From NCBI RefSeq assembly GCF_044324875.1, contig NZ_CP172185.1: a DNA stretch of 64,000 bases; one strand, given 5' to 3'. Numbering within the stretch: the first letter of the stretch is position 1; each line of letters begins with the position of its first letter. The DNA is from Escherichia coli (GTDB lineage: Bacteria; Pseudomonadota; Gammaproteobacteria; Enterobacterales; Enterobacteriaceae). The translations under genes were made by a program, and so were the position numbers. A model generated the notes under the pieces. The model worked only from the letters and a program-made list of their open reading frames with translations. It made no database searches and was not told where the DNA came from. Shown one piece after another: positions 1 through 64,000 of the stretch.

Positions 1-13554: not shown

Positions 13555-13995
13555 TTAATTACTTGATTTATTGTCGGCTTTATACTTCACATCCTGGGTA
13601 TCTTTACCATATTTATTTTCGCCTTGTGTGCCAACAAACGCACCAAGATCGATAAGCATCATCACCAGAATCAACGTCGGGACAAAACGCCCCACCGCCC
13701 ATTGCCAGACACCCGGTAAAATCGCCCAGTTACCCGCCAGCAGCATCCACGCCACAATCATCAGAAATGCCCATGCGCCGGAACGCCCGCGATCATGCAA
13801 GCGCTTAACGGTTACTGCCGCTGTTGGCCAAAGCAAGCACACAAGGCAAAACGCCGCAGTCTGAATATCGAGTAAATTTTTACCCGCCAGTGAGAAAAGC
13901 ACCAGCATGCCTGCGAACCACAGGCCTATCCAAATCCAGAAATCACGGCGTCCAATACGCCCTTTAAATGAGAATAACCATTGCTGTATGGTCAT
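13555..13995 (-). CDS. yiiR: DUF805-family inner membrane protein YiiR
   Basis: 146 aa, multi-TM. Confidence 0.8.
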   Translation of the reverse strand: MTIQQWLFSFKGRIGRRDFWIWIGLWFAGMLVLFSLAGKNLLDIQTAAFCLVCLLWPTAAVTVKRLHDRGRSGAWAFLMIVAWMLLAGNWAILPGVWQWAVGRFVPTLILVMMLIDLGAFVGTQGENKYGKDTQDVKYKADNKSSN

Positions 13996-14095
13996 GTAAG
14001 TTCCTTGATGGTTGTCTTTTCCAGGATTCTACCCTTTTGACAAGGGCGACAGATATCGTTTTAATCGGAGCCAGTCATAACAAAAGGTACTGTCA

Positions 14096-14695
14096 ATGAA
14101 GCCAGGGTGTACGCTGTTTTTTCTCTTATGTTCTGCATTAACCGTTACAACAACGGCGCATGCACAAACACCAGATACGGCAACGACCGCGCCTTATCTG
14201 CTGGCTGGAGCCCCTACTTTCGATCTCTCCATCAGCCAGTTTAGAGAAGACTTTAACAGCCAGAATCCCAGCCTGCCACTGAACGAATTTCGTGCCATCG
14301 ACAGCAGTCCCGACAAAGCCAATCTCACTCGTGCTGCCAGTAAAATTAATGAGAACTTGTATGCTTCTACAGCGCTGGAGCGCGGTACCTTAAAAATCAA
14401 AAGCATTCAAATGACCTGGCTACCCATCCAGGGGCCAGAGCAAAAAGCCGCGAAAGCGAAAGCTCAGGAATACATGGCAGCGGTGATCCGCACACTCACC
14501 CCATTAATGACCAAAACACAAAGCCAGAAAAAACTGCAGTCGCTACTAACGGCGGGGAAAAACAAACGTTATTACACCGAGACAGAAGGTGCACTGCGTT
14601 ATGTTGTCGCGGACAACGGCGAAAAGGGGCTGACCTTCGCTGTTGAACCGATTAAGCTGGCGCTATCTGAATCGCTTGAAGGTTTGAATAAATGA
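14096..14695 (+). CDS. yiiQ: periplasmic protein YiiQ (signal peptide)
   Basis: 199 aa with N-terminal signal sequence ...TTTAHA. Confidence 0.8.
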   Translation: MKPGCTLFFLLCSALTVTTTAHAQTPDTATTAPYLLAGAPTFDLSISQFREDFNSQNPSLPLNEFRAIDSSPDKANLTRAASKINENLYASTALERGTLKIKSIQMTWLPIQGPEQKAAKAKAQEYMAAVIRTLTPLMTKTQSQKKLQSLLTAGKNKRYYTETEGALRYVVADNGEKGLTFAVEPIKLALSESLEGLNK

Positions 14696-14802
14696 CAAAA
14701 AGCAAAGCCTTTGTGCCGATGAATCTCTATACTGTTTCACAGACCTGCTGCCCTGCGGGGCGGCCATCTTCCTTTATTCGCTTATAAGCGTGGAGAATTA
14801 AA

Positions 14803-15570
14803 ATGCGACATCCTTTAGTGATGGGTAACTGGAAACTGAACGGCAGCCGCCACATGGTTCACGAGCTGGTTTCTAACCTGCGTAAAGAGCTGGCAGGTGT
14901 TGCTGGCTGTGCGGTTGCAATCGCACCACCGGAAATGTACATCGATATGGCGAAGCGTGAAGCTGAAGGCAGCCACATCATGCTGGGTGCGCAAAACGTG
15001 GACCTGAACCTGTCCGGCGCATTCACCGGTGAAACCTCTGCTGCTATGCTGAAAGACATCGGCGCACAGTACATCATCATCGGCCACTCTGAACGTCGTA
15101 CTTACCACAAAGAGTCTGACGAACTGATCGCGAAAAAATTCGCGGTGCTGAAAGAGCAGGGTCTGACTCCGGTTCTGTGCATCGGTGAAACCGAAGCTGA
15201 AAACGAAGCGGGCAAAACTGAAGAAGTTTGTGCACGTCAGATCGACGCGGTACTGAAAACTCAGGGTGCTGCGGCATTCGAAGGTGCGGTTATCGCTTAC
15301 GAACCCGTATGGGCAATCGGTACTGGCAAATCTGCAACTCCGGCTCAGGCACAGGCTGTTCACAAATTCATCCGTGACCACATCGCTAAAGTTGACGCTA
15401 ACATCGCTGAACAAGTGATCATCCAGTACGGCGGCTCTGTAAACGCGTCTAACGCTGCAGAACTGTTTGCTCAGCCAGACATCGACGGCGCGCTGGTTGG
15501 CGGTGCTTCTCTGAAAGCTGACGCTTTCGCAGTGATCGTTAAAGCTGCAGAAGCGGCTAAACAGGCTTAA
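14803..15570 (+). CDS. tpiA: triosephosphate isomerase
   Basis: 255 aa, [15 protein letters not shown]..., [11 protein letters not shown]. Confidence 0.95.
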
Positions 15571-15579
15571 GTCTGACAG

Positions 15580-15612
15580 GTGCCGGATTTCATATCCGGC
15601 ACTTACTTTCCT
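15580..15612. terminator. hairpin between the convergent tpiA and cdh
   Basis: gccggatttcatatccggc palindrome. Confidence 0.5.
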
Positions 15613-15624
15613 TAACTCCTCGCC

Positions 15625-16380
15625 TTAACGCAAAATCTCACACTGATGATCCTGGATTTCCTCGGCTGAAGCACGGTTCAGCGTCAGTAGATTTCGTTGT
15701 GTCGCCAGCAAAACAAACGAATTATCACTCTGCCGTACCATCGCCAGCCCGTAGCTTCCCATATGTTCCCGCGCCTCAGGCACTTCCTCTGCAAGCATCA
15801 TAAATGGGCTGCGTTGTACCAGTTCGCTTTCCGTTACCCGACGCGCCAGGTACTCATGCCCACGCAAACCACCTGGCAGTGGCAACCAGCGGCTGCTGAT
15901 GTTAGCCAGATTGTTATCCAGTTGTTCGCGCACATCAGGACGAATACAAGAGATATGAATATGAAAATGGTTTTGCGTACGCCCGGTGCGAGAGTTGATC
16001 GCCAAAGAAACCGCGCGATCGGGAACCGGCTGGCCGTATTTTTTGCTCATAAAATCACGCGCCTGCCAGGCCAACCAAAAGAAGTTCGGCGTTGAAGGAT
16101 CGGTCAACAAAGGACTTTCCGTGCCGTTAATACGATACGTTGGCATCAACAGATATTGCAGTGGGCCATTAAGATCTTTTAAAACCACGTATCCGGCATT
16201 GGGTTTGACTTCCGCACATGGCGAAGGATTTTTATTTTGCTGTTGATTGGGCAAACATTCCTCAAGGACAATCTTACGTAGTGTATCCGACTCTTCACCG
16301 GTTAATTTCCAGTAACCAATACCGGCAGCCACAACGGCGATAACTATCATCACCAAAAAAAGAAGACCCGCTTTTTTCAT
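15625..16380 (-). CDS. cdh: CDP-diacylglycerol pyrophosphatase
   Basis: ORF 15625-16572; ATG at 16380 gives [20 protein letters not shown]... (251 aa). Confidence 0.9.
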
Positions 16381-16486
16381 CTTTTTTTCCCTGTACCTCA
16401 AAGAGATGCAAGGGTAACGCAAAATCGTGACAAATAAAAAACCCGGTCGCGAGAAACCACCGGGTTTGATAATTATCCTGGGGAAA

Positions 16487-17476
16487 TCAGCGTTTGCTGA
16501 TCTGATCGAACGTACCGCCGTTAGCAAAATGCTCTTTTTGCGCTTTCGTCCAGCCGCCGAACTCTTCATCAATGGTGAATAACTTCAGCTTTGGAAACGC
16601 ATTTTCGTACTTTTTCGCCACCTCAGCATCGCGCGGACGGTAGTAGTTTTTCGCGGCAATTTCCTGACCTTCTGGCGAGTAGAGATATTTCAGGTAGGCT
16701 TCCGCCACCTCTTTGGTGCCTTTTTTCTCGACCACTTTATCGACCACCGACACGGTTGGCTCTGCGAGGATAGACTCACTCGGCGTAACGATTTCGAATT
16801 TATCTTTCCCCAGTTCATTCGCTGCCAGCAGAGCTTCGTTTTCCCAGGCGATCAGTACATCGCCAATCCCGCGCTCGACAAAGGTATTAGTGGAGCCGCG
16901 CGCGCCAGAATCCAGAACTTCGACGTTTTTATACAGTGCCCGAACAAAATCCTGTGCTTTTGCCTGATCGTTGTTGTTGTGATGCAGCGCGTAGCCCCAG
17001 GCAGCCAGGTAGTTCCAGCGCGCGCCACCAGAGCTTTTCGGATTAGGCGTGATCACCGAAACACCCGGTTTAATCAGATCGTTCCAGTCATGGATCTGCT
17101 TCGGATTGCCCTTACGCACCAGGAAAACAATGGTGGAAGTGTACGGTGCGGAGTTATCCGGCAGACGTTTGATCCACTCTTTATCAATCCGCCCGCGTTC
17201 CGCAATCGCGTCCACGTCATAGGCCAGAGCCAGAGTGACAACATCAGCTTCAATACCATTGATTACCGACGTCGCTTGTTTGCCTGAACCACCGTGTGAC
17301 TGACGAATCACCACGTTATCGCCAGTTTGCTGTTTCCAGTGGGCGCTGAATGCCTTGTTGTACTGTTCGTACAATTCGCGCGTTGGATCATATGAAACGT
17401 TAAGAAGCTGAATATCCTTTGCCATAACGCTGGTTGCCGCCAGCAAAAATGTTAACCCTACGCCCCACTTGTTCAT
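16487..17476 (-). CDS. sbp: sulfate-binding periplasmic protein Sbp
   Basis: 329 aa, signal peptide then sulfate/thiosulfate-binding-protein fold. Confidence 0.9.
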
Positions 17477-17637
17477 CGCCCGACTCTCTTATGTTGTGTT
17501 GTGATGAGCAAAGCGTGCCAGAAGGTTAACAAAACATTAAAGAATAAAAAAAGATTTGCTATAACTTGCGGGTATATGTTGAGGGATTAAAAAGGCGGAA
17601 GAAATCCGCCTCATATTGCTGACAAAGTGCGCTTTAT

Positions 17638-17740
17638 CGATGCCGGATGCGGCGCGAACGCCTTATCCGGCCTACAAAAGTTTGCAAATTCAATAAATTG
17701 CAGAATTCATGTAGGCCTGATAAGCGAAGCGCATCAGGCA
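17638..17740. repeat. BIME: two inverted REP palindromes between sbp and pfkA
   Basis: gatgccggatgcggcgcgaacgccttatccggcctac and gtaggcctgataagcgaagcgcatcaggca. Confidence 0.7.
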
Positions 17741-17795
17741 TTTTTGCTTCTGTCATCGGTTTCAGGCTAAAGGAATCTGCCTTTTTCCGAAATCA

Positions 17796-18758
17796 TTAAT
17801 ACAGTTTTTTCGCGCAGTCCAGCCAGTCGCCTTTGAACGGACGCTTCATGTTTTCGATAGCGTCGATGATGTCGTGGTGAACCAGCTGTTCGTTCTGGAT
17901 ACCTACGCAACGACCGCCGTAACCTGCCAGCAGCAGATCGATAGCGTAAGCGCCCATACGGGAAGCCAGAATACGGTCGTAAGGCACCGGAGAACCACCG
18001 CGCTGGATGTGGCCCAGCACAGTTGCGCGGGTTTCACGACCGGTTTCTTTCTCGATGAAATGCGCCAGTTCGTCAACATCACACATATGTTCGGTAATCG
18101 CCACGATCGCGTGTTTTTTACCTTTCGCGATACCCGCTTTGATTTCGTTTACCAGGTCTTCACGGCTGAATTCAACTTCCGGAACTACAACGAATTCACA
18201 GCCACCGGCAATGGCCGCAGCCAGGGTCAGATCGCCACAATAACGGCCCATCACTTCCACCACGGAAATACGCTGGTGAGAAGAAGAGGTGTCACGCAGA
18301 CGGTCGATCGCTTCTACAACGGTGCTCAGCGCAGTGAAGAAACCGATAGTGTAGTCAGTGCCTTTGATGTCGTTGTCGATAGTGCCCGGCAGACCGATGC
18401 ACGGGAAGCCCATTTCGGTCAGACGCATTGCACCCATGTAGGAACCGTCACCGCCGATAACCACCAGCGCGTCGATACCACGTTTTTTCAGGTTTTCGAT
18501 AGCCACGGCGCGGATGTTCTCGTCGCGGAATTCCGGGAAACGCGCAGAACCGAGGAACGTACCACCACGGTTGATCATGTCAGAAACGCTGTAACGGTCT
18601 AGCTGTACCATACGGTCTTCATACAGACCCAGATAGCCGTCATAAATGCCCATTACTTCCAGACCTTCTGTCAGCGCAGAACGAACAACCCCGCGAATTG
18701 CGGCGTTCATGCCTGGCGCATCACCGCCGCTTGTCAACACACCGATTTTCTTAATCAT
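17796..18758 (-). CDS. pfkA: 6-phosphofructokinase I
   Basis: ORF 17796-18854; ATG at 18758 gives [23 protein letters not shown]... Confidence 0.95.
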
Positions 18759-18938
18759 GACTACCTCTGAACTTTGGAATGCAAAATGAAATCTGTTGCC
18801 GGAAGTCTTCTTGCACATCGAAGTGATCCAACGAATGTGCAAATAGTATAACAATCACTTCCTGCTGAATTGATTCAGGTCAGGCCAAATGGCGGTATTT
18901 TATACACAAAATGCGGGTCTGGCTCTCTTTTATACTGA

Positions 18939-19841
18939 TTATGAAAGCATAGACCGTTTACCCTCCCTGGGTACGACGGAACAGGGGTCCTGATGGATAA
19001 TCACATCCGATCCCGGAAAACGCCGTAAAATAGCCTGCTCTACCTGATCCGCCACCATATGTGCCTGAACCAAAGGCAGAGAGTCTTCCATTTCCAAATG
19101 AATCTGAATAAAGCGGGTCGGCCCTGACTGCCGCGTGCGAAGATCGTGAGCGCCGCTAACACCCGGCCAGGAAGTCACGATATCAATAATTTCTTGCCGT
19201 TCTTCATCAGGCAATGCGCGATCCAGTAATGACTGTACCGCCTCATATCCCATGCGTAACGCGCTATATAAAATATAGATGCCGATTCCCAATGCAAACA
19301 GAGCATCGGCGCGATGCCAGCCGTACCAGGACAACCCCAGCGCCAGCAGAATTGCGCCGTTCATCATAACATCAGACTGGTAATGTAGCATATCAGCCCG
19401 CACCGCCTGGCTTTGCGTCCGGCGCACCACCCACCGCTGAAACGAGACAAGGATAATCGTACAAATTAGCGCCACAATTGTCACGATTACCCCGACGCCT
19501 GGATCTGTCATCGGTGTTGGAGATATCAGATGTTGAATACCCGTCAAAAAGAGGAATAGTGCCGAACCGGAGATAAACATACTTTGCGCCAGCGCCGCGA
19601 GGGACTCAGCTTTACCGTGACCAAACGAGTGATTATCGTCGGCAGGTTGCAGGGAATATCGCACCACCAGTAAATTCGTCAACGACGCGCCGATATCCAC
19701 CAGCGAATCCACCAGCGCGGCGAGAATACTCACCGACCCGGTATACCACCATGCAAAAATTTTAATCAGCAATAGCAGTGAAGCCATCGCCGTTGCAGCA
19801 ATCGCCGCCCGACTGACCAGCCGTCCATAAGATTGATTCAT
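18939..19841 (-). CDS. fieF: cation diffusion facilitator FieF (YiiP)
   Basis: ORF 18939-19859; [29 protein letters not shown]... from the internal ATG. Confidence 0.9.
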
Positions 19842-19989
19842 AAATACTCCCGCTATCAACTGACGCTAGTATAACGGAAGCAAATCATCTGCAATGCATT
19901 AAGCAGCAGGCAAATTGAGGATAAAAAAAACCCCCACATCATGTGGGGGAAGACAGGGATGGTGTCTATGGCAAGGAAAACAGGGTTTA

Positions 19990-20490
19990 CTACTGGGAAC
20001 GTGAGTTGCTACTACTCAATAGCTTCAACGATGAACTTTTTTGCCATTGCGTCACGTCACGCAACTGCTCCATTCGTTGTTGATGTTTCTCATTTAAAAC
20101 CGCTTGCTGCTCCGGCGTTAACAGGCGATACATTTGGTTGCGGACTTTTGCCATCTCAACCTGACGAGCAATTTGCTCATTCGCCATTTTTTCTGCCTGT
20201 GCGCGCACAGCGTTTTCATCAAAATTTTCTGCGGTGACAAGGCGATGCATTGTCTCCAGTTCGCTAACATTAACAGGAGGCTGTTCGTGCCGGGCCTGTT
20301 GCATAAGATCTCGCATCTGCTGACGCTGATGTTCGGTTAAACTTATGCCGTCGAACATATGGCTCTGCGTACTGCGCTGCGTAAGTTCTTCACCCGGATG
20401 CCAGTTATCGCCTGAACCGACTTCAGCAGCGTGGCTTAATGAACTGACTGCCAGCGTTGAGGCCATGACGGCAGCGGTAACTATGCGCAT
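19990..20490 (-). CDS. cpxP: periplasmic stress adaptor CpxP
   Basis: ~166 aa, signal peptide, [15 protein letters not shown] motif; divergent from cpxR. Confidence 0.9.
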
Positions 20491-20569
20491 CATTTGCTCC
20501 CAAAATCTTTCTGTCGCGATTCAACGATAGAGAGTTTACGATTCAGGCTGCAAACATGCGTCAGGGGGT

Positions 20570-20584
20570 GTAAAACAACGTAAA
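20570..20584. promoter_or_regulatory. CpxR-P binding box in the cpxP / cpxRA divergent promoter region
   Basis: gtaaaacaacgtaaa matches the CpxR consensus GTAAA-N5-GTAAA. Confidence 0.6.
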
Positions 20585-20639
20585 GTCATGGATTAGCGAC
20601 GTCTGATGACGTAATTTCTGCCTCGGAGGTATTTAAACA

Positions 20640-21338
20640 ATGAATAAAATCCTGTTAGTTGATGATGACCGAGAGCTGACTTCCCTATTAAAGGAGCTGC
20701 TCGAGATGGAAGGCTTCAACGTGATTGTTGCCCACGATGGGGAACAGGCGCTTGATCTTCTGGACGACAGCATTGATTTACTTTTGCTTGATGTAATGAT
20801 GCCGAAGAAAAATGGTATCGACACATTAAAAGCACTTCGCCAGACACACCAGACGCCTGTCATTATGTTGACGGCGCGCGGCAGTGAACTTGATCGCGTT
20901 CTCGGCCTTGAGCTGGGCGCAGATGACTATCTCCCGAAACCGTTTAATGATCGTGAGCTGGTGGCACGTATTCGCGCGATCCTGCGCCGTTCGCACTGGA
21001 GCGAGCAACAGCAAAACAACGACAACGGTTCACCGACACTGGAAGTTGATGCCTTAGTGCTGAATCCAGGCCGTCAGGAAGCCAGCTTCGACGGGCAAAC
21101 GCTGGAGTTAACCGGCACTGAGTTTACCCTGCTCTATTTGCTGGCACAGCATCTGGGTCAGGTGGTTTCCCGTGAACATTTAAGCCAGGAAGTGCTGGGC
21201 AAACGCCTGACGCCTTTCGACCGCGCTATCGATATGCACATTTCCAACCTGCGTCGTAAACTGCCGGATCGTAAAGATGGTCACCCGTGGTTTAAAACCT
21301 TGCGTGGTCGCGGCTATCTGATGGTTTCTGCTTCATGA
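20640..21338 (+). CDS. cpxR: response regulator CpxR (OmpR family)
   Basis: 232 aa, MNKILLVDDDRELTSLLKELL... Confidence 0.95.
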   Translation: MNKILLVDDDRELTSLLKELLEMEGFNVIVAHDGEQALDLLDDSIDLLLLDVMMPKKNGIDTLKALRQTHQTPVIMLTARGSELDRVLGLELGADDYLPKPFNDRELVARIRAILRRSHWSEQQQNNDNGSPTLEVDALVLNPGRQEASFDGQTLELTGTEFTLLYLLAQHLGQVVSREHLSQEVLGKRLTPFDRAIDMHISNLRRKLPDRKDGHPWFKTLRGRGYLMVSAS

Positions 21339-22708
21339 TAGGCAGCTTAACCGCGCGCATCTTCGCCATCTTCTGGCTGACGCTGGCGCTGGTGTTGATG
21401 TTGGTTTTGATGTTACCCAAGCTCGATTCACGCCAGATGACCGAGCTTCTGGATAGCGAACAGCGTCAGGGGCTGATGATTGAGCAGCATGTTGAAGCGG
21501 AGCTGGCGAACGATCCGCCCAATGATTTAATGTGGTGGCGGCGTCTGTTCCGGGCGATTGATAAGTGGGCACCGCCAGGACAGCGTTTGTTATTGGTGAC
21601 CACCGAAGGCCGCGTGATCGGCGCTGAACGCAGCGAAATGCAGATCATTCGTAACTTTATTGGTCAGGCCGATAACGCCGATCATCCGCAGAAGAAAAAG
21701 TATGGGCGCGTGGAACTGGTCGGTCCGTTCTCCGTGCGTGATGGCGAAGATAATTACCAACTTTATCTGATTCGTCCGGCCAGCAGTTCTCAATCCGATT
21801 TCATTAACTTACTGTTTGACCGCCCGCTATTACTGCTGATTGTCACCATGTTGGTCAGTACGCCGCTGCTGTTGTGGTTGGCCTGGAGTCTGGCAAAACC
21901 GGCGCGTAAGCTGAAAAACGCTGCCGATGAAGTTGCCCAGGGAAACTTACGCCAGCACCCGGAACTGGAAGCGGGGCCACAGGAATTCCTTGCCGCAGGT
22001 GCCAGTTTTAACCAGATGGTCACCGCGCTGGAGCGCATGATGACCTCTCAGCAGCGTCTGCTTTCTGATATCTCTCACGAGCTGCGCACCCCGCTGACGC
22101 GTCTGCAACTGGGTACGGCGTTACTGCGCCGTCGTAGTGGTGAAAGCAAGGAACTGGAGCGTATTGAAACCGAAGCGCAACGTCTGGACAGCATGATTAA
22201 CGACCTGTTGGTGATGTCACGTAATCAGCAGAAAAATGCGCTGGTAAGCGAGACATTGAAAGCTAACCAGTTGTGGGGCGAAGTGCTGGATAACGCGGCG
22301 TTCGAAGCCGAGCAGATGGGCAAGTCGTTGACGGTTAACTTCCCGCCTGGGCCGTGGCCGCTGTACGGCAACCCGAACGCCCTGGAGAGTGCGCTGGAAA
22401 ACATTGTTCGTAATGCCCTGCGTTATTCCCATACGAAGATTGAAGTGGGCTTTGCGGTAGATAAAGACGGTATCACCATTACGGTGGACGACGATGGTCC
22501 TGGCGTTAGCCCGGAAGATCGCGAACAGATTTTCCGTCCGTTCTATCGTACCGATGAAGCACGCGATCGTGAATCTGGCGGTACAGGTTTGGGGCTGGCA
22601 ATTGTTGAAACCGCCATTCAGCAGCATCGTGGCTGGGTTAAAGCGGAAGACAGCCCGCTGGGCGGTTTACGGCTGGTGATTTGGTTGCCGCTGTATAAGC
22701 GGAGTTAA
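21335..22708 (+). CDS. cpxA: sensor histidine kinase CpxA
   Basis: 457 aa, H-box SHELRTPLTRL; overlaps the cpxR stop. Confidence 0.95.
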   Translation: MIGSLTARIFAIFWLTLALVLMLVLMLPKLDSRQMTELLDSEQRQGLMIEQHVEAELANDPPNDLMWWRRLFRAIDKWAPPGQRLLLVTTEGRVIGAERSEMQIIRNFIGQADNADHPQKKKYGRVELVGPFSVRDGEDNYQLYLIRPASSSQSDFINLLFDRPLLLLIVTMLVSTPLLLWLAWSLAKPARKLKNAADEVAQGNLRQHPELEAGPQEFLAAGASFNQMVTALERMMTSQQRLLSDISHELRTPLTRLQLGTALLRRRSGESKELERIETEAQRLDSMINDLLVMSRNQQKNALVSETLKANQLWGEVLDNAAFEAEQMGKSLTVNFPPGPWPLYGNPNALESALENIVRNALRYSHTKIEVGFAVDKDGITITVDDDGPGVSPEDREQIFRPFYRTDEARDRESGGTGLGLAIVETAIQQHRGWVKAEDSPLGGLRLVIWLPLYKRS

Positions 22709-22778
22709 ACTCGGCGCAGAGCCGTCCCCTTCGGGGTGAAGGCAACAGGTCAGCACTGTGCGAACTGATACCCTCACC

Positions 22779-22894
22779 CCGGCCCTCTCCCTGAAAGGGC
22801 GAGGGGGAAAAACGTAGCCCTGTTCAGCAACGGAGCTGAGCACCGCTCCGGACAGTCCCCTCGCCCCTCTGGGGAGAGGGTTAGGGTGAGGGGA
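22779..22894. repeat. large imperfect inverted repeat (~40 bp arms) between cpxA and yiiM
   Basis: accctcaccccggccctctccctgaaagggcgagggg... and ...cccctcgcccctctggggagagggttagggtgaggg are near reverse complements. Confidence 0.5.
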
Positions 22895-22963
22895 AAAATT
22901 CAGCACAATGCAAACGGCACTGCTCTCACCGGAAACCATGCCAGATTTCGTATTAAGGCAGAC

Positions 22964-23638
22964 TTATTTTCCCCACAACCGGCGGGAAAAATCTTCGATC
23001 TTGCCGCTCAGTCGGCGCTTTTGCATCGTCCGCGTCCAGCTTTTCGATAACCCGGCAGCGGAGAGTAAACGGTGATACTGCTCGTCATCAAACGGCATAT
23101 GCCATGCGATGGCGGCAGCCTCCTGCACGGTCACATCACTGACACGGGAAACCAACTCCAGCGGAGCATCAGCAGATACCAACCCTGGCGCAATCACGCT
23201 ATACAACCACCCCACTTTACCCGTGTTTTGCATCAACTGCGCTATATCGCTGATATCAAAATGGTAATTGAGTTTATAGCAAGGTGAGCGTGGCTGGCTG
23301 ACCTGAATTAATGCCTCTCCCCAGCGGAAAATATCGCCAATATAAACATTACTTTCCGTCAGACCGTCGGTTGAGAGATTTTCGCCAAACGCAGGCGCAA
23401 CAAACAACTCCGCCTGTTCCGGAAATTCCCGCGCCCAGTAAAGATAATGCTCACGAGGATAATGACACAGCGCTCTGTCTGGCCCGCCGTGAACCTTTTT
23501 CTCCGCCTGCTCGTCACCTTCCAGCCCCAGCTCCGTCAGCATCAACTCACCATCAACCTGGATTTTGGCAATTGCGCTGGGTTTGCCTTCGGGATAAGCC
23601 TGAATCTTGCCTGTGTATACATCAACCGGATATCGCAT
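22964..23638 (-). CDS. yiiM: MOSC-domain protein YiiM
   Basis: ORF 22964-23668; MRYPVDVYTGKIQAYPEGKPSAIAK... from the internal ATG. Confidence 0.85.
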   Translation of the reverse strand: MRYPVDVYTGKIQAYPEGKPSAIAKIQVDGELMLTELGLEGDEQAEKKVHGGPDRALCHYPREHYLYWAREFPEQAELFVAPAFGENLSTDGLTESNVYIGDIFRWGEALIQVSQPRSPCYKLNYHFDISDIAQLMQNTGKVGWLYSVIAPGLVSADAPLELVSRVSDVTVQEAAAIAWHMPFDDEQYHRLLSAAGLSKSWTRTMQKRRLSGKIEDFSRRLWGK

Positions 23639-23786
23639 CTGTTCCCTCTCCACGAGAAATTTCCCCATTAGACCATATTTATTTTATGTCAGGCGTGCTG
23701 TTTTCGCGGTAAGTATCCAGGCAGGAACTCAATAGCAAACCGGACGAACGTTAGTTCATCCGGCTGTGGGGATTAAGGAAGCAGGT

Positions 23787-24770
23787 TTATTTCACCGTAC
23801 CTAAAATTTCGATTTTCGCTGCTCTGGCTTTGACTTTACGTGACCAGATAGAGGTAAGAATTGGCACCAGAATCGAAGTCACAATGACCGCCGTTGCTAC
23901 CAGCGAAGTTGCTGCCGGAGCCATTGGTTTAAACGCAGGCACCATTTCTGCAATCAGCACAGGTGTCGCTACCGCGGCCCCTGCGGAACTGGAAGCGGCA
24001 ATTCCGGCAGTGCCATCGCCACCGCCAATCAATTTATCGGCGATAATCAACGGAATACCGGTCACGATAATTACTGCCACACCCAACAGGATCCCCAGCA
24101 AACCTGTCTGGGCAATTACAGTCAAATCAATGGTATTACCCAGTGCGAAGGCAAAGAATGGAATCAGCGTCTGCACCGCTTTGCTGAAAAATTCTCGTAA
24201 TTCAGGGTCAAGGTTCCCAAGGGCAAAGCCCACCAGGAATGGTAATACTGCGCCGACGAAAACATGCGGTTCAAACGAGGCAATCCCGGCAGTGCCCAGA
24301 ATAATCATCGTCATGAGCGGCCCGGACTCCAATGACATCAACACAAATGCCCCAGCTTCTTCTTTTGTGCCGTACTGCTGCATGATGGAAGCGTAAAGTC
24401 CGCCGTTGGTCATATCCATCGCCGCCACCAGCGCCAGCGTTGAAAGTCCGGCAAAGAATCCAACTTCAACACCATGTTCCGGAATAATGCGCGAGGCAAT
24501 TGCCGCAACCACCCACGCGACGGCAATTTTTGTTACCACCAGCGTACCGGATTTACGCAATACCGTTCCCGTCGCGCTTAATTTTATTGACGCCCCCATG
24601 CAAAAAAACCACACCGCCAGAATGGGCACCGTACCGGTAATCATCCCGTTGGTGAATGATCCAAAATATTTCCCCGCCTCCGGCGAGAAGGTGTGGCACA
24701 GTGCACCAAGGAATAACGGGACGAGCATCATCCCCCCCGGGATTTTCTCAATCGAGCGTTTTATCTGCAT
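23787..24770 (-). CDS. kdgT: 2-keto-3-deoxygluconate permease KdgT
   Basis: ORF 23787-24812; [23 protein letters not shown]... (327 aa) from the internal ATG. Confidence 0.9.
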
Positions 24771-25029
24771 TTCCATCACCTGTCGGCATATTTTTAAGGG
24801 CTGATGCGTCATTCCTCAATGGAGCATCAGTGTTGATGGAAACGAAGATAGACATTCATTTAATCAATAAAAGTGATCAAAACCACATCAATTGAAACAC
24901 TGTTTTATTTTTATCGGATCATTGTTTTTATTTTGAAATTGATCACAAAAAAACCACCGCCGTTGGCGATGGTTCATTTTTTAAGCTGATATGCGGCGTA
25001 AACGCCTCATTGCAGCAGGCGGCAAATGA

Positions 25030-25650
25030 TTATTTTTTCGCCGCGAAACGTGCCGCTGCTTCGTCCCAGTTCACCACGTTCCAGAACTCTTTGATGTAGT
25101 CAGGACGGCGGTTCTGGAATTTCAGGTAGTAAGCATGTTCCCACACATCCAGGCCCAGAATCGGGAAGCCGGAAGCGCCAGAAATAGCTTCACCCATCAG
25201 CGGGGAATCCTGGTTAGCAGTAGAAACCACCGCCAGTTTATCGCCTTTCAGCACCAGCCATGCCCAGCCGGAACCAAAGCGGGAAGCTGCCGCTTTCTCA
25301 AATTCTGCTTTGAAGTTATCAACGGAGCCGAAGTCACGTTCGATAGCCGCTTTCAGGTCACCCTGCAGGGTGGTGCCTTTTTTCAGACCTTTCCAGAACA
25401 GGCTGTGGTTAGCGTGACCGCCAGCGTTGTTGCGCAGTACGGTTTTCTTGTCTGCTGGCAGCTGGTCCAGTTTGGTGATCAGCTCTTCAACCGGCAGGTT
25501 GGCAAATTCTGGCAGGCTTTCCAGCGCCGCGTTGGCGTTGTTGACGTAGGTCTGATGGTGTTTGGTGTGGTGGATTTCCATGGTCTGCTTATCGAAGTGC
25601 GGTTCCAGGGCATCGTAAGCATACGGCAGGGATGGCAGGGTATAACTCAT
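25030..25650 (-). CDS. sodA: manganese superoxide dismutase
   Basis: [35 protein letters not shown]...; 206 aa from the internal ATG. Confidence 0.95.
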
Positions 25651-25934
25651 ATTCATCTCCAGTGTTGTCGGGCGGCCGATTGTTAATGCCGCGTAAGCAG
25701 TTGGTTCATTATAGTTAATTAAATGATATTGAAAATGATTATCAATGCCGTACTTTTCGTAAGGGTATGGTTTTGCAGGAAAATGCCCGAGATGTGAAGC
25801 AAATCACCCACTTAATGCCGTGATTGCCAGTAAATCGACAACGGCGGCAACAGGCGAAAGGTTAATCGACAGCACGATTTTTACACTCATCTCGTCGGAG
25901 ATGTGACGCGACGAAAAATGATGAGGATAAGAAG

Positions 25935-26969
25935 ATGAGTAACGCGATTACGATGGGGATATTTTGGCATTTGATCGGCGCGGCCAGTGCAGCCTGTTTT
26001 TACGCTCCGTTCAAAAAAGTAAAAAAATGGTCATGGGAAACCATGTGGTCAGTTGGTGGGATTGTTTCGTGGATTATTCTGCCGTGGGCCATCAGCGCCC
26101 TGTTACTACCGAATTTCTGGGCGTATTACAGCTCGTTTAGTCTCTCTACGCTGCTGCCTGTTTTTCTGTTCGGCGCAATGTGGGGGATTGGTAATATCAA
26201 CTACGGCCTGACCATGCGTTATCTCGGCATGTCGATGGGGATTGGTATCGCCATTGGTATCACGTTGATTGTTGGTACGCTGATGACGCCAATTATCAAC
26301 GGCAATTTCGATGTGTTGATCAATACCGAAGGTGGACGCATGACATTGCTCGGCGTTCTGGTGGCGCTGATTGGTGTAGGGATTGTGACTCGCGCCGGGC
26401 AGTTGAAAGAGCGCAAGATGGGCATTAAAGCCGAAGAGTTCAACCTGAAAAAAGGGCTGGTGCTGGCGGTGATGTGCGGCATTTTCTCTGCCGGAATGTC
26501 CTTTGCGATGAACGCCGCAAAACCGATGCATGAAGCCGCTGCCGCACTGGGCGTCGATCCACTGTATGTCGCTCTGCCAAGCTATGTTGTCATCATGGGC
26601 GGCGGCGCGATCATTAACCTCGGTTTCTGCTTCATTCGTCTGGCAAAAGTGAAGGATTTGTCGCTAAAAGCCGACTTCTCGCTGGCAAAACCGCTGATCA
26701 TTCACAATGTGTTACTCTCAGCACTGGGCGGGTTGATGTGGTATCTGCAATTCTTTTTCTATGCCTGGGGCCACGCGCGTATTCCGGCGCAGTATGACTA
26801 CATCAGCTGGATGCTGCATATGAGCTTCTATGTATTGTGCGGCGGTATCGTCGGGCTGGTGCTGAAAGAGTGGAACAATGCAGGTCGCCGTCCGGTAACG
26901 GTGTTGAGCCTCGGTTGTGTGGTGATTATTGTTGCCGCCAACATCGTCGGCATGGGCATGGCGAATTAA
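25935..26969 (+). CDS. rhaT: L-rhamnose-proton symporter RhaT
   Basis: 344 aa polytopic membrane protein. Confidence 0.9.
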
Positions 26970-27814
26970 TCTTTCTGCGAATTGAGATGACGCCACTGGC
27001 TGGGCGTCATCCCGGTTTCCCGGGTAAACACCACCGAAAAATAGTTACTATCTTCAAAGCCACATTCGGTTGAAATATCACTGATTAACAGGCGGCTATG
27101 CTGGAGAAGATATTGCGCATGACACACTCTGACCTGCCGCAGATATTGATTGATGGTCATTCCAGTCTGCTGGCGAAATTGCTGACGCAAAACGCGCTCA
27201 CTGCACGATGCCTCATCACAAAATTTATCCAGCGCAAAGGGACTTTTCAGGCTGGCCGCCAGCCGGGTAATCAGCTTATCCAGCAACGTTTCGCTGGATG
27301 TTGGCGGCAACGAATCGCTGGTGTAACGATGGCGATTCAGCAACACCACCAACTGCCCGAACAGCAACTCTGCCATTTCGTTAGCAAACGGCACATGCTG
27401 ACTACTTTCATGCTCAAGTTGACCGATAACCTGCCGCGCCTGCGCCATCCCCATGCTACCTAAGCGCCAGTGTGGTTGCCCTGCGCTGGCGCTAAATCCC
27501 GGAATCGCCCCCTGCCAGTCAAGATTCAGCTTCAGCCGCTCCGGGCAATAAATAATATTCTGCAAAACCAGATCGTTAACGGAAGCGTAGGAGTGTTTAT
27601 CGTCAGCATGAATGTAAAAGAGATCGCCACGGGTAATGCGATAAGGGCGATCGTTGAGTACATGCAGACCATTACCGCGCCAGACAATTACCAGCTCACA
27701 AAAATCATGTGTATGTTCGGCAAAGACATCTTGCGGATAACGATCAGCCACAGCGACTGCCTGCTGGTCGCTGGCAAAAAAATCATCTTTGAGAAGTTTT
27801 AACTGATGCGCCAC
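26966..27814 (-). CDS. rhaR: AraC-family activator RhaR
   Basis: ORF 26966-27925; start set at the GTG giving (M)[12 protein letters not shown]... (282 aa); an upstream ATG at 27904 is the alternative. Confidence 0.8.
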
Positions 27815-27887
27815 CGTGGCTACCTCGGCCAGAGAACGAAGTTGATTATTCGCAATATGGCGTACAAATACGTTGAGTAGATTCGCG

Positions 27888-28724
27888 TTATTGCAGAAAG
27901 CCATCCCGTCCCTGGCGAATATCACGCGGTGACCAGTTAAACTCTCGGCGAAAAAGCGTCGAAAAGTGGTTACTGTCGCTGAATCCGCAGCGATAGGCGA
28001 TGTCAGTAACGCTGGCCTCGCTGTGGCGTAGCAGATGTCGGGCTTTCATCAGTCGCAGGCGGTTCAGGTAACGCTGAGGCGTCAGTCCCGTTTTCTGCTT
28101 AAGCTGCCGATGTAGCGTACGCAGCGAAAGAGAAAATTGATCCGCCACGGCATCCCAATTCACCTCATCGGCAAAATGGTCCTCCAGCCAGGCCAGAAGC
28201 AAGTTGAGACGTGACGCGCTGTTTTCCAGGTTCTCCTGCAAACTGCTTTTACGCAGCAAGAGCAGTAATTGCATAAATAAGATCTCGCGACTGGCGGTCG
28301 AGGGTAAATCATTTTCCTCTTCCTGCTGTTCCATCTGTGCAACCAGCTGTCGCACCTGCTGCAACACGCTGTGGTTAACGCGCCAGTGAGACGGATACTG
28401 CCCATCCTGCTCTTGTGGCAGCAACTGATTCAGCCCGGCGAGAAACTGAAATCGATCCGGCGAGCGATACAGCACATTGGTCAGACACAGATTATCGGTA
28501 TGTTCATACAGATGCCGATCATGATCGCGTACGAAACAGACCGTCCCACCGGTGATGGTATAGGGATGCCCATTAAACACATGAATACCCGTGCCATGTT
28601 CGACAATCACAATTTCATGAAAATCATGATGATGTTCAGGAAAATCCGCCTGCGGGAGCCGGGGTTCTATCGCCACGGACGCGTTACCAGACGGAAAAAA
28701 ATCCACACTATGTAATACGGTCAT
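27888..28724 (-). CDS. rhaS: AraC-family activator RhaS
   Basis: 278 aa, [44 protein letters not shown]... Confidence 0.9.
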
Positions 28725-31737
<3,013 letters not shown>

Positions 31738-31743
31738 ACACTG

Positions 31744-31800
31744 CCGGATGCGGCGCGAGCGCCTTATTCGGCCGACAGATCGTGCATCCGACAACACCGA
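31744..31800. repeat. REP element between rhaA and rhaD
   Basis: gccggatgcggcgcgagcgccttattcggcc plus an adjacent partial palindrome. Confidence 0.6.
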
Positions 31801-31819
31801 ATTTACAGGAACACCGAAC

Positions 31820-32644
31820 ATGCAAAACATTACTCAGTCCTGGTTTGTCCAGGGAATGATTAAAGCCACCACCGACGCCTGGCTGAAAGGCTGGGACGAG
31901 CGCAACGGCGGCAACCTGACGCTACGCCTGGATGACGCCGATATCGCGCCTTATCACGACAACTTTCATGCACAACCGCGCTATATCCCGCTCAGCCAGC
32001 CCATGCCTTTACTGGCAAATACACCGTTTATTGTCACCGGCTCCGGCAAATTCTTCCGCAACGTCCAGCTTGATCCTGCGGCTAACTTAGGCGTCGTAAA
32101 AGTCGACAGCGACGGCGCGGGCTACCACATTCTCTGGGGGCTAACTCACGAAGCCGTTCCAACCTCTGAACTCCCGGCGCACTTCCTCTCCCACTGCGAA
32201 CGCATTAAAGCCACCAACGGTAAAGATCGGGTGATCATGCACTGCCATGCCACCAACCTGATCGCCCTTACCTACGTACTGGAAAACGACACCGCGGTCT
32301 TCACTCGCCAACTGTGGGAAGGCAGCACCGAATGTCTGGTAGTGTTCCCGGATGGCGTCGGCATTTTGCCGTGGATGGTGCCCGGCACCGACGAAATCGG
32401 CCAGGCGACCGCACAGGAAATGCAAAAACATTCGCTGGTGTTGTGGCCCTTCCACGGCGTCTTCGGCAGCGGTCCGACACTGGATGAAACATTCGGTTTA
32501 ATCGACACCGCAGAAAAATCAGCACAAGTATTAGTGAAGGTTTATTCGATGGGCGGCATGAAACAGACCATCAGTCGTGAAGAGCTGATAGCGCTCGGCC
32601 AGCGTTTCGGCGTTACACCACTCGCCAGTGCGCTGGCGCTGTAA
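31820..32644 (+). CDS. rhaD: rhamnulose-1-phosphate aldolase
   Basis: ORF 31730-32644; [37 protein letters not shown]... from the ATG at 31820. Confidence 0.95.
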
Positions 32645-32653
32645 GGAGCAAAC

Positions 32654-32968
32654 ATGATCCGCAAAGCCTTTGTCATGCAGGTTAACCCCGACGCCCACGA
32701 AGAGTATCAGCGTCGGCATAATCCAATCTGGCCGGAACTGGAAGCAGTGTTGAAATCTCACGGTGCGCATAACTACGCCATTTACCTCGACAAAGCGCGT
32801 AATCTGCTGTTTGCCACGGTAGAGATTGAATCTGAAGAACGGTGGAATGCGGTAGCCAGTACTGATGTTTGCCAACGTTGGTGGAAGTATATGACCGACG
32901 TTATGCCCGCTAACCCGGATAACAGCCCGGTGAGTAGCGAGCTGCAAGAAGTGTTTTACCTGCCTTAA
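32654..32968 (+). CDS. rhaM: L-rhamnose mutarotase
   Basis: 104 aa, [30 protein letters not shown]... Confidence 0.9.
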
Positions 32969-33008
32969 TGAGTTGCGGTGCCGGAAAATATCCAGCACCG
33001 CGCCTTCA

Positions 33009-34403
33009 TCAGAAGAAGTATTTAAAGCGAACGCGTGCCCCGTAACGGTCATCAGTATCATCACCGTGTTTTTTATCACCGTCGCTATCCAGAATGGAGT
33101 AATACGTCCCGAGGTAAATATTAAAGTTCTCCATATCCATCACATTAGCGAACTGATAAGACGCATGAATGGTATGAATGGTGTACGTCCCTTCATCATC
33201 AATCCAGCAGTCGTTATCACAAACTACACCGCTGAATTCATCAATCTTATTGTGCGCGTAGATATAACCCAGCTCGAAACGTTTCCACAGCGCGTTAATC
33301 CCGGCAGTGAAATCTTTCTCATTATTAGCATCTAAATAGGCGGTATTAAGATTAACCACGACGCCATTTTCCGGATCCGTTTTCAGGCCATTCCAGGTCA
33401 TGCTCATACCATAGCCGGTACGATCGGACTGATCGACAAAATTACCCTTGCTATCGGTATAACCATAAGCATTATTTACTACGTTCGCTTCCATCGCTGC
33501 GGAAACGGTGAATTCTTCCGTCGGCGACCAGGCAATTACTGGACGCAGATAAGCAACATTTTTCTGCCGCTCCATATCGCGTCCATGATAATTACCGTCA
33601 TTATATAAAGATGTTCCGTCTTCAAGTAACGTGTTTAATTCAAAATACCAGTTATCAAGTTGTTTGCTGACGAGGAAATTACCGCCAGCGTTAGAGCGCC
33701 CGCGGCCCTCTTTCATCATATAGATATAACCGCTGCCATCGTCATAAAGATCGTTCGCAGTATTACCGGAATGTTCAACAAAGGTATCCTGATTCAGCGG
33801 GAACATATCGTAGGCTTCAAAACGGCCTACTTTGACCTTCCAGTCGTTTTCTTTGCCAAAGAAGAATACCGCATCATCGATATTTACTGAACCGTGCATG
33901 TCCCCCAGCGGTTGTGCGGAGAACCCGGCGAAATAACCGTTGTCCATCTTTCGCATACCATCAAAACCTAACAGAATACGACCATTGAGATTCCACTGTT
34001 CATTAGTGGGATCGCTATTCACATCAGCGTTGGTCATTGCCAGCAGGCCATGATTACTTTCTGCATCCATATTAAATTCTACGTCGCCGTAGATTTTTAA
34101 ATCGCCATAACCTGAGAGCAAAAGATTAGGTGAGGTGGAATTTTTCTTTGCAGATTCCGCCGTTGCCTGTCCATTTACCGGCGTATTGCCCTGGGCAGCC
34201 TTAATTTCGCGGATCTCAGCGGCTTGTTGTGTCTGCAGCTGTTTAACCTGGCTCTCTGCTTTTGCTGCCCGCATTTCTGCAGCTTCCAGGCGTTCTTCCA
34301 GCAATGCCATGCGTTGTTCCAGCGTTAAATGCTGTGTTTTTGCCATTCCGGTACTACATGCCAATAATAAACCGATGGCTAAAGATAATGTCGATTTTTT
34401 CAT
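33009..34403 (-). CDS. putative outer-membrane carbohydrate porin (OprB/ScrY-like) with N-terminal coiled coil
   Basis: 464 aa; signal peptide MKKSTLSLAIGLLLACSTGMA; coiled-coil segment (LEQRMALLEERLEAAEMRAAKAESQVKQLQ); aromatic/Gly-rich amphipathic strands; C-terminal ...RFKYFF typical of beta-barrels. Confidence 0.7.
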   Translation of the reverse strand: MKKSTLSLAIGLLLACSTGMAKTQHLTLEQRMALLEERLEAAEMRAAKAESQVKQLQTQQAAEIREIKAAQGNTPVNGQATAESAKKNSTSPNLLLSGYGDLKIYGDVEFNMDAESNHGLLAMTNADVNSDPTNEQWNLNGRILLGFDGMRKMDNGYFAGFSAQPLGDMHGSVNIDDAVFFFGKENDWKVKVGRFEAYDMFPLNQDTFVEHSGNTANDLYDDGSGYIYMMKEGRGRSNAGGNFLVSKQLDNWYFELNTLLEDGTSLYNDGNYHGRDMERQKNVAYLRPVIAWSPTEEFTVSAAMEANVVNNAYGYTDSKGNFVDQSDRTGYGMSMTWNGLKTDPENGVVVNLNTAYLDANNEKDFTAGINALWKRFELGYIYAHNKIDEFSGVVCDNDCWIDDEGTYTIHTIHASYQFANVMDMENFNIYLGTYYSILDSDGDKKHGDDTDDRYGARVRFKYFF

Positions 34404-34879
34404 TATTTACGTTCCCTGAAATAAAAGAGACCCTACGCTTTCCAAAAGGAATACGTATATAGAGAAATATAAGGTGTGCACTTTCGAATTTTTAATCCAA
34501 CTTCAGCAGGCCGATGGATAGTATCCCGCTGCATAATATGAGTAAATCCGCTGATTTCCTGGAACGTGAGGAATATAACAATAGTGCCGTTTTTAACCAA
34601 ATATCGTAAAAAACATTAGATATAATTCACGCTGACTCATAAGCCACAAATATAAATAACCTTGCTGCAAAACATGTGCGGCAGTTAAACATTCACAACA
34701 TCATTAAATAATGATTTTTTATTCACTGCATTTATTTTTCCCATCAATATGTGCCTTACACCGCAAAATTTATCCTTCACTCTGCCTTATATTGTCACGA
34801 CTTCACGACATATCCGCGCTCATCACAAAACCGCCCCGCCGTTACAATTAACTATAATATTTTTTCATGGAGTCCAATA

Positions 34880-35326
34880 ATGGCAGCACTTACTGCAAGC
34901 TGTATTGACCTGAATATTCAGGGCAATGGCACTTATTCCGTTCTGAAGCAGTTGGCGACAATGGCGTTACAAAACGATTTTATCACCGACTCACACCAGT
35001 TCCTGCAAACCCTGCTGCTGCGCGAAAAAATGCACTCCACGGGATTTGGTTCCGGCATCGCCGTGCCGCACGGTAAAAGCGCCTGCGTTAAACAACCGTT
35101 CGTGTTATTTGCCCGCAAAGCGCAGGCCATTGACTGGCAGGCCAGCGATGGCGAAGACGTCAATTGTTGGATCTGCCTCGGCGTGCCGCAAAGTGGCGAA
35201 GAGGATCAGGTCAAAATCATCGGCACGCTGTGCCGCAAAATTATCCACCAGGATTTTATCGACCAACTGCGACAGGGCGACGCCGACCAGGTGCTTGCTT
35301 TGTTAAATCAAACCCTCAGCTCATAA
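34880..35326 (+). CDS. frvA: PTS fructose-like EIIA component FrvA
   Basis: ORF 34751-35326; ATG at 34880 gives a 148-aa EIIA-type protein. Confidence 0.8.
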   Translation: MAALTASCIDLNIQGNGTYSVLKQLATMALQNDFITDSHQFLQTLLLREKMHSTGFGSGIAVPHGKSACVKQPFVLFARKAQAIDWQASDGEDVNCWICLGVPQSGEEDQVKIIGTLCRKIIHQDFIDQLRQGDADQVLALLNQTLSS

Positions 35327-35336
35327 GGAAGTGGCG

Positions 35337-36788
35337 ATGGAGTCATCCTTACGTATTGTCGCGATCACCAACTGCCCCGCCGGGATCGCTCACACCTACA
35401 TGGTGGCGGAAGCCCTGGAACAGAAAGCCCGTTCTCTCGGCCATACCATAAAAGTGGAAACTCAAGGATCCAGTGGCGTTGAAAACCGCTTATCCAGCGA
35501 AGAGATTGCCGCTGCCGATTACGTGATTCTCGCCACCGGGCGTGGCCTGAGCGGTGACGATCGCGCGCGGTTTGCCGGGAAAATGGTTTATGAGATTGCC
35601 ATCTCCCAGGCGCTGAAAAATATCGACCAGATTTTCAGTGAATTACCGACAAATTCGCAGCTTTTTGCCGCAGATAGCGGCGTGAAGCTCGGCAAACAGG
35701 AAGTACAAAGCGGCAGCGTGATGAGCCACCTGATGGCGGGTGTCTCTGCGGCGCTGCCGTTTGTCATCGGTGGCGGTATCCTGGTGGCGCTTGCCAACAT
35801 GCTGGTGCAGTTCGGTTTGCCGTATACCGATATGTCGAAAGGCGCGCCGTCGTTTACCTGGGTGGTTGAATCCATCGGTTATCTCGGCTTCACCTTTATG
35901 ATCCCCATCATGGGCGCTTATATTGCCTCGTCGATTGCCGATAAACCCGCTTTCGCTCCGGCGTTTCTGGTTTGCTATCTGGCGAATGACAAAGCCCTGC
36001 TCGGCACCCAGTCTGGCGCGGGCTTCCTCGGCGCGGTGGTGCTGGGGCTGGCGATTGGCTATTTCGTCTTCTGGTTCCGTAAAGTCCGTCTTGGCAAAGC
36101 ATTACAACCGCTGCTCGGCTCCATGCTTATCCCATTCGTTACTCTGCTGGTTTTTGGCGTGCTCACTTACTACGTTATCGGGCCGGTGATGTCCGACCTC
36201 ATGGGCGGGCTGCTCCACTTCCTGAATACCATTCCTCCATCAATGAAGTTTGCGGCAGCGTTTTTGGTCGGTGCGATGCTGGCGTTCGATATGGGCGGCC
36301 CTATCAACAAAACCGCCTGGTTCTTCTGCTTCTCACTGCTGGAAAAACACATTTATGACTGGTACGCCATCGTCGGCGTTGTCGCGCTGATGCCACCTGT
36401 CGCGGCGGGTCTTGCAACGTTCATTGCGCCCAAACTATTTACCCGACAGGAAAAAGAAGCCGCCAGTAGCGCCATAGTGGTCGGTGCCACAGTCGCAACC
36501 GAACCGGCTATTCCTTACGCTCTGGCGGCACCACTGCCAATGATTACCGCCAATACGCTGGCGGGCGGCATTACCGGCGTGCTGGTGATCGCTTTCGGAA
36601 TCAAACGTCTGGCACCGGGTTTAGGTATCTTTGACCCGCTGATCGGCCTGATGTCGCCGGTAGGTTCGTTTTATCTGGTGCTGGCGATTGGCCTCGCGCT
36701 GAACATTTCATTCATTATCGTCCTGAAAGGATTATGGTTACGCCGCAAAGCCAAAGCTGCGCAACAGGAGCTTGTCCATGAACATTGA
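35337..36788 (+). CDS. frvB: PTS fructose-like EIIBC component FrvB
   Basis: ORF 35331-36788; EIIB Cys motif (ITNCPAGIAHTYM) then polytopic EIIC. Confidence 0.9.
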   Translation: MESSLRIVAITNCPAGIAHTYMVAEALEQKARSLGHTIKVETQGSSGVENRLSSEEIAAADYVILATGRGLSGDDRARFAGKMVYEIAISQALKNIDQIFSELPTNSQLFAADSGVKLGKQEVQSGSVMSHLMAGVSAALPFVIGGGILVALANMLVQFGLPYTDMSKGAPSFTWVVESIGYLGFTFMIPIMGAYIASSIADKPAFAPAFLVCYLANDKALLGTQSGAGFLGAVVLGLAIGYFVFWFRKVRLGKALQPLLGSMLIPFVTLLVFGVLTYYVIGPVMSDLMGGLLHFLNTIPPSMKFAAAFLVGAMLAFDMGGPINKTAWFFCFSLLEKHIYDWYAIVGVVALMPPVAAGLATFIAPKLFTRQEKEAASSAIVVGATVATEPAIPYALAAPLPMITANTLAGGITGVLVIAFGIKRLAPGLGIFDPLIGLMSPVGSFYLVLAIGLALNISFIIVLKGLWLRRKAKAAQQELVHEH

Positions 36789-37848
36789 GTTACTGCAACA
36801 GTTGTGCGAAGCCAGCGCCGTCAGCGGCGATGAACAGGAAGTTCGCGACATCCTGATAAACACGCTGGAATCCTGCGTAAATGAAATCACCTTTGATGGT
36901 CTGGGCAGCTTTGTTGCCCGCAAGGGGAATAAAGGTCCAAAAGTTGCCGTTGTCGGGCATATGGATGAAGTCGGCTTTATGGTCACCCATATCGACGAGA
37001 GCGGTTTTCTGCGCTTTACCACCATTGGCGGCTGGTGGAATCAGTCGATGCTCAACCACCGGGTAACCATACGCACACACAAGGGAGTGAAAATCCCTGG
37101 TGTGATTGGTTCCGTCGCGCCTCATGCGTTAACCGAAAAGCAAAAGCAACAACCGCTTTCATTTGATGAGATGTTCATTGATATTGGCGCGTACAGTCGC
37201 GAAGAGGTGGAAAAACGCGGCGTGGAAATTGGCAATTTTATTAGCCCGGAAGCCAATTTTGCCTGCTGGGGCGAAGATAAAGTGGTCGGCAAGGCGCTGG
37301 ATAATCGCATCGGCTGCGCGATGATGGCTGAGCTACTACAGACAGTAAATAACCCCGAAATTACGCTGTACGGCGTCGGCAGCGTGGAAGAAGAAGTTGG
37401 GCTACGCGGGGCACAAACCTCGGCTGAACACATTAAACCGGATGTGGTGATTGTGCTGGATACCGCTGTCGCAGGTGATGTTCCGGGCATTGATAACATT
37501 AAATACCCGCTGAAACTGGGCCAGGGGCCGGGGCTGATGCTGTTTGACAAGCGCTACTTCCCCAACCAGAAACTGGTAGCAGCGTTAAAAAGCTGTGCCA
37601 CGCAGAATGATTTACCGCTGCAATTTTCCACTATGAAAACCGGTGCGACGGATGGCGGGCGCTACAACGTAATGGGCGGCGGGCGTCCGGTTGTCGCGCT
37701 GTGTCTGCCAACTCGTTATCTGCACGCCAACAGCGGTATGATTTCAAAAGCCGATTATGATGCTCTGCTCACGCTGATACGGGGTTTTCTGACGACCTTA
37801 ACTGCGGAGAAAGTCAACGCGTTTAGCCAGTTCCGTCAGGTGGATTAA
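36778..37848 (+). CDS. frvX: M42-family aminopeptidase/endoglucanase-like FrvX
   Basis: ORF 36772-37848; MNIELLQQLCEASAVSGDEQEVRD... Confidence 0.9.
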   Translation: MNIELLQQLCEASAVSGDEQEVRDILINTLESCVNEITFDGLGSFVARKGNKGPKVAVVGHMDEVGFMVTHIDESGFLRFTTIGGWWNQSMLNHRVTIRTHKGVKIPGVIGSVAPHALTEKQKQQPLSFDEMFIDIGAYSREEVEKRGVEIGNFISPEANFACWGEDKVVGKALDNRIGCAMMAELLQTVNNPEITLYGVGSVEEEVGLRGAQTSAEHIKPDVVIVLDTAVAGDVPGIDNIKYPLKLGQGPGLMLFDKRYFPNQKLVAALKSCATQNDLPLQFSTMKTGATDGGRYNVMGGGRPVVALCLPTRYLHANSGMISKADYDALLTLIRGFLTTLTAEKVNAFSQFRQVD

Positions 37849-39596
37849 TGCTAAACGAACGCCAGTTAAAGATTGTCGATCTGCTGGAGCAACAGCCGCG
37901 CACGCCTGGCGAGCTGGCACAACAGACTGGCGTTTCGGGCAGGACCATCCTGCGCGACATTGACTATCTCAACTTTACCCTTAACGGCAAAGCCCGCATT
38001 TCCGCCAGTGGCAACGCGGGCTATCAGCTGGAAATCTTCGAGCGCCGCAGCTTTTTTCAGTTGCTGCAAAAGCACGATAACGACGATCGGCTGCTGGCGC
38101 TGCTATTACTGAATACCTTCACTCCCCGTGCGCAACTCGCCTCGGCGCTTAATTTGCCAGAAACGTGGGTAGCAGAGCGCCTGCCCCGCCTGAAACAGCG
38201 CTATGAACGCGGTTTTTGTCTCGCTAGTCGCCCTGGTTTGGGCCATTTCATTGATGAGACAGAAGAGAAACGCATTATTTTGCTGGCGAATCTTTTACGC
38301 AAAGATCCGTTTTTAATTCCTCTGGCGGGCGTAACACGAGACAACCTTCAGCAATTATCCACGGTCTGCGACAACCAACACCGCTGGCCGCTGATGCAGG
38401 GTGATTATCTCTCCAGCCTGATTCTGGCGATTTACGCCCTGCGTAATCAACTGACCGATGAGTGGCCGCAATATCCCGGTAGCGAGATAAAACAGATCGT
38501 TGAATATAGCGGCCTGTTTCTTGGTGATAACGCTGTAAGAACGTTGACGGGGTTGATAGAAAAACAGCATCAACAGGCGCAGGTTATTTGTGTCGATAAT
38601 GTGCTGGCATTGCTGCAAAGGGTGCCGGGCATTGCGTCATTGAATATTATTGATACGCAACTGGTTGAGAATATTACCGGGCATTTATTACGTTGCCTTG
38701 CCGCACCAGTATGGATTGCTGAGCACCGCCAAAGCAGCATGAATAACCTGAAAGCCGCCTGGCCTGCGGCCTTTGATATGAGTCTGCACTTTATTACGCT
38801 ACTGCGTGAACAGCTCGATATTCCCCTTTTCGACAGCGATCTGATCGGTTTGTATTTTGCCTGTGCGCTGGAACGACATCAAAACGAACGCCAGCCGATC
38901 ATTTTGCTCTCGGACCAGAACGCGATTGCCACTATTAATCAGCTCGCCATTGAGCGCGATGTCCTGAATTGTCGGGTGATTATTGCCCGCAGCCTGAGCG
39001 ATATTACCGCCATTAGCCAGGAGATTACGCCGTTATTGATCGTCAATAACAGCCACTATTTGCTGGATGACGCGGTAAAAAATAGTATTACCATCAAAAA
39101 TATCATTACCGCCGCCGGGATTGAGCAAATTAAACATTTTCTTGCCACGGCATTTATTCGCCAGCAGCCGGAGCGTTTTTTCTCTGCCCCCGGAAGTTTT
39201 CATTTTTCGAATGTACGCGGTGAAAACTGGCAACATATTACCCAGCAAATATGTGCACAATTAGTGACGCAACACCACATTACCGCCGATGAAGCACAAC
39301 GGATCATCGCCCGCGAAGGCGAAGGTGAAAACCTGATTGTTAATCGTCTCGCCATCCCACATTGCTGGAGCGAACAGGAACGCCGTTTTCGTGGATTTTT
39401 TATTACCCTCGCCCAACCGGTTGAGGTGAATAACGAAGTAGTTAACCATGTGCTGATCGCCTGTGCCGCCGCCGATGCGCGTCATGAGCTAAAAATATTT
39501 AGCTATCTGGCAAGCGTATTGTGTCAGCATCCGGCAGAGGTTATTGCCGGGTTAAAAGGATATGAGGCATTTATGGAGTTACTTCACAAGGGGTGA
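37848..39596 (+). CDS. frvR: frv operon regulator FrvR (HTH plus PRD/EIIA-like domains)
   Basis: 582 aa; overlaps the frvX stop. Confidence 0.85.
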   Translation: MLNERQLKIVDLLEQQPRTPGELAQQTGVSGRTILRDIDYLNFTLNGKARISASGNAGYQLEIFERRSFFQLLQKHDNDDRLLALLLLNTFTPRAQLASALNLPETWVAERLPRLKQRYERGFCLASRPGLGHFIDETEEKRIILLANLLRKDPFLIPLAGVTRDNLQQLSTVCDNQHRWPLMQGDYLSSLILAIYALRNQLTDEWPQYPGSEIKQIVEYSGLFLGDNAVRTLTGLIEKQHQQAQVICVDNVLALLQRVPGIASLNIIDTQLVENITGHLLRCLAAPVWIAEHRQSSMNNLKAAWPAAFDMSLHFITLLREQLDIPLFDSDLIGLYFACALERHQNERQPIILLSDQNAIATINQLAIERDVLNCRVIIARSLSDITAISQEITPLLIVNNSHYLLDDAVKNSITIKNIITAAGIEQIKHFLATAFIRQQPERFFSAPGSFHFSNVRGENWQHITQQICAQLVTQHHITADEAQRIIAREGEGENLIVNRLAIPHCWSEQERRFRGFFITLAQPVEVNNEVVNHVLIACAAADARHELKIFSYLASVLCQHPAEVIAGLKGYEAFMELLHKG

Positions 39597-39598
39597 AC

Positions 39599-39626
39599 TG
39601 TGTCGGATGCGCCGCATCCGACACTG
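39599..39626. repeat. REP-like palindrome after frvR
   Basis: gtgtcggatgcgccgcatccgacact. Confidence 0.5.
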
Positions 39627-39645
39627 CATTTATCATCAAAAACGT

Positions 39646-40296
39646 TTAACGCAGGCTATTATAGTCATCGACCATTTCGTTGTACTCGCGTAACGCTCGC
39701 GGAAATGAGTCGTCGACCATCCAGCTGGTGTTTGCATCCTGAAGTTGCTCTTTATCCCAGTCAGAGTACGGAACTTTATCTCTGACGCGGCGAACATATT
39801 TTTTAGCCTCGAGTTGATACTGGTCTGCCGAATTAATGAACGAGAAATTCATACCGCCTTTATCCGCTTCTTTGGCCTGCGCCACCAGCGTTTCCAGTTC
39901 AGAGACTTTCTTCATTGCCGCATCAACATCAAACTTCTCTTGCGAAATCAGGTTATTAATTTGTTTCGCTGAAATCATGACTGCCAGAGAGTAGTAGTGG
40001 AATGTTTTCCCTTCTCTTTGTTCAATATTTTTCAGTTCCGCAAGCTGGCGCTTATCGTTAATTTCCTGAATCGCCGCATGATAAGATTCTGCTACAGGTT
40101 CAAAGGCTTCAAGATTTTTTAAGAATGTCTGGTGCAGCGTTTTCCCTTTCGCAAACGCATCGTCTTTATAATTTTCCTGGGTGTAATATTTATCCATTTC
40201 GTTAATGGTATTACCCAACGCCACGGCAGCATCAATATAACTCACCGCCACGCCATCAATAGGTTGCAGCGCAGGCGTTAACGCCACTACACGCAT
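39646..40296 (-). CDS. yiiG: YiiG-like protein (DUF3829); possibly 5'-truncated versus K-12
   Basis: ORF 39646-40326 (GTG) with internal ATG at 40296; no signal peptide or lipobox at the N-terminus; only ~50 bp separates it from the fdhD stop. Confidence 0.55.
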   Translation of the reverse strand: MRVVALTPALQPIDGVAVSYIDAAVALGNTINEMDKYYTQENYKDDAFAKGKTLHQTFLKNLEAFEPVAESYHAAIQEINDKRQLAELKNIEQREGKTFHYYSLAVMISAKQINNLISQEKFDVDAAMKKVSELETLVAQAKEADKGGMNFSFINSADQYQLEAKKYVRRVRDKVPYSDWDKEQLQDANTSWMVDDSFPRALREYNEMVDDYNSLR

Positions 40297-40375
40297 TTTG
40301 TTTATAAATAAAATAATAAAATTCACGAAATGAATAAGTCCTGCAATTTAATATATATCGCAGGACTTATTTTAA

Positions 40376-41209
40376 TTAATTGCTCAAACGCTGCGGATGG
40401 GTATAAACCGTTGCCCGACCCGGTTTACAAAAGCCCACCAGCGTCAAATTACAGCGTTCAGCCACTTCTACAGCAAGTGTGGTCGCGGCAGACACCGCAA
40501 ACAAAATCTCTACGCCACACATCGCCGACTTTTGCACCATTTCATAACTGGCACGACTGGAAACCAGCACCGCACCTTGCTGCCAGCTTTCCCCTTCTTG
40601 TGACCGGCGGCCTAACAGTTTGTCCAGCGCCACATGGCGACCCACGTCTTCATGCCCGCCGACCAGTTCGCCAGATGGCAACATCCATGCAGCGGCGTGA
40701 GTACAACCAGTCAGTTGCCCCACTGGCTGGAAATCATTGAGATGACGTAATGCATCATCCAGTTTGTTGAGATCAAACGTCTGGGTGAACGGCAGCGGCT
40801 GCACCGGTTTCCCGATATCGTTAAGCTGTTCTACACCGCATACGCCACAGCCCGTACGTCCCGCCAGCGCCCGGCGGCGTTCCTTCAACCCCATAAAGCG
40901 GCGGCTGGAAAGCTCAATTTGAACTTCAAGACCATTACAGGAAGGAACGACATCCATGCCAAAGATATCGCGCGGACTTTCGATTATCCCCTCGGAAAGC
41001 GAAAAACCGAGCGCAAAGTACTCAAGGTCTTTGGGCGACGCCATCATCACCACATGCGAAATGCCGTTGTAGACCAGCGCAACGGGAACTTCTTCCGCGA
41101 CCTCATCTAACCGTGGGTGTTGTAAATCATCACGCCGCCATAACTCAATTTGACGAACACCTGTGATATTTGTCACATTTTCGATTTCTTTTTGCTGTGT
41201 TTTTTTCAC
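40376..41209 (-). CDS. fdhD: sulfurtransferase FdhD (formate dehydrogenase accessory protein)
   Basis: 277 aa, [28 protein letters not shown]... Confidence 0.9.
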
Positions 41210-41402
41210 TTTCTCTTAACCAGATAAGAACACACACACCAACATTATGGTATTCTGTTACAAACCCTTCCTGGATGGAGGGAAATTGAGCCAATTCTGG
41301 ACCTTTGCGGCCCCTTCCGCAAAGAAAAATAACTCCCACTCCCTGCACACGCAGCAAGCGAATGTAAATGGGACGTGACAATGTCGAAACAAGGAGCAAT
41401 CC

Positions 41403-44400
41403 ATGCAGGTCAGCAGAAGGCAGTTCTTTAAGATCTGCGCTGGCGGTATGGCAGGCACCACGGCGGCGGCACTGGGTTTTGCACCCAGCGTAGCACTCGC
41501 GGAAACCCGGCAGTATAAACTGCTGCGCACCCGCGAAACCCGTAATACCTGCACCTATTGTTCCGTAGGCTGTGGGCTGTTGATGTACAGCCTCGGTGAC
41601 GGAGCAAAAAACGCCAAAGCATCTATCTTCCATATCGAAGGCGATCCGGATCACCCGGTCAACCGCGGTGCACTTTGTCCGAAAGGCGCTGGCCTGGTGG
41701 ATTTCATCCACTCCGAAAGCCGTCTGAAGTTTCCGGAATACCGTGCGCCAGGTTCTGATAAATGGCAGCAAATCAGTTGGGAAGAGGCGTTTGATCGCAT
41801 CGCCAAACTGATGAAAGAAGACCGCGATGCTAACTACATTGCGCAAAACGCCGAAGGCGTGACAGTTAACCGCTGGCTCTCCACCGGGATGCTGTGTGCT
41901 TCCGCGTCGAGTAACGAAACCGGCTATTTAACGCAAAAATTCTCCCGCGCGCTGGGTATGCTCGCGGTCGACAACCAGGCGCGTGTCTGACACGGACCAA
42001 CGGTAGCAAGTCTTGCTCCAACATTTGGTCGCGGTGCGATGACCAACCACTGGGTCGACATCAAGAACGCCAACCTCGTCGTGGTGATGGGCGGTAACGC
42101 CGCTGAAGCTCACCCGGTCGGGTTCCGCTGGGCGATGGAAGCCAAAATTCACAACGGCGCGAAGCTGATTGTGATCGATCCTCGCTTTACGCGTACGGCG
42201 GCGGTGGCTGACTACTATGCCCCTATTCGTTCCGGTACTGACATTGCTTTCCTGTCAGGCGTATTGCTGTACCTGCTGAACAATGAAAAATTCAACCGCG
42301 AATACACCGAAGCCTATACCAACGCCAGCCTGATCGTGCGTGAGGATTACGGCTTTGAAGATGGCCTGTTCACCGGCTATGACGCGGAAAAACGCAAGTA
42401 CGATAAATCCTCCTGGACTTACGAACTGGACGAAAACGGCTTCGCCAAACGCGATACCACGCTGCAACATCCGCGCTGCGTGTGGAACTTGCTGAAACAG
42501 CACGTTTCCCGCTACACGCCAGATGTGGTTGAAAACATCTGTGGTACGCCAAAAGACGCGTTCCTGAAAGTCTGCGAATACATCGCAGAAACCAGTGCTC
42601 ACGATAAAACTGCCTCGTTCCTGTATGCCCTCGGCTGGACGCAACACTCCGTTGGTGCGCAAAACATTCGTACGATGGCGATGATCCAGCTGCTGCTCGG
42701 CAACATGGGGATGGCAGGCGGCGGCGTTAACGCCCTGCGCGGTCACTCCAATATTCAGGGGCTGACGGACCTGGGGCTGCTGTCGCAGAGCCTGCCAGGT
42801 TACATGACGCTGCCAAGCGAGAAGCAGACCGATCTGCAAACCTACCTTACCGCCAACACGCCAAAACCGCTGCTGGAAGGCCAGGTAAACTACTGGGGCA
42901 ACTACCCGAAATTCTTCGTCTCCATGATGAAGGCCTTCTTTGGTGATAAAGCGACGGCGGAAAATAGCTGGGGCTTTGACTGGTTGCCGAAGTGGGATAA
43001 AGGCTACGACGTCCTGCAATACTTCGAGATGATGAAAGAAGGCAAGGTCAATGGCTATATCTGCCAGGGCTTTAACCCTGTTGCCTCATTCCCGAACAAA
43101 AACAAAGTGATCAGTTGTCTGTCGAAACTGAAGTTCCTCGTCACTATCGACCCGCTGAACACTGAAACCTCTAACTTCTGGCAGAACCACGGTGAGCTGA
43201 ACGAAGTTGACTCGTCGAAGATCCAGACCGAAGTGTTCCGTCTGCCATCGACCTGCTTTGCGGAAGAGAACGGTTCTATCGTTAACTCCGGTCGCTGGTT
43301 GCAGTGGCACTGGAAAGGTGCGGACGCCCCAGGGATTGCGCTGACTGATGGCGAGATCCTCTCCGGTATCTTCCTGCGCTTGCGCAAGATGTATGCCGAA
43401 CAGGGTGGCGCGAACCCGGACCAGGTGCTGAACATGACCTGGAACTACGCTATCCCGCATGAGCCGAAGTCGGAAGAAGTAGCGATGGAGAGCAACGGTA
43501 AGGCGCTGGCCGATATTACCGATCCGGCAACCGGTGCGGTTATCGTCAAGAAAGGCCAACAACTTAGCTCGTTCGCCCAACTGCGCGATGACGGTACAAC
43601 CTCCTGTGGCTGCTGGATTTTCGCCGGTAGCTGGACGCCAGAAGGTAACCAGATGGCACGCCGTGATAACGCCGATCCGTCTGGCCTCGGTAACACGCTG
43701 GGCTGGGCATGGGCATGGCCGCTTAACCGCCGCATTCTGTATAACCGCGCCTCCGCAGATCCGCAGGGTAACCCGTGGGATCCGAAGCGTCAGTTGCTGA
43801 AATGGGACGGCACTAAGTGGACCGGCTGGGATATTCCGGACTACAGCGCAGCGCCTCCGGGTAGCGGCGTCGGGCCGTTTATCATGCAGCAGGAAGGCAT
43901 GGGGCGTCTGTTTGCCCTCGATAAGATGGCGGAAGGTCCGTTCCCGGAACACTACGAGCCGTTTGAAACGCCGCTGGGAACTAACCCGCTGCATCCAAAC
44001 GTTATCTCGAACCCGGCTGCACGTATCTTTAAAGACGACGCCGAAGCATTGGGTAAAGCCGATAAGTTCCCGTATGTCGGAACCACCTATCGTCTGACCG
44101 AGCACTTCCACTACTGGACCAAACACGCGCTGTTGAACGCGATTTTGCAACCAGAGCAGTTTGTGGAAATCGGGGAGTCGCTGGCGAATAAACTTGGCAT
44201 TGCCCAGGGCGATACCGTGAAAGTCTCCTCCAACCGTGGCTATATCAAAGCCAAAGCGGTGGTGACCAAACGTATTCGCACGCTGAAAGCGAACGGCAAA
44301 GATATCGATACCATCGGTATTCCGATTCACTGGGGCTATGAAGGTGTTGCGAAAAAAGGCTTTATTGCCAATACGTTAACGCCATTCGTTGGTGATGCGA

Positions 44401-44453
44401 ACACGCAGACGCCAGAGTTTAAGTCCTTCCTTGTGAATGTGGAAAAGGTGTAA
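41403..44453 (+). CDS. fdoG: formate dehydrogenase-O major subunit (selenoprotein; in-frame TGA at 41988-41990 read as Sec)
   Basis: ORFs 41403-41990 and 42039-44453 are in the same frame, separated by one TGA; Tat signal MQVSRRQFFKICAGG; Fe-S and molybdopterin motifs. Confidence 0.9.
41988..42040 (+). promoter_or_regulatory. selenocysteine codon plus putative SECIS hairpin region of fdoG
   Basis: The TGA is followed by structured sequence (cacggaccaacggtagcaagtcttgctccaac...); the element itself is inferred from the in-frame selenoprotein context. Confidence 0.45.
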
Positions 44454-44465
44454 CGGAGACGACAT

Positions 44466-45368
44466 ATGGCTTATCAATCTCAAGATATCATTCGTCGTTC
44501 CGCGACTAACGGTCTGACCCCCGCGCCTCAGGCGCGGGACTTCCAGGAAGAAGTGGCGAAACTCATCGACGTCACCACCTGTATCGGCTGTAAAGCCTGT
44601 CAGGTGGCGTGTTCAGAGTGGAACGACATTCGCGATACCGTCGGCAATAACATTGGGGTGTACGACAACCCCAATGATTTAAGTGCCAAATCGTGGACGG
44701 TAATGCGCTTCTCGGAAGTGGAGCAGAACGACAAACTGGAATGGCTGATCCGCAAAGACGGCTGTATGCACTGTTCCGATCCAGGCTGCCTGAAAGCGTG
44801 CCCGGCGGAAGGAGCAATTATTCAGTATGCCAACGGTATCGTCGACTTCCAGTCCGAGCAGTGCATCGGCTGCGGTTATTGCATTGCGGGCTGTCCGTTC
44901 GACATTCCGCGCCTCAACCCGGAAGACAACCGCGTCTACAAATGTACGCTGTGCGTTGACCGCGTGGTGGTTGGGCAAGAACCGGCCTGCGTGAAGACCT
45001 GCCCAACGGGCGCGATTCACTTCGGTACGAAAGAGTCGATGAAAACGCTGGCGAGCGAGCGCGTGGCGGAGCTGAAAACTCGCGGTTACGACAATGCGGG
45101 TCTGTACGATCCGGCAGGCGTTGGTGGTACACACGTTATGTACGTGCTGCACCATGCTGACAAGCCAAATCTGTATCATGGCTTGCCGGAGAACCCGGAA
45201 ATCAGCGAAACCGTGAAATTCTGGAAAGGCATCTGGAAACCGCTCGCGGCTGTTGGCTTTGCGGCTACCTTTGCGGCCAGTATCTTCCACTACGTGGGTG
45301 TCGGTCCGAACCGTGCGGATGAGGAAGAGAATAATCTGCACGAAGAGAAAGACGAGGAGCGCAAATGA
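44466..45368 (+). CDS. fdoH: formate dehydrogenase-O iron-sulfur subunit
   Basis: 300 aa; multiple CxxCxxCxxxCP ferredoxin motifs. Confidence 0.95.
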
Positions 45369-46000
45369 AACGACGTGACACCATCGTGCGCTACACCGCG
45401 CCGGAACGTATCAACCACTGGATCACCGCCTTCTGCTTCATCCTGGCGGCGGTGAGCGGGCTGGGCTTTTTGTTCCCGTCCTTCAACTGGTTGATGCAAA
45501 TCATGGGCACACCGCAGCTGGCGCGAATTCTGCACCCGTTTGTCGGCGTGGTTATGTTTGCCTCGTTCATCATCATGTTTTTCCGTTACTGGCATCACAA
45601 CCTAATCAATCGGGATGATATCTTTTGGGCGAAGAATATTCGTAAGATCGTCGTCAACGAGGAAGTAGGTGACACCGGGCGTTATAACTTCGGTCAGAAA
45701 TGCGTTTTCTGGGCGGCGATTATTTTCCTGGTTCTGCTGCTGGTGAGCGGCGTGATTATCTGGCGTCCTTATTTTGCGCCTGCTTTCTCAATCCCGGTGA
45801 TCCGATTCGCGTTAATGCTGCATTCATTTGCCGCAGTGGCGTTAATTGTGGTTATCATGGTGCATATCTACGCCGCCCTTTGGGTGAAAGGCACGATTAC
45901 CGCCATGGTGGAAGGATGGGTTACCAGCGCCTGGGCGAAGAAACATCACCCGCGCTGGTACCGTGAGGTCCGCAAGACAACGGAAAAGAAAGCTGAATGA
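45365..46000 (+). CDS. fdoI: formate dehydrogenase-O cytochrome b556 subunit
   Basis: 211 aa, 4 TM with His ligands. Confidence 0.95.
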
Positions 46001-46926
46001 GTATTCGCATAATCCCGCAAGATGAGCTGGGTTCGAGCGAGAAACGTACGGCGGATATGATTCCGCCGTTATTGTTCCCTCGGCTCAAGAATTTATACAA
46101 CCGCCGCGCCGAGCGTCTGCGCGAGCTGGCAGAAAATAATCCGCTGGGTGATTATCTGCGCTTTGCTGCGCTTATCGCCCACGCCCAGGAAGTGGTGCTG
46201 TACGACCATCCGCTGGAAATGGATTTGACCGCACGCATTAAAGAAGCCAGCGCACAAGGCAAGCCCCCGCTGGATATTCACGTTCTACCGCGTGATAAGC
46301 ACTGGCAAAAGCTGCTGATGGCGCTGATTGCTGAGCTGAAACCTGAAATGAGCGGCCCGGCGCTGGCAGTGATTGAGAATCTGGAGAAGGCATCGACCCA
46401 GGAGCTGGAAGATATGGCCAGCGCACTGTTTGCCTCTGATTTCTCGTCCGTCAGCAGTGATAAAGCGCCGTTTATCTGGGCTGCGCTGTCGCTCTACTGG
46501 GCGCAGATGGCTAATCTGATCCCCGGCAAAGCCCGCGCTGAATACGGCGAACAACGTCAATATTGCCCGGTATGTGGCTCTATGCCGGTGTCCAGCATGG
46601 TGCAAATTGGCACCACTCAGGGGCTGCGTTACCTGCACTGCAACCTGTGTGAAACCGAATGGCACGTAGTGCGCGTAAAATGCAGCAACTGCGAGCAGAG
46701 CGGCAAACTGCATTACTGGTCGCTGGATGACGAACAGGCCGCGATTAAAGCCGAAAGCTGCGATGACTGCGGCACTTACCTGAAGATTCTTTATCAGGAA
46801 AAAGAACCGAAAGTTGAAGCCGTGGCAGATGACCTCGCCTCTCTGGTTCTGGATGCGCGAATGGAGCAAGAAGGCTACGCCCGCAGTTCCATCAACCCGT
46901 TCCTGTTTCCGGGTGAAGGGGAGTAA
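45997..46926 (+). CDS. fdhE: formate dehydrogenase formation protein FdhE
   Basis: 309 aa; CPVCG...CNLCETEW...CSNCEQ...CDDCG zinc-ribbon motifs. Confidence 0.95.
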
Positions 46927-47108
46927 TCTCTGACGTTTTCCGGGTGGCGCTGGTCGCCCGGATTACTGTTGATAGGATGTGGTGACACCCTCTCTCGTAT
47001 TCCGCGTTACCCATTCAAGACCAAGCCATTAGTGCCTGTTTGGCCTCATTCTTCCCGCCAACACATCGATAAGGTTATTGGTATGTCACTGATGACAAGC
47101 GTAAGATT

Positions 47109-48119
<1,011 letters not shown>

Positions 48120-48203
48120 TGATTGGCATCCTGCCAGTCACTCCGGGAATTAACTCTTTTCACCACAGTCTCCATTGCCGTGTTTAAACCAGTGGAGACG
48201 TCA

Positions 48204-49769
48204 ATGTCCAGAAAGAGAAAATCCAGGAGCACTATGGAAACCTGTTTTAAGATCCTTCAGCTCAAGTTCGACAAGAAGCTGACTAACCGTTGTATCGGAC
48301 TGACGTTACACATCAGCGCCTCAACCGTTTTTGAGGTTCTTGCCCGCTTCAAAGCCTCTTCTCTGTCATGGCCATTACCTGCTGATATATCCCATGACAC
48401 GCTGGAGAAACTCATTTTTCCGCCCAAAGACACCTTTGCATCAGAGCTTGTAATGCCTGACATGTTGTACTTCGATACGGAAATGAGAAAACCAGGTGTG
48501 ACGCGGCAACTGTTGTGGATGGAATACAAGGCACAGGCGGGTAACAAAGCGATGGGATACTCGCACTTCTGCCGTTGCTACCGGGAGTGGAAAAAAACGC
48601 GACGTCTCTCCATGCGCCAGGAGCATCGTGCCGGCGAAAAGCTTTTTATCGACTTCTGTGGTCCTACGGTTCCTGTTATTAATCCGGACACCGGTGAGAT
48701 ACGCCGCGTGGCAATCTTCGTGGCCGTAATGGGGGCGTCCAACTATACCTACGTTGAAGCGTGCGAAGGTCAGGACATGATGTCATGGTTAAATGCCCAC
48801 AGCCGTTGCCTGACCTTCCTGGGCGGCGTACCGAAGCTGCTCATCCCCGATAACCTCAGAAGCGCAGTGAAAAAGGCCGATCGATATGAGCCTGTCATCA
48901 ACGACAGTTATCAGGCACTGGCTGAGCACTATGGCACGGTTATCATCCCGGCCCGACCACGCAAACCTAAAGATAAACCAAAAGCAGAAAACGGCGTCCT
49001 CATCGTTGAACGATGGCTTCTTGCCCGCATCCGTAATGAAACCTTCCACACGCTCAGGGCGCTGAATGCGCGCCTTAGGGAGTTACTGACAGACATGAAT
49101 AACCGGCCAATGAAGGGGTACGGCAATCAAACCCGTGCAGAACGCTTCCGCATACTGGATGCGCCAGCACTCTCTCCGCTGCCTCTGGCACCTTATGAAT
49201 ACACGGAATACAAAGCTGTGAAGGTTGGCCCTGACTACCACGTTGAATATGCCCGTCACTGGTACTCCGTTCCACACGAACTGGTCGGTCAGCGTCTGTC
49301 ACTGAAGGCGGGGCAGTCGGTGGTACAGCTCTGGCACAAGGGGCAGTGTGTGGCGCAACATCCGCGCAGCACACATGAATATAAACACACAACCAATCCG
49401 CTTCACATGCCAGAGCGCCACCGGCAGCACGGGACATGGACACCGGAACGCCTGATCGAGCAGGGAAAACGTACGGGCCCGTCCACAGGCCGGGTGGTTG
49501 AATCCATGCTGAAGGCAAAACCCCATCCGGAACTGGCTTATCGTGCAGTTCTGGGGCTGCTGGCACTTCAGAAAAAATACGGCCCGGAACGGCTGGAAAA
49601 GGCCTGTTACGTTGCCCTGCACTATAACGCCCCTGACAGACGCTTTATCGACAATCTGCTGCGTCACCATCGGGAGAACCTGGAGCTTCCATTATCCCGC
49701 CAGGGCGAACAACATCCGGCATATGCTTCAGAGCATGAAAACCTGCGTGGTCCGGGCTACTACCACTGA
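48204..49769 (+). CDS. istA: IS21-family transposase IstA
   Basis: ORF 48123-49769; ATG at 48204 with SD ggagacg; N-terminal HTH and DDE integrase-like core. Confidence 0.8.
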   Translation: MSRKRKSRSTMETCFKILQLKFDKKLTNRCIGLTLHISASTVFEVLARFKASSLSWPLPADISHDTLEKLIFPPKDTFASELVMPDMLYFDTEMRKPGVTRQLLWMEYKAQAGNKAMGYSHFCRCYREWKKTRRLSMRQEHRAGEKLFIDFCGPTVPVINPDTGEIRRVAIFVAVMGASNYTYVEACEGQDMMSWLNAHSRCLTFLGGVPKLLIPDNLRSAVKKADRYEPVINDSYQALAEHYGTVIIPARPRKPKDKPKAENGVLIVERWLLARIRNETFHTLRALNARLRELLTDMNNRPMKGYGNQTRAERFRILDAPALSPLPLAPYEYTEYKAVKVGPDYHVEYARHWYSVPHELVGQRLSLKAGQSVVQLWHKGQCVAQHPRSTHEYKHTTNPLHMPERHRQHGTWTPERLIEQGKRTGPSTGRVVESMLKAKPHPELAYRAVLGLLALQKKYGPERLEKACYVALHYNAPDRRFIDNLLRHHRENLELPLSRQGEQHPAYASEHENLRGPGYYH

Positions 49770-49785
49770 CAGAAGGAACAACAGT

Positions 49786-51062
<1,277 letters not shown>

Positions 51063-51168
51063 CAATAAACTGCAATATGTTGAATTTGCAGGACTTTGTA
51101 GGCCGGATAAGGCGTTCTGAACTGCACCCCAAATGTTGGACATAATCTGACATCTGAAGGTGCAGTTT

Positions 51169-51666
51169 ATGAAACATTCATTTGAAGTAAAACTTGCCGC
51201 TGTAAATCACTACCTGGCTGGTCATGCAGGCATCATTTCTACGGCAAAACTCTTTCAACTTTCTCACACCAGCCTCTCACACTGGATTAATCTTTTTCTT
51301 CTTCACGGTCCTCGGGCACTGGATTGCAGACACAAGCGTAGCTATTCTCCTGAAGATAAACTTTGCGTGGTTCTTTATGCTCTCGGGCATTCTGAGTCTC
51401 TACCCCGGGTAGCTGCCCGGTTTAACATTCCCAGCCACAACACGGTTAAAAACTGGATAAAAGGCTACCGCAAATCTGGTAATGAGGCCTTTATCAGGCG
51501 CTGGAAGGAGAAAAGCATGACCCGTTCTGATGATACCCATGAAAACGAGGCAAACATGACGCCGGAAGAGATGAAGAATGAGCTGCGTTATCTTCGCGCA
51601 GAAAATGCATATCTGAAAGCCATGCAGGAGCATCTCCTGGAAAAAAAGCGCCAGGAGCTGGAGAAA

Positions 51667-51690
<24 letters not shown>
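51169..51690 (+). CDS. IS3-family transposase OrfA (HTH, leucine zipper)
   Basis: ORF 51160-51690; MKHSFEVKLAAVNHY...; A-rich slippery motif (gagaaaaaac) near the 3' end. Confidence 0.8.
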
Positions 51691-52549
<859 letters not shown>

Positions 52550-52650
52550 GTTCACGCCGCATCCGGCATGAACAACACGCACGTTGTCAGCAAATGGCGA
52601 AAAAAGTCCCCTTGTTGAATCTTTAAAGAAAGTGTATTTACGCATCACTT

Positions 52651-52700
52651 TTTATTTTTGCGAGGCGTTTTTCAGATATGAAGTAACAGTTGCAGTTATT
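52651..52700 (+). repeat. intergenic repeat motif, copy 1 (tttatttttgcgaggcgtttttcagat ... acagttgcagttatt)
   Basis: One of three copies of a ~27 bp core; copies 1 and 2 also share a downstream acagttgcagttatt block. Confidence 0.55.
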
Positions 52701-52786
52701 ATAAGTTCAAGTAAAACAGCCTCGTATTAATTCCAGAATAAGGGCATCTGGCTTTTTATTTAATATTCAAGAATGAAAAGTTTTTG

Positions 52787-52999
52787 TCATTCCTTATGCT
52801 CATGACACTCATCATCAACACCTGCTACCTCATCCCTTTGCCTACCGCCTTTTACCTTACGCACCGGAAATTGCTGCCGCTCCAGATATTGCTCCACCGC
52901 TTCGCGTAAAATTGCAGATCGTGAAACCTTACGCCAGCCCCGAAGCTTGTTCAGCCGTTTAATTGCCTCGTCTGATAAATGAAGAAAAACCGTACTCAT
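52787..52999 (-). CDS. small ribbon-helix-helix (CopG-like) protein, yiiE/yiiF family
   Basis: ORF 52787-53035; MSTVFLHLSDEAIKRLNKLRGWRKVSRSAILREAVEQYLERQ from the internal ATG; which of yiiE or yiiF it is cannot be decided from memory. Confidence 0.65.
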   Translation of the reverse strand: MSTVFLHLSDEAIKRLNKLRGWRKVSRSAILREAVEQYLERQQFPVRKVKGGRQRDEVAGVDDECHEHKE

Positions 53000-53094
53000 C
53001 ACCATCGCCACCCCCTCACATATATCTCTCGTCAATGCATGGTGCGAAAATTACGCCGAAAATTTAATTAATAAAAGCTGATTTTTGCATCTTG

Positions 53095-53146
53095 TTTTAT
53101 TTTTGCGAGACGTTTTCCAGAAATAATGCAACAGTTGCAGTTATTT
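53095..53146 (+). repeat. intergenic repeat motif, copy 2
   Basis: ttttatttttgcgagacgttttccagaaat ... caacagttgcagttatt; lies between the divergent yiiE/F-like gene and the 156-aa ORF. Confidence 0.55.
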
Positions 53147-53253
53147 CAATTAATATTAAAAAACGGTTCAGCTATCATCCGGGATGATTTACTATTCTTC
53201 ATCAGGTGCTGGCGCACCCACAGGAAAGAAACGATAAACAATAAGGATGAGTT

Positions 53254-53724
53254 ATGGATGCTGATAATATATTATATTCAGGAATGTTTATTTTTTTGAT
53301 CGGTTTTGCATGGATCTTCGGTTGCATCATCCGCATGGTGTACCCGAAAAAAGTCAGCGTCTTTACCGCTCCAGGCTTTAGCGGCGCTGTTACCCTGCCA
53401 AAAGCAGGTGACTATGCGGTGACAATTACACTCCCGCTCAAAAGCGGTATTGCGTCATATCTCCCTGGCGCGAGCTTTTATTCAGCACAGTTTACCATTA
53501 CCGCCTCTGAGAGCCAGCAAGCAATAGCACTACAACGTAAAGGAAAGTGGGGAGCTAATTCTTATAACAAGGATTTTATCGGTAATAAAAGCCATATTAT
53601 TGGGGTATTTAATTGCCCTCAAGCCACGGAGAATTACGACATAGTTTGCACTAATCCACAGATTATTCACGACACCTATAAAGTGGAAATCATAAACTAT
53701 ATCTCTCTCTCGGAAAAAGAATGA
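53254..53724 (+). CDS. hypothetical membrane-anchored protein (156 aa)
   Basis: SD aaggatgag; one N-terminal hydrophobic helix (MFIFLIGFAWIFGCII) then a ~120-aa Ser/Thr/Ala-rich domain; AT-rich. Confidence 0.55.
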   Translation: MDADNILYSGMFIFLIGFAWIFGCIIRMVYPKKVSVFTAPGFSGAVTLPKAGDYAVTITLPLKSGIASYLPGASFYSAQFTITASESQQAIALQRKGKWGANSYNKDFIGNKSHIIGVFNCPQATENYDIVCTNPQIIHDTYKVEIINYISLSEKE

Positions 53725-53832
53725 TGCAAACCATCCCCGGTTGGATCCTTGTTTTTATTGCGGTGGGGTTAATTATTATTCCGCAAGTAAGTTAATGGCA
53801 GAGATTACTGCACTGCATCCATCGCAGACCGG

Positions 53833-54141
53833 TCAGTGCTGCCACCAACCGGTCTTTACTTGGTAGTAGTAGTAATTTTGCGGATAACAGTCCGGGAACC
53901 AGACAATTCCTTGTGGATCATCCCCCTTCATCACCCGATAGCATTGGCGTCGATCATCGGCGCGGCGACGAAGAGTAGTATAAAGCCGTTTCCACTCATG
54001 ATCGCCCGGTGTACTGTAGTTTACCCAACACTCCATTGAAGGGTGACGCCATTTACCTGTCAGTGTTGGGATCCCTGAATGATTATGCAGCTTCGCTTTA
54101 CCATTACGATCCCTATCTTTACGCGTATTAAGCGTGGACAT
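53833..54141 (-). CDS. hypothetical protein (102 aa, Trp/Tyr/Cys-rich)
   Basis: Good SD (aggag) 8 nt upstream of the ATG at 54141; no recognisable family. Confidence 0.45.
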   Translation of the reverse strand: MSTLNTRKDRDRNGKAKLHNHSGIPTLTGKWRHPSMECWVNYSTPGDHEWKRLYTTLRRRADDRRQCYRVMKGDDPQGIVWFPDCYPQNYYYYQVKTGWWQH

Positions 54142-54202
54142 TTTTAGTCTCCTGTTAAGAGTTCTAAAAATGTGCTTCCTTAAAATAGTTCATCATTTTC
54201 CC

Positions 54203-54415
54203 TTAATTCGCATAGCGTGCTTTTGCTCGAATTTCCGATACGCGGGGACCATTATGATAGCGTCGATGCCCACACATCCAACAAGAACAAATACAGGGAG
54301 TACGAAAGCAAATACCTGATGCTTTTTTGCTTCCATCGCCTGCAGTGCGATAACGGCAGCGGATTTTTTTTAATCGCGCCATATGATGGCGACGTTCAGC
54401 ACGATTACGGGTCAT
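54203..54415 (-). CDS. hypothetical small basic Cys-rich protein (70 aa)
   Basis: ATG at 54415 preceded by an aggag SD lying inside the hairpin repeat; Cys-rich C..C.C.C....C.H cluster; uncertain (+ strand ORFs overlap). Confidence 0.35.
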   Translation of the reverse strand: MTRNRAERRHHMARLKKIRCRYRTAGDGSKKASGICFRTPCICSCWMCGHRRYHNGPRVSEIRAKARYAN

Positions 54416-54420
54416 AGTAA

Positions 54421-54525
54421 AACTCCTGAGCAGGCGGCACTATGCCGCTTTCATAGGAGTTCTGAATGCTGGTGCTTTCTGTATGGCATAACCATGCCTC
54501 TAACGGTTAAGTGCCTGCAGCACAT
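54421..54525. repeat. ~105 bp hairpin-containing repeat, copy A (overlaps the 3' end of the higA-like gene)
   Basis: ~90% identical to copy B at 56238-56342; contains an imperfect long hairpin. Confidence 0.6.
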
Positions 54526-54790
54526 GTTGCGGATCATTGGCAATCGCTCGCAGCAAAGCCTTTGCAGGCCCAGTCGGTGAACGTCGCCCCTGCTCCCAGT
54601 TACGCAACGTGTCTACGCTTACGGAAATAAGTTCGGCAAATTTAGATTGTGACAACCCTGAAGCGCGGCGTATTTCTTTGATTTTCATAGCATCAACTTC
54701 AAAAGTCCGTGAAGGGTGTCGCGTTCCTTCAATAATTTCATTCATCTGGGCCATGCTGTGAGTCAACCGCTCAAAAAGTGCCTTATCCAT
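54500..54790 (-). CDS. XRE-family HTH antitoxin (HigA-like)
   Basis: 96 aa; C-terminal HTH (IRRASGLSQSKFAELISVSVDTLRNWEQGRRSP); start codon abuts the upstream toxin stop. Confidence 0.75.
   Translation of the reverse strand: MDKALFERLTHSMAQMNEIIEGTRHPSRTFEVDAMKIKEIRRASGLSQSKFAELISVSVDTLRNWEQGRRSPTGPAKALLRAIANDPQHVLQALNR

Positions 54791-64000: not shown

Follow-up and report, generated by a model that had tools for sequence, protein, structure and literature searches.

A head-to-head BoxC/PIT/TMECO pair as the inverted repeat of a strain-variable spacer between cpxA and yiiM in Escherichia coli

What is the large inverted repeat that separates the convergent genes cpxA and yiiM, and does it serve either of them? 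The stretch of DNA analyzed here (64,000 nucleotides, hereafter the window) comes from the Escherichia coli chromosome, and the repeat lies in a 255-bp spacer (22709-22963) between the convergent stop codons of cpxA and yiiM, with kdgT as the next gene after yiiM. A preliminary description made from the letters alone had placed the repeat between these two genes, and this is borne out by the annotation of RefSeq records with a 100% identical sequence, e.g., NZ_CP042899.1 (strain CFSAN061763), where the PGAP annotation of this site consists of cpxA and yiiM alone. The coordinates of the features discussed below, the predicted helices and the folding energies are collected in Table 1.

Table 1. 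Features of the cpxA-yiiM region of the window, with predicted helices and folding energies (window positions)
Feature	Position	Strand	Size or energy	Remarks
cpxR	20640-21338	+		ORF list
cpxA	21335-22708	+		ORF list and RefSeq annotation
90-aa ORF, not a gene	22667-22939	-	90 aa	mechanical frame through both repeat arms, reaching 42 nt antisense into the cpxA 3' end
Allele-specific cpxA-yiiM spacer	22709-22963		255 bp	at least 80% covered in only 160 of 5426 complete E. coli genomes
Probable third-motif remnant (type A), tentative	22720-22745	+		GCCGTCCCCT^TCGGGGTGAAGGC; about 19 nt lost internally; MAFFT alignment to intact type A copies
Linker	22746-22769	+		AACAGGTCAGCACTGTGCGAACTGAT; homologue of the 27-nt linker in the BoxC pair at K-12 gcvP-ygfF
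BoxC/PIT/TMECO type B, one stem mismatch ('B mm'), left arm	22770-22805	-		CCCTCGCCC-TTTCA-GGGAGAGGG-CCG-GGGTGAGGG-T; exact pattern match
Spacer between the motifs	22806-22857		52 nt	C-rich blocks face each other (head-to-head); own small hairpin
BoxC/PIT/TMECO type A, one stem mismatch ('A mm'), right arm	22858-22893	+		CCCTCGCCC-CTCTG-GGGAGAGGG-TTA-GGGTGAGGG-G; exact pattern match
Tail after the type A motif	22894-22936	+		AAAAATTCAGCACAATGCAAACGG..., then, tentatively, what may be the eroded beginning of another reversed motif (CTGCTCTCACCGG against ACCCTCACCCCGG)
yiiM	22964-23638	-		stop codon at 22964; RefSeq annotation
Outer helix 1	22771-22779 with 22884-22892		9 bp	RNA minimum-free-energy fold of 22765-22900
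Outer helix 2	22781-22793 with 22870-22882		13 bp, 4 G-U	RNA minimum-free-energy fold of 22765-22900
Outer helix 3	22797-22807 with 22856-22866		11 bp, 1 G-U	RNA minimum-free-energy fold of 22765-22900
Central hairpin (within the spacer between the motifs)	22821-22828 with 22835-22842		8 bp	RNA minimum-free-energy fold of 22765-22900
RNA fold, plus strand	22765-22900	+	-89.6 kcal/mol	z = -8.8; shuffle mean -52.0; 0/200 shuffles as good
RNA fold, minus strand, whole spacer	22709-22963	-	-136.1 kcal/mol	z = -8.4
Single-stranded DNA fold, either strand	22765-22900	either	about -41 kcal/mol	z about -6.2

The inverted repeat and the motifs that form it

The left arm of the repeat (22770-22807) reads ACCCTCACCCCGGCCCTCTCCCTGAAAGGGCGAGGGGG and the right arm (22856-22893) reads TCCCCTCGCCCCTCTGGGGAGAGGGTTAGGGTGAGGGG. 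The two arms are near reverse complements, as had been proposed: once the right arm is reverse-complemented, 29 of 40 aligned positions agree with the left arm, and 33 bp of pairing connect 22771-22807 with 22856-22892. A large imperfect inverted repeat is indeed present, but its start had been put at 22779, whereas the left arm actually begins at 22770/22771, i.e., 8-9 nt earlier. The long stem-loop that the preliminary description considered possible is also recovered upon folding, for RNA of both strands and for single-stranded DNA (Table 1), and pairing reaches outward to about 22751-22914 when the flanks are added. The inverted repeat is real and far beyond what would be expected by chance.

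Both arms belong to a repeat family that is known under three names. The BoxC repeat was first described in the 1990s, was rediscovered by Hoyne, Maher and coworkers as the 'potential intrastrand triplex' (PIT), and was renamed TMECO by Holder et al. (2015, NAR 43:10126, PMC4666352). The earlier sources, cited here after that paper, are the survey of Bachellier et al. (1999), Hoyne et al. (2000, J Mol Biol 302:797), and Hoyne and Maher (2002, J Mol Biol 318:373). The equation of BoxC, PIT and TMECO rests on Holder et al. (PMC4666352), the original BoxC consensus being 56 bp long. The TMECO pattern published by these authors, 5'-CCCTCNCCC N3-6 GGGNGAGGG N3 GGGNGAGGG [G/T/C/-]-3', has exactly two exact matches in the window, at 22771-22805 on the minus strand and at 22858-22892 on the plus strand, against 0.00 expected in shuffled windows. 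Letter for letter, the minus-strand copy is K-12 MG1655 TMECO #10, and the plus-strand copy is K-12 TMECO #9, #16, #19 and #22 (Table 1 in PMC4666352). The second loop is TTA in the plus-strand copy (type A) and CCG in the minus-strand copy (type B). Inverted close pairs are found at five loci of K-12 and always combine type A with type B (PMC4666352), and the composition of the pair in the window fits this rule.

Considering these findings, we conclude that the cpxA-yiiM inverted repeat is a head-to-head BoxC/PIT/TMECO pair, made of a minus-strand type B and a plus-strand type A copy, and hence an already known repeat in an already known arrangement. Since it consists of two adjacent 36-nt BoxC units in opposite orientation, the large inverted repeat is a by-product and not a structure of its own kind. 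The pair has in common with the published elements the motif pattern, copies identical to those of K-12, an intergenic site, the inverted combination of A and B, and a strain-variable locus. It is arranged head-to-head around a 52-nt spacer, whereas of the five pairs in K-12 the one at lldD-trmL alone is head-to-head and the other four are tail-to-tail, with linkers of 16-27 nt; nothing in the comparison is different in kind. The family is dispersed in E. coli, with matches in 5157 of 5426 genomes and a median of five megablast places per genome. Nearly all of these places (21,923 of 21,930) are on chromosomes, and the copies examined are intergenic. The search for further copies that had been suggested for this repeat returned BoxC copies elsewhere in E. 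coli genomes, and the two observations named beforehand as speaking against the repeat, the lack of a stable structure and the lack of other copies, have both turned out otherwise.

Each arm is built of three 9-nt blocks, one C-rich and two G-rich. By inspection, eight of the nine positions of the C block CCCTCGCCC pair with the first G block GGGAGAGGG, the remaining one being a G-A mismatch (hence the 'mm' class), and an antiparallel alignment of the second G block GGGTGAGGG with GGGAGAGGG gives seven G·G, one A·A and one T·A triads. Judged by their letters, both motifs follow the block rules of a class II purine-motif triplex. The isolated strand has been shown by CD and NMR to form a stable purine-motif intrastrand triplex in vitro, with a duplex formed once the complement is present, and in vivo DMS footprinting detected no protection at TMECO (PMC4666352). 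These CD and NMR data cover oligonucleotides of type A mm and type B mm, of which the type A oligonucleotide, as deduced from the control sequence, differs from the type A copy of the window by one loop base (PMC4666352). The G-rich half of the type A motif, 22872-22893 (GGGGAGAGGGTTAGGGTGAGGGG), also fits the canonical four-tract G-quadruplex pattern, with a TTAGGG inside it. Holder et al. (PMC4666352) weighed a quadruplex for the isolated DNA strand and ruled it out by NMR.

BoxC-like sequence is also found outside the two arms. Positions 22734-22815 of the window share 86.7% identity with the K-12-type gcvP-ygfF pair, the 27-nt linker of that pair included, and 22746-22769 is on this account a BoxC linker or tail. 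In alignments, sequence similar to this linker also follows the G-rich end of other BoxC copies, and within the spacer the linker is a direct repeat of 22901-22917 at a spacing of 150 nt. Next to it, 22734-22745 is homologous to the third G block at gcvP-ygfF, and the CCCC/GGGG hairpin that is left in 22720-22745 is weak (-6 kcal/mol) and not significant. Holder et al. (PMC4666352) report similar cases, in which a palindromic site has been partly deleted and a small hairpin is left. Past the 36-nt motif, alignments of BoxC copies contain a conserved tail, AAMAGGYCRGCAC....

The segments 22881-22936 and 22731-22783 form a diverged direct repeat (37/57 positions), with a score of 14, compared with a mean of -9.5 and a maximum of 6 for shuffles. 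From this arrangement the spacer may tentatively be read as two tandem units of A, tail and B, the outer motifs of which would have decayed, so that the head-to-head repeat would represent their junction. When tandem duplication was tested segment by segment, only the middle segment (third G block, tail, next motif start) was supported. The reading stays tentative because the outer segments, which were no better than shuffles, lack significant similarity, and a global self-alignment of the spacer is confounded by the internal likeness of the A and B motifs. The best explanation is that the 255-bp spacer is made largely of BoxC-derived sequence.

Alleles of the spacer and its homologue at rhaA-rhaD

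With a single exception, the 5426 complete E. coli genomes match a query made of the flanks, and the sequence found between the flanks is variable. In most E. coli, K-12 among them, two REP elements in a 105-bp spacer take the place of the BoxC pair, and some genomes have a third allele, a 170-bp spacer with an extra REP. In strain DP033 (610-779), the 170-bp REP spacer with the extra REP-like unit is accompanied by a changed C-terminal codon context of cpxA. No TMECO motif is present at cpxA-yiiM in K-12, and the part of the supplementary text of Holder et al. (PMC4666352) that was accessible contains, among the genes sought, only gcvP, with no mention of cpxA, yiiM, rhaA or rhaD. In alignments, homology between the alleles ends a few bases past the cpxA stop codon and restarts at the yiiM stop codon. 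This break at both stop codons indicates that the whole spacer was exchanged and not interrupted by an insertion.

The BoxC-bearing allele is 100% identical among at least 60 RefSeq genomes. It is lineage-restricted, being found in about 3% of complete E. coli genomes, and is an ordinary strain-variable feature. Among 100,044 species representatives, exact patterns for the spacer with the motif start and for a 23-mer of the unique right flank gave no match, and neither a donor species nor an ancestral state of the spacer was identified there; exact matching of this type would miss diverged relatives.

The spacer between the two motifs has one relative within the species. Of 5426 E. coli genomes, 943 contain its 48-nt core (22809-22856), mostly once and rarely twice, and the core occurs at only two loci, cpxA-yiiM and rhaA-rhaD. 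The 160 core matches with at least 95% identity represent the cpxA-yiiM locus, and about 783 have 80-95% identity, every one examined being the rhaA-rhaD spacer. The rhaA-rhaD homologue (e.g., in E24377A, TC24 and 2015C-3121) is about 150 bp long, lies 9 kb away in the same orientation, and shares 90% identity across 140 bp, with the spacer included. It has the same order of B (-), spacer and A (+) as the cpxA-yiiM pair, from which it differs in its flanks and in its frequency (about 780 genomes vs 160). Both loci are occupied in only 5 genomes, e.g., strain N3 (motifs at 11963-12084 and 20996-21117), while the carriers of a single site number about 783 for rhaA-rhaD and 155 for cpxA-yiiM. In the window the rhaA-rhaD site is empty (31783-31795), with a REP at 31743-31772 in that spacer; 17 unrelated bases stand there, compared with about 192 bp in carriers, and no target duplication was found. 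It is conceivable, but on balance rather doubtful, that the composite of about 150 bp (type B, 52-nt spacer, type A, and tails) is a discrete unit that was copied in the same orientation between rhaA-rhaD and cpxA-yiiM.

The head-to-head architecture recurs elsewhere, and the cpxA-yiiM spacer does not. Related BoxC copies are also present at gcvP-ygfF, rhaA-rhaD and lldD-trmL, and head-to-head A/B pairs with unrelated spacers were found at K-12 lldD-trmL, on one Klebsiella pneumoniae plasmid and on two E. coli plasmids. The pair of K. pneumoniae plasmid pVA126-339, in the cysP-dyp spacer, and those of the E. coli plasmids pMTY18781-3 and pE16EC0562-4, near flgN, are of the B/A type and of similar overall length. 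BoxC pairs on large plasmids are slightly at odds with the published absence of plasmid association. In total, 139 plasmid records match the BoxC pair, of which 44 are from Sinorhizobium, 38 from Azospirillum and 10 from Rhizobium, which suggests that alphaproteobacterial replicons may hold similar G/C-rich three-block repeats; several 'plasmid' matches of 1-5 Mb look like mislabelled chromosomes. In the phage collection, the BoxC pair was matched only by two 'UNVERIFIED' Campylobacter phage records and one short fragment. The records MG065686.1 ('UNVERIFIED Campylobacter phage A18a', about 1485-1665) and MG065691.1 contain the reverse complement of the K-12 lldD-trmL BoxC pair including its unique flanks, and the BoxC sequence in them is likely due to contamination with, or misassembly of, E. 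coli DNA.

Weighing a function for the pair

An intrinsic (Rho-independent) terminator was ruled out, as no T-run stands behind the hairpin: the downstream sequence reads AAAAATT for the plus strand and ATCAGTTCG for the minus strand. A terminator scan found no plus-strand hairpin with a T-run in the spacer and, on the minus strand, only a weak 7-bp candidate (22923-22905) outside the repeat. No sigma-70-like promoter was found between 22500 and 23200. At the gathering threshold, an Rfam search of the whole window returned four unrelated families, none of them at the repeat. One of these matches, to the ES036/CssrF sRNA (17677-17718, 48 bits), lies directly downstream of a REP element at 17642-17671; the other matches are SECIS_3 (41985-42043), the ClpQY promoter (2531-2588) and STnc370 (63066-63134, minus strand). 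A permissive Rfam search of 22300-23300 gave only sub-threshold chance matches, i.e., eukaryotic miRNA precursors and an antizyme frameshift element (21 bits vs a threshold of 40).

The earlier statement that the repeat is neither a canonical REP nor an ERIC element was confirmed. REP elements, as defined by a pattern of the type GCCGGATGCGGCG...GCCTTATCCGGC, are matched in the window only at 17642 and 31743, and not at the repeat, and the ERIC2 primer sequence, taken to represent the conserved ERIC core, had no match in the window when up to 3 mismatches were allowed. In favor of a divergent REP/BIME or ERIC element, the BoxC pair has the character of a short, GC-rich, palindromic, intergenic enterobacterial repeat, and REP elements do fill this spacer in most E. 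coli. However, REP and BoxC sequences are unrelated, a REP is a single hairpin as opposed to a three-block motif, none is present in the window allele, and the REP-bearing allele of the spacer cannot be aligned with that of the window, which leaves practically no room for this interpretation. A role as a coding or regulatory region is hardly more credible. The minus strand holds an uninterrupted frame of 90 codons and the region is strongly structured, which could speak for a small protein or a small regulatory RNA, but this frame crosses the low-complexity repeat arms and runs antisense into cpxA, a Pfam search up to E = 1 assigns it to no family, and PGAP annotates no such feature in the 60 listed RefSeq genomes whose spacer is identical. 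Besides, its sequence is missing from about 97% of E. coli genomes, where it cannot exist because another spacer is present. The absence of a promoter-like site in 22500-23200, and a best permissive Rfam match to an unrelated eukaryotic element far below its threshold, also stand against an RNA, so that a product of either kind is extremely improbable; the ORF had already been regarded as almost certainly an artefact of the repeat, and we agree.

The size of the motif-spacer-motif unit (about 126-150 bp, total below 200 bp), its terminal inverted repeats of about 36 nt with the ends CCCTCACCCC, its presence/absence polymorphism and the 90%-identical copy at a second locus, rhaA-rhaD, all resemble a MITE moved by a transposase. 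Against such an origin, neither cpxA-yiiM nor rhaA-rhaD offers a clean empty site or a target-site duplication, the alternative alleles being unrelated sequence. The composite with this spacer occupies only two chromosomal loci among 5426 genomes, BoxC pairs at other loci carry unrelated spacers, the unit is essentially absent from phages, and the exact-pattern scans of species representatives returned nothing. We therefore consider a MITE very unlikely. Somewhat more weight, although still little, can be given to the view that the long hairpin is a functional 3'-end element of the convergent cpxRA and yiiM transcripts, either by terminating transcription in both directions or by obstructing 3'-to-5' exonucleases, in place of the REP pair, which may have such a role in other strains. 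The hairpin lies exactly between the two convergent stop codons and is extremely stable on both strands, and REP elements, which are known stabilisers of mRNA 3' ends, occupy the same place in the alternative allele. On the other hand, it lacks a T-run on either strand, and BoxC copies favor neither a particular distance from genes nor a particular orientation to them (PMC4666352). According to the account of Hoyne and Maher (2002) given in PMC4666352, these elements have neither promoter nor terminator activity and do not affect RNA polymerase. A dedicated 3'-end function is for these reasons unlikely.

What the evidence most strongly favors is that the BoxC pair is structure-prone repeated DNA of the BoxC family, very probably without a dedicated function for cpxA or yiiM. 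When single-stranded during replication or repair, the pair may adopt a hairpin, a cruciform or a transient triplex. Such structures could lead to polymerase stalling, slippage, deletion and templated replacement, and slippage or replacement might in turn produce both the turnover of alleles and the eroded remnants of flanking motifs. The main biological consequence of the pair would then be the local turnover of intergenic sequence. A transcript of either gene that carries the pair in its 3' UTR would contain a long hairpin, whose influence on the stability of the 3' end would be incidental at most. The elements have been described as blocking DNA polymerase in vitro and as having no in vivo phenotype (Hoyne and Maher 2002, as reported in PMC4666352), and variability between strains was markedly higher around TMECO loci than at control intergenic sites (PMC4666352).

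The locus shows local sequence instability, which is the only documented correlate of the family; for the mechanism suggested above, the support in the literature is correlative. Turnover is evidenced by the three alleles of the spacer in E. coli and by the replacement at rhaA-rhaD, which is also messy (17 bp vs about 192 bp). The identity of the BoxC-bearing allele among its carriers, i.e., its stability within the lineage, argues against hypermutability, and since the allele is invariant there, any instability acts over long timescales.

Meaning for annotation and for the BoxC family

The identification matters little beyond correct annotation, which should name the repeat as a BoxC/PIT/TMECO pair and drop the 90-aa ORF. 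The locus is a clean example of the published link between BoxC motifs and strain-to-strain intergenic turnover, and also of the exchange of a complete spacer between convergent genes from one repeat family to an unrelated one (REP and BoxC) with both stop codons untouched. The BoxC-bearing allele could serve as a lineage marker, and the distribution of the composite over two loci can be used to study how BoxC clusters are copied. If this copying is a templated repair or a template switch seeded by the BoxC structure, cpxA-yiiM and rhaA-rhaD would provide a handle on the spread of BoxC clusters.

Follow-up and report, generated by a model that had tools for sequence, protein, structure and literature searches.

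A chromosomal RafY-family porin gene beside rhaM, present in nearly half of complete Escherichia coli genomes

The gene lying on the minus strand between rhaM and frvA in the window, the whole 64-kb stretch of Escherichia coli DNA analysed here, is an intact, full-length chromosomal member of the RafY glycoporin family (PF16966, TC 1.B.15). It is an accessory porin of an already described family and not a new kind of system. By analogy with its characterised relatives, the product is most likely a wide, oligosaccharide-permeable diffusion pore, and we consider it probable that the gene as a whole represents a stand-alone oligosaccharide diffusion porin with a promoter of its own that may be activated by CRP. 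The program-made ORF list of the window gives an ORF of 464 amino acids plus a stop codon with an ATG start, exactly as an earlier sequence-only reading had placed it. Gene names of the neighbours were assigned via annotated homologous records; rhaM (32654-32968, plus strand) lies downstream and is convergent with the porin gene, and frvA (34880-35326, plus strand) lies upstream and is divergent. The intergenic region 34404-34879 (476 bp) is AT-rich, with a GC content of 0.36-0.38 vs about 0.55 in the flanks, in agreement with the AT-rich region of about 475 bp noted before. Homologous genes are named 'carbohydrate porin' in RefSeq, and one O157:H7 paper (PMC4809568) gives the same gene the name rafY2. 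The features that define the locus are as follows.

33009-34403, minus strand: RafY-family porin coding sequence ('rafY2' / 'carbohydrate porin'), from the ORF list, Pfam PF16966, 78% amino acid identity to plasmid RafY and the RefSeq annotation of the homologous gene.
32970-34744, no strand: segment of 1775 bp that comprises the porin gene and the 341 bp preceding it, with borders from BLAST against MG1655; K-12-type strains have 164 unrelated bp there.
32970-33006, no strand: GC-rich hairpin, a possible bidirectional terminator, from its fold energy and its position between the convergent rhaM and porin genes.

Concerning family membership, a Pfam search matched residues 104-464 to PF16966 (Porin_8, glycoporin RafY) with E=1.2e-153, covering model positions 1-372 of 372. 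The same profile was matched by all of the aligned relatives (47/47). This full-length match, together with 658 homologues at E<=1e-5 and a low dN/dS, indicates a real gene rather than a chance ORF. In the same search of the 464-aa porin, neither the LamB/ScrY profile PF02264 (at E<=10) nor the OprB profile PF04966 gave a match, and an NCBIfam search returned nothing meaningful. A sequence search of the PDB found no relative of the porin, and no PF16966 member matched a solved structure. The protein is 78% identical over 450 amino acids to a RafY copy from a plasmid rafR-rafA-rafB-rafD cluster, in which the porin gene comes last; the porin that ends this cluster is RafY by its UniRef name. The sequence-only reading had compared the protein to ScrY/OprB-type sugar porins and had proposed a profile search against porin families. 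With the full-model match to PF16966, the assignment to a sugar-porin ('glycoporin') family and the ScrY-type coiled coil stand, while membership of the LamB/ScrY or OprB families falls away with the unmatched PF02264 and PF04966.

The primary structure and an AlphaFold monomer model (overall pLDDT 80) were then divided into the following parts.

34341-34403, minus strand: signal peptide (aa 1-21) that begins with MKK, has a hydrophobic core and ends in G-M-A ahead of K, read from the sequence.
34191-34322, minus strand: predicted periplasmic coiled coil near the N-terminus (aa 28-71), resembling the Sugarporin_N module of ScrY, from the AlphaFold helix, the 3-4 hydrophobic spacing and PF11471.
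34113-34190, minus strand: linker, aa 72-97, variable in the alignment and with pLDDT <50 in the AlphaFold model.
33012-34094, minus strand: beta-barrel domain (Porin_8), aa 104-464, with 16 strands and the C-terminal beta-signal ...RVRFKYFF, from the model and Pfam.
33684-33821, minus strand: long loop (aa 195-240) that joins strand 5 to strand 6, a proposed L3-like constriction loop, from the strand-free stretch 194-241 in the model.

The N-terminus, MKKSTLSLAIGLLLACSTGMA followed by KT, reads as a signal peptide, and an A-x-A-type cleavage motif ahead of K or KT was kept in the aligned relatives. A lipoprotein reading based on LLAC at residues 13-16 was rejected; Cys16 is not conserved (Citrobacter has ...LLLVANTGFA followed by KT), so that these residues do not constitute a lipobox. 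The modelled helix at aa 28-71 (pLDDT ~85) shows continuous 3-4 hydrophobic (heptad) spacing. Sugarporin_N (PF11471) matched weakly here (E=0.06), and among the relatives 7 matched at E<=0.001 and 18 at E<=0.1. This Sugarporin_N-type coiled-coil module is probably common to the porin and ScrY; the barrel is not. Shorter family members (~350-390 aa) do not possess the coiled-coil extension. The model contains 16 beta strands across aa 100-463, and in the C-terminus, ...RVRFKYFF, hydrophobic residues alternate up to an aromatic end. The earlier description of a signal-peptide-bearing outer-membrane beta-barrel with an N-terminal coiled coil was supported by the modelled helix at 28-71, the 16 predicted strands and the aromatic ...FKYFF end; as for the non-barrel fold that would have spoken against it, structure prediction gave a 16-stranded barrel. 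The fold of the modelled barrel was closer to OmpF/OprP/ChiP/DcaP-type porins, with ScrY and LamB in a second tier; the model has 16 strands and not the 18 of the LamB/ScrY barrel, and the likeness to OprB is confined to fold matches. A paper by the TCDB authors also predicts 16 strands, along with oligosaccharide substrates, for the RafY family (PMC4827864). The loop at aa 195-240 is the most conserved block of the family (consensus FEAYDMFPLGQDTFVE.SG.TANDLY.DG.GYIYMMKEGRGRS; D206, Y228 and R236 invariant) and is partly of low confidence in the model (pLDDT ~51 at residues 211-220). On the basis of OmpF-type architecture, we propose that it may act as an L3-like constriction.

Among known systems, the closest is RafY, reportedly of the raffinose plasmid pRSD2 and studied by Ulmke, Lengeler and Schmid in 1997 and by Andersen and co-workers in 1998. 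The two proteins are alike in their full-length family match, their length (464 aa each), their 78% identity and the order of their parts, with a signal peptide and a coiled coil ahead of the barrel. They differ in setting, as the chromosomal gene is solitary whereas plasmid rafY is the last gene of a rafRABD cluster, and their upstream regions are unrelated. RafY is reported to act as a general diffusion pore without specificity for carbohydrates (Andersen et al. 1998, by its title as cited in PMC4827864), and literature summaries state that it complements ScrY and LamB (PMC4809568, PMC4827864). What has been reported of this characterised homologue argues against the substrate-specific channel that the sequence-only reading had suggested. 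The sucrose porin ScrY, which carries the same kind of N-terminal coiled coil (PF11471), and the maltoporin LamB (both PF02264, TC 1.B.3) are functional analogues. DcaP of Acinetobacter baumannii (PDB 6eus) and the 16-stranded trimeric porins OmpF, OprP and VhChiP share 8-14% identity with the protein and belong to other Pfam families; unlike a RafY-type porin, their substrates are dicarboxylates, phosphate, chitosugars or general solutes. OprB (PF04966) gave no profile match to the porin and has no coiled-coil extension.

GlyP of Klebsiella pneumoniae is a further chromosomal RafY-family porin. In a recent preprint, GlyP alone alters nutritional competence and can replace major porins, and derepression of this one porin was enough to raise the nutritional fitness of an OmpK35/36 mutant (bioRxiv 10.64898/2026.03.29.715108). 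According to the same preprint, glyP belongs to a regulator-permease-hydrolase-porin operon under the LacI-type repressor GlyR, whereas in E. coli neither a regulator gene nor catabolic genes adjoin the porin gene. We also observed a family member in K. pneumoniae P0118 together with an IS200 transposase, an MFS and a GH43 gene on a 7-kb contig, which is uninformative for a link to the published GlyP. A Salmonella homologue is lactulose-induced, according to PMC13304739. We found no experiment on the chromosomal E. coli gene; one paper records that O157:H7 carries it, with an identical sequence in isolates that differ in raffinose oxidation rate (PMC4809568). Elsewhere, family members are found at the end of oligosaccharide operons (raf; ABC/GH13/GH130). 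This typical linkage, seen in plasmids, Klebsiella sp. B345 and Buttiauxella, is not defining for the family, and is absent here, the porin gene being solitary in E. coli, Citrobacter and Kluyvera.

We examined the distribution of the gene in 5426 complete E. coli genomes. The porin gene was present in 2557 (47%), while 2826 (52%) carried rha and frv with a 164-bp filler in place of the porin, a clean two-state polymorphism. In BLAST, MG1655 matched the window through 32969 and resumed at 34745, with 164 unrelated bp between. The sequence-only reading, which had expected no gene at this position in K-12, was correct on this point; 164 unrelated bp replace 32970-34744 in MG1655. We rejected an origin of the filler by decay of the porin segment, as the local alignment score was 21 vs a shuffle mean of 22.2. 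Carriers include O157:H7, ST131 and other B2 strains, Nissle 1917 and strain 042. B2 strains have kept the porin and lost frvABXR, and a separate porin deletion via IS1 was found in HS30-1. The 464-aa ORF is intact in the D-type allele (that of the window) and in the O157 and B2 alleles. The porin is under strong purifying selection: dN/dS is 0.05-0.065 when E. coli alleles are compared with each other and 0.03-0.07 in comparisons across genera. By synteny, the porin gene also neighbours rhaM in Citrobacter, Kluyvera and Klebsiella, where the frv operon is missing, and the rhaM-adjacent porin is kept in at least four genera. In Citrobacter, Kluyvera and Pseudocitrobacter it stands alone with the same upstream neighbours (an HTH/cupin regulator and azlCD). 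In K. grimontii, genes for a LacI-type regulator, a glycoside-type MFS transporter and a beta-helix protein lie between the porin gene and rhaM. Klebsiella sp. B345 harbours genes for LacI, a GH36 alpha-galactosidase, a LacY-type permease and the porin at the same site, convergent with rhaM.

Alignment of the upstream DNA across genera gave the following candidate elements.

34518-34546, minus strand: predicted porin promoter, with -35 TTTACT (34546-34541), a 17-nt spacer and -10 TACTAT (34523-34518), from the cross-genus alignment.
34565-34580, minus strand: CRP-like site TGTTATATTCCTCACG, matching 8/10 core bases and with its centre at about -61.5 relative to the predicted start, from the alignment.
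34404-34511, minus strand: predicted 5' untranslated region of ~108 nt, with a Shine-Dalgarno sequence AGGGAA (34412-34417) and an inverted repeat TTCC-N4-GGAA (34438-34453), from the alignment.
34745-34879, plus strand: frvA-proximal upstream DNA, the presumed frvA control region, common to porin-less strains; the K-12 match resumes at 34745 with 90.9% identity.

The TTTAC (-35) and TAnTAT-like (-10) hexamers align across genera and place the predicted transcription start near 34511. E. coli, Citrobacter, Kluyvera and Pseudocitrobacter have identical half-sites of the CRP-like sequence (TGTTA-N6-TCACG) around a varying spacer, and the -61.5 spacing to the -35/-10 elements is preserved across genera. 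This conservation suggests that a CRP class I-type promoter may drive the porin gene. A consensus promoter scan did not report the proposed promoter at 34518-34546 and listed another candidate (34495-34466) that is not conserved in Citrobacter. Within the window, the CRP-like pattern allowing 2 mismatches was not enriched (26 matches vs 26.5 expected). We do not claim a structured RNA element, because Rfam had no family in 32900-35000 and the fold of the predicted 5' untranslated region was no better than shuffles (z=-0.31). The sequence-only reading had taken the whole intergenic region as a shared divergent control region. Taking into account that only the 135 bp at 34745-34879 upstream of frvA are common to porin-less strains (and partly retained in B2 strains despite the frv deletion), and that the porin elements conserved across genera lie at 34404-34580, the region 34404-34879 looks like two separate control regions. 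At the other end of the gene, RNA fold energies of the hairpin were -20.2 kcal/mol on the plus strand and -24.0 kcal/mol on the minus strand. As it has no U-tract and was not called by a terminator scan, its possible role as a bidirectional terminator is one that we infer.

We propose that the porin would be exported by Sec and inserted into the outer membrane by BAM. It would form a trimer, whose three N-terminal helices may wind around each other in the periplasm, like the coiled coils of ScrY and DcaP. Each barrel would hold a wide, water-filled pore for diffusion, with the loop at aa 195-240 reducing its width. As reported for RafY, the channel might pass to the periplasm di- to oligosaccharides that are too bulky for OmpF/OmpC, such as raffinose, sucrose, melibiose and maltodextrins, which would next be taken up by the strain's own inner-membrane permeases (LacY, MelB, Csc, Mal). 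The porin would act in scavenging outside the rha and frv operons, from a probable promoter of its own (start near 34511) activated by cAMP-CRP through the class I site at -61.5. Because cAMP-CRP activation is proposed, the porin would be made once good carbon sources run out.

An alternative, which we regard as unlikely, is that the gene is an orphan of a lost chromosomal raffinose (raf) cluster that mainly serves raffinose-family sugars via LacY or MelB, or via a raf plasmid or island if present. The cluster of LacI, GH36, LacY-type permease and porin genes at the same rhaM site in Klebsiella sp. B345 is in line with such an origin, as is the porin paralogue at the end of raf clusters on plasmids and on a tRNA-Phe island. 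O157:H7 lacks rafRABD and still oxidises raffinose (PMC4809568). The 3' 800 nt of the chromosomal gene are 86.5% identical to plasmid rafY with third positions unsaturated. The signal peptide and aa 61-200, on the other hand, are far more divergent from plasmid RafY (66% amino acid identity, third positions saturated), and in a protein NJ tree plasmid RafY does not fall beside the E. coli chromosomal clade. As segment-wise nucleotide analysis indicates a mosaic relationship, no simple origin is claimed. What speaks against an orphan is that the porin is solitary, with the same upstream neighbours, in Citrobacter, Kluyvera and Pseudocitrobacter. With three genera having the porin alone, it seems that the porin was ancestrally solitary and that the raf genes were inserted beside it in one Klebsiella. 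Moreover, the 341 bp upstream contain no raf remnant, and this DNA aligns with the Citrobacter intergenic region. We therefore gave less weight to a deleted raf operon as the source of the E. coli gene, an account that differs from a stand-alone porin mainly by history and not by mechanism.

We consider it very unlikely that the porin is a substrate-specific channel reserved for the neighbouring rhamnose or frv (fructose-like PTS) operon, with a divergent control region in common with frvA. The porin gene adjoins both operons, its adjacency to rhaM is kept in at least four genera, and the LacI-type regulator, MFS and beta-helix genes of K. grimontii leave room for a link to rhamnose-containing oligosaccharides. 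However, the sequence-only reading's proposal that the porin serves these operons does not agree with the comparison of the rhaM–frvA interval across genomes that it had itself suggested, in which porin and operons were found apart in both directions: B2 strains have the porin without frvABXR, other genera have it without frv, and the 2826 filler genomes, K-12 included, have rha and frv without the porin. We thus conclude that the porin is not tied to the flanking operons. Rhamnose and hexoses are also small enough to pass through OmpF/OmpC. The porin gene and rhaM converge, with a strong hairpin between them, just 135 bp of the DNA upstream of frvA are common to porin-less strains, and the characterised family member is reported as non-specific.

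It is also very unlikely that the gene is (nearly) silent and matters today mainly as a target on the cell surface (phage receptor, colicin receptor or antigen) or as a spare general porin useful only after OmpF/OmpC loss, a trade-off that the polymorphism would in the latter case reflect: the clean split, the independent IS1 deletion in HS30-1, conserved elements in a long predicted 5' UTR that could take post-transcriptional repression, and the behaviour of GlyP (normally repressed, beneficial after major-porin loss and costly on other sugars; bioRxiv 10.64898/2026.03.29.715108) would fit, but a dN/dS of ~0.05 argues for regular use of the protein, receptor data for the porin were not found, and no repressor gene lies beside it in E. 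coli.

Returning to the stand-alone diffusion porin, its annotation is already correct, and the result is mostly bookkeeping on an accessory porin whose family is small and lacks a solved structure. Since no PF16966 member matched a solved structure by sequence, solving one would add something new. Recent Klebsiella work shows that a RafY-family porin can compensate for lost major porins. We tentatively entertain, as possible though doubtful, a CRP-switched 'hunger' channel that splits E. coli into two long-lived permeability types (47% vs 52%), with plasmid rafY deriving partly from recombination with the Escherichia chromosomal gene. If true, the two-type split would affect gut oligosaccharide scavenging, susceptibility to large antibiotics after OmpF/OmpC loss and perhaps phage sensitivity. 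Since about half of E. coli carry the porin and laboratory K-12 does not, its part in sugar uptake, antibiotic entry and phage adsorption would escape work on K-12.

Between rhaM and frvA, two genes named from annotated homologous RefSeq records, the window contains an open reading frame (ORF) for an outer-membrane porin.

32654-32968, plus strand: rhaM, downstream of the porin gene and convergent with it
32970-33006: GC-rich hairpin between the convergent rhaM and porin genes (-20 to -24 kcal/mol, without a U-tract)
33009-34403, minus strand: porin ORF, 464 aa
34880-35326, plus strand: frvA, upstream of the porin gene and divergent from it

The MG1655 sequence matched the window as far as 32969, one base beyond the rhaM stop codon, and the match restarted at 34745; 1775 bp in the window stand against 164 bp in K-12 at the same place. 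The sequence-only reading was correct in its description of the ORF and in presuming it absent from K-12. The K-12 filler displayed no similarity to the segment in its place (local alignment score 21, shuffle mean 22.2). GC content was 0.42-0.47 in the porin gene and 0.36-0.38 in the intergenic region 34404-34879, compared with approximately 0.55 in the flanks. Identity to K-12 was 96.2% for rhaM and 90.9% for the frvA region (window 34745-35400 against 2034-2689 of the K-12 locus), the latter divergence looking high for within-species DNA.

Further along the window, yiiG (DUF3829; 39646-40326, minus strand) is present in a short form of 226 aa found in a minority of genomes, most E. coli genomes carrying approximately 470 bp extra at this gene. 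The formate dehydrogenase alpha-subunit frame is split into two ORFs (41403-41990 and 42039-44453, plus strand), which we take to reflect the expected in-frame selenocysteine TGA of fdoG and not a defect.

The porin protein matched the Pfam family PF16966, "Porin-like glycoporin RafY", over the entire model (residues 104-464, model 1-372 of 372, E=1.2e-153), and weakly matched PF11471 (residues 27-54, E=0.06), which describes the N-terminal periplasmic extension found in sugar porins. In the same search neither the LamB/ScrY nor the OprB profile matched; NCBIfam had no model for the protein, and the PDB no sequence-related entry. Annotations of complete E. coli genomes call the gene "carbohydrate porin". 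Plasmids and a tRNA-Phe island carry a DNA relative with 86% identity, which there closes a cluster encoding a LacI regulator, an alpha-galactosidase, an MFS permease and a GH32 invertase. This cluster is the classical raf operon, and the plasmid relative, named RafY by UniRef, shares 78% identity with the protein of the window. E. coli O157:H7 has been reported to lack rafRABD but to carry "a rafY homolog annotated as rafY2" (PMC4809568). Our literature search did not find a functional study of the chromosomal gene. The gene is an accessory member of a known, already annotated porin family, earlier noted as rafY2, and is a real but ordinary finding.

The protein architecture was examined with an alignment of 47 family members (24-84% identity to the query), collected by a word-indexed search, which gave 658 hits, and by exhaustively searching 1.84 billion cluster representatives. 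As only 234 clusters were obtained at E≤0.001 in the latter, the RafY-type family is small. An AlphaFold model based on this alignment (mean pLDDT 80) contained the following elements.

Residues 4-16: signal-peptide helix
Residues 28-71: long helix
Residues 72-97: low-confidence linker
Residues 100-463: sixteen beta strands
Residues 195-240: strand-free stretch between strands 5 and 6

Conservation in the family was highest in the 195-240 block, with D206, Y228 and R236 invariant among the 47 members. The sequence of helix 28-71 displays an unbroken 3-4 hydrophobic spacing (L28, M32, L35, L39, A42, A46, A49, V53, L56 ... I67). Sugarporin_N matched 7 of the aligned members at E≤0.001 and 18 at E≤0.1, and the N-terminal extension is missing from shorter family members of about 350-390 aa. 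The model predicts a ScrY-type coiled-coil module followed by a barrel of OmpF/ChiP/DcaP type that has an L3-like loop. As for the ScrY/OprB-type assignment made previously, the coiled-coil module is probably of the kind present in ScrY; the predicted barrel differs in type from that of LamB/ScrY, and the OprB assignment is not borne out by the profile search. The authors of TCDB have independently described RafY-family proteins as having 16 strands and transporting oligosaccharides (PMC4827864). An LLAC motif was considered as a lipobox and rejected because Cys16 varies among relatives.

Of 5426 complete E. coli genomes, 2557 carried the porin gene (coverage at least 80%), among them strain 042 (99.4% identity), O157:H7, O55:H7, ST131, Nissle 1917 and E. 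coli C. The K-12-type 164-bp filler was found in 2826, so that the two states account for nearly all genomes. The filler itself occurs in two forms, one with at least 99% identity (2137 genomes) and one with 80-90% (690 genomes). In B2 strains, frvABXR and the 5' part of yiiG are gone, and the porin gene and its upstream DNA are retained (7158-7712 of the B2 locus). In strain HS30-1, 75 bp from the 3' end of the porin gene are left next to an IS1, and frv and yiiG are gone (2288-3077 of its locus). The interval from rhaM to fdhD is a hot spot for deletions.

Orthologues convergent with rhaM were found in Citrobacter, Kluyvera and Klebsiella sp. B345, so the porin gene has stood alone beside rhaM for a long time; later replacement is the simplest explanation for its lack in K-12-type strains. 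Insertions of other sugar genes separate the porin gene from rhaM in K. grimontii and Pseudocitrobacter, and only in Klebsiella sp. B345 are rafR-, rafA- and rafB-like genes directly upstream. A family member in Buttiauxella ends an ABC/GH13/GH130 operon. A K. pneumoniae family member, P0118 (860-2095 of a short contig), is 72% identical over the barrel but lacks the coiled-coil extension, and its neighbours are an MFS_2 transporter, a GH43 hydrolase and an IS200-type transposase. RafY-type porins have evidently been recruited to several different glycoside operons. The dN/dS ratio was 0.05-0.065 when E. coli alleles were compared and 0.03-0.07 in comparisons between genera, values that mark the protein as strongly constrained. 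Selective maintenance of the gene and its independence from the neighbouring operons are shown.

The gene was compared with plasmid rafY in a codon alignment (window 33012-34403, plasmid locus 8006-9397). Identity was 86.5% over nt 601-1398 (0.73 at third positions) and only 69.5% over nt 181-600 (0.43), and the O157 and B2 alleles displayed the same mosaic pattern. GC3 was 0.46 in the E. coli porin gene, compared with 0.35 for plasmid rafY and 0.64 for Citrobacter, and plasmid RafY and the chromosomal porin did not group together in a protein NJ tree. The mosaic relation suggests an old recombination between the two lineages, for which we claim no direction.

Upstream DNA of seven orthologues was aligned, revealing a conserved ribosome-binding site, TTTAT.TC..GGAA. 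E. coli, Citrobacter, Kluyvera and Pseudocitrobacter share the palindrome TGTTA-N6-TCACG, whose half-sites are invariant and whose spacer varies; TTTAC[T/A/C] lies 18 nt beyond it, followed after a 16-17 nt spacer by a TAnTAT-like hexamer.

34580-34565, minus strand: TGTTA-N6-TCACG palindrome, candidate CRP site
34546-34541, minus strand: TTTAC[T/A/C] hexamer
34523-34518, minus strand: TAnTAT-like hexamer

With a predicted start near 34511, the palindrome would be centred at -61.5, where class I CRP sites lie in the lac-type arrangement. We therefore hypothesize a candidate CRP class I promoter. The candidate site has two mismatches, CRP-like sites in the window (26) were as frequent as expected by chance (26.5), and a consensus promoter scan chose another, non-conserved candidate at 34495-34466. 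The predicted 108-nt leader gave no significant fold and no Rfam match. It contains an inverted repeat, TTCC-N4-GGAA (34438-34453, minus strand), which Citrobacter keeps with a different loop. Elsewhere in the window, a CRP site that fits the consensus perfectly, TGTGATATTTGTCACA (0 mismatches), is located at 41162-41177 at the fdhD start and in the fdoG upstream region, and a one-mismatch site, TGTGAACATCATCACG, at 28888-28903 upstream of rhaB (ORF start 29012), presumably the CRP site already known from the rhaBAD promoter.

A channel serving the flanking operons from a control region shared with frvA had been proposed. Only 34745-34879, presumably frvA's own control DNA, is common to porin-less strains. 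Since, in addition, the porin occurs without frv and the neighbours occur without the porin, a channel specific for rhamnose or an frv substrate is unlikely. The mechanism that we propose draws all its support from relatives of the porin. After export the protein would insert as a trimer, its three N-terminal helices forming a periplasmic coiled coil. Each 16-stranded barrel would form a wide channel for diffusion, constricted by loop 195-240, through which oligosaccharides too large for OmpF/OmpC may cross, to be taken up by whichever permeases the strain has available. Derepression of K. pneumoniae GlyP alone confers a nutritional advantage in an OmpK35/36 mutant (bioRxiv 10.64898/2026.03.29.715108), and a Salmonella homologue is lactulose-induced (PMC13304739). 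To what was known of this family, our analysis adds the predicted architecture of a 16-strand barrel with a ScrY-type module, the 47%/52% dimorphism in E. coli, the cross-genus synteny, the mosaic relation to plasmid rafY and a candidate CRP class I promoter.

Follow-up and report, generated by a model that had tools for sequence, protein, structure and literature searches.

YiiG is an uncharacterised lipoprotein of the YiiG family, defined by the domain DUF3829 (PF12889). In Escherichia coli K-12, the gene yiiG (b3896) comprises 1056 bp and encodes 351 aa. The protein begins with MKRNLLSSAIIVAIMSLGLTGC, and its N-terminus consists of a lipoprotein signal peptide with a lipobox (LGLTGC), followed by a Pro/Ala-rich stretch. 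A sequence search of the PDB with K-12 YiiG returned no match, and a whole-word literature search on yiiG yielded passing mentions and no functional study. Reports which touch on the gene include a MarA-bound site inside yiiG of an ETEC strain (PMC5684230) and an antibiotic selection which yielded two yiiG promoter mutations as well as an ATG to ATT start-codon mutation, read by the authors as altering expression (PMC11742677). Furthermore, a hotspot of mobile-element insertion near yiiG was replicated across two isolate collections (bioRxiv 10.1101/527788).

Shortened forms of the gene are also on record, and truncated yiiG is an ordinary, common and already annotated pseudogene allele. The closest described examples are those of the strains CFSAN061763 (CA897_RS22585) and 21AH126 (AC6I20_RS22670), both labelled in RefSeq as 'YiiG family protein; incomplete; missing N-terminus'. 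More distant ones are the pseudogenes of CFT073 (C_RS22915), ST131 and Nissle 1917.

Here, we describe the yiiG locus in a stretch of 64,000 nt from E. coli (RefSeq assembly GCF_044324875.1, contig NZ_CP172185.1), which is called the window throughout. A preliminary description had proposed that yiiG is 5'-truncated in this stretch, with a K-12 length of about 351 aa, which proved exact. The features of the locus are the following, with coordinates of the window:

37848-39596, plus strand: frvR, intact convergent neighbour, 582 aa
39600-39624, no strand assigned: perfect 25-nt palindrome GTGTCGGATGCGCCGCATCCGACAC between the convergent stops of frvR and yiiG, identical in K-12
39646-40287, minus strand: yiiG remnant, 642 nt, equal to K-12 yiiG codons 139-351 plus stop, frame intact in the window
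40280-40287, no strand assigned: deletion junction, the sole kept copy of the 8-bp direct repeat AACGCCAC
40288-40326, minus strand: chance N-terminal extension MNFIILFINKMRV, with an ATG at 40294-40296 and a GTG at 40324-40326, both in frame
40333-40371, minus strand: terminator-like hairpin of fdhD with a 15-bp stem, between the fdhD stop and the remnant
40376-41209, minus strand: fdhD, intact upstream neighbour, 277 aa as in K-12, dN/dS of 0.013 versus K-12

According to the ORF list of the window, the sole sizeable ORF between frvR and fdhD extends over 39646-40326 on the minus strand and has a length of 226 aa from the GTG at 40326 or 216 aa from the ATG at 40296; the remaining ORFs of the interval do not exceed 75 aa and lie in other frames. 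The GTG is located 49 nt from the fdhD stop within AT-rich DNA. The ORF contains no cysteine at all and therefore cannot have a lipobox. On each of these points (a single ORF of 216-226 aa, a start within about 50 bp of the fdhD stop in AT-rich DNA, no signal peptide or lipobox) the preliminary description was right. Codons 1-13 of the ORF (MNFIILFINKMRV) stem from DNA that was once intergenic and are in frame by chance.

The comparison with K-12 and with the same interval of other strains, proposed earlier as a check, was carried out by megablast of window positions 39400-40700 against 5426 complete E. coli genomes, 5424 of which matched. These 1301 bp of the window span 1779 bp in K-12 MG1655, and the difference is a single clean gap of 478 bp in the window, with the junction at 40279|40280. 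The same gap appears against five other full-length alleles. The 642 nt retained are 95.5% identical to K-12, with 29 differences and no indels, and run in the same frame to the same stop. When the retained repeat is counted with the coding side, the gap takes out codons 1-138 together with 64 bp in front of the start codon and leaves codons 139-351 in frame, which bears out the 5' deletion suspected before. Moreover, K-12 and six other full-length E. coli alleles, one of them with a DNA identity of only 83%, all encode a YiiG of 346-351 aa, which speaks against the possibility, raised at the same time, that the orthologues are about 220 aa long.

In K-12, the 478-bp segment absent from the window is bounded on either side by AACGCCAC, once inside yiiG at codons 139-141 (GGCGTT-AACGCCAC-AGCAC) and once 56-64 bp upstream of the ATG (GAA-AACGCCAC-TACACG). 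The intact allele thus has a copy of a short direct repeat on each side of the segment, and the junction has kept one of the two, a footprint which suggests that the deletion arose by replication slippage or by microhomology-mediated illegitimate recombination. The lost segment contains the native ATG and AAGG, the likely ribosome-binding site, and in addition the signal peptide, the lipobox cysteine (LTGC), the Pro/Ala-rich linker and the first approximately 64 of the 285 positions of DUF3829. In a search with the Pfam model PF12889, the window ORF still scored 250.2 bits (gathering cut-off 26.8; E = 4e-74), covering positions 65-285 of 285, compared with positions 2-285 in K-12 YiiG. The ORF thus shows a significant match to the family and the expected position between frvR and fdhD; it has neither the complete domain nor a lipobox. 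A search of NCBIfam gave no usable family.

To determine the frequency of this allele, a 42-mer centred on the deletion junction was used as query, which is unable to seed on undeleted alleles. It matched 940 of the 5426 genomes, including CFT073, Nissle 1917 and APEC IMT5155. This number is an undercount because an additional SNP of the ST131-type allele breaks the megablast seed, and the SNP variant of the junction was found in 414 further genomes, including EC958. The 478-bp deletion is present in at least 1354 of the 5426 complete genomes (25%), and the intact K-12 junction in 3692 (68%). Since the junction sequence occurs in at least 1354 independent complete genomes, the deletion in the window is not an assembly artefact. 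It is fixed in major extraintestinal lineages (ST131, ST73 and ST95-type strains), and the 42-mer offers a simple marker by which about one quarter of E. coli genomes, the main B2 extraintestinal lineages among them, can be told from all others. Two junction matches of the ST131-type allele lie on plasmid-labelled records, possibly mislabelled replicons or a chromosomal segment on a plasmid.

The alleles of CFSAN061763 and 21AH126 have the same junction as the window, are identical to it at every compared site of the retained segment, and also carry the frv operon. The sole difference seen between CFSAN061763 and the window is a 6-bp indel in the spacer between frvR and yiiG. This 6-bp insertion beside GTGTCGGATGCGCCGCATCCGACAC occurs in CFSAN061763 and several other alleles and is absent from the window and K-12. 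The pseudogenes of CFT073, ST131 and Nissle 1917 share the 478-bp junction but differ from the window in an additional 135-bp deletion, the lack of an in-frame start and a porin gene in place of the frv operon. In all 13 deletion alleles whose annotation was examined, PGAP gives a pseudogene, 'incomplete; partial in the middle of a contig; missing N-terminus', and 7 carry the additional label 'frameshifted'. On the other hand, public databases list the exact proteins of 226 aa and 216 aa as 'hypothetical protein', the 226-aa form on at least 1000 contigs. For annotation, such a 216-226-aa 'hypothetical protein' should be counted as a remnant of yiiG and not as a gene.

Judging from sequence comparison, the feature in the window is most probably a pseudogene, a remnant of the lipoprotein gene yiiG which has lost its 5' part and its function, a reading to which we assign a probability of about 0.93. 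An intact homologue with a defined deletion relative to it exists at the same locus, the start signals are lost, and constraint is relaxed among the deletion alleles. In this reading, a deletion between the two 8-bp repeats AACGCCAC would have left one copy and removed the ribosome-binding site, start codon, signal peptide, lipobox, Pro/Ala-rich tether and about 64 DUF3829 positions. An ORF of 216-226 aa is visible because the remaining frame runs into an ATG and a GTG of the old intergenic DNA. The remnant sits directly behind the probable fdhD terminator hairpin, without a Shine-Dalgarno sequence or a recognisable promoter, and its product, if made, would be devoid of an export or lipidation signal. 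The deletion allele is old as well as common in E. coli, and continues to decay in most of its carriers.

The hairpin at 40333-40371 ends 6 nt before the GTG of the window ORF. It folds as RNA with -20.2 kcal/mol (z = -5.35; none of 200 shuffled sequences folds as well), was kept from the normal intergenic region between fdhD and yiiG, is conserved in all alleles compared and is likely the terminator of fdhD. Neither the ATG nor the GTG of the window ORF is preceded by a Shine-Dalgarno sequence. A crude consensus scan of window positions 39500-40500 revealed no sigma-70-like promoter; this result carries little weight because the same promoter and terminator consensus scans found nothing in the upstream region of K-12 yiiG either, although that gene is functional. 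From these signals, the remnant ORF probably makes no functional product. At the other end of the locus, the palindrome GTGTCGGATGCGCCGCATCCGACAC is probably a terminator shared by frvR and yiiG and working in both directions.

Could the remnant nevertheless still work, if fdhD transcripts read through into it or a promoter escaped recognition, and if translation from the ATG or GTG gave a shortened DUF3829 protein that acts in the cytoplasm? We regard this as very unlikely. In its favour, the ORF has remained uninterrupted in the window and five other sampled alleles, and gene callers other than PGAP annotate it as a protein in many GenBank records. Furthermore, dN/dS of the window remnant against K-12 is 0.09, with no indel and no stop. 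We rejected this ratio as a sign of constraint on the remnant, as over 622 nt of the retained segment the window and the full-length allele of AST215 are only 2 SNPs apart. The value is low because nearly all of the divergence from K-12 arose while the gene was intact, and the copy has stayed uninterrupted only by virtue of its near-identity with a living full-length allele; the window's own copy shows no private changes. Among the variants private to deletion alleles, there are 15 nonsynonymous and 3 synonymous ones, versus 12 and 28 among full-length alleles (Fisher p = 2e-4), a contrast which argues against a working gene but comes from a small sample in which a few sites near the 3' frameshift may suffer from alignment. 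Also against it, the ORF has lost about one fifth of the conserved domain together with every targeting signal, lacks a Shine-Dalgarno sequence and has no conserved start: 9 of the 14 deletion alleles compared have ACG in place of the ATG, a 1-bp indel takes the GTG out of frame in four alleles of the CFT073/IMT5155/ST131 type, and alleles of this type have no in-frame start upstream of the junction. No in-frame start codon is thus conserved among the deletion alleles compared. Second lesions, which go back to three different events, are found in 7 of 13 deletion alleles (the window being one of the 13), versus no indel in the retained segment of seven full-length alleles. One of them is a 135-bp deletion between 10-bp repeats GTTTTCCCTT (positions 2380-2390 of the CFT073 locus L003; about 40004-40138 in the window), which a junction-specific query detected in 692 genomes including ST131, CFT073 and Nissle. 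It is absent from the window and happens to be in frame, which could be taken in favour of a working gene. The other two are frameshifts, seen in at least 188 genomes and 3 further sampled alleles. The first, a shortening of A6 to A5 with a stop after 64 codons (N3, IMT5155 and BCE049), was found by a junction-specific query in 188 other genomes and is likewise absent from the window; the second is a +1 insertion near the 3' end in three sampled alleles (118UI, L004; T-HYM1, L017; TUM1886, L018). Altogether, at least 880 of the at least 1354 carriers are doubly damaged, and at the population level the remnant looks unconstrained. Less credible still is the reverse order of events, in which the short form would be ancestral and the K-12 form would have arisen by a 478-bp insertion; we give this hardly any weight. 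The short allele is indeed found in B2 lineages (CFT073, EC958 and Nissle), and this phylogroup is often taken to branch close to the root of E. coli. However, the additional 478 bp encode, in frame and without a break from the remaining gene, a canonical lipoprotein signal peptide and DUF3829 positions 2-64. The domain model was built from many taxa, and an insertion would not create the missing part of the domain. In addition, the highly divergent allele with 83% nucleotide identity is also full length (347 aa).

Within the reading as a pseudogene, it can be asked whether the deletion occurred once and was spread by homologous recombination, or recurred at the 8-bp repeat; both are compatible with the verdict on the remnant. 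In a neighbour-joining tree of the retained 622-nt segment from 20 alleles, the deletion alleles do not form one clade. Group I, made up of the window, CFSAN061763, 21AH126, FDAARGOS_448, EC571, O102:H6, TUM1886, 118UI and T-HYM1, clusters with the full-length alleles of AST215 and RMDEC465, and the B2-type group of CFT073, IMT5155, BCE049 and N3 takes a separate position. The upstream flank also shows differing haplotypes among deletion alleles. Both observations would fit recurrence, yet 8-bp repeats 478 bp apart are a weak substrate for slippage, frequent exact recurrence is not expected, and the sample comprises only 20 alleles. Moreover, the locus is visibly mosaic, and recombination after a single event therefore explains the tree pattern equally well. 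In 118UI and T-HYM1 (THYM1), for example, a group-I centre is joined to a 3' end of the B2 type. CFT073, 118UI, ST131 and other genomes carry, beside rhaM, a carbohydrate porin gene in place of the entire frv operon (CFT073, L003 244-2050; 118UI, L004 87-1900; ST131, L020 1-900). Homology of these genomes to the window breaks inside the last approximately 10 codons of yiiG, hence the different 3' end; the window carries the frv operon together with the deletion allele. We prefer a single deletion followed by recombination and consider repeated deletion doubtful. At the site of the +1 frameshift, corresponding to about 39700-39712 of the window, the sequence reads GACTCATTTCC as in the window and then CGAGAGC as in K-12; this frameshift may represent the join of two haplotypes by recombination and not a new insertion.

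The wider interest of the locus is limited to yiiG as a possible case of adaptive gene loss. The gene is disrupted or altered in several independent ways, namely by the 478-bp deletion, by IS1, by the nearby insertion hotspot and by the laboratory-selected mutations mentioned above. If the IS1 insertion, the hotspot, the selected mutations and the common natural deletion are taken together, loss of YiiG might sometimes, or even repeatedly, have been favoured, as opposed to neutral decay. We consider this improbable; if true, removal of the envelope lipoprotein YiiG would give a benefit in fitness or drug tolerance. The IS1 at the yiiG locus was seen in one genome (H29).

Several further observations concern the surroundings of the locus. 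Strain AVS0285 harbors a full-length yiiG of 347 aa (L010 1512-2555) with only about 83% DNA identity to the window, followed by a 2.3-kb hypothetical gene in place of fdhD; a second matching place lies elsewhere in this genome, an unusual structure. In two genomes, frvR is damaged where yiiG is intact, being N-terminally truncated in RMDEC465 (L006 1-397) and frameshifted in AR437 (L009 1-396). When 20 kb of the window (30000-50000) were used as query, the top genomes matched positions 1-18002 of the query only, in 4-5 pieces with 96.9% identity over 26-30 kb. They contain extra genes which are absent from the window (porin, ATP-binding protein and hypothetical protein), and window positions of about 48000-50000 were left uncovered. 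Finally, the formate dehydrogenase alpha-subunit gene adjoining fdhD (41403-44453, plus strand) contains an in-frame stop at 41988-41990, after codon 195, at which the ORF list splits the gene; RefSeq gives one CDS of 3051 bp, named fdnG by PGAP. We take this stop to encode Sec196, the selenocysteine expected in the alpha subunit of fdo/fdn, and not to be a lesion.

Follow-up and report, generated by a model that had tools for sequence, protein, structure and literature searches.

The in-frame UGA of fdoG in an Escherichia coli genome: a known selenocysteine codon followed by a standard SECIS hairpin

The insertion of selenocysteine (Sec) at UGA through the binding of SelB to an mRNA minihelix is established in Escherichia coli for two formate dehydrogenase genes, fdhF, whose product is the cytoplasmic FDH-H with Sec140, and fdnG, which belongs to the nitrate-inducible operon fdnGHI. 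SelB-dependent recoding requires that a SECIS stem-loop directly follow the UGA on its 3' side (PMC4513850), and the E. coli element has been defined as an apical stem-loop of about 17 nt starting 11 nt past the UGA (nt 15-31), with U17, G23 and U24 as determinants (PMC8659212). Three selenopolypeptides are found in this species, FdoG among them (PMC4009273). In the window considered here, i.e., the whole stretch of 64 kb that was analyzed, codon 196 of fdoG is a UGA that is almost certainly decoded as selenocysteine under the direction of a SECIS hairpin lying downstream of it. The grounds for this reading in the present analysis are the anatomy of the site, its identity with known genes, a covariance-model match, covariation among homologues and constraint at synonymous sites; none of the observations made contradicts it. 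The TGA at 41988-41990 is the known Sec codon of fdoG and is accompanied by a standard SECIS, an ordinary case that has already been described.

At this locus two ORFs share one frame of the + strand, 41403-41990 (195 aa) and 42039-44453 (804 aa), and the TGA is their sole separator. Translation of 41403-44453 runs into one stop before the end, the TGA of codon 196, and finishes at a TAA; from 41991 onward the frame is open, and the 16 codons from the TGA to the first ATG (HGPTVASLAPTFGRGA) are also coding. An earlier note on this DNA had recognized a single in-frame TGA joining two long ORFs and had attributed the gene to fdoG, and both statements hold. The gene is fdoG by its locus context (fdhD, fdoGHI-fdhE; Table 1) and by its near-identity to K-12 fdoG (b3894), from which the readthrough gene differs at 35 nt (98.85% nucleotide identity), none of them inside 41900-42100, and the protein at two amino acids (G571S and S689K). 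K-12 b3894 is annotated as one CDS of 3051 nt with TGA as codon 196, and the two loci are alike in gene, length, position of the TGA and gene order (fdhD / fdoG-fdoH-fdoI-fdhE), the differences being strain-level variation only. The paralogue fdnG (b1474), by comparison, shares 75% of the nucleotides and 77% of the protein residues; it likewise carries a TGA at codon 196 and sits elsewhere, in the separate operon fdnGHI. The gamma subunit encoded downstream points to the same gene, since it scores 453.3 bits on the FdoI model (NF007924) vs. 243.6 bits on the FdnI model (NF007558). In RefSeq this gene is often named fdnG, an automatic generic label and not a true paralogue assignment.

Table 1. 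Features of the fdoG locus, with positions counted in the window.
Feature	Coordinates	Strand	Basis or remark
fdhD, accessory sulfurtransferase, divergent, upstream	40376..41209	-	TIGR00129, 340 bits; arrangement as K-12 b3895
fdoG, formate dehydrogenase-O alpha (catalytic, Mo-bisMGD/selenocysteine) subunit	41403..44453	+	1016 codons, Sec196 among them; stop codon TAA
Twin-arginine (Tat) signal peptide, residues 1-33 (MQVSRRQFFK...SVALA)	41403..41501	+	motif in translation
SECIS element (Rfam SECIS_3, RF01989), inside coding sequence	41985..42043	+	covariance-model match
UGA selenocysteine codon (Sec196)	41988..41990	+	codon 196 here and in both K-12 paralogues, fdoG and fdnG
Apical minihelix GGUAGCAAGUCUUGCUCC, putative SelB-binding site	42002..42019	+	begins at nt 15, past an 11-nt spacer
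fdoH, FDH-O beta (Fe-S) subunit	44466..45368	+	TIGR01582, 478.7 bits; annotated fdoH in RefSeq strains and K-12
fdoI, FDH-O gamma (cytochrome b556) subunit	45365..46000	+	NF007924
fdhE, formate dehydrogenase accessory protein	45997..46926	+	NF002925, 604 bits

The readthrough product has the complete domain set of FdoG, namely a Tat signal, an Fe4S4 domain, a molybdopterin oxidoreductase domain and an MGD-binding domain. Pfam matches were obtained for residues 44-103 (PF04879), 107-589 (PF00384) and 894-1009 (PF01568), and the second of them, the molybdopterin domain, spans codon 196. The profile of the formate dehydrogenase alpha subunit (TIGR01553) is matched at positions 1-194 before the TGA and at positions 196-1009 after it (271.4 and 1279.7 bits, cut-off 814.2), exactly one profile position being left over for the TGA itself. 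The S-R-R-x-F-F-K motif is present in the translation (SRRQFFK) and residues 1-33 align with the N-terminus of FdnG in the structure 1KQF; the cleavage site of the Tat signal is presumably the one expected from established knowledge of FdnG and FdoG.

The TGA occupies the position that is expected for the Sec codon, as the earlier note had supposed. The pair TGA-CAC (U-H) aligns with X196-H197 in chain A of 1KQF, so that Sec196-His197 of FdnG and FdoG correspond residue for residue, and the same TGA aligns with the Sec of the Sec-His pair in FdhA structures of Desulfovibrio (D. vulgaris). The surrounding motif, QAR(V/I)-U-H-(G/S)-PTV, is conserved, and 115 of the 119 matches to the genome pattern carried a TGA at the homologous site, in diverse phyla and all within formate dehydrogenase alpha frames; the other four (L067, L081, L097 and L100) lay outside formate dehydrogenase genes and were discarded as chance matches. 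No tRNA gene was found in the 64-kb window, from which the genes of the Sec machinery were likewise absent. Of 5426 complete E. coli genomes, 5424 carry selC, which encodes tRNA-Sec, and the Sec machinery is expected to be present in this particular genome on account of its species.

The sequence around and beyond the UGA matches Rfam SECIS_3 along the entire model (positions 1-59 of 59, not truncated) with 84.3 bits, as compared to a gathering score of 63, and E=1e-19. Every determinant of the E. coli SECIS (PMC8659212) is present at its exact position: counting from the U of the UGA, the bulged U17 is 42004, left unpaired by the Rfam structure as well as by the minimum free energy (MFE) fold, and the loop G23 and U24 are 42010 and 42011, respectively. 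The minihelix folds as ((.(((((...))))))) at -4.5 kcal/mol, and below it the hairpin is formed by pairing of roughly 41993-42000 with 42025-42033. Structured sequence directly downstream of the codon had been claimed in the earlier note for the span 41988-42040, which does take in the Sec codon and nearly all of the hairpin; the structure proved to be real as a conserved RNA, a full-length SECIS_3, and folding energy alone proved uninformative. The comparison with the fdnG and fdhF hairpins that had been proposed there was also run. A region of 63 nt is identical in this gene, in K-12 fdoG and in fdnG, including all SECIS nucleotides of the latter, and the architecture is shared with the experimental model fdhF, i.e., a UGA, an 11-nt spacer and a minihelix with the bulged U17 and the loop G23 and U24, in a hairpin of about 40 nt in both. 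The two elements differ in the stem sequence (GGUUGCAGGUCUGCACC in fdhF vs. GGUAGCAAGUCUUGCUCC here) and in the loop, which reads GGUC in fdhF and AGUC here and is predicted to comprise 3 nt above a closing A-U pair in this sequence as compared to 4 nt in fdhF. Membership of SECIS_2, the fdhF type, was rejected at only 28.1 bits vs. a gathering score of 70.

The apical helix and the loop match the SECIS_3 consensus, and the enterobacterial lower stem, GGACC...GGUCG, can adopt the consensus register at the cost of two non-standard pairs or else pair with a shift of one base. When the Rfam consensus stem is mapped on this sequence, the non-standard pairs are A41992-C42032 and A41996-G42028 and the energy is -7.2 kcal/mol, whereas the MFE stem, with its register shifted by one base and a bulged G, reaches -13.8 kcal/mol and is the better fit in E. 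coli. Across species the two registers have about equal support (77% vs. 81% paired), and the register of the lower stem is therefore ambiguous in this sequence. This is of little consequence, because the lower stem must unwind once the UGA occupies the A site (PMC4513850). By folding energy alone the SECIS region was not distinguishable from shuffled sequence, with z-scores of -0.56 for 41985-42045, -1.44 for 41988-42035 and -2.06 for the 18-nt apical minihelix. Since the validated fdhF SECIS scored no better in the same test (z = +0.08), folding energy was rejected as a criterion.

The SECIS lies within coding sequence that is itself highly conserved, and yet it shows selection at the RNA level, in the form of compensatory changes at third codon positions and of an invariant synonymous U in the loop. 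Covariation was assessed on 87 distinct sequences taken from the 115 homologous TGA sites and representing many phyla. In these sequences the apical helix was 90.3% paired, with four of the seven pairs changing on both sides; the pair of columns 24-30, both of them third codon positions, was AU in 38 sequences and CG in 38, and the pair 21-33 was GC in 50, AU in nine, CG in seven and UA in seven. The covariation score (0.236-0.268) exceeded those of all slid controls (0.057-0.120) and was reached by none of 500 shuffles. The lower stem was weaker than the apical helix in the homologues (77-81% paired). The column of the bulged U was invariant in the 87 sequences, though a conserved Val codon has its second position there; the loop G was conserved in at least 90% of them and the loop U was invariant. 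The latter, U24 at 42011, lies at a third codon position and was T in 87 of 87 sequences, in codons for Ser, Gly and Ala alike, while all the remaining third positions between 41993 and 42041 varied, 42011 being the sole invariant one. Within the species, 5425 of the 5426 complete genomes contained the 63-nt SECIS region, the median copy number being two.

If the TGA were a genuine stop, the locus would encode two proteins, a 195-aa N-terminal fragment with the Tat signal and the Fe4S4 domain and an 804-aa protein starting from the ATG at 42039. The mechanical list of ORFs does give two entries, and in reporters the UGA of fdhF is recoded by only about 30-40% of the ribosomes, the others terminating (PMC4513850), a partial recoding that makes a truncated 195-aa by-product plausible, especially when selenium is scarce. 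As the main fate of the codon, nonetheless, termination appears very improbable, and the two separate proteins that had been named beforehand as the outcome contrary to Sec decoding are contradicted by profiles and domains that are continuous across the TGA, as seen for both PF00384 and TIGR01553. The 16 codons from the TGA to the ATG (HGPTVASLAPTFGRGA and variants) are conserved as protein across phyla and belong to the solved FdnG polypeptide, and the Met encoded by that ATG (Met213) is part of a conserved GAMTN motif. No AGGA, GGAG or GAGG occurs within 25 nt upstream of the ATG at 42039, whereas AAGGAG precedes the start at 41403, and the K-12 gene is annotated as a single CDS. Homologues of formate dehydrogenase with Cys in place of Sec occur in other organisms, and the TGA might on that account have arisen from a Cys codon (TGC or TGT), by recent nonsense mutation or through an error in sequencing, in a copy that would then be a pseudogene. 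This is the least probable of the readings considered and is effectively refuted by the conservation of the TGA, which is also present in K-12 fdoG and fdnG, lies in a 63-nt stretch that 5432 of 5433 E. coli records contain with an identity of 99% or more, and recurs at the 115 homologous loci of many phyla, where a hairpin with compensatory changes follows it each time; the remaining gene, moreover, is intact and departs from the K-12 protein at just the two residues given above.

A further possibility is that the UGA is read mainly by a standard tRNA (near-cognate, for Trp or Cys) and not by SelB and tRNA(Sec), the conservation downstream being due to protein constraint only. Most of the conserved nucleotides do encode a highly conserved peptide as well, and protein constraint accounts for part of the pattern. 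It explains, however, neither the covariation of third positions that keeps the pairs (AU and CG being equally frequent at 24-30), nor the constancy of U24, a synonymous position in the Ser, Gly and Ala codons alike, nor a covariance-model score well above threshold, and these three observations count against near-cognate reading, to which we assign a very low probability, similar to that of termination. In fdhF reporters readthrough was negligible without selenium and depended on the SECIS (PMC4513850).

For the decoding of UGA as selenocysteine, the sequence of events at fdoG would be as follows. As the ribosome nears the codon, the mRNA just 3' of the UGA would fold into the SECIS hairpin, and the minihelix, with its bulged U and loop G-U, would be bound by the C-terminal domain of SelB. 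The complex of SelB, GTP and Sec-tRNA(Sec), tethered in this way at the mRNA entrance, would outcompete release factor 2 at the UGA, and the expected product is one Tat-exported polypeptide of 1016 residues, in which Sec196 and the adjacent His197 would form the molybdenum active site of formate dehydrogenase-O. From established knowledge we infer SelB binding, the actual insertion of selenium and the catalytic role of the residue; that SelB binding and SECIS-dependent Sec insertion take place at this very locus is likely given the identity to the K-12 fdoG and fdnG elements and the literature on them.

In terms of annotation, an ORF caller splits fdoG unless the UGA is recognized, and the gene should be given as a single CDS of 1016 codons with a translation exception at 41988-41990. 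The selenocysteine of FdoG is textbook biology and opens no new question. Two further candidates in the same region were rejected. An ORF on the opposite strand (41928-42152, 74 aa, GTG start) is a mechanical ORF within a strongly conserved coding region and is without support, and the Rfam FdoG1_thermometer upstream (41234-41432) scored 32 bits vs. a gathering score of 50, with a good alignment in its 3' half only.

The longest run that is identical between fdoG and fdnG measures 71 nt (41985-42055). On the 3' side it outruns the canonical SECIS hairpin by about 22 nt, and it is nearly unchanged among Escherichia, Citrobacter, Enterobacter, Klebsiella, Yersinia, Photorhabdus and Providencia. 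It is conceivable, though in our estimate rather unlikely, that efficient Sec insertion in Enterobacterales needs more than the minimal SelB-binding minihelix, with an extended RNA element, a requirement for spacing or ribosome contact, or recurrent gene conversion as possible explanations; alternatively, the synonymous freeze over the 71 nt may simply be due to preferred codons plus chance.

In the ORF list the gene for the catalytic (alpha) subunit of formate dehydrogenase-O appears as two plus-strand pieces in a shared frame, one of 195 aa that begins with ATG (41403-41990) and one of 804 aa (42039-44453), which the earlier note had joined through one in-frame TGA read as the expected selenocysteine (Sec) codon. 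Translation of 41403-44453 agrees with this, giving 1017 codons with a terminal TAA and a single internal stop at codon 196 (TGA, 41988-41990); the frame is open from 41991 onward, and the apparent gap up to the ATG at 42039 arises because the ORF lister requires a start codon. The TIGR01553 profile covers its positions 1-194 on the upstream piece and 196-1009 on the downstream piece, leaving one position for the TGA, and a Pfam search with Cys placed at residue 196 returned an Fe4S4 domain (44-103), a single molybdopterin oxidoreductase domain crossing the TGA (107-589) and an MGD-binding domain (894-1009). No gap interrupts the alignment of residues 1-312 with the FdnG structure 1KQF (E = 2.7e-178), in which the TGA faces the X at position 196 of the chain and is followed by a conserved His, and Desulfovibrio FdhA structures described as 'selenocysteine-containing' align at the TGA likewise. 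The TGA is a sense codon, very probably read as Sec.

The name fdoG given in the earlier note also stands, because of near-identity to K-12 fdoG, the neighbouring genes, the fit to the FdoI model and the low identity to fdnG. The alignment to FdoG that had been proposed as a check showed a gene of the same length as K-12 fdoG (b3894, one annotated 3051-nt CDS), with 35 nucleotide and two residue differences, none near the TGA; the residue changes are G571S at codon 571 (43111-43113) and S689K at codon 689 (43465-43467). The region 41200-44600 was matched in 5425 of 5426 complete E. coli genomes (95-99.4% identity), and the surrounding genes (fdhD, fdoH, fdoI, fdhE) follow the K-12 order. The gamma subunit scored 453 bits with the FdoI model vs. 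244 bits with the FdnI model, and nucleotide identity of the alpha gene to K-12 fdnG was only 75%. The label 'fdnG, formate dehydrogenase-N subunit alpha' that RefSeq/PGAP attaches to it in many E. coli strains is at odds with its fdoG context and identity, and is a naming artefact in which a generic name comes from the shared TIGR01553 model. A 470-bp stretch of K-12 (4086946-4087415) is missing from the window at ~40280-40287, between fdhD and frvR, and with it the spacer separating fdhD from yiiG as well as the yiiG 5' end; the remnant ORF (39646-40326, minus strand) is annotated in the closest RefSeq strain as an incomplete YiiG-family pseudogene.

Elements of the fdoG Sec site and neighbouring genes (nt 1 = U of UGA)
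Feature	Coordinates	Strand	Remark
Apical minihelix GGUAGCAAGUCUUGCUCC	42002-42019	+	11 nt from UGA
Bulged U17	42004	+	position as in PMC8659212
Loop G23 and U24	42010-42011	+	positions as in PMC8659212
fdhD	40376-41209	-	divergently transcribed; NCBIfam model well above cut-off
fdoH	44466-45368	+	NCBIfam model well above cut-off
fdoI	45365-46000	+	NCBIfam model well above cut-off
fdhE	45997-46926	+	NCBIfam model well above cut-off

The structured sequence that had been noticed downstream of the TGA proved to be a SECIS hairpin, matched end to end by Rfam SECIS_3 (RF01989) at 41985-42043 (84.3 bits vs. a gathering score of 63, E = 1e-19), the top Rfam match of the entire window. The determinants published for E. 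coli (reviewed in PMC8659212) all occur in fdoG at their exact positions: an apical stem-loop (nt 15-31) spaced 11 nt from the UGA, the bulged base U17, and the loop bases G23 and U24. In the window sequence the lower stem can be assigned less surely than the apical part: the Rfam consensus register contains two non-standard pairs, the minimum-free-energy fold moves the register by one base, and across species, among the matches listed, the two registers have about equal support (77% and 81% paired). The register matters little, however, since the lower stem has to melt once the UGA is in the A site (PMC4513850). K-12 fdoG and K-12 fdnG both share the 63 nt from 41985 exactly, and at ≥99% identity this stretch is found in 5432 of 5433 E. 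coli records, as a rule in two copies per genome (fdoG, fdnG).

Folding was another check proposed in the earlier note. Energy did not set the hairpin apart from dinucleotide shuffles (z = -0.56, -1.44, and -2.06 for three spans). The validated fdhF SECIS, which shares its architecture but not its stem sequences, itself scored z = +0.08. Folding energy does not answer whether the element exceeds chance, and homologous sites were therefore collected for covariation, using a degenerate nucleotide pattern that encodes A-R-(V/I)-UGA-H-x-P-T and imposes no constraint 3' of alignment column 17. Scanning one-genome-per-species bacterial contigs gave at least 119 usable matches; among those listed, 115 of 119 were in-frame TGA codons in formate dehydrogenase alpha genes, from Proteobacteria, Desulfobacterota, Acidobacteriota, Nitrospirota, Actinomycetota, and Firmicutes. 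In the ungapped alignment of 87 distinct 59-nt sequences among these listed matches, the apical helix was 90.3% paired and four of its seven pairs had changed on both sides (columns 24-30: AU 38, CG 38; columns 21-33: GC 50, AU 9, CG 7, UA 7). The overall covariation score was 0.236-0.268, vs. 0.057-0.120 with partners slid by 1-3 columns, and none of 500 shuffles reached the observed value. Third codon positions are a useful signal because the element sits in a conserved peptide; all of those in 41993-42041 vary in the 87 sequences except 42011 (loop U24), which is T in 87/87 though its codon is Ser, Gly or Ala by lineage. In these sequences the covariation and the invariant 42011 cannot be put down to protein constraint and show selection at the RNA level.

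Three other readings of the TGA were considered, and we regard each of them as highly improbable. That it is a true stop and two proteins are made, the outcome which the earlier note had set against its own proposal, is contradicted by domains continuous across the TGA, a conserved inter-ORF peptide and the lack of a ribosome-binding site at ATG 42039, with no AGGA, GGAG or GAGG ≤25 nt upstream; the genuine start codon at 41403 is preceded by AAGGAG. Conservation in 5425 genomes and at least 115 distant loci contradicts an origin of the TGA by nonsense mutation or sequencing error, and the RNA-level covariation contradicts a UGA read through independently of Sec. The Sec codon and SECIS in fdoG are correct, well located and already known.

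As for the mechanism, the sequence evidence shows an fdoG mRNA in which UGA196 is followed by the SECIS hairpin, and U17, G23 and U24 are displayed by its apical minihelix at a constant 11-nt spacing from this codon. Established work on fdhF and fdnG suggests that SelB-GTP-Sec-tRNA(Sec) would bind the minihelix via the SelB C-terminal domain and, competing with RF2, bring Sec to the UGA in the A site, and that Sec196 would be a molybdenum ligand in full-length, Tat-exported FdoG. In fdhF reporters ~30-40% of ribosomes recode (PMC4513850), and some truncated product is therefore expected. E. coli has only three selenopolypeptide genes, fdoG, fdnG, and fdhF (PMC4009273). The 64-kb window does not contain the Sec machinery, and no tRNA genes were found in it; 5424 of 5426 E. 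coli genomes carry selC.

The sole mildly non-textbook point of the site is a frozen synonymous span. The longest identical run between the window fdoG and K-12 fdnG is 71 nt (41985-42055), outside which the two use identical codons for only 61% of identical residues. The matches listed include 20 usable Enterobacterales loci, both fdoG-like and fdnG-like, whose identity to the window across 360 nt is 74-96%; third positions outside 41985-42055 differ in 5-17 of these 20 loci, and those inside in 0-2. The span reaches ~22 nt past the 3' end of the hairpin (42033), and in the wider multi-phylum alignment of listed matches the 3' sites 42035 and 42038 vary freely. Its cause could be an extra RNA constraint, preferred codons (GGT, GCG, ACC, AAC, CAC) or gene conversion.

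Other Rfam matches reaching the gathering score were ClpQY_promoter (2531-2588, plus strand, 63.6 bits), the sRNA ES036/CssrF (17677-17718, plus strand, 48.2 bits) and the enterobacterial sRNA STnc370 (63066-63134, minus strand, 54.9 bits vs. 54). FdoG1_thermometer (RF02778), a 5' UTR RNA thermometer, was sub-threshold at 41234-41432 (32 bits vs. 50), aligning well only in its 3' half, i.e., the ribosome-binding site and first fdoG codons. Among the scanned loci, an uncultured Enterobacterales MAG (L062) carries two formate dehydrogenase alpha genes on one contig and strand, ~5.9 kb apart, both having a Sec codon and a SECIS (sites 2241-2263 and 8155-8177), whereas E. coli fdnG and fdoG lie far apart.

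Follow-up and report, generated by a model that had tools for sequence, protein, structure and literature searches.

A recurrent accessory cassette of Escherichia coli encodes two small basic proteins, each preceded by a short upstream ORF and a hairpin leader

In the translation attenuation of cat-86 and cmlA, and likewise of erm, a short leader ORF runs into a hairpin that sequesters the Shine-Dalgarno (SD) sequence of the resistance gene, as is known from Lovett's work. In phage Mu, the zinc-finger protein Com opens a hairpin that hides the start site of mom. A further arrangement is found in E. coli, where the toiL upstream ORF (uORF) controls the topAI-yjhQ toxin-antitoxin (TA) transcript by relieving a structure that occludes the ribosome-binding site (RBS; PMC12121999).

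The locus described here lies in a 64,000-nucleotide stretch of E. coli DNA, hereafter the window, as a two-ORF cassette on the minus strand at 53833-54415. An earlier note, made from the letters of the sequence, had described two co-directional small ORFs with good SDs, and both points were confirmed. Gene A (54203..54415, minus strand) encodes a protein of 70 aa with 6 Cys and a pI of 11.1, and gene B (53833..54141, minus strand) encodes a protein of 102 aa with 6 Trp, 8 Tyr and a pI of 9.6. The SD of each gene, CAGGAGTTTTACTATG for A and AGGAGACTAAAAATG for B, is located about 7 nt before the ATG.

The leaders of A and B share with those of cat-86, cmlA and erm a short ORF that has its own SD and overlaps the 5′ arm of a hairpin pairing the SD or start codon, whereas they differ in their leader peptides, which are unrelated, and in regulating genes other than resistance genes. 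A number of the short ORFs consist of just 2 codons (MR or MT before the stop), so termination-reinitiation fits better than stalling within a peptide. With Mu com-mom, the A-B arrangement has in common a small, Cys-containing basic protein encoded directly before a hairpin-sequestered gene, but A has no Pfam match and is not of the Com family, and B genes keep their hairpin in the absence of A. The toiL-topAI system is similar in combining an RBS-occluding structure with a uORF on small accessory genes (PMC12121999), but no sequence relation exists between the two, and A and B are a candidate pair and not a demonstrated TA system. The cassette is adjoined by a HigB/HigA-type pair, the higB-like and NadS/HTH genes (54500-55102, on the same minus strand as A and B), which it resembles in strand, adjacency and gene size; however, neither A nor B has a toxin or antitoxin domain, and each module is found without the other.

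On balance, the locus would best be explained as a mobile-derived accessory operon of two unrelated basic proteins, probably nucleic-acid-binding, whose translation is gated by their leaders. Taken by themselves, the genes are ordinary accessory cargo, and databases already list their products as hypothetical proteins. The novelty lies in three points: both families stand outside the curated family libraries, the two form a recurrent A-B operon, and each gene carries a conserved uORF-plus-hairpin leader with no match in Rfam (53833-54520 searched, E <= 1). The genes are common, being present in about a quarter of complete E. coli genomes, in all T5-like phages sampled and in Vibrio integron cassettes, and an uncommon control design, a short upstream ORF combined with an RBS hairpin, is kept by both families over a wide evolutionary distance.

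The cassette is flanked by yiiE (CopG family) on one side and by the higB-like/nadS genes and an alpha/beta hydrolase gene on the other. It occupies the variable fdhE-fabY interval, and the sequence of the window is E. coli-like. Both ORFs are labelled hypothetical protein by PGAP in E. coli. The cassette was present in 1268 of 5426 complete E. coli genomes, and about 1576 further E. coli genomes held only a scar consisting of the leader and the first 54 nt of A, showing that the cassette is accessory in this species. Identical copies of the A protein were encoded on at least 1000 E. coli contigs, and identical copies of 102-aa B on 55, 92-aa alleles of B being dominant.

Protein A was assigned by sequence comparison to the T5 gp055/phrog_4499 family, the match in PHROGs covering residues 3-67 (E 8e-14, 52.9 bits). 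A tblastn search with A retrieved 446 phage records, all annotated as hypothetical, which were mostly from T5-like phages, with Erwinia and Serratia jumbo phages in addition. Bacterial homologues were found in Gamma- and Betaproteobacteria, in Desulfobacterales and in one acidobacterial metagenome-assembled genome. T5.055 of phage T5 has the same RAxRRHH..R.K N-terminus and TPCxCSCWMCG block as A; unlike A, the T5-type proteins, at about 100 aa, are extended by an acidic C-terminal tail and are not followed by a B gene. The phrog_4499 family is without known function, and membership therefore says nothing on the activity of A. No literature was found on the accessions, T5.055, phrog_4499 or the sequence motifs, and a paper on T5 growth inhibitors makes no mention of gp055.

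Two segments of the A family are conserved, RAxRRHH..R.K..R..Y at the N-terminus and TPCxCSCWMCG(H/N)xR, and they read RAERRHH..RLKK and TPCxCSCWMCGH in the window. Residues R9, R14, R19, G34, C43, S44, C45, C48 and R52 were invariant in 32 A sequences, and C41 was not; some relatives, such as L071 (TYCSCPMC), have three Cys only. The Cys content had suggested a small zinc-ribbon protein in the earlier note, an idea that was not borne out. The family alignment contains a single C-x-C-S-C-x-M-C cluster and lacks two separated CxxC knuckles, and no zinc-finger or zinc-ribbon profile of Pfam or NCBIfam matched A or its 32 relatives at E values up to 10. The AF2 model of A, which is of low confidence, is helical and has no beta-ribbon. 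An Arg/His-rich N-terminal helix and the one conserved Cys cluster characterise A, and metal binding by A is probable from this cluster.

Protein B is grouped by profile similarity into a separate, unannotated family that is defined here. An exhaustive profile search with B yielded 60 cluster representatives at E <= 1e-3, which begin with MSxFNxRKDR..G and carry C-terminal motifs of the W.RL.T.RRR type (also written W.RL.TT.RRA or W.RL.TRPRR), G(A/D)DPDG..W and, at the extreme end, KP..YY(W/Y). In the window, the B allele has lost its stop (53833..53865, minus strand): the E. coli consensus, of 92 aa, ends with TAA at codon 93, where the window has TAC. This adds 10 residues, an extra Y and then QVKTGWWQH, so that the C-terminal YYY of the window allele is no longer at the terminus.

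Searches beyond these families bore out the earlier impression that neither protein resembles a characterised family. No match for B was found in any family library, and PHROGs gave nothing significant for the relatives of B. Pfam, NCBIfam and PADLOC gave nothing useful for A, B and 70 relatives, and sequence profiles of the PDB matched neither A nor B. The two proteins were unrelated to each other by profile-profile comparison. Homology and structure searches, which had been proposed as a check, were thus productive on the homology side, placing A in phrog_4499 and B among 60 representatives, and gave no fold match on the structure side, where the AlphaFold models were weak (pLDDT 64). No fold or sequence match pointed to any biochemical activity of A or B. 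Judging from their charge and their aromatic or Cys content, the two proteins are most likely nucleic-acid binders, of RNA or of the ribosome.

The A and B genes travel together recurrently, and their pairing is not obligatory. A followed directly by B on the same strand was found in Escherichia, Salmonella, Klebsiella, Kosakonia, Citrobacter and Edwardsiella and on one IMG/VR contig, and in Mixta B lies 212 nt downstream of A. In total, B follows A in about 9 of 44 genomic A loci, the other approximately 35 having no B within 4 kb, and B occurs without A on other contigs. Apart from B, no neighbouring gene was conserved around A in the 44 genomes. The settings are mobile or accessory DNA of enterobacteria and beyond: a Vibrio integron cassette contains the leader and A only, A sits at integrase-proximal island ends in Pantoea, and A is also found in T5-like and jumbo phages. 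Other neighbourhoods of A or B include Dnd genes, SNF2 helicases, AbiH, HipAB, PIN or Gp49 toxins and an HNH nuclease. Conflict between hosts and mobile elements is the likeliest setting for both genes.

Such surroundings, among TA and defence genes, would also suit a toxin-antidote or effector-immunity pair in which A is harmful at high dose and B neutralises it. The toxicity of A would then explain why its SD is occluded, and a mini-ORF relay would couple the synthesis of B to that of A. In keeping with this, the two small genes adjoin each other on one strand and are linked by a putative translational relay, frameshifted A variants exist, and control by a uORF and RBS occlusion is known from a TA operon (PMC12121999). 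However, A has no B beside it in most of its genomic loci, and the same holds for single-gene integron cassettes and for lytic phages, and B stands alone elsewhere. No toxin or antitoxin domain was found in Pfam, NCBIfam or PADLOC, and solo B genes carry this leader too, so that gating is not confined to genes with a toxic partner. We therefore regard a toxin-antidote function as unlikely, and favour leader-gated accessory proteins that probably bind nucleic acid.

The A leader hairpin (54421..54461, minus strand) is a 41-nt palindrome with two tiers, supported by a covariance model and pair counts. Its lower stem, AACUCCU/AGGAGUU, pairs the SD and is followed by an internal loop and the upper stem GCGGCA-UAG-UGCCGC. 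The GGAG of A is in the 3′ arm, in line with the earlier remark that the SD comes from inside the hairpin. The hairpin had also been called a repeat: a second copy of the palindrome is indeed present at 56238-56278, but the element is not a generic repeat and proved to be the conserved 5′ leader of the A family. This second copy belongs to a 98-nt segment of the A leader at 56238..56335 on the minus strand, after which there is no gene. The leader copies at 54421-54518 and 56238-56335 bracket the hydrolase/higB-like/nadS module, which thus has the appearance of an insertion accompanied by duplication of 98 nt of the A leader. Two other origins of the hairpin were considered and rejected. A REP origin does not fit an element with just 1-2 copies per E. 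coli genome, both at this locus, and an attC origin does not fit the Vibrio leader, which is inside the cassette, beside but separate from the VPR attC.

A two-tier hairpin precedes the A genes of many lineages, with stem sequences that differ and at least four types of upper stem. By a crude criterion (at least 3 of 4 SD bases paired upstream, in a hairpin domain of -12 kcal/mol or stronger), the SD was occluded in 26 of 49 A leaders compared with 21 of 160 control ORFs from the same loci (Fisher 4e-8), these counts overstating the number of independent cases since many of the compared leaders are mutually related. Stems fell out of register when all leader types were aligned with MAFFT and RNAalifold, hence alignments per type and a covariance model were used. 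The model, R1, was built from Escherichia and Salmonella leaders and searched against 441 kb. It matched the window at 54413-54466 with 77.5 bits and also recovered the leaders of Klebsiella indica, Citrobacter, Pectobacterium and Xenorhabdus, each precisely where expected. In the R1 alignment, which is fitted to the model, 84% of cells were paired, compared with 40-46% in slid controls, and the covariation score was modest at 0.135, compared with 0.086 for shuffles. In the leader type of Pantoea, Citrobacter and Vibrio, the upper stem measures 11 bp and includes four compensatory and many G-U pairs, and the loop GAAG is conserved; the compensatory and G-U pairs favour a structure of the sense-strand RNA.

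An upstream ORF encoding MPYRKHQHSELL before its stop (54451..54489, minus strand) crosses the 5′ arm of the A hairpin in the window and stops at -38; an alternative AUG is located at 54495, 4 nt past the nadS stop. Its equivalents encode MTYRKQRHSELM in a diverged Escherichia allele (L021), MMNRKFQYSELM in L023 and MASRKQRHSELM in L025. Four leader types (Escherichia, Klebsiella, Vibrio and Pantoea/Citrobacter) have an upstream ORF with an SD that runs into the 5′ arm. In A leaders of the Edwardsiella type, the 110 nt examined contain no upstream ORF, so that opening of the A leader by a uORF would not be universal.

Between A and B, a mini-ORF encoding MMNYFKEAHF (54164..54196, minus strand) has an SD (AAGGGA) that overlaps the stop codon of A. 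The last codons of the mini-ORF and its UAG form the 5′ arm of a hairpin over the translation-initiation region of B (54138..54173, minus strand; z -3.8). The outer stem of this hairpin, ACAUUUUUAG/CUAAAAAUGU, contains the AUG of B, and the inner stem CUC/GAG pairs part of the SD. Three compensatory pairs were observed across Escherichia, Salmonella and Citrobacter. A mini-ORF of 2-14 codons with an SD-like motif, ending 23-29 nt before the start (the criterion allowing at most 14 codons), precedes 13 of 16 B genes, which represent about nine lineages and are not all independent, compared with 3 of 395 control ORFs (p ~2e-19). Pairing of the start codon by itself was weakly enriched (13 of 16 B genes vs 207 of 401). 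Solo or distant B genes have mini-ORFs as well, encoding MFIHALVIS, MEAAMT or MT, MT, and MDIF, indicating that the mini-ORF/hairpin design belongs to the B family as a whole and not to the A-B junction. As a separate observation, the mini-ORF of the Vibrio A leader encodes MNYFKVSRYR, and its SD and first five codons are nearly identical in DNA to those of the Escherichia mini-ORF that precedes B.

These leaders could be read more simply as terminators or insulators between cargo genes, with incidental short ORFs and constitutive translation of A and B. The A hairpin of the window lies between nadS and A and is trailed by UUUU, and palindromes of such a kind commonly divide genes. Against this, the SD is within the 3′ arm in many lineages in spite of different stem sequences, the U-tract is absent from most versions, the position of the mini-ORF is strongly non-random, and the G-U pairs favour the sense RNA. 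Plain termination is accordingly an improbable account of the hairpins.

In the leader-gated operon that we favour, ribosomes on the short upstream ORFs would melt the hairpins, either in passing, by coupling or reinitiation, or when paused, as in attenuation. Melting would expose the SD and the AUG and would license the translation of A and then of B. The chain in the window would run from the nadS stop through the upstream ORF, A and the mini-ORF to B. There is no promoter-like site directly upstream of A in the window, and the sole strong promoter-like site is the TA promoter at 55131-55104, by which the chain would thus be fed; in L021, a promoter-like site precedes the A leader. By analogy with the attenuators, synthesis of A and B may scale with, or respond to, events at the ribosome.

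In another reading, A would be an RNA-binding translational activator or autoregulator similar to Com of Mu, which would bind the leader hairpins and thereby govern the synthesis of both A and B. Protein A is small, with a Cys cluster and an Arg-rich N-terminal helix, it is encoded directly upstream of a start-sequestered gene, and within any one type of A leader the loops of the upper stem are conserved. However, A is without similarity to Com or any RNA-binding family, the mini-ORF/hairpin design is kept in solo B genes that have no A, and no motif common to the leaders of A and B was found beyond the SD/anti-SD pairing. We give a Com-like role of A little credence.

A more tentative extension of ribosome-dependent gating is that A and B are widely mobile families of small basic proteins with sensory leader ORFs, which would respond to translation stress caused by antibiotics, phage takeover or starvation. 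If so, A and B would be carried by phages, integron cassettes and islands and would act on the ribosome or on RNA, and the SD and MNYFK leader found with the A gene of Vibrio and the B gene of Escherichia would be a portable sensor module. Leaders that are sensory in the way of antibiotic-sensing attenuators or toiL-topAI would define an undescribed class of stress- or infection-responsive genes, and the leaders would offer simple reporters for seeking the signal.

The position of the cassette had implied a tie to the neighbouring TA pair, and A and B could be extra components of the higB-like/nadS operon. Both genes follow the pair immediately on its downstream side and point the same way, the upstream ORF begins 4 nt after the nadS stop, and the only strong promoter-like site is the TA promoter. 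This reading is largely refuted, and we consider it very improbable. The cassette is present without the TA pair at the same chromosomal site in L021 and also in Salmonella and Edwardsiella, the TA pair is present without the cassette in L018, and the TA/hydrolase module resembles an insertion bracketed by the duplicated A leader. The cassette is thus independent of the higB-like/nadS pair.

Coding status was assessed by dN/dS on a set of Escherichia alleles comprising the window, L001, L002, L019 and the 76%-identical L021. Ratios in the A frame were 0.10-0.36 (0.36 in one pair and 0.10-0.18 otherwise), ratios in the B frame were 0.05-0.19, and one near-identical allele pair with just 4 differences gave 0.81. 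For the most diverged pair, the window and L021, four of the five other frames gave ratios of 1.0-1.9, and the remaining one, minus-strand frame 1, gave 0.25 (A) and 0.32 (B) and contained 5 (A) and 10 (B) stop codons. As the other frames have ratios of about 1 or higher or are ridden with stops, the overlapping plus-strand ORFs, which had made the coding assignment appear uncertain, are non-coding. A 47-aa hydrophobic ORF in another frame of A (54193-54336) was also considered and rejected; its start and sequence vary in diverged alleles, and it is not under purifying selection.

A and B are therefore real genes under purifying selection. Full-length homologues with 40-55% identity occur in other genera and in phages; homologue lengths range from 45 to 138 aa, and the longest, P0130 (138 aa), is an A-B read-through. 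No longer protein family was matched, and the signal of selection was restricted to the A and B frames. The suggestion that the region is what decay has left of a larger known gene, or non-coding sequence in which ORFs arose by chance, which could draw on the overlapping plus-strand ORFs, on frameshifted and truncated variants in databases and on the many E. coli genomes with a deletion scar only, is refuted by the low dN/dS in both frames, by the full-length homologues and by the failure to find either a longer homologue or a longer known gene that a frameshift would restore. The frameshifted A variants in databases arise at an A8 homopolymer (54364..54371, minus strand), which spans codons L15-K16-K17-I18, and at an A6 run (54323-54328), and intact alleles greatly outnumber the broken ones.

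Gene A (70 aa, phage T5 gp055/phrog_4499 family) is reduced to its leader and initial 54 nt, adjoining the antitoxin gene nadS, in about 1576 complete E. coli genomes, among them O45:H2 FWSEC0003. This configuration was defined by comparing window positions 54362-54500 with L018, an E. coli locus carrying the toxin-antitoxin pair without the A-B cassette. The breakpoint coincides with the A8 run of gene A (window 54364-54371), and the remnant is therefore a deletion scar from which gene B (102 aa, unannotated family) and most of gene A have been lost. A second homopolymer, A6, lies in gene A at window 54323-54328. Some A proteins in the databases are shifted in frame at one A-run and regain it at the other, as in the variant where KKSAAVIALQAMEAK replaces KKIRCRYRTAGDGSKK; such variants may reflect either errors in sequencing or genuine slippage.

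The leader of gene A is also part of a direct repeat of 98 nt, whose copies (window 54421-54518 and 56238-56335) are 88% identical and flank a 1.8-kb module encoding an alpha/beta-hydrolase, a HigB-like toxin and NadS. The repeat is present in one or two copies in E. coli genomes, at this locus only. Because the copies bracket the module and each begins with the A-leader hairpin, the arrangement suggests that the A leader was the site at which the module either inserted or recombined. Three weak tandem matches to the covariance model of this leader (17-18 bits) were observed in a Desulfobacterales contig (L053, 3948-4120, minus strand), distant from the A gene of that contig, and may represent an unrelated array of hairpin repeats.

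The neighbours of the A-B cassette in Salmonella and a related contig are either an SNF2-helicase/AAA/S8-peptidase gene set or Dnd genes encoding DndB, PAPS reductase-like and SMC-like proteins (L005, 1-4134; L071, 5420-8662; L006 and L007, 1-4377). A CbtA/CbeA pair and RadC are located on the opposite side of the cassette in L006 and L007. A 3.6-kb record labelled 'Salmonella phage S.Kent 1-2-1' (L004, OR851001.1, UNVERIFIED_ORG) encodes A and B proteins nearly the same as those of Salmonella chromosomal islands, with one difference in A and an identical B relative to the Salmonella locus L005, and also carries an HNH_2 nuclease gene. The record is probably bacterial rather than phage DNA.

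Gene B was also found alone, on a 2285-bp segment that is 99.9% identical among metagenomic contigs with differing flanks (L014, 3656-5940; L015; L016). The segment comprises B with the AT-rich region upstream of it, a perfect, terminator-like 17-bp palindrome and an IS3-family element, with inverted repeats at 4291 and 5893; it could be either a mobile unit or an artefact of assembly. The A leader of Vibrio parahaemolyticus (L010, 4907-5000) contains the mini-ORF MNYFKVSRYR*. In its SD and initial five codons, AAGGGAcaatATGAATTATTTCAAGG, this mini-ORF is almost the same as the one preceding B in Escherichia, AAGGGAaaatgATGAACTATTTTAAGG (window 54164-54205); the pattern ATGAAYTAYTTYAAR had no further occurrence among the 71 loci.

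Beyond the second repeat copy, an intact ORF of 617 aa (56408-58261, minus strand) carries a CKSAKDRT motif (CX5R phosphatase-like) and had no Pfam or PDB sequence match; at its position, E. coli reference genomes are annotated with a transposase and an incomplete hypothetical protein. Convergent with gene B is a 156-aa ORF (53254-53724, plus strand) with a hydrophobic segment at its N-terminus, which matched no family and lies in a part of the query covered by few genomes only; for the E. coli homologue, the annotation is a hypothetical protein of 179 aa. The window also contains yiiE, encoding a CopG/RHH protein (52787-53035), and, upstream of it, an OrfB-like IS3-family transposase of 240 aa (51795-52517, plus strand).
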